In this document: in pieces, positions 1 to 64,000 of the stretch
Numbering within the stretch: the stretch's first letter is position 1
How the letters are laid out: each line of letters opens with the position of its first letter
Assembly (NCBI GenBank): GCA_964187785.1
Contig: OZ076409.1
Span: 79,486,001-79,550,000, forward strand
Length of the DNA: 64,000 nucleotides
Reading direction: 5' to 3'
Source of the DNA: Amphiscolops sp. MND2022
Taxonomy: Eukaryota
Position numbers and translations under genes: made by a program
The notes under the pieces: model-generated
Told to the model about the DNA's origin: nothing
Databases searched by the model: none
What the model saw: the letters and a program-made list of their open reading frames with translations, nothing else

Positions 1-194
1 AAATCTGGGAGGATTCTACAAGAATCACTGGACCTACTCAGAAACGGATGAATAACAATCACAAATGAGAGAGAGAGAGCCATCTTAACAACGAGCAGCA
101 GAAAAAGCAAATAGAAATATGCACGACACAACTGAAAAAACTCTTAAAGATAACGGAATAATAGCACTCTAGTTCCACTTGACAAAGCTCACAT
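1..194 (+). repeat. 3' part of probable 5' LTR
   Basis: 'aaatctg..ggacctactcagaaacggatgaata..cgagcagcagaa..gcacgaca..tagcactc..caaagctcacat' aligns with 8325-8510 and with every array unit. No clear TGG PBS follows. Confidence 0.65.
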
Positions 195-369
195 CCACTT
201 TAAAACCTCTCATCAATTTCGCTTTTATTGTTCAAAGTAACTAATTTTTCAATGATTGCTTTTCTCAGCTATTAAAGTAGAGAACTCAAGTGACCCGCAC
301 TGAACATCCCATAAACATGAGTGCAATCATGATAAAAGTGTCTACAAATTATACTATAAAATGAGCGTC

Positions 370-900
370 ACCAAGCCTTTCTCACAGAACTACAACGCTT
401 AGCCTTAGATGCGTACCCGAATATAAAAGCTCCAGCAGCTGCAGATGGTGACCCAGCAGTTGCAGCAGAAGACCGAGCTCAAGAACGTACTCGTCCGGTT
501 AGAGAACCTTTCATCAATGGAAAACCTCTCAAACTAGAACGATTCCCTCTCACACACCCAGAAGATACAACAAGAGAGGATCTCTGCGCTAAAGCTGCTA
601 GTCGTTTAATAGTAGCTCGTCTCTACCCAGAAGACGATGACAGAGCATTCGACGAACTTCGAGGTAGTTCCTCCAAAGTTTTATCCGGAATCGAGGAACT
701 CACTAAGGCCCTGACCAAAGTTCAACAAGAAACTTGTAAATTGACTGACGAACTCAAAAAGATCAGAAAAACCCTTACTCAACTCTTAACCAACTTGGCA
801 ATAATAATTGTCATAATATTAAAAACAACCAACAACAACAAAACGATAATGGAACAACTAAAACAACCGAAACAAAAATGGCTACAACTACAGTCGAAGT
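370..900 (+). pseudogene. gag relic
   Basis: Manual translation AFLTELQRLALDAYPN...VREPFINGKPLKL resembles the Gypsy capsid region. It is followed by an Asn/Gln-rich low-complexity stretch. Confidence 0.6.
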
Positions 901-1289
901 AAAAACTGCTACTTTGGATTCAATTGAAACTATAACCAACAACACTCACACAACCAACAACAAAACCGTAACAATCGACAGATTTCATGCGATCGCAATC
1001 GGAAAGGACAAAGCAAACAGTACCAAAATAGAGTTCAATCAGGACATGCACATTCGAATATTTACAACAAGTGTGTTCATACACCAGCAGCATGTTGATT
1101 TCGTCCAACATAAAGAGGAGCTGCCTCGCTCCCTCATCACCACGTCTCTACTGCACTTTATATAATCCAATGTCCTCACAGTATCAGATGCCGTCATCCC
1201 AACAAATGATGCCACCACAAATGATGCAACAACAGATGTATAACCAACAAAAGAACCAGAGCCAAGCGAACTACGTGAGCCACGTATAG

Positions 1290-1680
1290 TCCTCCTTCTA
1301 CTTTAGCTGCTATCAACGTATTATCTATTAACAAGCCTCTTACATAATTTTTTCCATTAACTTTAAACTTTTCATTTCCTATAAGAGCATTAATAGATAC
1401 TGAAGGCTTCACTAGTGCCATGCCTTCATATAACTTCCCTCTGTCATTTCTAACTATAATTCCCAAGAGAGCACCGTCAAAGTTGCTAATGGTGCTTCTT
1501 CACCGACCTTTGGCACTTTCAAAGCCATTCGTTTTGCCTATGAAACCTCTTGTGAAAACTTCATCATCCTAAAAACCATGAACCAAACGATACTTGGTTT
1601 GCCTTTCTTTGAAGAGAATGATATTCTGATTCAACCCAAATCACGCACCTTGAAATTACCGAACACTGCTTTACAGCTAA
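1290..1680 (+). pseudogene. Retropepsin (aspartic protease) relic
   Basis: IRALIDTEG at 1381 (degenerate DTG), KVANG flap, and ILGLPFF near 1590. Confidence 0.75.
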
Positions 1681-2129
1681 GAGAACGTATCCATTAAAAC
1701 GGATATATTAGTTCACTTCACTAGGAGTTTCAAATATCTTGCCGTACAACATTACCATTTGAAACAATTCCTAAAAAGCCCAACTAACTATACTCAAACC
1801 AAAACAAGCAGTTTTATTCACAACCTGGTAATTCAGGGCTTCAAATGAATTTTTTCTGAAAAAATAAACACGCTTGTTAAAGACTCGAATACCACAGTGT
1901 TCCCGAGTAAGGAAAATTGCTCGAAGGCAGAGAAACTTACTGGAATTCACAAAAATTTATGATGAAAAAGCAAAACCCAAATCAAATTAGAAAATAGACA
2001 CGATAAACTACAAATAAGATAGACAACAATACCTCCAACAGTATCCTTGGACGATTTCAGTCTCCAATGACACCCAGAAAAGTACAGTAAAAGATCTTCC
2101 ACCGTTTCACCTAATTTTTGCTCGTCAAC

Positions 2130-2610
2130 GACTTGACATCGGTGCAAACCATGATTTCAAGATAAAACTTACACTCGAATACAAGAAAACCATGTATACT
2201 CTGGTCCTCCGACCCTCATTCATTGCGTGACGAATTACTAGTAGAACATAGCACTATTGCAATACTGGGATATCATTACAACCCTCCCGTATTCCAAACA
2301 ATGCAGTCCCATTTTTGCCTTCGCAAGCCTTCACGTTTGTTAGTTGATCTCCGTCGACTCAACTATCTTATCAAACATGAGTATGACAATCATATTTTCC
2401 CCATCAACTTTTTGACTGATGTCAATGGTCAACTAGCTGGAAGAAAGGTTTTTCGCGTAGTAAAGCCTATCATGATCATGTGCTTCAGATAGCTGACCCG
2501 TTATCGGTGCAGTTTCTCTTTTTTACCTTTCGTTCACAAACGTTTGCTTACCTACGCCTTGCACAAGGCCTCAGTCGTTCAGTGGGGTCTTCAGTTCGTT
2601 TAATGGCGCA
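2130..2610 (+). pseudogene. Reverse transcriptase N-terminal relic
   Basis: RLLVDLRRLN and FAYLRLAQGL motifs; frameshifted and truncated before YxDD. Confidence 0.8.
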
Positions 2611-2619
2611 CAGTCGAAC

Positions 2620-4151
2620 AGTCGACAATTGGGAGTACCTCCCTGATCACTTGACACAGTAGCGTCGCACCCTGGCCACTGCTGGATGGTCCATGTCGAT
2701 AACGCACCCATCCATCGGAATCCCAACTGTGGCAGTACACCATAAAGTTTTTTCCAGGAGCCATGCAGTCGCCAAGATCTAAAAAACTTTTTGTTGCTCT
2801 CTTTTTCTATTCTCCTACTCTTGATATCTATATAAAGCAGTTTTCCATGTTTACCGTCCACTCTGCTGCTATCGCTGCCGTTGTTCGAGTGATTTTTTGA
2901 ATGAGAAAGTCATTCGGCGTACTCCCCCAGTTCGTGACGACAGACGTCTTTGAATGCAGCTGTCCGCATCCCGTCGCCGGTTGCTTCCCGCAATTCCTTG
3001 CCATTTGTTTGCTGCGGTTGAACTTTGCCTATCTGAAAACAACATCTTTTCAATGGATCTTTTCCTAACTCGTCTTCCAGAAAATCTCACCTGAAATCTT
3101 TTCGACGTCCAATTTAGTACCTGATTTTTGGCCCAGAAGCAAGTAATATACACTTGACCACCAGCATTGGCTGTTGACTTCTGCTAGTTTACCCACAGCT
3201 AGCTTTCTTGATGGAGCCGGCAGCACCCCAGCCCCTTCGCGTTGATGTTTTTCACTGCTCCCCCACTGACAGGGTAACCCCAGCCTGTCGCCTATCTCTC
3301 GCCTTTTCGCCGTTAAAACATGAACGTACCGCATGCTTCTAGACTGCCGCGCTCTTGAAGTAGCATGCCTAAAAGTTGCAAATGGACCTGTCTTATACAT
3401 TAAGCTGCAAGTCTTTGTATGTCTACGTTTCTTCGACCTTCAGTTCACATTATTAACAAATCCTCAAGCGTACTTACGCTCTGGCAACGCCCTTTATGCC
3501 GCCCAAGCTGATAGGAAACTCCATTCCCTCTATATTTAGTGCGCCCACATGTTTCCGCACACCTGCCAAGTTTTTGTCCGCTAATCCAACATTAACCCTG
3601 TTTAGCACTTCGCAGACTTGTTCAGCGGTTGGGACAATTTTTGCTTCGCCTTGTCGCCTTTGTACAACAGTTTCTTCCCCTCTAATTTTAAATTCAAACA
3701 GAACTTTTTGAAAGCATACACCTTCTCAGAAGTTTACAACACCCTTCTGTCAATCGCTCTCTCCTTCAAATGCTTCTCGCAGGCTTCTCTTGGAAAATGA
3801 TACATTTTGTTCAAATTTGAAATACCATTCACTAAACTTACTTAACGTACAACATAGCATGCTCTTTCTTTCTCTGCTTGCTGCGAATTCGAAAATACTT
3901 CTCGAATCGATTCCCTTTTTTGGAATTTCTGTGGTTTCGTTCATCTTTGTATCTAAACATATCTCTACACGTCCCGACTACTATTTATACATATACTACA
4001 TAATATCAATAATCTACTACTATCTATATCTTTTTTACAAACCCAATTTTACAACTTCTGAAACAGTTCATTCATCTGACTCTACCTTCGGGTTTTTCTC
4101 TTCTGTCGACTACATATACGGTTTCTCTTTTTATCCGATAGTAGTGTAACA
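2620..4151 (-). mobile_element. Inverted fragment of a second (gag/protease-like) retroelement nested in pol
   Basis: Host RT stops abruptly at ~2610. The minus strand is purine-rich with gag-like RRQGEAK, a knuckle-like remnant and FLDLG. A possible LTR start TGTTAC lies at 4151 on the minus strand. Confidence 0.4.
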
Positions 4152-4399
4152 TAAACATGCTAAAATAATAGTGAATGTGATGACTGTAACTACTGACTCC
4201 TACAACCACTATCCAGTTGCGTGGATCTTGATCGGCCTCTTTTGGCCAGAGAACACAGGCTGGATCGCGTTCTGGCTTGAAGGAGACCACCATTCGTTCT
4301 CCTCTTTAGACACGTAGGTGCCTTCATGACAACAATTGGATTCGTAGTAATAGAGTGCAATGTTTTGACACATCTTGAAGACGTTCTGACCAATTCGAA

Positions 4400-4500
4400 A
4401 AATAGAATTATACTGTACGAAAAGTTGGAACCCTCCTAACCCCATGCGTTCATCGCATTCGGCTTAGACCCATACCCCACAAAATCAAATGGATGACTTT
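4400..4500 (+). pseudogene. Integrase C-terminal relic
   Basis: NYTVRKVGTLLTPCVHRIRLRP resembles the segment after the GPY/F motif in Gypsy integrases. Confidence 0.6.
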
Positions 4501-5399
4501 CCCAGTGTTAATCATCAGGGATGATTCAATGTGTCCTTCTTAAAAGATATTGCTCGGAACCGTCTATGTTTGAGAATCTTTTTCCTAAACTTCTTTCGGA
4601 AACACCAATTTCACCTCACGTCGCAGTTTCGGGATCAATGAATGTCTTTTTTTGCTATATGCTTCGTCGCAACGCCACGAGAATAGTTGCACCTCCACCC
4701 CCTAATGCACTTTCTCGAAAAGATAATGTTCAGAATTCAGAATTTGTCGGATTCTTGTCGGATTCAGATAACACTGCAACTTCGGAGACTCGCACTGACA
4801 TTGAACCGGAACCTCTTTCAATGGTTGATGTCCCCTTCCAAATGATTGACTTTAGCAGTCCCCCTTGTTCACAACCTTTGTTTGATTCCTCAAACGTATT
4901 AATTGTAGCCTCAGCCCAAACTCTATCCACACATACTTAACCAGTGTTGCAAAACCAGAAGTCTTTTCTGATTATTTTTTTTTGCACTTTTGTGAAATGC
5001 CTTACACAGAGAGCCTCTGAAAAACTCGAAACAAACGTTTAGATACCCTTCTTCATTAGTAATTGTTTGGATATGATGTTCAGACTGATGGTAACTTCAA
5101 GTAGCAGCTTTGAATGAGATCCAACAATAGTGTTGATTGATCAAACAACAAAAGAAATTGGAAACAACAAATCTATGCTATAGCATAAACACCAAGTGGT
5201 TCCCTTAGGCTAACACTTTCCGAATTTGATACAAAGATTGACTCGACACCCCAAATATAGTAGGAATCCCTGTGATATTTAGTCCTCTCCTGTTTTGGTA
5301 CCTAAGAAGACACAAAATTTTTGATTAGATTTGAATTTCTATTTTTCTTGATCAACTTATAAATATATTGTTCACAGTCTACAGAAGCACCATTTTGAA

Positions 5400-7420
5400 C
5401 ATTGGAATGTTCAATTTTCTTTTCCTTCTACTTTTTGGTAGCTTCTCAGACTGGCATAACGACATATGATGCGCCTGATGGTGACCTTCGCTAGGGCATA
5501 ATCTTTCACGAGAACAAGAATATTCTCTTGGCAGAAAAATATGCCATTATTCAGTTCCTCTTGTCTTTACCGATGTTCCATGTTTCGATCAAATGGAAAG
5601 TTGAACAGATTGCTTTCACTCTGGATCAAATGTGGTCCATGCCCACAAACTTTTGTTACTTGAATGCTACGAAGACGTCCATGGCTGAATTTAACGTCCA
5701 CTAGATGGTCCAATATAGTAATAATAAGAACTATAAGTCAAAAAAATTGCTGTCACCGAACAAGATCTTGATCGTCTTCACCATGAGACTGCCTCTCGTT
5801 TGTCTCCGCCTCAAACTACTTCTCGCTCCCGCCGTGAAGTATTTTTGGCTGCTGTAGCCGTTAACGCCATTGGTCGTTTTGGATCTGGCATAGCCTTTGG
5901 CTGACACGTGCGGACTCACAGGCATCTTTATCTTTGCTAGCTGCTAAACTGAGAAAAATGCTGTTGCCATTTCTCGAAAGTTTGAAATCAACTCAGAACT
6001 CCTTGATGCTCTTCATCATCTGAAATCAGAAACAAATGATAAACTTTACATTGTTGGTAACGAACTTCACTCATTACGTGAAATACAACAAAGAGTGGCT
6101 GATATTCAAAATGCTAATTGGCGTGTTATCACTGTGAAACTAGACTCCTATCGTTGTACTGTAAATATTGTAGACCAAGTTTTTTCCTCAACAACAGATC
6201 ACTTTCAATTTCGATGCTCTTTCGTCTCTTCTTTCACTTTTCTATGCGAACTTGAAGTCAAATCGTGCTGAGCTTTTTTGTACCATATAAATTTGTTTAT
6301 TAGCATCCCGGATCTCCTCCAACAGTATGTGATGATATATCTTCTGCTTGGTGATTCCCTTCACATCGTCTTAGAGAAGTGGCACGCATTCAAAGTTACT
6401 GAGCGTATCCACCGTTGCGATCCCCTTCGATCGTGTCGTCTCTTATAATGAAGCCCAACTTTTACAGGCTCCCGCAAGGATTCCTATCAACACTCTCAAC
6501 ACTCAATTCTCTTGGCTTCCAGCACCAGAGTCATGACAATCTGTGGAGCAATCCCGCTGCTGATGCCCCAACCAGGCAATGCCTCTGCCAAAATTTGCGA
6601 GCCTGAACTCCCTACCTACCAGTTATGGAAAAAACAGATACTACGCTCGTCTCTGAGGCGCCCTCGTAGAACTGTATTGGTTCGGACTAAGACAGTATGC
6701 CACCAAGGCCTTGCTACGGAAGGTTTGTGGTCTTCCTGACTCATCACTTTGTTTCTCTGCAATCTTGTCCAGGCATTGACGGTTTGTCACTTGAAACCTT
6801 ATCCACGCCCGCTGAGGGAACATGCTGTAAGTCTTTACTTTGATATTTAGTGAAAACTATCCGCCTCTTGACACCTTTGAACTTCGTGAGTCGGAAAATA
6901 ACTCCTCGTCTCCACTCGCTTCAGCCACACACCCTGGATGTCGTGTCTGCCTTTTCACCCTTAATTGTGGAGAGATGCTGACCACTTCTCATCTTACCAT
7001 TCGTTCTGACCTGCAAACATGTAATGTGGTTCCTCCCACATAACTGAAGGTAGATTTTGCTAGGCATCTAGAGAATTTTCTCAGCGCCCTTTCGACTCTG
7101 GATGAATTACCTTATCACACCACCAATCAGCTGCACTTTTGCATTCCCTCCAAGCTATGAAAGACAAAATCCATATGCTTCCCTTCAACCGTGATTCCAC
7201 GGATGATACTCTACGGGATCCTGCGAAGCCTATTGCCCTTGAAGACCCAAATCAAAACTGCATTTGGCCAATCTTTCGCTTCTTCTTCCACTAATAAAAC
7301 TATTCCTTATGGGCAGTGCGAGGTTTGTTATTTCAATGGCTCTTAACCTCGCTGTGACATATTTTCCATCAATTTCATAGGCTTCGCAAATTTTTGCCAT
7401 TTACGCAAAAATCAGATGCT
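5400..7420 (+). pseudogene. env-like class I fusion glycoprotein relic
   Basis: Signal-like MFNFLFLLLF (~5408); furin site RSRR (5824-5835) then hydrophobic EVFLAAVAVNAIGRFGSGIAFG; heptad region NAVAISRKFEINSELLDALHHLKSETNDKLYIVGNELHSLREIQQRVADIQ; Cys-rich downstream. Disrupted by stops. Confidence 0.75.
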
Positions 7421-8149
7421 CTCCATGACAAAGTACGACTGCGCCTGAATGGCAGTCGACTATGAGGCTAGTCCATATCTCCATGCTGAATCCTTTCCCT
7501 GGCATAATCGAGGTGTTCTCCTCTCTAGCACCATCGTTGAGAGCCTTCAAGAGCATGTTTCACTAGTTTATTGCCTATCATTTTTGTTTTTTTTTCGGAA
7601 GAATATTTAATTTAGCCAATTTTCTTCACGCTTTGTGATTCATGCGCATCTTTCATAGCTATGACTCATTGTCCCCTGAAATGCTATTTGTTGGGCATTT
7701 TTTTTACTTAACCTGACCCGCTTACGTTTCACCTCTCCATGCTCTATTTTCAGCGAACACCTTCCCTTTTGCTCCAAACATGCTTCTTGGCTTGTTTTTT
7801 GATTTCAGCCCTTATTTCTAACTCTTCGTCCTCACAAAATCGCTTTTCGATATCTAATTTGTCCACCTTTTCTATCTTTGTACTGGGATTCTTGTATTTT
7901 GATATTAGATCACTTCATGAATACACTTTTGCGCATTTTCGTTTGAGTATAGTCGCATATTTACTCTCTCTGCTTTTATTAACGTTAACCCCTTTTGCTT
8001 TCCTGTTATTATTGAGTTTTGCTCAACAGGATGTACACTTTGCTCACCCCTTTAAACACCCATCTTTCGTGGGGAACGCTATAGTTTCATGCTCTTTTTA
8101 CCCTTCTGTATTCTTGTTAATAATCTTTAAACCGAGGCTCTACTTTTGT

Positions 8150-11100
8150 TGATATGGTATATGTATTTATTTTTCCTGGACGGTTTCATACTTAGTTGCA
8201 TTTGGTTCATCATCTCTGTTTTTTTTCATGTGCTGCTGTCTGGCTATCTTCTATCTCAATATCTGATATTACGTGCCTCTGGCATTTCTCCTTTTTCCGG
8301 GTAGATTCATGGTTCTCATCATGAAATCTGAAAGGAATCTACATGATTCATTGGACCTAATCAGAAACGGATGAATAGCGAATCACAACAACGAACCAAT
8401 GAAAGAAAACCAACTCAACAGCGAGCAGCAGAATAAGCAGATAACTTTAAGCACGACAGGAACAGAAAAGTAGCACTCCACAAAGCACACACACTCAACA
8501 AAGCTCACATTTTTTGTTTTTTTTTATCAAAATTTTTTTTAAGTCTCCAAAGGGTCCCCCTTTCATTTTTTGATACTTTGCAACAGAACGAATGTTAAAA
8601 AATCTCACAGGGTCCCCGTTTTAGAGGTTTGGGATTGTTAGATGTTTCAAAATGAATGTTTTTTGTCTTAAAAATAGTTTTTTTTCAGGCCCAGCAAGCT
8701 ACATCAGCATTTTGAATTTTGTTTTTTTTTTCAACGATCGATGTTTTTTAATTGCGACCTCTCTGTAATTTTTTTTCATCTAAGCCCCACATTTTTTACT
8801 GAAAACGAAACGTTTTGCAAGCATAAAGGACTCCTCAGGGCTTTCGGCACTATGCGACTTACCGGAGACTTTCACCGAAAAAAACTTTTCGGAAATTTTC
8901 GGATATAGGTTTTTTCTCATTTTTTGTTTTTTGAAAGGTTTTTGGTTGAGAAAGATGGATTTTCGCTGTTCCGATTTAGGGAAAAAGGTAGTCGAGTCTA
9001 ATGCGTTCCCTCGGGGTAGTTTTTGGCACTGTAAACAGGATAAAATTTTAACAATGTGTTTTTACCTGTGATTCTCCGTCTGATATTTAGTGCTTATTTG
9101 GTTTTCTCTTCAAAAGTTTGCAACTTTCTTTGCTTAGCATCTGTGTTCAAAAATTTTCCAACATGAATTTCAGTTTAAAGTTAAATAGTATGAAAATGAC
9201 GTTAGCGGAGTTGATTTTCGGCAATGTTTCATTTTCAAAACTTTCAGGCAATAGCAAGATGTTCTCGTTTCCAACCGGATTCAGGAATGTTTTTAGTCGG
9301 TGTTTTTAGTCGGCGCTTCAAGAAGTGAAACGCGACTATTATAATAACTATTTTTTTCAATCCACACGAACTGACCAAAAGAGGTCTACGAAAGTTTTAC
9401 GAAATTTAATGGTGTCAAATTTAATTGTTTGGCCTAGCGAACTCAACCAAAAAAGTTTTTCTTGTTTTTCGGCGTAACATAGAGTACTGGGCGAGACTAA
9501 AGGTCCCCCTTTCAGTTTTTTGGCGTTGTCTGAATTGATATGGTATATGTACTTTGTTTTTCTGGACGACCGTATGGTTTCATCCTTAGTTGCATTTGGT
9601 TCATCATCTCTGTTTATTTCATGTGCTGCTGTCTGGCTATCTTCTCTCTCAATATCTGCTATTACGTGCCTTTGGCATTTCTCCTTTTTCCGGGTAGATT
9701 CATGGTTCTCATCATGAAATCTGAAAGGAATCTACATCATTCATTGGACCTAATCAGAAACGGATAAATAGCGAATCACAACAACGAAACAATGAAAGAA
9801 AGCCAACTCGACAGGGAGCAGCAGAATAAGCAGCTAACTTTAAGCACGACAGGAACAGAAAAGTAGCACTCCACAAAGCACACACACTTAACAAAGCTCA
9901 CATTTTTTGTTTTCTTCATCGAAAATTTTTTTAAAGTCTCCAAAGGGTCCCCCTTTCATTTTTTGATACTTTGCAACAGAATGAATGTTAAAAAATCTCA
10001 CAGGGTCCCGTTTTAGAGTTTTGGAATTGTTAGATGTTTCGAAATGAATGTTTTTCGTCTTAAAAATAGTTTTTTTTCAGGCCCAGCAAGCTACATCAGC
10101 ATTTTGAATTTTGTTTTTTTTTCGAAGATCGATGTTTTTTAATTGCGACCTACCTCTCTGTAATTTTTTTTCATCTAAGCCGCACATTTTTTACTGAAAA
10201 CGAAACGTTTTGCGAGCATAAAGGACTCCCCAGGGCTTTCGGCACTATGCGATTTACTGGAGACTTTCACCGAAAAAACTTTCCGGAAATTTTCGGATAT
10301 AAGTTGTTTCTCATTTTTTGTTTTTTGAAAGGTTTTTGGTTGAGAAAGATGGATTTTCGCTGTTCCGAATTAGGGAAAAAGGTAGTCGAGTCTAATGCGT
10401 TCCCTCGGGGTAGTTTTTGGCACTGTAAACAGGATAAAATTTTAACAATGTGTTTTTACCTGTGATTCTCCGTCTGATATTTAGTGCTTATTTGGTTTTC
10501 TCTTCAAAAGTTTGCAACTTTCTTTGCTTAGCATCTGTGTTCAAAAATTTTCCAACATGAATTTCAGTTTAAAGTTAAATAGTATGAAAATGACGTTAGC
10601 GGAGTTGATTTTCGGCAATGTTTCATTTTCAAAACTTTCAGGCAATAGCAAGATGTTCTCGTTTCCAACCGGATTCAGGAATGTTTTTAGTCGGTGTTTT
10701 TAGTCGGCGCTTCAAGAAGTGAAACGCGACTATTATAATAACTATTTTTTTCAATCCACACGAACTGACCAAAAGAGGTCTACGAAAGTTTTACGAAATT
10801 TTATGGTGTCAAATTTAACTGTTTGGCCTAGCGAACTCAACCAAAAAAGTTTTTCCTGTTTTTCGGCGAAACATAGAGTACTGGGCGAGACTAAAGGTCC
10901 CCCTTTCAGTTTTTTGGCGTTGCCTTTATTGATATGGTAAATGTATTTACTTTTTCTGGACGACCGTATGGTTTCATCCTTAGTTGCATTTGGTTCATCA
11001 TCTCTGTTTATTTCATGTGCTGCTGTCTGGCTATCTTCTCTCTCAATATCTGATATTACGTGCCTTTGGCATTTCTCCTTTTTCGGGTAGATTCATGGTT

Positions 11101-14100
11101 CTCATCATGAAATCTGAAAGGAATCTACATGATTCATTGGACCTAATCAGAAACGGATAAATAGCGAATCACAACAACGAAACAATGAAAGAAAGCCAAC
11201 TCGACAGGGAGCAGCAGAATAAGCAGATAACTTTACGCACGACAGGAACAGAAAAGTAGCACTCCACAAAGCACACACACGTAACGAAGCTCACATTTTT
11301 TGTTTTTTTTTTATCGAAAATTTTTTTAAAGTCTCCAAAGGGCCCCCCTTTCATTTTTTGATACTTTGCAACAGAATGAATGTTAAAAAACCCCCCAGGG
11401 TCCACGTTTTAGAGGTTTGGGGTTGTTAGATGTTTCAAAATGAATGTTTTTTGTCTTAAAAATAATTTTTTTCAGGCCCATCAAGCTACATCAGCATTTT
11501 GAATTTTGTTTTTTTCAAAGATCGATGTTTTTTAATTGCGACCTCTTTGTAATTTTTTTTCATCTAAGCCCCACATTTTTTACTGAAAACGAAACGTTTT
11601 GCGAGCATAAAGGACTCCTCAGGGCTTTCGGAACTATGCGACTTACCGGAGACTTTCACCGAAAAAACTTTTCGGAAATTTTCGGATATAAGTTTTTTTC
11701 TCGTTTTTGGTTTTTTGAAAAGTTTTTGGTTGAGAAAGATAGATTTTCGCTGTTCCGAATTGGGGAAAAGGGTAGTCGAGTCTAATGCGTTCCCTTGGGG
11801 TAGTTTTTGGCACTGTAAACAGGTTAAAATTTTTACAATGTGGGTTTACCTGTGGTTCTCCGTCTGATATTTAGTGCTTATTTGGTTTTCTCTTCAAAAG
11901 TTCTCAACTTTCTTTGCTTAGCATCTGTGTTCAAAAGTTTTCCAACATGAATTTCAGTTTAAAGTTGAATAGTTTGAAAATGACTTTAGCGGAGTTGATT
12001 TTTGGCAATATTTCATTTTCAAAACTTTCAGGCAATAGCAAGATGTTCTCGTTTCCAACCGGTTTCAGGAATGGTTTTAGTTGGTGTTTTTAGTAGGCGC
12101 TTCAAGAAGAGAAACGCGACTATTATAATAACTATTTTTTTAATCCACACGAACTGACCAAAAGAGTTCTACGAAAGTTTTACGAAAGTTTATGGTGTCG
12201 AGTTGAACTGTTTGGCCTAGCGAACTCAATCAAAAAGGTTTTTCCTGTTTTTCGGCGTAACATATAGTACTGGGCGAGACTAAAGGTCCCCCTTTCAGTT
12301 TTTTGACGTTGCCTTTATTGATATGGTATATGTATTTATTTTTTCTGGGCGACCGTATGGTTTCATCCTTAGTTGCATTTGGTTCATCATCTCTGTTTAT
12401 TTCATGAGCTGCTGTCTGGCTATCTTCTCTCTCAATATCTGATATTACGTGCCTTTCGCATTTCTCCTTTTTCCGGGTAGATTCATGGTTCTCATCATGA
12501 AATCTGAAAGGAATCTACATGATTCAATGGACCTAATCAGAAACGGATAAATAGCGAATCACAACAACGAAACAATGAAAGAAAGCTAACTCGACAGGGA
12601 GCAGCAGAATAAGCAGATAACTTCACGCACGACAGGAACAGAAAAGTAGCACTCCACAAAGCACACACATGTAACAAAGCTCACATTTTTTGTTTTCTTT
12701 ATCGAAAACTTTTTTAGAGTCTCCAAAGGGCCCCCTTTCATTTTTTGATACTTTGCAACAGAATGAATGTTAAAAAATCTCACAGGGTCCACGTTTTAGA
12801 GGTTTGGGGTTGTTAGATGTTTCAAAATGAATGTTTTTCGTCTTATAATAGTTTTTTTCAGGTCCAGCAAGCTACATCAGCATTTTGAATTTTGTTTTTT
12901 TTTTCAAAGATCGATGTTTTCTAATTGCGACCTCTTTGTAATTTTTTTCATCTAAGCCCCACATTTTTTACTGAAAACGAAACGTTTTGCGAGCATAAAG
13001 GACTCCTCAGGGCTTTCGGCACTATGCGACCTACCGGAGACTTTCACCGAAAAATCATTTCGGAAACTTTCGGATATAAGTTTTTTCTCATTTTTGGTTT
13101 TTGAAAAATTTTTGGTTGAGAAAGATGGATTTTCGCTGTTCCGAATTGGGGAAAAGGGTAGTCGAGTCTAATGCGTTCCCTTGGGGTAGTTTTTGGCACT
13201 GTAAACAGGTTAAAATTTTAACAATGTGGGTTTACCTGTGATTCTCCGTCTGATATTTAGTGCTTATTTGGTTTTCTCTTCAAAAGTTCGCAACTTTCTT
13301 TGCTTAGCATCTGTGTTCAAAAGTTTTCCAACATGAATTTCAGTTTAAAGTTAAATAGTTTGAAAATGACTTTAGCGGAGTTGATTTTCGGCAATATTTC
13401 ATTTTCAAAACTTTCAGGTAATAGCAAGATGTTCTCGTTTCCAACCGGTTTCAGGAATGGTTTTAGTTGGTGTTTTTAGTCGGCGCTTCAAGAAGTGAAA
13501 CGCGACTAATATAAAAACTATTTTTTTTCCACACGAACTGACCAAAAGAGTTCTACGAAAGTTTTACGAAAGTTTATGGTGTCGAGTTGAACTGTTTGGC
13601 CTAGCGAACTCAATCAAAAAAGTTTTTCCTGTTTTTCGGCGTAACATATAGTACTGGGCGAGACTAAAGGTCCCCCTTTCAGTTTTTTGGCGTTGCCTTT
13701 ATTGATATGGTATATGTATTTATTTTTTTCTGGACGACCGTATGGTTTCATCCTTAGTTGCATTTGGTTCATTATCTCTGTTTATTTCATGAGCTGCTGT
13801 CTGGCTATCTTCTCTCTCAATATCTGATATTACGTGCCTTTGGCATTTCTCGTTTTTCCGGGTAGATTCATGGTTCTCATGAAAGCACACACACTTAACA
13901 AAGCTCACATTTTTTGTTTTCTTTATCGAAAATTTTTTTAAAGTCTCCAAAGGGTCCCCCTTTCATTTTTTGATACTTTGCAACAGAATGAATGGTAAAA
14001 ATTCTCACAGGGTCCCCGTTCTAGAGGTTTGGGATTGTTAGATGTTTCAAAATGAATGTTTTTCGTCTTAAAAATAGGTTTTTTCAAGCCCAGCAATCTA

Positions 14101-17100
14101 CATCCGCGTTTTGAATTTTGTTTTTTTTCTCCAAAGATCGATGTTTTTTCATTGCGACCTCTTCCTTATTTTTTTTCATCTGAGCCCCACATTTTTACTG
14201 AAAACGAAACGTTTTGCGAGCTTAAAGGACTCCTCAGGGCTTTCGGCACTATGCGACCTACCGGAGACTTTCACCGAAAAATCATTTCGGAAACTTTCGG
14301 ATATAAGTTTTTTCTCATTTTTGGTTTTTGAAAAGTTTTTGGTTGAGAAAGATGGATTTTCGCTGTTCCGAATTGGGGAAAATGGTATTCCAGTCTAGTG
14401 CGTTCCCTTGGGGTAGTTTTTGGCACTGTAAATAGGTTAAAAATTTAACAATGTGTTTTTACTTTTGATTCGCCGTCTGATATTTAGTGCTTATTTAGTT
14501 TTCTCTTCAAAAGTTTGCAACTTTCTTTGCTTAGAATCTGTGTTCAAAAGTTTTCCAACATGAATTTCAGTTTCAAGTTAAATAGTATAAAAATGACTTT
14601 AGCGGAGTTGATTTTCGAGAATGCTTCATTTTCAAAACTTTCAGGCAATAGCAAGATGCTCTCCTTTCCAACCGGTTTCAGGAATAGTTTTAGTCGGTGT
14701 TTTTAGTCGGCGCTTCAAGAAGTGAAACGCGACTATTAAAATAACTATTTCTTTTCAACCCACACGAATTGACCAAAAGAGTTCTACAAAAGTTTTACGA
14801 AATTTTATTGTGTCAAATTGAACTGTTCGGCCTAGCGAACTCAACCAAAAAAGTTTTTTCCTATTTTTCGGCGTAACATAGAGTACTGGGCGAGACTAAA
14901 GGTCCCCCTTTCAGCTTTTTGGCGTTGCCTTTATTGATATGGTATATGTCTTTATTTTTTCTGGACGACCGTCTGGTTTCATCCTTAGTTGCATTTGGTT
15001 CATCATCTCTGTTTATTTCATGTGCTGCTGTCTGGCTATCTTCTCTCTCAAAATCTGATATTACGTGCTTATGGCATTTCTCCTTTTTCCGGGTAGATTC
15101 ATGGTTCTCATCATGAAATCTGAAAGGAATCTACATCATTCATTGGACCTAATCAGAAACGAATAAATAGCGAATCACAACAACGAAACAATGAAAGAAA
15201 GCCAACTCGACAGGGAGCAGCAGAATAAGCAGATAACTTTACGCACGACAGGAACAGAAACGTAGCACTCCACAAAGCACACACACTTAACAAAGCTCAC
15301 ATTTTTTGTTTTCTTTATCGAAAGTTTTTTTAAAGTCTCCAAAGGGTCCCCCTTTCGTTTTTTGATACTTTGCAACAGAATGAATGGTAAAAAATCTCAC
15401 AGGGTCCCCGTTTTAGAGGTTTGGGATTGTTAGATGTTTCAAAATGAATGTTTTTCGTCTTAAAAATAGGTTTTTTCAAGCCCAGCAAGCTACATCCGCA
15501 TTTTGAATTTTGTTTTTTTTCTCCAAAGATCGATGTTTTTTCATTGCGACCTCTTTCTTATTTTTTTTTCATCCGAGCCCACATTTTCTACTAAAAACGA
15601 AACGTTTTGCGAGCTCAAAGGACTCCTCAGGGCTTTCGGCACTATGCGACTTACCGGAGACTTTTGTCGAAAAATCATTTCGGAAATATTTGGATATAGA
15701 TTTTTTCTCGTTTTTTGTTTTTTGAAAAGTTTTTGGTTGAGAAAGATGGATTCTCGCTGTTCCGAATTGTGGAAAATGGTATTCGAGTATAGTGCGTTCC
15801 TTGGGGCAGTTTTTGGCACTGTAAGCAGGTTAAAAATTTAACAATGTGTTTTTACTTTTGATTCGCCGTCTGATATTTAGTGCTTATTTGGTTTTCTCTT
15901 CAAAAGTTTGCAACTTTCTTTGCTTAGCATCTGTGTTCAAAAGTTTTCCAACATGAATTTCAGTTTAAAGTTAAATAGTATAAAAATGACTTTACCGGAG
16001 TTGATTTTCGGCAATGTTTCATTTTCAAAACTTTCAGGCAATAGCAAGATGCTCTCCTTTCCAACTGGTTTCAGGAATGTTTTTAGTCGGTGTTTTTAGT
16101 CGGCGCTTTAAGAAGTGAAACGCGACTATTATAATAACTGTTTTTTTTCACTCAACACGAACTGACCAAAAGAGTTCTACGGAAGTTTTACGAAATTTTA
16201 TGGTATCAAAGTGAACTGTTTGGCCTAGCGAACTCAACCAAAAAAGTTTTTCCTGTTTTTCGGCGTAACGTAGAGTACTGGGCGAGACTAAAGGTCCCCC
16301 TTTCAGCTTTTTGGCGTTGCCTTTATTGATATGGTATATGTCTTTACTTTTTCTGGACGACCGTCTGGTTTCATCCTTAGTTGCATTTGGTTCATCATCT
16401 CTGTTTATTTCATGTGCTGCTGTCTGGCTATCTTCTCTCTCAATATCTGATATTACGTGCCTTTGGCATTTCTCCTTTTTCCGGGTAGATTCATGGTTCT
16501 CATCGTGAAATCTGAAAGGAATCTACATGATTCATTGGACCTAATCAGAAACGGATAAATAGCGAATCACAACAACGAAACAATGAAAGAAAGCCAACTC
16601 GACAGGGAGCAGCAGAATAAGCAGATAACTTTACGCACGACAGGAACAGAAACGTAGCACTCCACAAAGCACACACACTTAACAAAGCTCACATTTTTTG
16701 TTTTCTTTATCGAAAGTTTTTTTAAAGTCTCCAAAGGGTCCCCCTTTCGTTTTTTGATACTTTGCAACAGAATGAATGGTAAAAAATCTCACAGGGTCCC
16801 CGTTTTAGAGGTTTGGGATTGTTAGATGTTTCAAAATGAATGTTTTTCGTCTTAAAAATAGGTTTTTTCAAGCCCAGCAAGCTACATCCGCATTTTGAAT
16901 TTTGTTTTTTTTCTCCAAAGATCGATGTTTTTTCATTGCGACCTCTTTCTTATTTTTTTTTCATCCGAGCCCACATTTTCTACTAAAAACGAAACGTTTT
17001 GCGAGCTCAAAGGACTCCTCAGGGCTTTCGGCACTATGCGACTTACCGGAGACTTTTGTCGAAAAATCATTTCGGAAATATTTGGATATAGATTTTTTCT

Positions 17101-19107
17101 CGTTTTTTGTTTTTTGAAAAGTTTTTGGTTGAGAAAGATGGATTCTCGCTGTTCCGAATTGTGGAAAATGGTATTCGAGTATAGTGCGTTCCTTGGGGCA
17201 GTTTTTGGCACTGTAAGCAGGTTAAAAATTTAACAATGTGTTTTTACTTTTGATTCGCCGTCTGATATTTAGTGCTTATTTGGTTTTCTCTTCAAAAGTT
17301 CGCAACTTTCTTTGCTTAGCATCTGTGTTCAAAAGTTTTCCAACATGAATTTCAGTTTAAAGTTAAATAGTATAAAAATGACTTTACCGGAGTTGATTTT
17401 CGGCAATGTTTCATTTTCAAAACTTTCAGGCAATAGCAAGATGCTCTCCTTTCCAACTGGTTTCAGGAATGTTTTTAGTCGGTGTTTTTAGTCGGCGCTT
17501 TAAGAAGTGAAACGCGACTATTATAATAACTGTTTTTTTTTCACTCAACACGAACTGACCAAAAGAGTTCTACGGAAGTTTTACGAAATTTTATGGTATC
17601 AAAGTGAACTGTTTGGCCTAGCGAACTCAACCAAAAAAGTTTTTCCTGTTTTTCGGCGTAACGTAGAGTACTGGGCGAGACTAAAAGGTCCCCCCTTTCA
17701 GTTTTTTGGCGTTGCCTTTATTGATATGATATTTGTATTTATTTTTCCTGGACGACCGTCTGGTTTCATCCTTAGTTGCATTTGGTTCATCCCCTCTGTT
17801 CAATTCTTGTGCTGCTGTATGGCGATCTTCTCTCTCAATATCTGATGTTACATGCCTCTGGCATTCTTTCCTTATTCCGGGTAGTTTCTTGGTTCTCATC
17901 GTGAAATCTGAAAGGAACCTACATAATTAATTGGACCTACTCAGAAACGGTTAAACAGCGAATCACAACAACGAACCAATGAAAGAAAGCCAACTCAACA
18001 GCGAGCAGCAGAATAAGCAGATAACTTTACGCACGACAGGAACAGAAAAGTAGCACTCCACAAAGCACACACACACTTAACAAAGCTCACAATTTTTGTT
18101 TTCTTTCTCGAAGATTTTCTTAAAGTCTCCAAAGGGTCCCCCTTTCACTTTTTGATACTTTGCAACAAAACGAATGTTAAAAAATCTCACAGGGTCCCCG
18201 TTTTAGAGGATTGGGATTGTTAAATGTTTCAAAATGAATGTTTTTCGTCTTAAAAATAGGTTTTTTCAGGCCCAGCAAGCTACATACGCATTTTGAATTT
18301 TGTTTTTTTTTTCAAAGATTGATGTTTTTTCATTACGACAATTTTCTTATTTTTTTCAGCTAAGTCCCACATTTTTTACTGAAAACGAAACGTTTTGCGA
18401 GCATAAAGGACTCCTCGGGGTTTTCGGCACTATGCGACTTACCGGAGACTTTCATCGAAAAAACTTTCCGGAAATTTTCGGATATAGGATTTTTCTCAGT
18501 TTTTGTTTTTTGAAATGTTTTCGGTTGAGAAAGATGGATTTTTGCTGTTCCGAATTGGGGAAAATGCTATTCGAGTCTAATGCGTTCCCTTGGGGTAGTT
18601 TTTGGCACTGTAAACAGGATAAAATTTTAACAATGTGTTTTTACCTTCGATTATCCGTCTGATATTTAGTGCTTATTTGGTATTCTCTTCAAAAGTTCGC
18701 AACTTTCTTTGCTTAGCATCTGTGTACCAAAGTTTTCTAACATGAATTTCAGTTTAAAGTTAAATAGTATGTAAATGACTTTAGCGGAGTTGATTTTCGG
18801 CAATGTTTCATTTTCAAAACTTTCAGGCAATAGCAAGATGTTCTCGTTTCCAACCGGTTTCAGGAAAGTTTTTAGTCGGTGTTTTTAGTCGACGCTTCAA
18901 GAAGTGAAACGCGACTATTATAAGAACTATTTTTTTCAATCCACACGAACTGACCAAAAGAGTTCTACGAAAGTTTTACGAAATTTTATGGTGTCAAAAT
19001 GAACTGTTTGGCCTAGCGAAATCAACAAAAAAAGTTTTTCCTGTTTTTCAACGTAACATAGATAACTGGGCGAGACTAAGAGGTTCCCCCTTTCAGTTTT
19101 TGGTGTT
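8150..19107. repeat. Tandem macrosatellite, 8 units of ~1.39 kb (LTR plus HINE-like DNA)
   Basis: Marker 'gatatgg/gatatga' at 8151, 9537, 10931, 12320, 13704, 14936, 16328, 17723. Unit 5 is ~160 bp shorter. The ORF track repeats at the same period. Confidence 0.95.
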
Positions 19108-20273
19108 ATGAGACTTTTTTTCGCAATTTTTTCTTCAAAGGGTCCCCTTTAATTTTTTTTGATGTTTGGCGACAAAATGGATGTTAAAAAATCCCAAAGG
19201 GTACCGTTTCGGTTTGTTTCGGCATTGTGAGACTTTTTTCCCGGAAAAAAATTTCCCCAAAGGGTGTCCCCCCTTCAATTTTTTGATGTTTTGCAACAAT
19301 GCATGTTAAAAAGTCCGAAAGTCCTTTTAGCGCGCCGATTTGATCCAACTTTTGGGCCTTTTGGGTATTGTAAAAGAAAACTTGACACTTTGAAGTCCAC
19401 ATTACAGTGCACAGGCAAGCTTTTTGCTGCTTTTCGTGGAATCTGGGACACGAAAATTGAGAAAAGTCGTGGAATTCAGGACAAAACTTCTCTTTGATGT
19501 TAAGCGTGTCTTGGATTCCACGACAGTGCTTGTCCTGGATTCCACGCCAACACTGCTGCTATAATGACACTTTTGCCGCTGCTCTCTGATTGGTCCGCTG
19601 ATTTTGAGTAATCATTTTTGGAAAGGTAGAAAAATTTAAATTAATTCAATTTTATATCAAAGGAAATTGTTTTGATTGACACGAAAAATCCCAAAGTACG
19701 AATAGATATACTCATGACTGGTACCAAAACTAAAGCATGTCATCAAATAATGGCAGATTGTGATGATCTTGCAGTTTGTTCAAAACTGGTACTAAACTGA
19801 AAAATACAAAAGTTTTGTGTGATATTGGTGTGATTGTCTGAATCATTTTGAATTAATGTACGAAAAGTAGTGCATATTATTATGTTTGTTCAGTCTTTCA
19901 CTTGAATTTAATTCAAGAAAAGATGCCGCGTATCGCGTCAAGCATAATGTCGTGGAATCCAGGAAATTTATGATTTCTGCAATCTGATTGGTTCAATCCG
20001 CAAAACTTACGTTTTTGTTGAATCCGGGACACCGCTGCATGCCGACAGTTCGTACAGCTAAGCATTTGTTACTGGAATCCACGACTAAATCCGTAGAATC
20101 CGGGACAAATGACGTAATTTGCCAATTTTGCACGGTTAAAGGTATGGTCGTGGAATCCGAGATATTGAACGCACTATGTTGCGCTTTGAGCAAATAAGGC
20201 TTGCCTGTGCACTCTAATGCATTTGCTATTTTTGAGCCTTAGATATGGCGCCGACTTATGTCGTTCCCGGCTT
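18884..20273 (-). mobile_element. HINE-like dispersed repeat copy, host of the MITE
   Basis: Minus-strand head 'aagccgggaacgac..aagtcggcgccatatctaaggctcaaaaa' at ~20230-20273. Terminal hairpin 'tttttagtcgacgc..cgcgactatt' at ~18884. Confidence 0.6.
19405..20214. mobile_element. Tc1/mariner-type MITE
   Basis: TA-CAGTGCACAGGCAAGC ... GCTTGCCTGTGCACTC-TA TIRs (1 mismatch) with TA on both sides. Internal 'gtggaatc' motifs occur in both orientations. No transposase. Confidence 0.85.
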
Positions 20274-20440
20274 AATTCAATCATTTTTTTGTTAGATAAC
20301 AATTTCTACTCTGAAAGGACCACTTTGTACAAAATTCTAGCCTACGAAATAAAGTATTAACAGGCGCTAATGAGTCCTTTTAAGTTCACTTCAATTGTAT
20401 ATCACTCGTGTTCCTCTTTGGATTTTTTTGGCACTTATAG

Positions 20441-23400
20441 TTTTTTTGAGGCTTCGAGCGAGCGAAGCGAAGCGACGAAGTCTCTATTGTTCCGCGTTTA
20501 CTAGCGTTTTGGTTTTTTTTTCGCGTGACATACCCTCTGCATTTGTATTAATTGAAGGCTATTTTCTCAGAGCCTATTTTTCCGCGACCATCCAAACTTT
20601 ACAAAAAGAAACGCAACTTGATGCTCTTTCTAACCGTGTAAAAACTTTCCGAAAATTTTCCACCGGCGCGATTTTATTAGCTTCGAAAGCGCGAAATTTT
20701 CGAAAATTTTTAGGGTTTTTGTCGATTTTGCTATTTTTCTTTTCGCAAACAACAGCGAATTGGCCCGATGTAGGTACTAACCGACGTAAAACGATGTTTT
20801 CTTTAATTTGGTGAAAGTTTTTTTATCCTAGAATTATTGGGCTTTGCGAAAATGACCATTAAAAATAGGAAAAATTTTCGGTTTTTTTGCGTAAAAAATT
20901 TCTCAACCTTTTTTCAAGTAGCAATCAGTTCTAATCCAAGCAGTGGTGTTTCTACTCGATAACAGGTCTGCTTAGCTGCCCAAAGTTAGAAATTGGAAAG
21001 TCACAACGTTTACGTCGGACAGATAGAGACAAAAAAGTTTTCAAATTTTTTGAATTTTTGATAAATTGCTCTCTTTATTCAATTTTGTAAAAGTTTTGGC
21101 CTATTTTCTCGGAGCCTAATACTTCGAGACCATCCAAAAACTCAACAAATTGTTGGAATTGAATTTGTTGGTGAAGATTTAAATGTTGTTGGATTTTCGG
21201 GCAGTGAGAAAATAGCGATTCAATATCGAAAATTTTTTTGGAACATAATTTTTTTCGAGAATTTTGGAGCTTTCACTAATTTTGCTCATTTCTACAATAC
21301 AAACAACGTCGACCCGGCATAAAATACGTCCTATCCGACTTTTTTCACATGTTTAAAGTTTCAATGTGCTACATTTTTTGGTAGTTGAGAAAATGGCGAT
21401 TGAAATTCTGAAAATTTACGTTTTTTCCCAATTTTTTCCAAGCTTTTTTCTGTTAGTTCTGTTCATTTTTGATTTTTTGGCCGTTTTCTCACAAGGGATT
21501 GCTTCAAGACGATTCGAAAAACAGCAATATTTTGTTCTTTAGCAGCTTTCCCAGAAATTTTTGGCCGGTGCGTATTTATAACGAAATACGAAAACCGCAA
21601 ATTTTTATTTTTTTTGCAGACTTTGCTCCTTTCCTGTAATCAAACCACTTGGAACCGCGGCAGTGTAGGAACTGACCGTCATTCAGGACTGTGATATTAG
21701 CCTGGATAAAAGAATTCATTGATACGCGAATTTGCCGTCGAAAAAACTGCGATTGAAAATTCTTCCGGAAATAGTTTTTGAGGCGATTTATACTAGTTAT
21801 CGGTTCAATGGGATCTCATATCATTTCCGCTCAAACCATATAGTCCTAAGACTGTAGGCGAAAAGCTCGAAGCAATTAGATGCATGCGGAAAGTACTCGA
21901 ATAGACGAGATAAATGTGCTGTGGAACGTCTTTCTACGCAAATTTGGGTTTTTTCTCAAACAATTAAACTTCATACATTAAAGGTCGTTCGTGGTGCGGG
22001 CCTTCTGATTCTTTTCGAGTAATACTCGGATCGCAATCAGTAAAACGAGAAAACCACCCACAGGTCGTTAAAGGTGCCCACGGGCCTACTATTCTGTGAG
22101 GAATAGTGAAACGAGAAAACCGGTTCATGAGCACATTACGAGGTAACGTCCAAAATTAGCATTTGGTTCGACTGTTATTAGATTATCTCTTATTCAAATG
22201 TTAAATCGGTTATTCAAATTCCTGTTTTTTCGTGGATTGATTAGTTATCGATGATGTGGTTGTTTGAAGCGTAAAACGGCGAAATTTCCGTTCTTAACGT
22301 ATTCTATCCAGTGAATATCTGCACAGAAGGTATTATGCATTACCGCAATATTCCTGAGAGATTTGATGTCATATGCAACGATTAAATCAAGACAACACTA
22401 AGTTATATTCACACCTCGCTGTGCAATGATATTCAACTACGTTGTATTGAAAACAAAAATGATTTCGGATCTTTTCGTGATTTTGCCCTATTCGCAAATT
22501 TTAACAGGTTATTCATCCTCTGGAATACGTTTCCAACGGTGCCCACTGATGCTGGAAGGTTGTTTGATGCACAATTCAGCTAATTTTTAGAACTGAAAGT
22601 ATACTTGCTAGTGATGGCACATATCAACCGTCCTATTGATAACTAGGGCAGCCCTTCCTTTTATATAGTGGTAAAGGCCGAAAAAGTTAAGCTTCATAGG
22701 ATTAATACCCGCAGTTCTTTTCAATTTCATTGTATTTTGTGCATTCTCGTGCCGTATATAACCTTAGCTATTCGTCATAGCTAATAACTTGGTAATATGG
22801 TTCAAACGCAATTGATGATAGTCAATTATGGCTGCGGGACCTGTCGCTCGAAGCCGTGCGCAAATTCCTTTGCGCCTACGTTTTCGCGTGACATACCCTC
22901 TGCATTTGTATTAATTGAAGGCTATTTTCTCAGAGCCTATTTTTCCGCGACCATCCAAACTTTCCAAAAAGAAACGCAACTTGATGCTCTTTCTAACCGT
23001 GTAAAAACTTTCCGAAAATTTTCCACCGGCGCGATTTTATTAGCTTCGAAAGCGCGAAATTTTCGAAAATTTTTAGGGTTTTCGTCGATTTTGCTATTTT
23101 TCTTTTCGCAAACCACAGCGAATTGGCCCGATGTAGGTACTAACCGACGTAAAACGATGTTTTCTTTAATTTGGTGAAAGTTTTTTTATCCTAGAATTAT
23201 TGGGCTTTGCGAAAATGACCATTAAAAATAGGAAAAATTTTCGGTTTTTTTGCGTAAAAAATTTCTCAACCTTTTTTCAAGTAGCAATCAGTTCTAATCC
23301 AAGCAGTGGTGTTTCTACTCGATATCAGGTCTGCTTAGCTGCCCAAAGTTAGAAATTGGAAAGTCACAACGTTTACGTCGGACAGATAGAGACAAAAAAG

Positions 23401-25245
23401 TTTTCAAATTTTTTGAATTTTTGATAAATTGCTCTCTTTATTCAATTTTGTAAAAGTTTTGGCCTATTTTCTCGGAGCCTAATACTTCGAGACCATCCAA
23501 AAACTCAGCAAATTGTTGGAACTGAATTTGTTGGTGAAGATTTAAATGTTGTTGGATTTTCGGGCAGTGAGAAAATAGCGATTCAATATCGAAAATTTTT
23601 TTGAAACATAATTTTTTTCGAAAATTTTGGAGCTTTCACTAATTTTGCTCATTTCTACATTACAAACAACGTCGACCCGGCATAAAATACGTCCTATCCG
23701 ACTTCTTTCACATGTTTAAAGTTTCAATGTGCTACATTTTTTGGTGGTTGAGAAAATGGCGATTGAAATTCTGAAAATTTACGTTTTTTCCCAATTTTTT
23801 CCAAGCTTTTTTCTGTTAATAGTTCTGTTCATTTTTGTTTTTTGGCCGTTTTCTCACAAGGGATTGCTTCAAGACGATTCGAAAAACAGCAATATTTTGT
23901 TCTTTAGCAGCTTTCCCAGAAATTTTTGGCCGGTGCGTATTTATAACGAAATACGAAAACCGCAAATTTTTATTTTTTTTGCAGACTTTGCTCCTTTCCT
24001 GTAATCAAACCACTTGGAACCGCGGCAGTGTAGGAACTGACCGTCATTCAGGACTGTGATATTAGCCTGGATAAAAGAATTCATTGATACGCGAATTTGC
24101 CGTCGAAAAAACTGCGATTGAAAATTCTTCCGGAAATAGTTTATGAGCCGATTTATACTAGTTATCGGTTCAATGGGATCTCATATCATTTCCGCTCAAA
24201 CCATATAGTCCTAAGACTGTAGGCGAAAAGCTCGAAGCAATTAGATGCATGCGGAAAGTACTCGAATAGACGAGATAAATGCGCTGTGGAACGTCTTTCT
24301 ACGCAAATTTGGGTTTTTTCTCAAACAATTAAACTTCATACATTAAAGGTCGTTCGTGGTGCGGGCCTTCTGATTCTTTTCGAGTAATACTCGGATCGCA
24401 ATCAGTAAAACGAGAAAACCACCCACAGGTCGTTAAAGGTGCGGGCCTACTATTCTGTGAGGAATAGTGAAACGAGAAAACCGGTTCATGAGCACATTAC
24501 GAGGTAACGTCCAAAATTAGCATTTGGTTCGACTGTTATTAGATTATCTCTTATTCAAATGTTAAATCGGTTATTCAAATTCCTGTTTTTTCGTGGATTG
24601 ATTAGTTATCGATGATGTGGTTGTTTGAAGCGTAAAACGGCGAAATTTCCGTTCTTAACGTATTCTATCCAGTGAATATCTGCACAGAAGGTATTATGCA
24701 TTACCGCAATATTCCTGAGAGATTTGATGTCATATGCAACGATTAAATCAAGACAACACTAAGTTATATTCACACCTCGCTGTGCAATGATATTCAACTA
24801 CGTTGTATTGAAAACAAAAATGATTTCGGATCTTTTCGTGATTTTGCCCTATTCGCAAATTTTAACAGGTTATTCATCCTCTGGAATACGTTTCCAACGG
24901 TGCCCACTGATGCTGGAAGGTTGTTTGATGCACAATTCAGCTAATTTTTAGAACTGAAAGTATACTTGCTAGTGATGGCACATATCAACCGTCCTATTGA
25001 TAACTAGGGCAGCCCTTCCTTTTATATAGTGGTAAAGGCCGAAAAAGTTAAGCTTCATAGGATTAATACCCGCAGTTCTTTTCAATTTCATTGTATTTTG
25101 TGCATTCTCGTGCCGTATATAACCTTAGCTATTCGTCATAGCTAATAACTTGGTAATATGGTTCAAACGCAATTGATGATAGTCAATTATGGCTGCGGGA
25201 CCTGTCGCTCGAAGCCGTGCGCAAATTCCTTTGCGCCTATATTTT
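20441..25245 (+). mobile_element. Helentron/HINE (DINE-1-like) non-autonomous element as a head-to-tail dimer (~2363-bp period)
   Basis: 5' subTIR ggcttcgagcga (20450-20461) is the exact reverse complement of tcgctcgaagcc (22844-22855 and 25205-25216). Each is followed by hairpin gcgcaaa-ttcc-tttgcgc. Flanks are T-rich and the two units are near-identical. Confidence 0.8.
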
Positions 25246-26629
25246 ATTTTCACTCCCCCTACGTAACAGACGTTTCTCGAGGCTAAAGGGGTTACTATCC
25301 CCATTTGGTTTGTTGTAAGTAGAGCTTAGTTGTTCCCAATGCAAGATCGAATTCTCCAAAGTTACACTGGGAAGTAGTTTTGTGATCATGTATCTTCACG
25401 GTATTTTTCTCAAAAAATGTTTTTGGCAATCGGATCATTGCTATAAGTGAATTGAATCACATGGATCATACTACTGTCATGAAAGATACTACTGTCATTC
25501 AGAGAAGAACGCTGCGAAAAAAATTCTTTGGAAGCAGACACTCCGTAGACAGACTTCCCCATTACCGCGTTTGGATGCCGAATAGACAGTTCTGCTTTTC
25601 TAAGCCGGCGCACTTCTGAATGCTATTACCCCATAGTAAATAGCAAATTGTGGTACCATATTTGCAGTCAAGTAAGCAAGAAATACTTGGGATGAAATAG
25701 TGGTTTTAAAGGTCAGAAAGGCCTGATTGCCCACCGTTGCTCTTTTTAATTTGCCGTCGAATGCTTTATTTTTTGTCAGGACCATACCACTAAACCTTCC
25801 GCTGAAGGATTTGCTCAAGGCCCAACAATGGTGGGTTGAGAGAGATTCGATCCTGATACTGTCCTGGGCGAAGGCTTTAACCACTACACCATGCTCTGCA
25901 AAACACTCAATGAAATTACTACAAAAAATCATCGTTTTCTCTTGTTATTTCTTTAATATGTTGTCATAACGTAGTAAATTGTATGTGGTCTTCGACATAA
26001 TTTTTTGAACTTTTTGAAGCGCTTTGAAGCTCAATATTTTGTTGGCAGATTCGATTGCTTACTTTATGTCGATACTGAATTTTGTTTCTTGAGTGAGCTA
26101 GTTAAGCAAAAAAAAACGTTTGTGGGTATCCTCATCCTACAAAAATGGACACTCAATGTGTAATTTTCATTTTGAACAGTACTTCATTCAACTTCAAGTG
26201 TCTTCCTGAGTCTTTTCATGGGTTCCATACATTTTCTGACTTCATGTTGGTTTTTGAATGGAAACGAAGTCTCCATAAAGCTTTCGTAGTGTCCTGTCGT
26301 CAATACCTTCAGTCCTGAAATCCTGTGACGTTCAATAATAACGTTGGTTACCTGAGATAAATCTTGCGTCGGTGCCTTGTCAAACATTTCAAAAACATTT
26401 TCAAACCCGCTTCGCGTGTTTATCTTTAGCAAATTATTTTCATCCCAGAAACAGTTTTGCTTGATCTTGAGAATCAAGGCAGTAAAATCAATGTTAGTGC
26501 GATGTTTTCAAAAAAAACCAAGAAAATTTCACCACCCTCACCTACCAACAAAACCAAAAAGGCATTATCTTTCACACTCTGGAAACGATCTCTTGAGAAA
26601 TTGCTTCTTTCATTTGCACTTCCTCCTTT

Positions 26630-27720
26630 TTCAAGAATCGCAGGGTGTTCCAAAAGCTGGGACGCAACCGGGAAAGCTTCTGATTCCACGGACAGTGCCA
26701 ACTCTTTCACAAGAGTTGGTTGTTCCTAAAGCATTTTCCCTCTGGAAACAGCTCCACATTTTCGGGGGAAAAGGTAAAATCCACATTGAATGGAAAATAC
26801 CGCAAAAATTCTGCCAGTCCGGATACTCTTGCAAGGCTTCTCTGCCTATTTGAGTGTTACATAGTTTTAAAATACCATCGGAAACTTTACTGTGCGGCAA
26901 AATTGCAGTCGACATCAAATATCTGGAGAACATTCTCATCCGTTCGTCATTTATAAAGCATATACTAAGGCCACGTTTTTGAAATTACCGATAAAATTTC
27001 TGTGTAAATTGAATATAGCACCCTTTGTGGGTACTGTTTGGGAATCCCGTCTCCACAGCACTTAAGATGAAAAGATATTTTATGAATCTGACTTTTTGAA
27101 CAAAGAGAACTTTTAAACGTTTTAAAATTCCTAATTCAATAAACAATTAATTCTAATTTGGATGTTTTTCTCTCATCCCTGATCTTTGCCCTTTTGTAAT
27201 CGGATATTACTTGTGCAGGTTCACAATGATTCCCGGTATCTTGCTGGATTTTGTTCCTTACAATCAGGAAAACTTTGCGGTAATGCCCCGTTGTTTTTCC
27301 ATCAATAAACGCCCATACCAAAGGAGGCTTCTGGCTGACCTTTAGGCCATGTATGATAAACAGCTGATTAAACAGCCGGGGCATGACTTGGAAGTTCCAT
27401 TGCATAAAGTAGCGGAGCAATCCGATAACGTTTGGGCCATTTGTTCGGTCGCAGAAATTTTTAAGTTTGAGCAGGAAACTTTTTTTTTACTCTTAAAACT
27501 TTGGAAATAGAGTCATTGTGGCCCCACATCGTGAAGTGCAGCATAGATAACAAGTACTTGGGGTTTTTTGTTCAACTTTTACAAATAACCATTGCAAAAG
27601 AAGTATTTTCCCCCATTTTTTGCGGAAACGAAAGGAAATTTTTGAACGGATTCGCATTGGTCCGCGAAAAGATTCCGCCATAATTTTCATTTTATTTTGA
27701 ACACAAAATGTGGCCATTGT
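26630..27720 (-). pseudogene. MULE/Mutator-like transposase relic
   Basis: FQVMPRLFNQLFIIHG..PLVWAFIDGKTTGHY..VISDYKRA (MULE core), WSCFQR..TTNSCE (RTNN-like motif) and an N-terminal FLYWCH-like YLCC..RCGA. Fragmented. Confidence 0.75.
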
Positions 27721-28398
27721 TTCGAATTTAAGTTGTTTTATTTTGTATGGAGAGTCGATTTTTAAATTTGATTGGTCGACAAGGTGATATCGCCATAGTT
27801 TTCAACTTTATTATGATCTTCATTTAGAGTCGTATTTTTGGTCGAAAACTTTTGCTACAATACTATTGGCGAGCGAGCGAAACATTTCTGCTGTTTGAGA
27901 TCATTTCTTTATTTTCTGCTGTTTGGGAAATCACCACAGTTACCTGGATATTTTGTTTAGTTCCTTACAATGGTCTAGTTCGGATGAAACTCGAAAAAAA
28001 AATACTGTGAAAGTTTGGTACATAAACATGCTTTCTATAAGAAGATAAAGAAAGCAGAAAGTTAGACGTTCTAGAGCGGCAGACTCGTCGTCTGATTCTG
28101 AAGCGTGTATATGAACAAGTGAACATGTAGAGCCTGTAAAAACTTCCCAGAAATAACATCAGTTGAAGAATACGTCCTGTGAAGAATATGTCAGTTGGGC
28201 CCGACCATCGCAAAAAGGTGATTTTTACATGAGAACACAAATATTAGTACGAAAATTGCTCACCCCACAATGGAGACCGAGATATGAAAACAGAATTTGG
28301 AATCTATGCTCAGGGAAAATAGCCAGAGAATAAAAAAGGATTTATATAGTATCTTGGATACAATGGATCTTCAAATGCAAAAAGCTTATGCCAATGCC

Positions 28399-29033
28399 AA
28401 CAAGACGGGAACGTCTAAAGTCGGCGCTATATCTAAGGCTCAAAAAGCTCAGTTTTCTAAATATGCCCAGGATGTATTCATGAAAAGCTTTGAAAACACT
28501 TTCGAGACACCCAAAGTGTGCCTTTCATGCTCGATATGACTGGAAAATCACTTTTCTCGACTGGAAACAAAAAAAATTTTTGAAAATTTTTTTGAAATTT
28601 TTTTTTGAAAAAAATTTTTTTTGAAAAAAACTTCGAAAATGTCGCATAGTGCCGAAAAATGAAAAGGGGGGACCCTTTGGGATTCATTAACATACTTTCT
28701 GTTGCAAAATATTTAAAAAATCCGAAGGGGGGACTCTTTGAAAAATTAAAAATTTTCGAAAAAAAAATCGCACAGTGCCGAAAAAAAACTGAAAGGGGGG
28801 ACCCTTTGGAGTCTTCCGGTTTTGTAGGTTAAGTAAAAAAGGTAACAAACGAAAGGGGGGACCCTTTGCAGTAAGTTTGCATTGGTGGAACTTGGCCTGA
28901 GTGAACTTATCAGTTTCTGTAAAAAGTGGTACATACGCGATGAGCTGTGGTCTGACGAAAAAAAAAAGAAAAAAAAACTAGCCACTGTAATAGTCGGGCA
29001 TTTTTCCTTAAAGGAAAATGCGCCGACTAAAAA
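28399..29033 (+). mobile_element. HINE-like dispersed repeat
   Basis: Head aacaagacgggaacg..agtcggcgc, internal 'aaggggggaccctttg' subrepeats, and 3' hairpin agtcgggca..tgcgccgactaaaaa. Confidence 0.75.
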
Positions 29034-30965
29034 CAGCAGGAAAATACCTCGATAAAAGCTGCTGTTAATAGAATGACGTATATTAGGTGGAGACGGAAAT
29101 GAGTGGTACGTCAGATAAACCCGAACAATTATTCAAACACACCTCATGAAAAACCATGCTCCGATTTGAACGTAAAATCGAGTTGATCTTTCAATGACTT
29201 GACAAGTGAAGGGCAGTCATAACAACTTGTTTCTCGATAAACGTCTCTGCAACAAAACATTCCAGAAAAAAGTCACGAACAATTTACGACGCTTTTTTAA
29301 AATCTAAAATAACTGCCTCAGTAGCGTTGTAAGCACGAGGTAAATACAAAATATCTTATGCTTCTGAAAGTAAAAATTTTCTATCAAGAAGAAAATAAAC
29401 AATCGGAAAACTTCAACAGCTACAAAGTTAATTGCTATCAAAGTGGCCATTAAATGTCATACAAAGTACATACGCGATCCCAATAATGCCGCCACTCAAC
29501 TACCTTGCTCAAATGAAGGTTGAAAGCGAGAAACCAATACATCGAGCAACATCAACAGCAGGTATGGTTTTCCCAGTCATTCCAAAATCAAGTTCGGATG
29601 TATCATTAAAAATATGAATTTTACATCCGGTTAAATGAAATCAAGTTGAAAACTCATTGTCTTTTGAGGAAATTGCTCCGCCCTAATCAACACATTATGA
29701 CAACAATGAATTGTGACTGATGACTAGGCGAAGTTTAACGGAACAAGGCATCAAAATATTAACGTGGTTCATAAACTGTTTTAGATTTTCTGCTGAATAA
29801 AATGGAAATGCCTCGACTTTTAAGCTTGTTTGGGAACGCAGAAAAAAATAAATGATACTAGGAAGATAAATATACGTTGAATGTTTTTTAAAATTCATTT
29901 CATCTGATTCTGTGATTCAGAAGTTTGAAACTTTAAACCCACATTGAGTCTCTACAATCACTTCTCTTCGATGACGACAACCAGAAGTCAAACGATTAAA
30001 GCAGCAGTTTTGGAAGTGGAGGAAAAGGTAAGTTCCACTGATAATGACCTTTTCTAGTTTCAGAGCGTAGAAATGGGTGACCAAGACGTCCATCTCCCGG
30101 GACCTTCTAGCGGAGATTCCCAGAACTCGAGAAAATCTGAATATGGAGAGCTAAAAACGTCTTTGAAAGAATAAAATCTCAGTCGAGATTAGGTGTCTAT
30201 TGGTCCACTGTCCAAAGGCATTGATTCAAACTATGGACACAATCTACTCTATGTTTTGAGGACGTTGAAAACTGCGTTCCTAGCGAGTTCGGTAACAGTG
30301 ATCTGGTGAACTGAACAGTTTTCGAAAAAAACTCAAAAATCTCAAAGATTGAATTTTGGTCAAGTAGATCTTTGCAAACATGGAACAATACAGCGCGGAA
30401 ACCCAAATACACCAGCTTCCCAGCTCCATCCACGACGCAGAAATCCCAACTTCCTTTATGCCTAGTAAAATTCCTCTCCATATTTTCACTAATGGTAGAA
30501 ATTGTTGGAAAAAATTCCTATGGTAAAACGAAGACTTTTTGTTGCCTAAGAAACATAAAAACACTGAACGCTTGGGGTTTAATGATGAATTCCACGGAAA
30601 TTCAAAGTTTTTGGGTGGTATAGGAAATGTCTTTTTCTCACATTTTTTGAACTTCGACTTTGTTTTCCTTTTGACGTAGCACCAACGTTTTTTAGTATTG
30701 CATAGTCTAGTTTCATAGGAGTGTTGACATAATATTGACATGAATGTTTTAAACATTTTTCTTTTCCTTGACGTAGTTTTCAAGGTTTTCCGTACATTTC
30801 AATTGAGTCAACCCTCCTTTGACGTCAAATTCAGAGAGCAGTTTATCCAGGACAGGTACATGAAGGTACAGGAAGGTACTTGCCTTCAACACCCTTGCGT
30901 AATTCATCAGGATCCATGATTTTTAACTTTTCCTGAATTGCTCTTAGCTACTCATCGTTTTTAAA

Positions 30966-31656
30966 AACAAGACGAGAACGTCTGAAGTCGGCGCTATATC
31001 TAAGGCTCAAAAAGCGCAAAGCATTTTTTTGTTTTTTCTTTTGGAAATAGCCGCACAGTGCCGAAAAATGTAAAAGGGGGACCCTTTGGGATTTATTAAC
31101 ATGCATTCAGTTACAAAATATCAAAAAACTCGAAGGGGAGACCCTTTTGAGACATTAAAATAATTTCGGAAAAGTCGCACAGTGCCTAAAAAAATCGAAA
31201 AGGGGGGACCCTTTAGTCTCGTCCGGTTTTGTAGGTTACCTTGAAAAAAAGTAAAAATGAAAGGGGACCCTTTGTACTAAGTTTGCACTGACCAGATTTA
31301 GCCTTGGAGAGTTTCTCTACAAAGTGAACCGATCAGTGTGAGGTCTGTGGTCTAAAGCAAAAACAAGCCGGGAACGGCCCAAGTCGGCGCCATATCTAAG
31401 GCTCAAAAATAGCAAAAGAACTTCAAAATGTCAAAGTATTGGTGAATTGGGTACCCTTTTATAATTTTTTTGAAGAAGCTTCACAATGCCGAAAAAATGA
31501 AAGGGGGACTGTTGGCGCCAGTCAATTGCGAGATCAGAAACTCAAATTCGACCCTGACTGATGAAACTTATAACACAAAACTCTTAGAAAATTTATCAAA
31601 AAAACTAGCCACTGTAAGAGTCGGGCACTTTTCCCTAGAAAAGCGCCGACTAAAAA
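30966..31656 (+). mobile_element. HINE-like dispersed repeat (two heads, at 30966 and ~31362)
   Basis: Same head and 3' gcgccgactaaaaa terminus as the 28399 copy. Confidence 0.7.
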
Positions 31657-32029
31657 CCACCCCCCTTTTAGAGAAGCACTTGTCAAATGACCCTGAAACA
31701 GCATGTATAAACTAGAAGTGCTAACTCAACTTTTCGCTCAGAACACCGAACCCCGTATCTCCCCTGGGTTCCGAGCAATTACAATCCAAAGTGACGACCC
31801 CATGAATCACCCAACTTTAATAAACAAATTATGTGATTTTCTCATATGACCTTGAAGGAAATGTAACTCTGTTGAAATTAATGATATTTACATTGTGTAA
31901 ACATACTTTAGAACCCACCTAACAACATGCCAAAACCACCACATAGTTTGTTTACTTAGCCAATACTTCATTTTATGATTTATATGTCATTTATTTAAAC
32001 CTACTTTTATTTGCTCAATATTTACTGTA

Positions 32030-33905
32030 GAATTGTAAACGATGTGTATACCATTATTAGATAGAGATTTTCTCCACTGAATAGCTATAGTCAAGTTGGG
32101 TCTTAGGACCAAGAGACTAATTGATAAACTTCTCAATCTTCACAACTTTTCGCTCGAGTTAGAGCGACTAAGTAGCTACTATCATAGTTGGAGAGCCGGA
32201 GCGCGTGAAGATAGAATGAGGGAAGTGTGTTACGGATCACATCGGATCCAAATCAGTGCAAAGCGGGATTGCAGGGTCACATCGGACCAACCAGCCACAA
32301 GATACAGTCCTTTAAACAAGAAAACCAGGATTTGTTTAGTAACGGTCCACAGTACTAAGCAACGGATCAGGGCGGCGTAAAGTTTGTCAAGTCTCAGCGG
32401 AGAATAAGGCCAAGCAGCCGTTAAATTTGGTTCCCCAACCCGGACAGAGAAGACGAGGACGAAGACGACAGAGAAGATTGCCCAAGAAGAGCAAGTGTCT
32501 ATCTTAGAACTTGGGCTACTGTGTATCTGGGCGATTGTGCCACTGTGTATCTGGGCGATTGTGTCACTGTGTATCTGGGCGATTGTGCCACTGTGTCTGG
32601 AGTTTGTGCTATCGTGACTCTGAGAGATTAGGCTATTGTGACTTGGGAGTTTTGAGCAATTGCGACTCTGGGAAATTGAGCAATTGTTACTCTGGGAGTT
32701 TGGGCTATTGTGACACTGGGAGTTTGGGCTATAGTGACTCTGGAGTTGGGACTATTGTGTACTCTGGGAGTTGGGTTTTAGCGACATTATGGAAGTATTT
32801 GTGCATCAATTCTAGTTTTGGGACGGATTGTATTCTTTGAAACATTTCCCTGATTGAAGCAAAGAACTGGTCAAAGACGTCATTGCAAGTGAATCCATCA
32901 AGTAAAGAAAAGGGATCAAGTCAGAGGGACAAGATCCACCAAAACAATCAAGTTCGTCAAAGAAGGCAAGTGTAATCGACAGTATTGGGATGATTTTTCA
33001 CGAATTGGCGATTGATTACCGGATTGAGCAGTTGACTCTTTGCACCTGAGAAGTTGCACAGTTGGGAAAAGTGACAAAGACACCCTTGAGAAGTTCGAAA
33101 GCCCTCAGTGAAACAAAAGAGTCATCAGAACAAATGAAAAGCGGGAAGAAAGAAAGGCACGGGATGCAGCATCCTCGAATGACAAATTTGTTTGTAGAAA
33201 GAAACACAAAGCAGAGCCAACAACTGATGGAGCTCAGACCAAAAGATTTGGAGAATGTGGCAGATTGGTACGCGTGGAGCCTCTATTGGGATTTTGTACC
33301 GCTACATGTGAAAAAGCTCCATACGTTGGTAAAAGACATGGATGACAAACTCGATGAGAAAGCTGTTGTATCCAAAAGCAACTTGATTGATTGGGTAATT
33401 GAATACCGCGACAGAAGACAAGTGTTGCTGTTTTGTGTAGACTTTATGTTGAGTCTTACGAATGAAGAAATGCAAAGACAGCTCAGTCGAAGTGTGACTG
33501 AAAGGAAAGAATGCTTTGCAAAATTGGAATCGAGTTGGGGGATACTGGTTCCCCGATGCGAAGCAAATGTTAAAGTGTCCAATTGACGGGACAGATGCGT
33601 TGAAACAGAGTCAGATGGCAAATTGAACATCTGCAGACGCAGCTGAGATGCCCCCGCACAAGAAAGTTGAGGCAAAGACATTTCGATGAGACAAAGCGAA
33701 ATTGTATAAAAAAACGGCTAGTGAAAAGGAATCACTGACGCGGTCAAGAAGTATCAATGACCAAGAACCTCGCTGTGTTATGGAAGACAGCTTATCGGAA
33801 GTGGAAAACTCAGTCAACGATGTGACATCACTACTCAAAGAAGAGGGTAAGGTGCCTGACAAAACAATCCAGAAAGAACAATTATTGAAAGAACAACAAA
33901 TTTAG
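32030..33905 (+). mobile_element. 5' part of a second LTR retrotransposon (LTR, PBS, leader minisatellite, gag-like relic)
   Basis: TGGTTCCCCAACCCGG at 32428 resembles the complement of a tRNA-Glu 3' end. It is followed by a purine-rich leader and interrupted charged ORFs at 33062-33905. Left boundary is approximate. Confidence 0.55.
32510..32790 (+). repeat. 24-bp minisatellite, diverging 5' to 3'
   Basis: actgtgtatctgggcgattgtgcc x3, then roughly 8 degenerate 'actctgggagtttgggctattgtg'-type units. Confidence 0.85.
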
Positions 33906-34669
33906 CAAGTTGTATATACATATTTACTGCATATTATTTACCAACACATATGCATCGTCAGGTATTTGAGAGTGACCATTGGCCACATGGTCTTAGTAAA
34001 ATACAGTATTGCTCAACATTAACTCTTCACCAGATTAGCATAGTCCATCGTTAACAGTCAGTGGTTTATGTATCCCAAAATCATACAATTCTTCAGTGAT
34101 GGTTTTTCCTTCTCGTTTCAATTTTCATAATCGGCACTGTAGATATTTTCTGGTCATGGTCATTTCGATCGAATTGATTTGAAAAAAAAACCGACAAAAA
34201 GCTGATAAAAAAGTCAGTTTGATTCCATAAAGTACCGACCAAAAACTGTCAAAACCATAAAACGTCGCCTAATGTAACCGTTCATCATATCTTTAAAGGC
34301 TCCAACTCAGGTGTTAACCCTGTGTAATCAGAATTTTCTTTGGATTTTTTGAAACAGAAAAGAAACCTTTTTACCCTGGAAAAGGCCTGAAGATTAGGAC
34401 ATTGAGGTAAAATGAAGAAAATCAAGCCGGGAACGGTTAACTAAGAAAGTCAACAAAAGATAACTTAGAAAACTGAAATCCCCTGAAATCCCTGTTAAAG
34501 AATAGTTTTCTTTTTCCTCTATTTGAAATCACTGTTAAAGAATAAACTCAAACGATCAAACGTCTCACGGAATAAGACTATGATAATCCTTGCTTGGTTG
34601 ACACAGAGGCGAAGCCGTGCTTCGCAAACACTTGCGAACTTTTGAAGAAAACCAAATAGGCAATTTCAT

Positions 34670-35720
34670 ACGGAAAACCAAGGGTAAAAGGAGATTAAAA
34701 TTTCTCCGGCGCCAATTTTACGGCGCCAAAAAATACCCGAAGGGATACGCGTAAGCCTCGAAAACCATTCTTCCCCAACTGAAAACAGCAAAAAACCCAT
34801 TCTTTCTCAACGGAAAACCTCAAACAGATAATAGAAAAAAATTTCAAAATTTTTCGAAAACATTTTTGATGGTCTCCGGTAAGTCGCAAAGCCTTGAGGA
34901 GTCCTCTCGCAAAACGTTTCGTTTCTTGTAAAAATTGAGCAGGGGCTTCGGTGAAAACAAATTTTAAAAAAGTCGCATAGAAAAAAGATCGGTCTTTAAA
35001 AAAACGGTCTTTTAAAACTAAAAATTGAGAAAAAATTTTCCGAATTTTTTTGAAGTTTCCTCTAAGTCGCATAGTGCCGAAAAATGTGAAAAAGGGACCC
35101 TTTAGGATTTTATAACTTTCGTTCTGTTGCAAGATATCAAAAAAATTGAAAGGAGGACGCTTTGGGTACATTAAAAAATTTTTGAAAAAAATAAGGGAGT
35201 CTAAAAAATTTTTGAAAAAAAAATAGAATTTTGAACAGGCTCATAAAGCCGAATATTCTGAAAAAAGGGACCCTTTGGGATTTTTAAACATTCGTTCTCT
35301 TGCAAAATATCAAAAAAATTGAAAGGAGGACTCTTTGGGGACATTTAAAAAATTTCGAAAAAAAGTCTCACAAAGCCGAAAAGTCTCATAGTGCCGAAAA
35401 AAGTCAGAACCTTCTGCTTCGGAATACTTGTAAAAAAATTAGCGCATACCCACGGGTTCGAACACGAAACCTCTGGGTTGAAAAGCAAGCATCTTACCAC
35501 TAGACCATGAACGCGTGAAACGTGCGAGTTGCCGCGTGAAATCAGAGAGTTGTCGCGCGGAAAAAAAAGCACCCGCACTTTCCCATAACACTTGCTTATC
35601 ACAAGTGTAAACACTCGACCACTAGAACAAAAAAATTGCCTCGGGCATCTTTCAGAGGAAATATTTTTACTGCATCGCGAATAGTCTCGATGACCTTAAA
35701 AAACTAAACCGGCTAAAAAG
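34670..35720 (+). repeat. Dispersed repeat related to the HINE-like family and the macrosatellite unit
   Basis: Shares 'ggtctccggtaagtcgca', 'cgcaaaacgtttcg' and 'gggaccctttgg' blocks. Confidence 0.65.
35442..35514 (-). pseudogene. tRNA-derived (pseudo-tRNA/SINE-head) sequence
   Basis: GCGTTCATGGTCTAGTGGTAAG..GTTCGAACCCGTGGGTATGCGC has A and B boxes at tRNA spacing, but the acceptor and anticodon stems are mispaired. Confidence 0.65.
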
Positions 35721-36113
35721 TCGAAATTTGATCAATAAACATTTTTAGTCGAAAAAATACGAAGTAGCACCTTTAGCGAGATGATTTCCATTCTCATCAA
35801 ATGTTGTTGATATCAAGTTCAAATTACATAATGGTATGTTCATTTTTCCATACAAGTCAAGTGTAGATTTAAATGCATCTGTCGATATGCGACTACAGGT
35901 CATTGTTCCAATTATAGATTCAACTGTTAATCTGTCGACACGTGACACTTCCGCTCCGGTACTCGTCTTTCGTATTCAAGCTGGGGTCCTCCTTCTAATA
36001 TCAACCGCTTCTAGAGCCAGCAAGGTGCGTTTGTGGGTCTTTGGTGCTACCACTTCAAGATCATCGATAAAGACCTACCTCAGAAAATAAATACTCATTT
36101 TTAAAAAGAAATC

Positions 36114-37670
36114 TTAATTGCTAGCACTTGTTACAGGCTCGAAGTTCATAATCCATAAAAGGCTGTGATCGTTTGTTATTTCTATTTTTTCCGAAGTGCA
36201 AGAATTGCTGGTACTAATGAGTCCTCCCATTTCCATAGTTGCATTTGCTACATCATACTTCAATCCAGATGTTGTTATTCCAGACACCGGCCCAAAAATC
36301 GGAACATATCCACAAGTGGTCGTTCGACAGAGACTCACGTCTATTTCATGTTCGCCGGGAGGAAGAATCCAAGAAAGAGATTCTTGTGAAAGCAGAAACA
36401 ATGGATGGACAGAATCTGGGAGTTTACTGTATCCATAGGCTGTATTGAGTTGAGATATAACATGATCTACACGACCATAGAGTGGACACACCACTAAAAT
36501 TCCTCCCACATTGAAATTTGGAGTTTCTCTCAATTTTCGGCACGTGAGATTTAGAGCTTTGTCAAAATCTGTTGAATCTTGATCATCATCATGTAAGATT
36601 TCCACGTTTTTACTACGGAAATGTTCTGACGTGCTCTCTGTGATTGAGTCTAAGTCACCTGAAAAACACAAAAGTTGATTTTCCCTTCATAAAGCAAACC
36701 CTTTCTTGACTTTCAACTGATGGACTACTTTACAAAGAACTGCTGACTTGAATTTAAAGACGAGGTGTCATCTCGAATTTGGCAGTTAAAGATAGTATGT
36801 ATTAAACAAGACGGGAACGTCCCAAGGCGGCGCCATATCTTAGGCTCAAAAATATTCAAGGAACAACTATTGGAAAAATTTGGAAAAAAATTTTTTTCAA
36901 AAAAAATTTTTTGATTTTTTTTTCGAAAAAAAGTATTTTTTAGGTCGCACAATGCCGAAAAACTCAAAAAGAGGCCATTCAGGCTCATTCAACGTTTTCT
37001 ACAAACCGAAAACTTCAAAAAAATTCAAGGGGGTACCCTTTGATAAATTTCGAAAATTTTCGAAAAAAGTCGCATAGTGCCGAAAAAAAACCCAAAGGGG
37101 GGACCCTTTGGTCTCACATGTACTTTTGGAAGCATTAAAAAATTTATGGTTTAGTGCGAGAATCGAACCCACGCTCTCCGACTGGGTCGAAGATGGAAGA
37201 TGAACAAATATGAAAGATGAACAAAAATTGTAAGAAAAGTGGACCACTCAGAGTGAGATTGTCAACTGAAAAAAAAACTACTCACTGTAAGAGTCGGGCT
37301 TTTTTCCTTAAGGGAAAAGGCGCCGACTAAAAATACCAATGATAAAATTACTAGCAAAGATTCTAGCATTCATAGATTACAACAAAATAAGTGCCCAATA
37401 GTATACCCACTTGGAAACAAGAGATATGTTTCATTCATACTTACGATACTTACCAACAACACTATGTGGAATCAGATCAAGTTCTTTTAGAGTATTGGCC
37501 CCTCCATCCGCAGCTATTCTGAGTGGTGAACTCTGCCAATGCGAGGCGAACAGATCAACGTTTAAGATTGGCGTGTTCAGGATGATCAGTGCTTGAGGAG
37601 TAATCGCCCCTTGGCAGAGAATCTTCCGTGGCTCCCAAAAGTATTTCTTTATTGCTGCAATTGTAGACAT
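36114..37670 (-). CDS. TPK1: Thiamine pyrophosphokinase; exons 37670(or 37682)-37454 and 36658-36114
   Basis: ADGGAN, GDLDS (across a phase-1 GT-AG junction), DQDSTDFDKAL, GRVDH, TTSGLKY and GGLISTSN motifs. Confidence 0.93.
36805..37333 (+). mobile_element. HINE-like repeat in the TPK1 intron
   Basis: Full head (aacaagacgggaacgtcccaag) and 3' hairpin/gcgccgactaaaaa. Confidence 0.75.
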
Positions 37671-38376
37671 TCGCAGCCTCATCCATGCACATAAAAAAAC
37701 CGACCGAGTAACTGTTTTCTTCAATTTTTATGTGAAAGCAATTGAAGCGTGTTGATCGACAATTCGAAATTATTTGAAAGTTTCGGTCTCGTCCGAGATT
37801 TCAAGAAGGAGCTCAAACAAGCAATTTTCGAAGACCTTTTCACCAATATTCAACAAAAGGTAGATGCAACGGGAATGTAAAGTTGAAAACGAAAAATCAA
37901 AGTTAGAAGACTATAATGAGAACGATAAACGCAACGTTCTTCGATAAACTTTGTGGATAACACAGCACCTGCTGTGACTGTTTTTTTTTCGTTTCAACTT
38001 TCAATCAAGAACCCTAACAAAGAACAGAAAACATCTCCATATATGTGAGTTAAAAGATACCATTCCAAAGAAAACTGCTACGAGCTTTGATTAATTCAAT
38101 GAATGCAGCAACTTTTTGAGATGCAACTAGCAAATCAGATTCAAAATTAAGAGTCAATGTGACAGAGGCGGCAACATTCTTGGTGAAATCAAACATTTCG
38201 ATGTGAACATTAAATAGTACATTAAATGGTATCAGTCAGGCATTCGATTGAGTTGATTTCAGCCATACAATCCTCATGAACCCGTTTCTTTCTTTTGTAC
38301 ACATCAAAGAATGTTAATGGCTTCGAAGTATGCACTCAAGTTTGTCAAAAATGAACGAGATCTAAATCTAGCTATA

Positions 38377-39130
38377 CAGTCGTTCCCAGTGCAATATAGA
38401 ACTGATGCAATCGAACATAAAATATTGCATTTCAAATATCAAACCGTTATTCATATACAAATTTGTTGCACTCCGATTATAAAAGTTGCGCGTCAAATAC
38501 CAATTCAAATATAGCAACTTTGCCATTCAAATATAAGATAGTTGCACACCGTATATTAACGTTGCATTTCAAATATGAATATTATCAATGCAATATAAAA
38601 GTTTTTTCTGAAACATCCGTTTCCGTATTTCCGTTTTAACATTTTGCTTTGCTTAACAGTTCAACTATACAACTAGTGAACAATTTGTAACAAAACGGAT
38701 ATTCCAAATGCGCGTCTCGTGATAGAGCTAGAACCTCCAAGTGAACATCGGATACAACAGGAAACTTATGTAATTATCAAGTTCCTTAGAAAGATAAGAA
38801 AGAATTTATTTATTCATTTGTAGGCCATTACATAAGTAATAAACTATACAAACAAAAGGGACGAAGAATGTTATATCCATTTATTGTTGGCTTGAAATAG
38901 TTTTGTATTGAAATGCAACAAATCTATAATCGGCCAGTCCTAATTTATAATAAGTGCGCAATTTTTAATTTTCAAACGGTATGATTATCTATTTGAATGG
39001 CAAACTGATAGTTGACGGGCAGCTTTTATAATCGGAGTGCAACAAATTTGTATAAGAATAACGGTTTGATACTTGAAATGCAAAAGTTTTATTTGATTGC
39101 ATCAATTCTATATTGCGCTGGGAACGACTG
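38377..39130. mobile_element. Long-TIR MITE (Tc1/mariner/pogo-type)
   Basis: TA-CAGTCGTTCCCAG ... CTGGGAACGACTG-TA. Inverted similarity extends more than 120 bp (e.g. aaatttgttgcactccgattataaaag / cttttataatcggagtgcaacaaattt). Confidence 0.88.
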
Positions 39131-39999
39131 TATCAAGCACAAAAAACCAATCCCGTGAAACCAATTCATTTCACGTGCTGCTATTTATATCGTTCATTAG
39201 AAATGAATTACTGAGAAACTGAGAATAAATTAACTGTAACGAAATGTTAAACTATCGCGATATTCATTTGCACTAAATTGTAACTCAATCGTTGAAAAAT
39301 TTCAAAATAAACAATGGCAGTCTTTGAAGGACGATACACGTCGACACTGTAAGACGACGAACCAAAGCAGCCCAAGAATCGCTTTGAAAAGAAGCGGTCG
39401 TATGAAATAGAAGCAAAATGCTTATGCACACGACCGCGAGACCTATTGCATGATAATCGATTGCTTGCGAACGGATTCCTGTTATCCATAAGGTTGCTGC
39501 TCAAAAGGCTCCGAATTTTTTTCAAACTTTCCTTGTCCCAAAATTCTCTCGAATTTAAAATAACGTATGAATATACATAAGATACACAATTCATGCTATT
39601 TTTGCTGTTTTTTGCCAAAATAGCTCTAAAATGAGCAAAACTGTTTACCATGAAACCATATAATTCTCGACGATCAATAAAATTTGAGATACATTGTCCT
39701 AATTTATAAATTACCCTTCACTTACCGATGTTTTCCAATTTTATTTTATAGGACCGTTATTGACACTGTAAGGAGGCTCTGCAGCTTGCAGCGTACTGAC
39801 ACCCAAATTCTTTTCACTGAAACGCCCTCAATGTACTAAGGGCAAAAAGTTCTATCTCTTTACACCATATCACAATTTCAGTACGGCGGTCCTTAATATT
39901 GTATTATCAATTTTTTCTCGACAATAAAACAATATTTTCACTTAAAGTGTTTAGTGGGAACCCAGCGGTCGCGGGTTCGAGTCCCTGCTTCAGCCAGGA

Positions 40000-41103
40000 T
40001 TTTTTTTTCGTAAATTTGCAAAATCGGTCTCCCTTATGATTTTTTTCGGCTTTCCTAGACTTTTTCGAAACGTTTTCAATGTCTCCAAAGGGTCCCCTTC
40101 ATTTTTTTCAATATTTTGCAACAAACTGGATTTTCAAAATGCCCAAAGCCCCCTTTTGAGTCGGCGCATTGTAGAAAATGTGCCCGACTATTACAGTGGG
40201 TAGTTTTTTTAGACGCGTAAAGTCCACTTTTTTGTTCATTTGTTCAACAACGTCAAATCTCAACAACTCGAACCTCAAAAGCGCGCACAAAACGAAAAGA
40301 AGAAACAAAACATACGTCCAGAACCCCGAAATCACACTAAGGATCCCCCCATAGCCCCACTTTTTTTCGGCACTATGCGACTGTTTTAGAAACTTTTTGG
40401 ATTGCACCAAAGGGTCCCTTCATTTTTTTCGACATTTTGCAACAAAATGGATGTCAAAAAATCCCAAAGGCCCCCCCTCTTTTACATTTTTGGGCACTGT
40501 GACACTTCAAAGATCTCATTTTAAAAATTTTTGTGGGAAATTTTTTCAAGTCCCCAAAGGGCTCCCCCTCATTTTTTTTTCATATTTTGCAACCAGCTGG
40601 AGTTTCACAAAGCCCCCCTTTTACAATTTCGAGCCTTAGATATAGCGCCTACTTTGGCCGTTCTCGGCTTGTTACAATTCTCGACAGTGAGATTTTTCAA
40701 AATTATTATTCTTCGTCTTGAAATCAGGTTTTCTCAGTGATCAAGCACGCTATATCCGAACTTTTGATGTTAAGTCTGAAGTAAGTTGTTTAATCGAAGA
40801 GGTGGTCGAAGTTCGAAAAGATTGCGCTTCATCCGAATTTTTGAACAAAGCGTTTTGCGAGCATGAAGGACTCCTTAGGGTTTTCGGCGATATGCGACTG
40901 TTTCCGAATAAAATTGTTTTAAAAAATTGGTTTGTTGTTTCCAGTTGGGGAAAAATGGTTTTCGAGTTTTATGTGTATCCCTTCGGGTATTTTTGGCACT
41001 GTAAAATTGATGAAATTTCAATAGCATCCTTTTGCATATTCAAAAAACTTAACTCTCTTGAACCTTGAGCGGGGCGCCGACTTTGGTCGTTCCCGGCTTG
41101 TTC
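40000..41103 (-). mobile_element. Nested HINE-like repeats
   Basis: Minus-strand heads at ~40672 and ~41102; terminal hairpin at 40154-40200. Confidence 0.65.
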
Positions 41104-42457
41104 ATCCGTTTCGCAGTTATTGTCAGGTACCACAATTATCATTTATTCCTTATCGTTGACAATCGGATGAGTTTAGTTACGGATTTCGTCTTTGCAACCT
41201 TCGATATTCATTTTTGCAACCTATTCCATCATTCTGAGGGGACTCATTTTTAGCACAAAGTGCGCCTGAAACTTACAGATTTTAGCTTTGATGTTTAGGA
41301 CGAACTTGGTCTGTTAAACAAATCAAGCCGGGAATCCAAGCTCAAAAAAATTAAAGGGGCTCTTTTGAAGACATTAAAAATTTTTCGAAAAAGTCTAGCA
41401 AAACCGAAAAAAATTAAAAGGCCGACCCACTGAACATATTAACCTCAGTATTAAAAATAGGTACATACATGGTGAAGTGAGGTCTGACGAAAAATATGAA
41501 AGGCAAGGCAAGAAAGAAACACGACGAAAAGACACTAGATATTGGTCGCATTTCATTTGATGAAGCGTCAACTAAAAATGCATAATTCGAGCGTGACCAA
41601 TAAACATATGCCAACAAAAACGTTTGAAAATAACACAATTTTAAAAAGGGAAAACTTTCATTATTTGTACATTTGGCATTTTCCATTTCAGGTTGAGCAA
41701 TGCTGAGTAAATAGCCATTCCGGCTCAGCAAATATGCTGCATAGCTAATTCTTTTGTTGCTAAATTCTGTGGAAACTCATAACCGCAAAACATCCAAAAT
41801 TGGTACAACAACTGCATAAAACAGTCGAAAATTGAAAGTTTTGACACTTATTGGATCATTTTGCGCCACTTTTGTAACAAAAACATCATGTTTCTTCTCT
41901 GTACAAGGGAATGTAAAGTAGCTGATAGTTCAACTTTCAATCTCTTTGGATCGTAGCACCCACGGAAACATTTAAAAAAGTGTAGGAACCATTTAAACAC
42001 TAAAATTTGGCAATTTAGGTTCCTTCAGTATTTTTTGAATGAAACTATATAAAAGTATGCTAACTAGCCAAAGATTGTATTGCTGAACTGTGTGGATCTT
42101 CATATCCACAAAGCAACCAAGAACTTTATGCTCTTTTTAGGCATTTTGGCTCAAATTTTAGATATCGTTTTATCCATTTTCAAGTGGGCTTAAAGGTATA
42201 TGCAGATTCGATGAGCTTTATGGATAATCTTACCCGAGAACCATAGAAAAATAATCGTAAAAAGATCAAAAATGGAAAATTTGGGCTATCATCTGAGAAA
42301 AAAGGTTAGACTATATAACTAAAATGTAGAAAACGGGCTAAATCATGAAAAATGAATTCACGATAAAAAAAGGAGAGATCAGATACTTTAAAGGCTACAA
42401 TAAAACCAAAACAAACAAGTCATAGCTTTGTATTTCGAAGATCTTCTTTTTCAACAA

Positions 42458-43879
42458 TCAGAGTTCCATCTTCTCCAGCTTTCGGTTAGCCTCAAGCTCT
42501 TCTTTCGCCTTTTTAAGTTTTTTCTGTGCTTTCTTTTTCGCTTTCAGCTCTCTCTGCAACTCTTCAAACTCTTTCAGCTCACTTAACGCTTCCTCCATGA
42601 ACTCTTCGTTAGTCCTGGGCATGACACCAGTCTGGAAATACTTCAGCCGTTCTTCTACCATAGTTCGCAGTTTGTTACCAATCACTGAGTTCGGTTTTTC
42701 TGAGAAGCAGTCAATTCTTGACGCTATTGCACACTTGTTCGCCAGGTATCTAGATACTTTTCCTTTGTCTGCAGGACCAGCTTTTCCAATAAAGGAGGAA
42801 TGGAAAATTAAACCATACTTTGGGGTTTTGACCTTCTGTCTCAGAGCCCTGAACAGGGCTTTTTCAGCTCCCAGTATTTGGATGGTGGAAGCCGGGTACT
42901 TCGCAAGGTTGATCAAACTTCCAGCATGACAAATGAGACGAGCGCCAACAATTTCTCCAATCAAGCGAGACAAGTTAGGAGCAATGATTGACATTTTCTT
43001 CTCCAAGTATTCATACAGCTGTTCGCGGTATGTCACCAACATAGCGGCTTTGTTACTGAACGCTTCAATATTCATCAAATCTATCGGGGAAAGTTCCATG
43101 CCCATGGAAGTTTTCGATGCGCTGATGATCTCAGCTGTGAGATCTTCACCCACAATTTCACAGATCTCTTCTTCAAGGTTGGGGCAGTTTGAACGATCTT
43201 TGATCAAGTTAACCAATCGAACATAGGCCTGATTGTCCTTGACAATTTTGATGAGCTCCGGGAAATGGTAGGAGTACCACTCTCGAATCCTCATCGAAAA
43301 GGTGTTGATGTCCTTATCGAGTTGGTCAAGCAAACTTATGGATTGGATAATCATGTTATCAGCTCTGTTCACATTGAACTTCACTTTGCAGCGAGAAAAA
43401 CTGTGGGACAATCCAAGACCAGCTTTCATTTCCGAGTGAGCTGTGAGACCTTTGACAAAAAAGTTGAAGTGGCGTTTAATAAGGCGCACTATTTCCGGCA
43501 CAGTTCCAGCAGTGATGCAGTTGACACCTATACCTTCAATAATCGCAGCTCCCAATCGACCATCGATAACTCCCAGGGCGATTTTGTTTTTCTTCTCCAA
43601 TGGCAAATTCGATTCCAGGAATACTTTCAAATCGTCGTGAACAACACCTTCACTTACACAGTTGGCGTTGTCTATAGCATTGGCCCCGGAGCTGAAAGGG
43701 GCAAACGCTTGCAATCTGGCAACTGATCCAAACACAGAGGCATCCGTGGCTACTTTGGGGTCTTTTTGTATCTGATCGAAGCCCTTAATTCGAAACAGAG
43801 CGTATCCAGACGCATGTTCGAACAGAACAAACAATCTCTGGCTCGCTTGCAGAGTTTTCACCTCCGCTTCCTCATCCAT
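42458..43879 (-). CDS. NOP56: Nucleolar protein 56 (box C/D snoRNP core)
   Basis: 473-aa intact ORF: LFEHASGYALF, KVKFNVNRADNMIIQSISLLDQLDKDINTFSMRIREWY, ASTIQILGAEKALFRAL, TPKYGLIFHS and a Lys-rich tail. Confidence 0.95.
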   Translation of the reverse strand: MDEEAEVKTLQASQRLFVLFEHASGYALFRIKGFDQIQKDPKVATDASVFGSVARLQAFAPFSSGANAIDNANCVSEGVVHDDLKVFLESNLPLEKKNKIALGVIDGRLGAAIIEGIGVNCITAGTVPEIVRLIKRHFNFFVKGLTAHSEMKAGLGLSHSFSRCKVKFNVNRADNMIIQSISLLDQLDKDINTFSMRIREWYSYHFPELIKIVKDNQAYVRLVNLIKDRSNCPNLEEEICEIVGEDLTAEIISASKTSMGMELSPIDLMNIEAFSNKAAMLVTYREQLYEYLEKKMSIIAPNLSRLIGEIVGARLICHAGSLINLAKYPASTIQILGAEKALFRALRQKVKTPKYGLIFHSSFIGKAGPADKGKVSRYLANKCAIASRIDCFSEKPNSVIGNKLRTMVEERLKYFQTGVMPRTNEEFMEEALSELKEFEELQRELKAKKKAQKKLKKAKEELEANRKLEKMEL

Positions 43880-44889
43880 TTTTTCCTGAAAAATTCATGT
43901 TTGAAAATACACATCATTTTTTGGAAATGAATTGAAGATGGATTAAAGTCACAGACCGTTCGAATTACAGCTAACAAATAGTTCATGGGTCTAAAATTAT
44001 TGCGCATTTCGAACAATAATCAGACCCGACGAAAAATATGTTCCAGCACTATAGCAATCTTGGATCAGAAGTTTGAAACTGGCTAAGCGTGTCCTTCCCA
44101 GTGTACTTCTACTTCATCGGCAGGATTGCTATCCTGCATTCTTTGCAACTTGGCAAGACGAAATTTTGTTTCCACAAGGTGTCTTCCATTTTTATTCGGC
44201 ATTTTATGAAAACGTCACTACTATAGTAATTTCAGTCGTTTTTTTAATCCGACCGAAGTGACCATAATAATTCTACAAATTCGTGATTCCTACAAAATTT
44301 CAAATTAATTGAAAGGGTCTACCTATTCATATTTTGACATTCGTATTTGGATTGAAAAGGAATTTGAGTGTTATTTTCGGAATTGTATGACTTCGAAAAA
44401 AGTTCAATTTTGCAAAAGGGTCCCCGTTGGGGGTTTTCCGGAACTGTGCTACTTTTCTCAGATTTTTTTTTCATTTAAAAAAGTTTTCGCCTTGGTTCTT
44501 TGATGGTTCTGGTAATCTAACAGGAAATAAAACTTCGGTTTTTTTGCGTTTCTGGTGAGAAAAGTACCTTTTTAGGCGCAAAATATCCCTTTGGGTCTTT
44601 CAGTACTATGAGATTGGGAATTTTTCAAAAAAGATCCCTTAAGACTTCAAAGTAATTTTGCTTTTTGTGTCTTAAGCAAACCGATTAAGCCGTTTATGCC
44701 GTTCTCGGTCTTAACTTTCCAGAGAAAACTTTCAAGGGACGGAAAAATAAATTATCACACTTGATGGGGAAATGAGACATCAAGGGCGACAAGAAATTGA
44801 TTATTTTCATGTTCTAATGCTAAAATAAACATTCATAAATATTTCTATTTTTATCAACTAAAAAGCTTAGTTTGTTCAACTCTGTACAT

Positions 44890-47800
44890 TCATTTCATCT
44901 TCCATAGGGGGTCCAACGAACTGAATGGATCGTTGGGATTAGATTCTTGACCTATCTTGAAAGTAGCGTCATCAAAATTGTGCCTTTTAGGTCCTTTGGG
45001 CGACCCGGAGCGAGAGCCAACACTGAAGTTATCAGCGGACATTAAAGCTCTGAGATCTCTGACTCCATTTGCTGCGTTACCAGACTTATCTTCGCTGTCA
45101 TTGTTAGCTTGCATTGAATTACTGTTTGTTTCTTCACTAAAGGTTGTCTTGGTTGATATGGGCTGGAGCGATGGCAGCCCGTATGGAGAAGGACTGTTTA
45201 TCACTTGGTAGGAGCAAGTCTGGTTTGCTTTGGTTGTGGAGAGGAATTGTTGAATGTAGTGAAGATAGCAGATATAGAGAAAAAACATTTGGTTTGGTGA
45301 CGTCACTATGGCCTGGTGGAAATGTCGGATGGCGTTTATTTCAGTTGAGACGTCAGTCATTCCAAACCCATGGTCAATGCACTGCATGCATTTAAGAAGT
45401 AGCATCAAAATTCCGCTTTGAGTAATACCATCCCTTCAACATAACATGCCATTTAATATCAATCGACTACCAACGATCTTTGCTGAACTTTATTACAATA
45501 GAATAAACAAAAATTTGGGTGCAACTGAAAGTACTCATACGTGAAATTCAAACGTTGATGATTGTTCTTCGCGAAAAGAATATTTGAGAACACACTGTTG
45601 AAAAAATTTTATTCTGGTGAACTCGATCTTGAATTTTTCATTTATTTTTTCCATGGCAAAAACCCATATGGGTACAGAAAACTTGCACGTTGTAAAATTC
45701 AGATTCTAGCAGATTTAAAGAAATACCAAAAACGGAATACCTGCACAGCAACAGAACAGGCTGGTTGTAGTTGGATTGCAGACTGTAGAAGTGTCTCACA
45801 GTTCGTACGAAAGACAAAAACGGAGCATGTTTGGGGAATAATTCAGACGCTGACGAATTTTCGCAGCAGTCCACTGATGGCCATTCCAGGAATTGTAAAT
45901 GTGTCACAGACCTAAGCACGAAAATAGCACTTTTATAGGTTAGACTTTTAGCACCACGAAAATGATTCGCGGGATCTTTGGAGGCCTAAGCGCTTTGGTG
46001 TTATATTCCATATTTGGCGATGTTGTAAGAAATAAATGCAAATTCAAAGGTTCGACCTATCGACTCTTAGCTTATGTTTACCGAATTAATCAAGAGCAGC
46101 AGCATTATTGAAGAGAAAAACCAAGAAGAAAATACCTGTTTGTGTTTTGGGCAGGGGAGAACAAGTTAACTGTTCTTTGAAGCCAGTATTGTGAGATACT
46201 CGTATTCTGAAGACGCAAGAATAGATCCTTGCCAATGCTAACATTCACTCCCTGCATCGTCGGCATGTAAGGACACGGCTAAAACAGACAGGCAAACTTT
46301 ACATACTTACTTCTGCTCAGTCACCTTAATAATTCCATATCTACATATTTATCAGTTTCAGCTTTGGACAGTTTCAAAATCTTCATATACTTTGAAATAG
46401 AAAAAATACAGCATAATCAAACACTTGATCATACCTGCTGGACAAGAAAGGGAATATATACAACATCAGAGTTCATTTGTAGAAACTAGTTCTAACAAGA
46501 CGGGAACGTCTCAAGTCGGCGCTATATCTAAGGCTCAAAAAGCGCAAAACATTTTTTTTTCGGAAAAAAACTTGAAATTTTCGAAAAAAAAAATTCTTTC
46601 GGAAAATGTCGCACAAAGCCGAAAAATGTAAAAGGGGGACCCTTTTTGATTTATAAACACGCATTCTGTAGCAAAATAACAAAAAACTCAAAGGGGGACC
46701 CTTTGGGGACATAAAAAAAAATTCGAAAAAAAGTCTCACAGCGCCGAAAAAAAATCGAAAGGGGGGGGGGTTACAACTTTAGTCCCGTCCGGGCTTGTAT
46801 GTAACGTTTAAAAAGTAAATGAATGCGCTCCCCGTTTGCCTTTAGCGGTCCAGTAGTTTAGTACTTATTTAGTAGTTGAACGTTAATTTTAACGTTCGTC
46901 GCTTCGAGTCTGTCTTAAATAAAACAAGACGGGAACGTCCCAAGTCGGCGCCATATCTTAGGCTCAAAAATATTCAAGGAACAACTATTGTAAAAGTTTG
47001 GAAAAAAAATTTTTCAAAAAAATTATTTTTGAAATTTTTTTTCGAAAAAAAAGTATTTTTAAGTCGCAAAATGCCGAAAAAAATCCAAAGGGGGGACCCT
47101 TTGGGCACGTCCGGTTGTGTATGTTTCCTTGAAAAAGTAAAAACTGAAAGGGTTGGAGTAAAGTTTGCCTTCTGCGCAGAATTGCAGAATTGTAAGAAAA
47201 GTGGACCACTCAGAGTGAGATTGTCAACTGAAAAAAACAAAAAAAAAAAAAAAAAAACTACTCACTGTAAGAGTCGGGCTTTTTTCCTTAAGGGAAAAGG
47301 CGCCGACTAAAAAACGAGTGACTGTAATAGTCGGGCTCTTTTCTTAAGAAAAGCGCCGACTAAAAATACTTCTAAAGTTTAAATAAGACTCTTTAAAATT
47401 TCACTCTTTAAATTTTCACTAGCCTGATTCCTGCCACTAAAGGAAACGATGAGAGATATGTCTGACTCACTGACCATCTCCCAAAACAACTTCATACTCT
47501 CATCGCTATCCGAGCTCTCGCTGCCAAGTAAAAGAAACCGCGGCACCAAACCAAACTCCATGTCAACATCGACCACCACCATCTTGGAGCCCCCGATCTG
47601 GTCCGGATAAACCGAACGCACGACAGCGTTACCAACGAAGCATTCGCTAGTCCTCACAGCACTATTCAAACCAGGGACGTTTTCGGCCAACTTTAAATCT
47701 GATTTTTCCTTGCAAGATGAGCAATTTTTTACAAATTTGTTCTCAAGATCTTCCCATTCTCTTTCCAGAATGGTGGGTCCGTTCAAAGTTCGTTTATGTA

Positions 47801-50800
47801 TATTGGCTAGATGTTTTTCTAATTTTTCAACATCAGAAACTAGTTTCGAAATGAACTGATCAGCATTGGGTAGAACAACAGAACTTTTTCTCAAAGGACT
47901 GTTCCGCACAACAGGAGAACGCTTGATGATCGAGTTGATAACTAGAGATACTTCATTTGACGGCGGCAACCTTGTTTCCTGGACACTAACTGACTTATTA
48001 TCATCAGCTGGTACAGAGTTGCTTGACATCACGACGGGCATATGTTGCTCAATTATTGCTGGACTTGGTGATTGAGATTCCGACCTTCTGGCTCCGTTGA
48101 TTTCCCCACCTTCGACTTTAACAGAGGGTTCCACAACTCCACCTTCCGAGTCAGTGCTTTTGCTCGTATTGGAGCTAACCACAGTAGCATTTGGTTGAAG
48201 AACAGGCGTTGGGTCAACTTTCACTTGGTTTATCGACTGGTTAGGCTGCAGAGATGAGTTAAACGCCTTCGAATTGTGTGTAGGCGACGAGTCGACAGTT
48301 GGATTGTGTTTAACCTCGTGATTTTTCAGCACCGGAGATTCACAATGCCCAAGACTCTGATCAACTGAATTCGACCGTTTCTCGGAATTATGACTGGCGA
48401 CACCATGTCCGTAGTACCAATTCGCTTGGGCGTTTGGATGCTGCATGCTAATATTCGAAGTACTTGCATTTTGCACTACATTGTTGGCTAAATTGTTACC
48501 ATTTATGGACTGACTGTCAGTCGCAACTACTGACTGTTGATAACTGATGGGAACATTGCTGTGACTAGTTGGTGTCTGCTGGTTATTCGTGATATTCGAA
48601 TTCATTTGAACACCACTGTAATTTTGACTGACATTCTGAGTCATTTGAGCACCCTGTTGTTGCTGGGAATTAGGAAAAACTAACGGCTTCTGTTGAGATT
48701 GCTGCTTCATCAATGCAGACAGAACTTTAGGATCCATAGGTTTCTTCGGGTCATACGTAGCAACATATTGACTAACTTCCTTACTGGAATCATCCATGGT
48801 TGTTGGCACAGATTGAACAGAAGCACGCGTTGGCTCACTCTGACTTGAAGATAACGAGTTGGGAATTGAATGCATACCCTGGTAGTTACCATACATTGGC
48901 GCAGCGGTTTGAACAGAAACGGGAGCATTTGAATGTAAATTTTGTGGAACTGGTGAGTAATTTTGATTTGCAGTATAATCTTGGGGCAAGCTCGTTGGTT
49001 GGTTACGAAAGGTAGTAGCAGCAACATTGGTTTCTGGAAGCTGTACACTTTCGCTAACGTTTTGGGTGTTGGGTTGCTTCTCACTGATCGCACGATTTCT
49101 CAACTGATCAAGCTGCTGTTGGTAGTTCTGAGTCAAAGACGCCACGTTCCATACCTGAATATACAAGGTAATCATCAGTTTGACTAAAATTTGGGACTTC
49201 ATGCGTAAAGAGCAACAACATAAATTAACAGTTGAGGTTCCACAAGAATGACAAACATCAGCAGATTTCTAAATCATTCTTCAGTATTTTTAACCCTTTC
49301 ATGTTATCTATTCAATTACAGAGCGTTATTGCCTTTCGTTGACACATTTTATTTTCCGTCCCCATAATTATGTCAGACAAAAAATTACCAACTTGACTGC
49401 ATTTTTGCTCATGTTTTCATTTCTACCCGCATGACGAAGGCTCTTTCACAGAATTCAACTACCGCAAAATAAGTTCGTAGCATACGTAATTCTGGAGATA
49501 ATTGAACTGAAGAGAAAAGTTTATTTGACTGGAAAGAAGAATAACATCTATGTTCAAGAGCAAATATGCCAATCTGGACGGGAAAATAGTTATCAAAACG
49601 AGTCGAGTCCCCGCCAGAAGAAAACCATTTAGAGATAAAGAAAATGTACTAGCCTAATACTTAAGATTCGTCAAACAAAACTCTTAATTATAACGATGGG
49701 AAAATATGAACTTATTTCGAACATAAGTTTCAAATAATTCGAAATAAAGCGAAAACAGATGCTTATTAGCAGCAGTGAAAACGTTAGTCAAAACCTTAAA
49801 GTAAAATCGACTGAGTTCCTTCAAGTCGCAGGGCCGCAAACTGGCTTCTGTCAGTCAGTTGAAAGTTTTCTTTAAAAAACTACTTGAAGACTTCCGCTGG
49901 ATAGATGTTCGTTAGTATGTCCCCTACTATACACAGTTGCGGTGAAACCTTTTTGTGTCCCCTGGTACAGTACGTGTTTTGAAAAAGCATAACGAAATCA
50001 ATTTTTTGTAATTGACCATCTTGCTGTAGTTGTCAAAGAAGTTTTTATGTTGTCTTCAATGAAGAGTCGAAAACAGTTCGAATTTTGTTACGTTGCAAAA
50101 TCTCTTGCAAAGAATAAAGTTGCTCGAATAATTGGCCCGCTAGCAGATTCGATGTTTCCCAAGTTTGATTTAGTTGCTGGTCCAAACTTCAGAAACCGTA
50201 ACTTTGCAAATGAAGTTATAAAACATCAATAAACACTTCAGCGTGTACACATGCCGTCTTCTAAAAAGAACACAAAATTTGAGTTTTCGCGATATATTTG
50301 CGATATAATCAAGGAATCTTATGTATCTATCTACAAAAACACCTAGATATTTGCATGCACTTTCATGGATCAAAGTTTTTTCCAATAGAAAACGGAGTTT
50401 ACTAGTGTGCCCTTTCAAAGGAGACTGATTCACACTTGTCTTCACTACTACTCAGCTTGTTCGCACAAAACTATTCAGATATTCGACTGATTTCTAGTTG
50501 AATTAAGCAACAGCCTTCACGATCGGCTTTGATGATTGTAGTATATTCAACGAAGACGGCTAATTTGCAATCACTATCTCCTAAGTTGAAGTCGACATGT
50601 AGCGCAAAAACAGAAAAGGTCTTAGTATCTTTATACAGAAAGGGACATCAGTATTCTTTATTGCAACGAAAAAGTCCCAAAATGCCAAAAAAAAATCCAA
50701 TTTATGATCATTATATGCAATTTTTGCAGCTTTCAAATGTTTTCATCGGTAGGAATATCCACAGAGTTCAATGACGAAATAGTAGGCCAACAAGAAGTAC

Positions 50801-53800
50801 GCTTTTAGGAAAAATTCTGAAGCTTGTAATTTAGAAATGCCCAGAAAACTAAATAATTTACGCAACGGACATCTTTCGAATGTTTTTGTGGGTAAGAAAC
50901 AACCAATTTCAAAAAGAAAAAAAACGTAACGTACGTCTTTCAATTATTTTTGAACGTTCATGAGAGGAGGGTCCTAAAACAGAAGTGCCAATTTTCATGA
51001 TAAAACAATGCGATTTTCATGATATCTATGCAGTCCATATAACGAATCAATAAGGTAACCAGTACGCTTTTTAAAAAATCTAAAGCGTTAAAATTTGAAA
51101 AGGCACCGAAAATTCCAGAAAATCCGTTAAAAAAATTTGCGCAACTTCAAATGGACAAGTTTCGGATGTTTTTGTGGGTGACAAATTTCAAAGAGAAAAT
51201 AACTTGACAAACGTTTCCATATTTGAACGTTTTTGAGAGAAGTTCCATGGAACAACTGTTATTTTCATGGTCAAATATAATTTTTAATTTCATTCCAACC
51301 GCTTTATAGCTATCTTTCGATGTTTTCGTCCGAACGCAGCGTTCAACGAAACATTTGGCTACTTGGCTACTCAACACTTTTGTATAGAAAAACAAAAGGT
51401 TTTATTGATGCCTCGAATGAAGCAAAAGGTGTCAATTTACAATTTCAACCATTCTATGCAAATTTTGGATGTTTCCATAGGTATGAATGACCACAAAGTT
51501 GAACAACAAAATAATTAGCTATTAAGCTTACAGTGGTGCCCTGGAAGAAAGCGAATTAGATGCGTTAAATGTCGATTTCCGTTGTCTAATCTCTCGAAAA
51601 TATATTTCGGAATTTCATAGTGGTTTGAATGATTTTCGCTTCTGCGAGTAAAATTTAGCAAATTCCATTTTACGGCCGGCAGTTTTTTTATAATTTTCGA
51701 TTGGAAATTTGTTGATTAAATATATATTAGAGAAACATTTAGAAATATGCTATATCATTTGTTGCAAACATATCCAGAACGATAATAACTGAGGCCGTTT
51801 TCAGATATGTACATCTGAAATCTATATCTTCATACACGTAATTTGAAACTTCCGCATACAACTAATCAATTTTTGTCGAGGTCTGGAAACAAAAACCACA
51901 ATGTTCTTCAGGGAAAATTTTCCATCTACATTTAAAAAAATAGGCCCCTCCGGGGCTCAGTACTATTTCTGCTTTAATCTTTATTTTTTTAAAACAAAAA
52001 ATCATTAATAAAAGAATCATATCTGGAATACCAATACACTCCTGTTTAATCATTACTTAGAGCACAATTAATCACTGTACAAGTTTACACCGCCTTTAAT
52101 TCTTCTCGGACTAAAGAAAATATAACTAAGCGTAGACGAAGTTTCGCATTCGCATTTGAATGCAGGCGAAGCTCTCAACGAACGAATAATTAACACTCAT
52201 TCGCTTCATCTCAATGACGTCAGCATACGAATGGATAATTACCACTCGCTCGTTCTATCGCACTAGAATTGAATTGTTGTCGGCAGCTTTCCCACGCTTA
52301 CACTCACTGCCGAACAAAATATCTGAATTATTCAGTAGGACGAAATTTGACGACTGAAAAAAAAAAAGGACCAACTTTGAGGTTACAATAACATTCCTGC
52401 TAAAGCAGAAATATTAAAAATAACTCAAATGCGGTGAAAACTTGATTTTCCGATTCTGTCGAGGCAGCATAAACAAGACACACTTGAGAAGCAACGAGTA
52501 ACCAGCCAATGATATTCTAGAACCGCTGAAAATTCTAGCTTACTAGCATTCTTTTAGCGCAACACTGCTCTTGTATAGAAAATAAAGTTTAAAAAAGATA
52601 AAATGATTAAATGAACGAAGTGTCAAAATTTTTTCGAACTTTTCTGCAGTTAATTGCTAGACTCGAGTCTCAACAACGTCGTTGCTAGAAATCATTCGGG
52701 AGGAAAATATCCCGCTACTGAGCGAGCGTCTTGTAATATCATCGTTGAGAATTGAAGAGTTTTTGTCTGAATATTTGAAAACACTTTTCGATGCTCCTGA
52801 ATTCTGTGAAGTTGAGCGAATGAGGAATCAGCAATATGGCTTTTGAATCTAACCTGGGACAAGATTTGCTGTTGCTGCAGATTTTGCTCTTCCAGCTGTT
52901 TTTCCAAAGCTTTTTGGCGATTGATTTGCTCTTGCAACAGAACTTGTTGCTCCAACATGACTTTCTCGTGTTCCCTCTCCTTTGCTTTCTCTTGCCGTTG
53001 CAACTCCATCTGATGACTCATCCGCTGATCAGCCAACTGCTTCTCCAGTTCAGCTTGTCTCTTATTCTGCACCTCTAGCTGCTGCATGAGGAAAGTTTGC
53101 TGCTGTTTCATTTGCTCGAGGATGGCGACATGTTCACGTGACATCTCCAAACTACTTGGCCCATTGGAGTTGGGAGTCAAACTGCGAGGAGCTGCAGCAA
53201 TAGCTGACCCCTGATTATTCCACATCTGCGGAACATGCTGCCTTTCTGGTGCGAATCCATAATTTGATATATTTTGGACTGGCATAAATTGATTGTGTGA
53301 ATGGGGCGTCAAAAATTGACTCTGCGCTGTTACAGATGGATTTGTAGCATAGTTCAAAGACGATTGAGGTGAATACTGATACTGATTATGGGTTGTTGGT
53401 AAACTACTTGAATTTCCAGTGGCATTGTATTGGCCGAATTGGTTGTTTGGGTTCTGATGACCATTGCTAACAACCTGTGGCCCTTTGGAAAGATCTTGTA
53501 CTACTGGTTGGTAAGTATTCTGATTAGTCTGAAAAACACTTGATGATGCTGGGTTAGTAGCGTTTGTTCCATGATAGTTCACTGGCCACTGCTGTCCTAC
53601 TGGAGCGATAGAATGGATATTTTGATGACCAGCAGTGTTCACAGCGGCGGCTGTAGCAGGAATATTTTGAGCAAGAGGCTTTTGAACCACCTGCATTTGT
53701 TGTTGCAGAACAGGGTTCTGATTAGTAGTATGGAAGATGGGAGGGTTCACAACGGGGGTGGTCCTTTGGGATTTGGCAGTTAACAACGGGTCTAATCCTT
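44890..53800 (-). CDS. PTPN23: HD-PTP/PTPN23-like gene, 3' part; exons ~53800-52854, 49154-47424, 46278-46136, 45911-45741, 45433-44890
   Basis: Gln/Pro-rich region, KRTLNGPTILEREW motif, PTP-like VTHLQFLEWP and C-terminal NDPFSSLDPLWKMK. Splice phases are consistent (0, 0, 2, 2). The Bro1/V domains are not in the window. Confidence 0.82.
46494..47367 (+). mobile_element. Two nested HINE-like repeats in a PTPN23 intron
   Basis: Heads at ~46494 and ~46922; two consecutive 3' hairpins ending ~47313 and ~47366. Confidence 0.75.
50050..50620 (-). pseudogene. Non-LTR (LINE) RT C-terminal fragment
   Basis: CKYLGVFVDRYIRFLDYIANISRKL..LLMFYN matches the KYLGV.ID..L.F..HI thumb region. Confidence 0.65.
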
Positions 53801-53875
53801 GATTTTTACGACCGTAATAAAAATTTTACGACCGTTTTGTTTATTTATATAGTAGTAAAAATTATTGATTTCAAT

Positions 53876-54140
53876 GGCCCGTTGGCGTAGTGGTTAAGTC
53901 AACGGGAACAATCACGCTTTGCGGGCGGACGGGAGCACTAAAAATCGCCTTGGGTTCGCCGCTTCCCGGACAAAAAACCTAAGGGGTTTTACCATCCTGG
54001 CGCCCTAGGGGGTGCCCGAAATTTTCGCCCTAGCGCCCTAAAAAGACCTAAAAATGCCCTAAAAAGGCATTCCGAGCACTTTTATTGGGGTGGGACCCCG
54101 GTAGGGGTCGGGTTCGAACCCCGATCGGGAAAATTTTTTA
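53876..54140 (+). promoter_or_regulatory. Pol III type-2 promoter-like boxes
   Basis: A box TGGCGTAGTGG (53883-53893), weak B box GGTTCGCC (~53953), strong B box GGTTCGAACC (54111-54120), then a T-run at ~54134. Confidence 0.45.
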
Positions 54141-54259
54141 TGAGTTTTTTTAAGCTTCTGGTGCATAGAAACCATGGTGTGAAGGTTTTTTTTGTGGATA
54201 AGAAACGTTTTTACCCATTTTTCATTGATTTTTTAAGGGAAAAAATGGGAAAAATCATT

Positions 54260-56180
54260 ATTTTTGGTATTTTTTGAAAATATTTTTGTTAATTTCTCTT
54301 CGTACAAGAAAGATACACACATGAAAGTGGTACCATTCGCTTCGTTATGAAAAGGGCTTCCAGCGGGATATAACCCAACAAGCTGGGTGTTTCATTTTCC
54401 AGACTTTTTTAAATGTTTTTTCGAAAAAATAAAAAAAAATGAAAATTTTTTGAATTTGTTTTGTCGATTTCTCCACGTATAGTAAAGATACGAGTGGGGG
54501 GTTGGTACCATTCGATTCAGCATTGAATGTACTTCCTTGGGGGTATAGCCCCCCACGCTGGGTTTTTTATTTTCCCGACTTTTTTTGATGGTTTTTGAAA
54601 AAATCTAAAAATTTGAAAAAAATACAAAAAATGTTTTGTCGATTTCTCCACGTATAGTAAAGATACGAGTGGGGGGTTGGTACCATTCGATTCAGCATTG
54701 AATGTACTTCCTTGGGGGTATAGCCCCCCACGCTGGGTTTTTTATTTTCCCGACTTTTTTTGATGGTTTTTGAAAAAATCTAAAAATTTGAAAAAAAATA
54801 CAAAAAATGTTTTGTCGATTTCTCCACGTATAGTAAAGATACGAGTGGGGGGTTGGTACCATTCGATTCAGCATTGAATGTACTTCCTAGGGGGTATAGC
54901 CCCCCACGCTGGGTTTTTTATTTTCCCGACTTTTTTTGATGGTTTTTGAAAAAAATCTAAAAATTTGAAAAAAATACAAAAAATGTTTTGTCGATTTCTC
55001 CACGTATAGTAAAGATACGAGTGGGGGGTTGGTACCATTCGATTCAGCATTGAATGTACTTCCTAGGGGGTATAGCCCCCCACGCTGGGTTTTTTATTTT
55101 CCCGACTTTTTTTGATGGTTTTTGAAAAAAATCTAAAAATTTGAAAAAATTACAAAAAATGTTTTGTCGATTTCTCCACGTATAGTAAAGATACGAGTGG
55201 GGGGTTGGTACCATTCGATTCAGCATTGAATGTACTTCCTAGGGGGTATAGCCCCCCACGCTGGGTTTTTTATTTTCCGGACTTTTTTTGATGGTTTTTG
55301 AAAAAAACTAAAAATTTGAAAAAAATCCAAAAAATGTTTTGTCGATTTTTCCACGTATAGTAAAGATACGAGTGGGGGGTTGGTACCATTCGATTCAGCA
55401 TTGAATGTACTTCCTAGGAGGTATAGCCCCCCACGCTGGGTTTTTTATTTTCCCGACTTTTTTGATGGTCTTTGAAAAAAATCTAAAAATTTGAAAAAAT
55501 TACAAAAAATGTTTTGTCGATTTCTCCACGTATAGTAAAGATACGAGTGGGGGGTTGGTACCATTCGATTCAGCATTGAATGTACTTCCTAGGGGGTATA
55601 GCCCCCCACGCTGGTTTTTTTATTTTCCCGACTTTTTTTGATGGTTTTTGAAAAAATCTAAAAATTTGAAAAAAAATACAAAAAATGTTTTGTCGATTTC
55701 TCCACGTATAGTAAAGATACGAGTGGGGGGTTGGTACCATTCGATTCAGCATTGAATGTACTTCCTAGGGGGTATAGCCCCCCACGCTGGGTTTTTTATT
55801 TTCCCGACTTTTTTTGATGGTTTTTGAAAAAATCTAAAAATTTGAAAAAATTACAAAAAATGTTTTGTCGATTTCTCCACGTATAGTAAAGATACGAGTG
55901 GGGGGTTGGTACCATTCGATTCAGCATTGAATGTACTTCCTAGGGGGTATAGCCCCCCACGCTGGGTTTTTTATTTTCCCGACTTTTTTTGATGGTTTTT
56001 GAAAAAAATCTAAAAATTTGAAAAAATTACAAAAAATGTTTTGTCGATTTCTCCACGTATAGTAAAGATACGAGTGGGGGGTTGGTACCATTCGATTCAG
56101 CATTGAATGTACTTCCTAGGGGGTATAGCCCCCCACGCTGGGTTTTTATTTTGTCGACTTTTTTCATGGTTTTTGAAAAG
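54260..56180. repeat. 175/176-bp tandem array, 10 near-identical units plus 1 diverged
   Basis: 'accattcg' at 54332 (diverged), 54507, 54682, 54858, 55034, 55210, 55385, 55560, 55736, 55911, 56087. Confidence 0.97.
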
Positions 56181-56674
56181 AAAAATGATGAATTTAGCGG
56201 AGGCAACAGTATAGATTGCTTAAAATCTTAATCGATGAACATTACTGGCTCACATCAGCCAATGAGTGGTCGAGCTATGTTTCAGTTTTCACTTTTACTA
56301 GTCTTCTTTCAACTAGAATAGGTTCTTCAGTTGAATAACCAAAACAAAACAACACTTGATGCCTCTAGAGAACACCTTGAAAGTTCGCAAGCTTTTGTTT
56401 ACGCTTGCTTCGCTTCAGCGTTAGTTTTTCTCTCCTATTACACGCTTCTGGGTCATCGCGTCTCTCTTTGTCTCCTCAACCTGTCCTACTTTGAACACAT
56501 ACCTGAATAATATGTTTGCTTAGGTATGCGAATTTCTTGTGGTTGTGTCTATCTACTAACTCGTAAAATACAAGTCAGCCAAGTTTTATGATACTGAACA
56601 GATATAATAACAAAATCATGAATACTGGACAAGAACTGAATGAAATATGTAGTTAGGAAAGTCCAGGAAAAGTT

Positions 56675-59600
56675 CTATTGAGAATCATCATCAGAACTCA
56701 GTATGATCACATGTCGTCGTCGTTTTCTTGAAGGTTGTTCCTCTTCTCCCACCGGATCGATTGAAATCACTTCACTTTCTTCTGCCTCATCATCTATGTA
56801 TGGATTTCTGACAGGCTCTGAAATTTCTTCTCCATACGTTGCATAAAAGTCGGAAATGTGGGTTCCCATAACTTCTGCCATGATTTCTAAGGTTCCTTCA
56901 TCCAAGTCAGACTCAGTGTATTCGTCTTGATGAAAGCCAGGGTCGGGCGGTGACCAACTGTCGTTCAGCTGTGTTAGCGTTCTGTTCAGGGCTGATCTTG
57001 GCGGAGGTGTTCGTTGCTCAGGTAGTGTCCTGTTTGATCTGTCGTCAAAATGTTCCGGTCCATAATCTCGCAAAAGAGTGTCCCACTCAGGACTTCCTAC
57101 CATTTCTTCTTCGCCCCAATCAGGATCTTGCAGTATTTCTCTGAAAGCTGCGATGTCTCTTATTAGATAGTGACCGAAAGGCAGGGTCTGAATACCGTTT
57201 TCTTGAATGAATCGCTTGTCATCGAAAGCGGATAAAGCTATTTTGTTGTTGCAAATTGTCTCCAATTGATGGTTATGGGAACCAATTCTTATGTTGTTTG
57301 TTCGGATCAGGTTATTCGTTGTAAGGACGTTTTTATACACGTCATGTTTCAATGATGTTTGAGCGAAGCGTGAAACTCCCTTGGCAGACAATTTTTGCTT
57401 ACCATCATCGAACTTGATGGAATACATCTTTGGCTTTAAGCCAACAAACTCTTCCATAATTTTTCCTCCCATTTCGTCTTTGAAAAGCAAAGTTACCATT
57501 TTGTTATTGTCACTGAAGAGAGGGTGATTTCTTGGATAATTCGAAAAGTCAAAGTTTTGTTTAAGCTCATGGTTTTCTACCAGTTCTTGGTACAAGTCCG
57601 GGTGCTTTATTTCGTAAAGTAAGGAATCAGTGTCTGAATAGACAAGCTGGCAATCGAAAAACTTTTTCATGACTTTGTAGTGGAAGTTGTACATGTGATA
57701 TTTAGCTAGCTCCAATACGCATGCTCCCACGATTGTTGGTTTATTCCAATAAATTTTGGTCTGCTTCAGAGTCACCGCAGCAAGATTTTCGTCGAAGATC
57801 TTGAATGTTTTCAACAGAGATTTATCAACCGCCTTTTGAGCTGCTAGTATAGTTCTAACCAGGTGAACATTTACGCGGTTTCTTTTACTCTCCAAGGTTT
57901 TTCCATAGCAGCTGTTATTCATGAGTTTGAAGAAACTTTCCTCGAATTTGTTGTTTGACTGTTGTCTCTTCTCCGTATTTTTCACTATGTAGGGTTTCAA
58001 CCAAGTGGATTGCTGAAATTGAAGTACTCGATGAACTTTTCGAACGACTAGACCCAGCTCTACATACAGTTTTAAATTTAAATAGTGTAGAGTATAATTG
58101 TTTTTGCTGTTCAGCGTTTGTACCAGTTTGGCTGTTTTCACATTTTTCATGCCCATTCGTTCTAGAATGTTTAGCTGATAGTCACTAAGAAAGGCTCCGT
58201 CAACAATCTCTTTGGTTGGAGCTAAAGGAAAATCCTCTTGAAGGTCGTGTAGAGCATCAGGATACTCCAAATCAACTTCTAGTATATAACCAACGGGAGA
58301 ATCAATTGGTGTTTGTAGAACGTGTTCCAGCGTGACGTTAACTTTTCTGAAGTCTTTCGTTGGAAGAGGTAATTTCTCCATCACTCCGCCATACAGGTTG
58401 TTGGCATCAACTAGGAACCCAAAAGTCGACTCTTCGTCTGGATTGAAGGACATTTGATATTTATTGTTAGCTTTGAAAAACCTCTTGGAGAAAACTGATG
58501 CTACACCACCTCGAATCATGTTTTCTGTCATTTCTAGATGTTCTCTGTCTGTGAGCAGCTCGATATCAGCATTACATGTTTTTAGGAATGCATCACCTGA
58601 CAAATGTGAGGACGTGAAGTAGTGAACAGGGTCGAGACTATAAGTGTCATAGCAAAGTTTTCTGAATGCCTCCACCACGCACGCCAGCAACAATGTGTCG
58701 CTTTTTAGGTAAAGATCATGATAATCTCCTAGACATTGGCATCCGAAAATTGCAAAAACTTTCTGTGCATGCGCGTACTCTGTTTCAGTAATAGATGTTT
58801 CGTTACCCTTCAAGCTGTTTGTCCAATACTTTAGGGGAGGTAACTCTTTCTCTGCAAACTTATCAAAGTTTGTAAAGTAATTGTAAGGATAAAATCCTTT
58901 CTTGTGCAATAATTCTTTTTCAACAGGTTGATAGTTTTCAAAGTAAGTGTCCATTATTTTGAAATTTTCTGGTGGTAGGTAACTAACCAATTTGTCCAAT
59001 GATGATGGTAAGAAGCGATACGAATCAATGAATCGTAAATATTCGTATACATTCTTTGTAACGCCGTTTTTATCAGTGAAAGAATTCACTTTGACGCCAA
59101 TGGACAAGGTGACGTACTTTTCGTCTGTCAAAGGGATAATGTCAACTTTGCATTCAGGGTCAAATTCGTGCAAGTTTTTACACAAATGATGAATATCATA
59201 ATTTGAAGAATTATGTGCTATAACTGGCACGTAGTTTGTGCTTCTCCTCTTCAAATTACATTGGTTGTGAGCGTATCCCAGGAACTTGCCTGAATAATGA
59301 CAGTGGTCCAACACTTTTGTCTCATCTACAAAGGGTGAGCAACAAATCCAGCATTCTGTTGCTTGATCACTTGTGTAAGGTGGTCTTCCCTGAAAGACTC
59401 GATGGCTTTGTTTTCGTTGATAGACTTCTCTGGCCACTGACTGGAGTTGATGCGCCAGTTTTTTCATACATGATTCAGATCTGTCGATCGATAGATAAGC
59501 AGGTTGATCAGATCCTTCTTCAATTATGGCGAAACAGAATCCGCATGGTTCATGCTTTTCTAAAACTCGAGTTTTGCTATCCTGATTCTGGCTCACATTT

Positions 59601-60943
59601 GTGGGAACGATCAGCGATTCTAAGTCGAAGTAAATAACCACTGGTGCGTTGGCCCGGGCACTGAAGTTTTGAAATTTTATTTTCTTTTGTTCTTCGGATG
59701 GCATCTCAATAGCCGCAGGTTCGAATTTACAGCAATTACCACGGTGCTTTTCGTAATTGATTGGCGTGCAGATATGGAAACAATTACGGCAAATAAGGTC
59801 TCCAGTTCGGGGACGACGTTGTCTCACGTGATTCACAAGATTCAATAAATTTTTTATCAAAACATAATGGTAGACGTCGTCCTCTTGTAACAATAGCAAG
59901 TCCATTGTGAAACCATGGTCTGTTCGCTTGGATAACCGGAGAGGGTAGAGCTGCTTTTTTTCGTATCTGAATATATTAACCTGCACGCTGTTCAAGTTTT
60001 CAAACCTCGGCAAATCTTTGAAGCCCATCGGCATGTCGTATAACCCGTTTGCTTGGTGAGCTGACGGGTTGTTAGAACTATAGAGAGTTGGACTGGTTAC
60101 TGTTCGCCATGTATCCGTTTCAAGTTCTGGGCCATGATGTGAGTGATAAGCGGCAGTAAAGCAATAAAGGAAACACTTGTTGTCGCGATGATTGCGTATA
60201 TTCAAAAGGCTGCGAAGACCTTGTAACTCACCGGGTAGTGCAATGTAAGACGAGCCTCTGACTGGTGTAAATTTCGCCATTTTCACTTCGAGGTGGTTTA
60301 TTTTTTCCAGAGCCCATCCGCTGCCATGAGCTGTGAAGGAACATAGAATAGCTAGCATGTTGTCAATCATATCGAAGTAATCCTCGGTGGAAAGCCCATC
60401 TGCGAAAACAGTTCTCATTTCCGTGTTCAAGTGGATCTCTATTGTTTCTGGATTTTCTTCGACAGGTTTCTGCAGTCGAATGTTTGCACTCATTTGCATT
60501 TTCAGTGGCGAACTTTGTGCATTTTCCAGTAAAGTTTGACGAACAATCAGCTCGTTCTGTAGCATGAATTGAATGAGGTCAATGCTACCATCACCATCTA
60601 CGTAAAAACTTTGGAACGTGTTTTTAAACGCTGATTTCGTTCGAATGTTTTCAGACGGATCAATTGGTTGGGACGCAGGTAAAGAATGTTCACTGTGTAA
60701 ATGATTTTTGAATTCCTTCTCTTGAATAAAGACTTTTTTACAGTAAACGCAAACCCTAACTGGGTTTCCTTCGTGCTCTGTTGATAGGTGTGATTGCATT
60801 TCTAGCAGTGAATGCGATCTGAAGTTGCAGAGACTACAAAATATTTCTTGGACGTTCCGCCTTACGCCATGAATGTTTTTGCGGTGGCGATTCAAGTTTT
60901 GTCGGTTAGCAAATGTTTTGGTACAGATATCACAACGCTGCAT
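56675..60943 (-). CDS. Protein-primed family B DNA polymerase with N-terminal C2H2 fingers and EndoVII-like insert
   Basis: FDLES, AHNSSNYD, KGFYPY, YLKSD, DANNLYG, KLMNNSCYGK, YSDTDS, PKMY and KGV motifs; intact 1422 aa. Confidence 0.95.
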   Translation of the reverse strand: MQRCDICTKTFANRQNLNRHRKNIHGVRRNVQEIFCSLCNFRSHSLLEMQSHLSTEHEGNPVRVCVYCKKVFIQEKEFKNHLHSEHSLPASQPIDPSENIRTKSAFKNTFQSFYVDGDGSIDLIQFMLQNELIVRQTLLENAQSSPLKMQMSANIRLQKPVEENPETIEIHLNTEMRTVFADGLSTEDYFDMIDNMLAILCSFTAHGSGWALEKINHLEVKMAKFTPVRGSSYIALPGELQGLRSLLNIRNHRDNKCFLYCFTAAYHSHHGPELETDTWRTVTSPTLYSSNNPSAHQANGLYDMPMGFKDLPRFENLNSVQVNIFRYEKKQLYPLRLSKRTDHGFTMDLLLLQEDDVYHYVLIKNLLNLVNHVRQRRPRTGDLICRNCFHICTPINYEKHRGNCCKFEPAAIEMPSEEQKKIKFQNFSARANAPVVIYFDLESLIVPTNVSQNQDSKTRVLEKHEPCGFCFAIIEEGSDQPAYLSIDRSESCMKKLAHQLQSVAREVYQRKQSHRVFQGRPPYTSDQATECWICCSPFVDETKVLDHCHYSGKFLGYAHNQCNLKRRSTNYVPVIAHNSSNYDIHHLCKNLHEFDPECKVDIIPLTDEKYVTLSIGVKVNSFTDKNGVTKNVYEYLRFIDSYRFLPSSLDKLVSYLPPENFKIMDTYFENYQPVEKELLHKKGFYPYNYFTNFDKFAEKELPPLKYWTNSLKGNETSITETEYAHAQKVFAIFGCQCLGDYHDLYLKSDTLLLACVVEAFRKLCYDTYSLDPVHYFTSSHLSGDAFLKTCNADIELLTDREHLEMTENMIRGGVASVFSKRFFKANNKYQMSFNPDEESTFGFLVDANNLYGGVMEKLPLPTKDFRKVNVTLEHVLQTPIDSPVGYILEVDLEYPDALHDLQEDFPLAPTKEIVDGAFLSDYQLNILERMGMKNVKTAKLVQTLNSKNNYTLHYLNLKLYVELGLVVRKVHRVLQFQQSTWLKPYIVKNTEKRQQSNNKFEESFFKLMNNSCYGKTLESKRNRVNVHLVRTILAAQKAVDKSLLKTFKIFDENLAAVTLKQTKIYWNKPTIVGACVLELAKYHMYNFHYKVMKKFFDCQLVYSDTDSLLYEIKHPDLYQELVENHELKQNFDFSNYPRNHPLFSDNNKMVTLLFKDEMGGKIMEEFVGLKPKMYSIKFDDGKQKLSAKGVSRFAQTSLKHDVYKNVLTTNNLIRTNNIRIGSHNHQLETICNNKIALSAFDDKRFIQENGIQTLPFGHYLIRDIAAFREILQDPDWGEEEMVGSPEWDTLLRDYGPEHFDDRSNRTLPEQRTPPPRSALNRTLTQLNDSWSPPDPGFHQDEYTESDLDEGTLEIMAEVMGTHISDFYATYGEEISEPVRNPYIDDEAEESEVISIDPVGEEEQPSRKRRRHVIILSSDDDSQ

Positions 60944-61279
60944 TTCGCTAGTTAAGTTTTAAGAATTTAATTTTTGTAATCAATTAGACTTGTTGTTCTA
61001 TCATTGGTTGATTTTAGGTTATGAATTTGCTGAGTGTTTATGTTCAAATTAGATTTTGTTGTTGCTCTCTGATTGGTTGTTTTTTGCTGAAAATTAATAA
61101 CCTGCTTATAAATATTAGAGTTTCTTGGAACTTTCATGCTGGAACTATTTCTTTTCGTATGCTATTGAATCGAAAACAATATGAAAGCAATTTATATTTT
61201 CAAAGAATTGGAAGCCTGAGCTTTCACATACATAAGCGGTACTTTTTTCAGGATATCAAAAGCTTGACTCAAAAGAAAG

Positions 61280-61948
61280 TCAAAACTGTGAAAAATCTAA
61301 AGTTTCCAGTTCGGATGGGTTAACTCTAGGAATCCTGCTCTTCTTTGGCGCTGGTGGGCACAATGCGTCATCTGATGACTGTTTTCTTGTTGGTGTGACT
61401 GATGTTTCGCATATGAAAGTGCTGTCATCCGCCTGCTCAACCATTCGCTGCGGTTCTTGTTCGTCTTCCAAAAGCATTTCACCCTCTTGAGTGCTGTCTT
61501 CTTGGGGTGGCGTCTTCAATGGGGATGGCGGTGACACTTCTTTTCTTTGACTAGATTCTTGAACAATTTCCCAAAACCATTCAAGGGTCTCTAGGTCACT
61601 GAAGTATCCCATTTGATTCTCTGACATGGGAATTTCCTCGCAGTCCCGCTCGAATAAAACTCTCCTGACTTCAGGCGGTAGTTGGAAGCGATCATAAATA
61701 GTGCTATGATCGAAGTTCTTATCAGCTGATTCTTCACCTTGAAGCCCCTTGGTGAGGCTCATAAGTTTCGTGTCTGTCTGTAAAACGTTCAAGACTGCTT
61801 TAGGCACAGAAAGGGAATTAATCACTTCCCAGGAATGAGCGATTTTTTGTTCGAGAACTATTGTGATCTTTCTATTGAACCAAGTTTCATACAGAGTGTA
61901 TCGTGTAGCTTCGTCGGAATCAGTTAGTACTTGTATGTCGAATTTCAT
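61280..61948 (-). CDS. Polinton hypothetical protein (acidic, S/P-rich C-terminus with PAPKK)
   Basis: 222-aa ATG ORF, co-oriented with PolB; no family recognised. Confidence 0.65.
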   Translation of the reverse strand: MKFDIQVLTDSDEATRYTLYETWFNRKITIVLEQKIAHSWEVINSLSVPKAVLNVLQTDTKLMSLTKGLQGEESADKNFDHSTIYDRFQLPPEVRRVLFERDCEEIPMSENQMGYFSDLETLEWFWEIVQESSQRKEVSPPSPLKTPPQEDSTQEGEMLLEDEQEPQRMVEQADDSTFICETSVTPTRKQSSDDALCPPAPKKSRIPRVNPSELETLDFSQF

Positions 61949-62398
61949 TATGAAGATCCGAAAGACAGAATGGTTCTTCGATGATTGAGTTTCAAGTTAA
62001 ATACCGTCTTTTCATAACAGCGAATTGTGTTTTAATGAATCTAAAACCGGAAAAGTTTCGATTAATCATCATCGTTTATTTGTTTTTCATAAAAGTTCCT
62101 AGACGTTTAACAAACAAACAGTTGATTTTTGGTCATTTTTTATTGCTGGCCAATTAAAATGATTAACTTTGTTCTGCTCTGTATGAAAAGCATAAAACTT
62201 GATGAAAACTATTTGATATTTTTATTGTTTGTAAACATTTAATGTTTTCTTTGTCTAGACTCAACGCTAACAAGTGAAATCTGAACTCAAACATTAAATG
62301 TAAACTTCTTTTTACCTGAAAACGGCTATTCTACACTTTCGAGATTTTGCAATCAGTTGTGATCATTATTCCGTTTTCAATTTGATCTCTCAAAAGCA

Positions 62399-62752
62399 AT
62401 GAGCGGTCGTTTTACTTCCACTACTGACCAAGAATTTGGCGACAGTTTCCTCGATATTTCGAAAACCGATAGGAGATTGATCAGAGTCACGACGAAGACC
62501 TACGAAGCGACCGGAACTTACATCTTCCTGAAGCTGTTCAAAATGGGCTCTGATGGCGAATTTCACATCGACCAACGCATTACCCTAACCGCACCGGAGT
62601 TTCAAGCTTTGATCAATAATTCGGAGAATATCAACATGGGACCACAACCTGTGAAAGAATGTGTGGTTGGAATCCTGAAGCGACCCGAGAAACAAATTAT
62701 TGCTACTGGCGTTTCCAAATTTAAAAAATTGTCACCTTCTAGTACTATTTGA
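62399..62752 (+). CDS. PC4-like ssDNA-binding protein
   Basis: RLIRVTTKTY..YIFLKLF..QRITLTAPEFQAL resembles the PC4 fold pattern, and PC4-like genes occur in Polintons. Confidence 0.6.
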   Translation: MSGRFTSTTDQEFGDSFLDISKTDRRLIRVTTKTYEATGTYIFLKLFKMGSDGEFHIDQRITLTAPEFQALINNSENINMGPQPVKECVVGILKRPEKQIIATGVSKFKKLSPSSTI

Positions 62753-62787
62753 AAGCGTTTGTATAAAAGCTAATAATTTACATTACT

Positions 62788-63468
62788 TTGGATTCACTTT
62801 TTGTCTTTGTTTTAGTTTATACCAAGTGTTTTTCTTGTGTGATGGTATTATTTTCTCTCGATCAACTAAAGCTTTTTTTCAGTCGGAAAATGGTGGAAGC
62901 AATGGTTGAGCGAACGCCTGAGTTTTTCCTAAAATTCCGAAAAGATTTTCGCTTTCTTGTTTCATATACTGAACCAAAAATTGGAGAGGACTTCAAGTCT
63001 ACGGTGAACTTTGTGTTTGGCTTCCATTCCGAGGAACATGATTTTTACTGTCAATTTTCACTACCGCATTATCATCTTCTTGAAATTGCGCGCAGTGGTC
63101 AATCAGACGAACGTGGACACATTGTGCCTTGTCTCTATTCTACATATTTCTTCCTGTTGCATAAATGCCGAAAATTGAAACGCAACGGCGAGATCATCTT
63201 GAGGTTGCAGCTGGCTGTTGACTACAATGAAAAATTGGGGGAAAATGGTTTTTTCAAGCGCCCGAAGAAAAACAAAGAAAAAATTCCATGCCTGAAGTTA
63301 TTCGACAAAGTTGAACGAGTGCCCGAAAGTGCTTTAAATTTCCTGAATCGTTTATGTATTTTGCTGAACGGACCTCATTCATCTGTTTTTCTAACAATCA
63401 TGGACATTTTGGTGAGAGGAAATGGATCAATCAGAACTGATACTATTCATTTTGTACTTCAATCTTAG
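62788..63468 (+). CDS. Polinton hypothetical protein with HxH motif (start probably 62842)
   Basis: 226-aa ORF containing FGFHSEEH..PHYHLL..YSTY. Confidence 0.55.
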   Translation: MDSLFVFVLVYTKCFSCVMVLFSLDQLKLFFSRKMVEAMVERTPEFFLKFRKDFRFLVSYTEPKIGEDFKSTVNFVFGFHSEEHDFYCQFSLPHYHLLEIARSGQSDERGHIVPCLYSTYFFLLHKCRKLKRNGEIILRLQLAVDYNEKLGENGFFKRPKKNKEKIPCLKLFDKVERVPESALNFLNRLCILLNGPHSSVFLTIMDILVRGNGSIRTDTIHFVLQS

Positions 63469-63640
63469 AATTTAAAACAAATTCTTGCGCTTTAAAATAT
63501 TTATTCGAGAGTAGATGAAAGTTTCAATGAAAGAGAATAATTTGAGAATAGTATGAAGTAAGCAGAAGTTTACACGAAAAAAGGTTATTTACAAAGACCG
63601 TTTCCTTGAAAAGTTTGAGTTAGTGCATATATGTTAGTAT

Positions 63641-64000
63641 CTACTGTTGCATGTGTGTAACAAATCGAATCAGTTCTGTCTCAGATATCACAGGAATTGT
63701 TAGGTAGCTGCCTCCTAAAGCATAGTGCGCTATATATATACAATAGAGTCCACATAGGTTAGATGTAGGTTTTTGGAGCGGATAATCTATGAGTTCTTTT
63801 ATGTTCAAATCGGCATAGGCTAAGCGTTTGTTGATGTTTGGGTAATTTCGGAGTTGTAGTCCCAAGGGGTCACCGAAAGCATAGTCCTCTGTATTTTTAC
63901 AGTAGAGAAGCCAATGCCTGCCTGCTTCATCTGAGTTGTCAGAGTTCACAATAACGAAGGTATTTTGGTCCAGTCGCGTTGGAAAGTTATCGGCGGCGTA
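63641..64000 (-). CDS. Adenain-like (C5) maturation cysteine protease, 5'-truncated by the window edge
   Basis: IVNSD..GRHWL..FGDPLG..LQKPTSNLCGLYC carries the catalytic H, D, Q and C. The frame stays open to 64000. Confidence 0.9.
   Translation of the reverse strand, partial: YAADNFPTRLDQNTFVIVNSDNSDEAGRHWLLYCKNTEDYAFGDPLGLQLRNYPNINKRLAYADLNIKELIDYPLQKPTSNLCGLYCIYIAHYALGGSYLTIPVISETELIRFVTHMQQ

Follow-up and report, generated by a model that had tools for sequence, protein, structure and literature searches.

A decayed F-type class I fusion protein gene in a probable Ty3/gypsy retroelement

The window, that is the whole 64-kb stretch of DNA that was analysed, very probably holds a dead Ty3/gypsy LTR retrotransposon of the order (gag)-pol-env, in which env codes for a class I fusion protein of the F type. 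Operationally, such an element is what Chary and Hayashi call an 'ancient errantivirus', and its nearest described counterparts appear to be Tor3b and Tor4b of tunicates. Judged from its sequence, env is a genuine gene that has kept its overall outline but died long ago, since it matches intact proteins collinearly and over nearly their full length and is interrupted by many frameshifts and stops. The combination of env with a gypsy element is real and has already been published across most animal phyla; new are at most the env subfamily and possibly the host group. By itself the locus is a minor, dead copy of a published class, and its value is that of a pointer to an unnamed, apparently recently amplified env subfamily that standard domain annotation has overlooked.

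The decayed env gene and its intact relatives

A profile of 18 natural env relatives was aligned to the window with tolerance for frameshifts. Positions 3-673 of its 723 are collinear with 5426-7414 at 406 bits, compared with 18.3 +/- 1.6 bits (maximum 23.2) for 60 shuffled sequences and 22 bits for the reverse strand. Because the match spans this interval with such a score, the limits of 5400..7420 proposed in an earlier note on this DNA are nearly exact. The best relative, P0003 (725 aa), aligns through residues 11-725 with 293 identities in 689 positions (43%) and carries the match weakly on to 7586, the last 75 residues not being significant alone. Against P0003 the gene is broken by 14 frameshifts and 8 stops and against the profile by 13 and 8, counts that shift somewhat with the alignment penalties. 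The absence of the gene from the open-reading-frame track had been ascribed to stops; the eight stops contribute to it, and the frame is lost mainly through the 13-14 frameshifts.

The family was reached by an exhaustive phmmer search of 1.84 billion representatives with one env frame (5438-6799), in which stops were read as X. At E<=0.001 it yielded 95 matching proteins; 29 of these reach 1e-10, and the best has 1.3e-64. Word-index protein searches with the env frames gave no match, and Pfam searches with whole frames and frame pieces of the element gave nothing useful.

Four parts of the protein had been named beforehand, and each was recovered at the place listed in Table 1: a signal-like peptide (a hydrophobic start at about 5400-5470, assessed by hydropathy only), the motif RSRR, a fusion-peptide-like run and a heptad region. 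The frame piece with RSRR matches the env family with a probability of 96.7 in hhalign. Heptad-type helical sequence is visible directly at 5948-6163 and maps on the helices of the P0003 model. Between residues 74 and 534 P0003 has 12 cysteines, and at ten of these positions the window has kept a Cys codon.

Table 1. Features of the element and of the rest of the 64-kb window, with the basis of each assignment.
Feature	Positions	Strand	Basis
Candidate 5' LTR, truncated at the left end of the window	1..290	+	1-138 = 8324-8469 at 76%; alignment recognisable to about 215, end at about 290 set by eye
Possible decayed primer-binding site, weak	288..299	+	By eye, 8/12 bases as in the tRNA-Trp PBS given in supplement 1 of PMC13524379
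180-codon open frame in gag position, candidate gag	360..902	+	Open reading frame
Remnant of Ty3/gypsy pol with the aspartic protease and the N-terminal RT half; stops before YxDD	1351..2601	+	P0302 residues 2-510, 249/407 identities (61%), 450 bits vs shuffle maximum 20
1.8-kb stretch replacing about 775 residues of pol	2602..4405	.	No pol match
Integrase C-terminal tail, past the catalytic core	4406..4712	+	P0302 residues 1286-1390, 49/100 identities, 98 bits vs shuffle maximum 25
Full extent of the env pseudogene (class I fusion protein of the F type)	5399..7586	+	phmmer, profile and P0003 alignments
env: signal-peptide-like start	5399..5470	+	Hydrophobic run; weak alignment with the P0004 N-terminus, 16 bits vs shuffle maximum 13.5
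env: RSRR furin-type cleavage site	5824..5835	+	Aligned with RSKR of P0003
env: fusion-peptide-like hydrophobic segment, Ala/Gly-rich	5836..5914	+	P0003 132-158
env: HR1 heptad-repeat helices and central helix	5948..6319	+	P0003 model helices 168-192, 201-239, 245-295
env: cysteine-rich beta domains of the ectodomain	6462..7049	+	P0003 345-543
env: transmembrane segment	7303..7356	+	P0003 628-646, hydropathy 2.29; residues 630-725, 30 bits vs shuffle maximum 18
env: cytoplasmic tail	7361..7586	+	20 bits vs shuffle maximum 21; not significant alone
Candidate 3' LTR part, also start of the first tandem-array unit	8145..8510	+	8324-8469 vs 1-138, 76%
Thiamine pyrophosphokinase coding segment	36117-36686	-	Pfam TPK domains
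NOP56 gene, intronless-looking, 473 aa	42461-43879	-	Pfam Nop, NOP5NT
Two open frames (629 and 377 codons) of low complexity, rich in Gln/Asn/Ser	47382-49268, 52695-53825	-	
Satellite, 176-bp units, about 10 copies	54382-56179		96% matches
1427-codon open frame	56678-60958	-	N-terminal C2H2 zinc fingers, weak endonuclease VII-like match

The intact relatives of env are unnamed proteins of 710-780 aa, with no name on any of the first ten that were examined, and are diverse, with 28-56% identity. Among 13 long relatives, an R-x-x-R motif at about residues 100-145, a hydropathy peak directly behind this position and a C-terminal hydrophobic segment each occur in 12, and all 13 have 12-14 cysteines before residue 620; in P0003 eight Cys lie from 418 to 534. 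The cluster of P0003 has 17 members and that of P0018 has 19, spread over many different long contigs, and the long members that were compared (eight and five, respectively) are 95.6-99.3% identical to their representative. These near-identical intact copies therefore suggest that env-bearing elements were recently amplified somewhere in the protein collection, the host being probably, if not provably, the same or a related one. Since the frames are kept open in recently multiplied copies, selection for the env protein during transposition appears to have acted. Searches of viral, metagenome and prokaryote contigs yielded no env-bearing loci. A short protein of 44 aa, P0024, is 88% identical to HR1 of the window (5978-6110) and lies on a contig as long as that of the window's NOP56; it probably marks another decayed env copy close by, on this contig.

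The predicted fold of the env protein

The Pfam family Baculo_F (PF12259) is matched by two of the 63 aligned env relatives, at best with 1e-6 and in P0072 above the curated cut-off; one of the two also matches CoV_S2 weakly. The remaining 61 have no match to Baculo_F, and P0003 is without any Pfam match. In the Atlas, the clusters nearest to P0003 are Baculo_F/Fusion_gly at 0.95, with a recognition value of 1701 that is under the trust level of the tool. A profile search of the PDB placed the 'fusion protein' entries 9w4c and 9w4d and F0 entries at the top, at E values of only 0.015-0.17.

The AlphaFold2 model of P0003 (63 sequences, monomer) has a pLDDT of 80.7 and a pTM of 0.66. It contains a low-confidence fusion-peptide region followed by long helices, together with beta-rich domains and a transmembrane helix. 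Foldseek with this model gave 208 matches in the PDB at E<=0.001, and all rows listed are F proteins of paramyxo- or pneumoviruses; measured against solved F structures, the TM-scores are low, with TMq of 0.17-0.30 by query length. In BFVD the best matches are an abalone herpesvirus protein, glycoproteins of chu-like and lispi-like viruses and baculovirus F, at 11-15% identity, and four baculovirus F proteins are among the top 15. Both kinds of F protein that the earlier note had put forward for a Foldseek comparison, those of paramyxoviruses and of baculoviruses, were matched by the model, and the class I architecture that it had likened to paramyxovirus F and errantivirus env is supported by the paramyxo-/pneumovirus and baculovirus F matches.

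In VIA-align, the cores of coronavirus S2 came first, with Z up to 9.2 over residues 34-366, and the post-fusion F of NDV reached a Z of 8.3, with 292 residues over 15-530 and an rmsd of 4.2. As modelled, P0003 belongs among the class I fusogens with an F/S2-type fold, and F is its best whole-domain match. Because the TM-scores to F are low and coronavirus S2 is level with F or just above it in VIA-align, the predicted fold speaks more surely for 'class I of the F/S2 type' than for 'F' in particular.

The top structure match in BFVD is an uncharacterised abalone herpesvirus protein of 801 aa (A0A145VUZ2; E 1e-19, 13% identity). By this model comparison, a mollusc herpesvirus possibly carries a fusogen similar to F, which may have been exchanged with retroelements.

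The element around env

The closest full-length pol relative tested, P0302, has the order protease, RT, RNase H, integrase zinc finger and core, and its best PDB match is Ty3 Gag-Pol (150 bits; the next entry, a foamy RT, reaches 87). In a Pfam scan, both of the two full-length closest pol relatives examined show the order PR-RT-RH-IN with a single RNase H of the gypsy type, and neither a second RNase H family nor a Pao peptidase family is listed for them. The pol pieces of the window, which belong to Ty3/gypsy and lie upstream of env on the same strand, uphold the assignment of the locus to a gypsy element that had been made before.

The protease and RT segment of pol (1351-2601) is interrupted by 11 frameshifts and 5 stops. 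About 775 pol residues are missing from the window copy: residues 511-1285 of P0302, which include the integrase core as well as YVDD and RNase H, have no match at 2602-4405 on either strand, and a 28-sequence pol profile, run against both strands of the whole 64 kb, detected neither the RT active site and RNase H nor the zinc finger and core of the integrase. The env gene had been described as a third gene, lying after integrase. The C-terminal tail of the integrase does precede it; since residues 511-1285 are absent, env comes after this tail and not after an integrase domain. Homology, gene order and strand are seen in one copy, in which the integrase tail (+) and env, starting at about 5400 (+), are 0.7 kb apart. 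The density of breaks is similar in the two genes, with 16 in 1.25 kb of pol vs 22 in 2.1 kb of env, and is therefore consistent with decay as one unit. Intact env relatives and intact pol relatives were found as separate sequences.

An RT pattern scan of metagenome contigs gave 36 matches, in which nine loci are RT relatives of 1952-2617; the pattern had no match in viral contigs. The alignment of the nine RT relatives retrieved 321 long pol proteins, the matches listed being 120 of these 321. A dUTPase domain between protease and RT is present in related gypsy pol proteins, above the Pfam cut-off in P0158 and weakly in P0157, P0293 and P0252. Two candidate RT signals were rejected: a PDB sequence search with the RT frames gave Rab27 matches only, which are spurious, and the motif YLPD at about 2640 lies beyond the end of pol homology at 2601.

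The open frame in gag position (360-902) matches no Pfam or NCBIfam family above cut-off, its single-sequence model (pTM 0.31) gave no Foldseek match at E<=0.001, and no loci with this ORF or with P0179 were retrieved from the contig collections. The stretch at 2602-4405 has no match in Pfam, NCBIfam, PDB or Atlas and no terminal inverted repeats. Three origins of this stretch were considered and set aside, namely the element's own RNase H and integrase in inverted orientation (no pol match on either strand), an antisense LINE piece and a GIN/Ginger-like integrase, the latter two being readings by eye that no search supports. It is purine-rich on the minus strand and, by eye, holds antisense integrase-like pieces (a zinc finger and a PQTNG-like motif), without search support.

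Candidate LTR repeats are placed on both sides of the genes, one cut by the edge of the window and the other within a tandem array. The array extends from 8145 to 18900 and consists of eight units of about 1.39 kb, each opening with an LTR-like segment and continuing with host repeat DNA; the LTR-like segments of the units are 88-93% alike. Upstream of 8145 the sequence is peculiar to the first unit and differs from the other units. The array therefore looks like the part of a 3' LTR that was amplified with its flank.

Role and origin of env, and comparison with known elements

In Drosophila, gypsy spreads to the germ line, and this spread, together with the general biology of class I fusion proteins, is the basis of the mechanism considered for intact members. 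The env protein would have a signal peptide, be glycosylated and form trimers. A furin-type protease would then cut it at R-x-x-R, and the C-terminal transmembrane helix would anchor it in the envelope of Gag particles. Upon a trigger, the exposed fusion peptide would insert in the membrane of a neighbouring cell; subsequently, HR1 and the stem would collapse into a helical bundle and the core with RNA, RT and integrase would be delivered. The most plausible route would lead from somatic or stem cells to the germ line, as in Drosophila gypsy. By analogy, a function of env in entry is rather likely for the intact members, and the locus may fairly be read, as it was in the earlier note, as the relic of a potentially infectious invertebrate retrovirus lineage. 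The window copy does none of this, with more than 20 breaks in env and a pol gene without catalytic centres.

The env may also belong to this same element and serve another purpose than entry, such as direct cell-cell fusion, and 'infectious' would then be the wrong word. The mechanism is called obscure for most such elements in the accessible Discussion of PMC13524379, and the Env of the Tor elements is presented in the accessible text of PMC4402516 as a glycosylated, furin-processed membrane protein whose transfer in particles is only proposed. On the other hand, all the parts of a class I fusion protein are conserved across relatives that are 28-43% identical, and the open frames of the recently multiplied copies point to selection for the protein. 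A role other than entry is regarded as unlikely, if still to be reckoned with, and entry is the preferred reading.

Another explanation is that env is foreign to the gypsy element and came from another env-bearing element, or from an endogenised RNA or DNA virus glycoprotein, by nested insertion or recombination. The locus is indeed rearranged, with a 1.8-kb foreign stretch in pol; the best BFVD matches include the abalone herpesvirus protein and the chu- and lispi-like virus glycoproteins, and no contig is common to the env and pol cluster members listed, which is a weak point at 15 or fewer members a cluster. Against such an origin, the viral proteins match with 11-15% identity vs 43% for the multi-copy intact relatives, whose near-identical copies (17 and 19 in two clusters, spread over many long contigs) are to be expected of a retroelement rather than of a single viral insertion. 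The window env also lies on the same strand as pol, in the canonical place after the integrase tail, with similar decay of pol and env and flanking LTR-like repeats, and its foreign origin is improbable.

A lokiretrovirus or Odin-type element (sister to retroviruses), or a BEL/Pao or copia element with an F-like env, is a very remote alternative: lokiretroviruses too have an F-like Env with an RXKR site (PMC7947760, accessible text) and the RT and integrase of foamy viruses are the next-best PDB matches after Ty3, but the foamy RT match, at 87 bits, falls below the 150 bits of Ty3 Gag-Pol, two of two pol relatives have one gypsy-type RNase H, the order PR-RT-RH-IN and no Pao peptidase, and lokiretroviruses are found in vertebrates only according to the accessible part of PMC9040795. 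The dual RNase H described for lokiretroviruses (PMC7947760) and Odin elements (PMC9040795) in these accessible parts was not seen in the closest full-length pol relatives, the region being absent from the window.

The Ty3/gypsy reading brings the locus close to the elements surveyed by Chary and Hayashi (eLife 2026; PMC13524379). As far as the accessible text goes, the survey comprises 1512 intact env-carrying Ty3/gypsy elements with env of the F type and the gB type, from hosts that range from insects to cnidarians, ctenophores and tunicates, and its Discussion leaves infectivity outside Drosophila open. The F-type elements described there have in common with the window a Ty3/gypsy pol followed by env, a signal peptide, a furin site, a fusion peptide, long helices, a beta-rich head and a TM anchor. 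With the relatives of the window env they share a predicted fold like that of RSV and paramyxovirus F and multi-copy, near-identical intact members. The survey elements and the env subfamily of the window are set side by side here by description and not by sequence. The window copy lacks the intact ORFs and the full RT and integrase by which intactness is defined in the accessible text of the survey, and is a dead member. The bridge formed by RNase H plus a mini-domain, a feature in which 'ancient' and 'insect' errantiviruses are set apart, is missing from the window pol. Xenacoelomorpha is absent from the survey's list of sampled phyla, and acoel terms are absent from the text and readable supplements of PMC13524379. 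In the literature, no report of env-carrying acoel retroelements was found among the matches listed.

According to the accessible text, the Env of Tor3b and Tor4b of Oikopleura (Henriet et al. 2015; PMC4402516) contains the motif N-[L/V]-G and, ahead of the TM, seven cysteines. The env family resembles this Env, as described there, in a predicted furin processing, in N-[L/V]-G near an aromatic residue and in a set of cysteines upstream of the TM; on the other hand, the F-X-G tripeptide of Tor is inconsistent in the env family. In the family alignment A1, N-[L/V]-G is present in 10 of the 13 rows that cover the site, and it is eroded in the window copy. A Tor-like kinship of the env family is thereby offered as a lead, drawn from these sequence motifs.

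The Env of Drosophila errantiviruses and the F of baculoviruses share with the family the class I F-type architecture, including the match of 2/63 relatives to PF12259. Baculovirus F differs in being 11-15% identical, whereas the env relatives are longer (710-780 aa) and have a cytoplasmic tail of 70-130 aa. The F of paramyxo- and pneumoviruses and the Env of lokiretroviruses, the latter as described in the accessible text of PMC7947760, have the same fold and order of motifs, with identities of 8-15% and low TM-scores.

It is possible, though somewhat less likely than not, that these sequences represent an F-type env gypsy lineage, mostly invisible to Pfam, related to Tor3b/4b, diverse and recently multiplying, in an animal group outside the survey, possibly acoels (Xenacoelomorpha). 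The pol peptides and host repeats presumably resemble sequences of acoels of the Symsagittifera/Convolutriloba type. If the lineage is confirmed there, germ cells that arise from body-wide stem cells would allow a direct test of env for spread from soma to germ line outside insects, and an early-branching bilaterian point would be added to the claim of a pre-Cambrian linkage of env and gypsy. A host phylum outside the survey would widen the range of env-carrying gypsy elements and give a new host in which the role of env can be asked.

The remaining features of the window are listed in Table 1. Its NOP56 is nearer to the human than to the yeast protein (538 vs 412 bits), as would suit a host of animal kind. 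The frame at 56678-60958 is taken by us to resemble Polinton/Maverick-associated proteins, and the Gln/Asn/Ser-rich frames are probably exons of a host gene.
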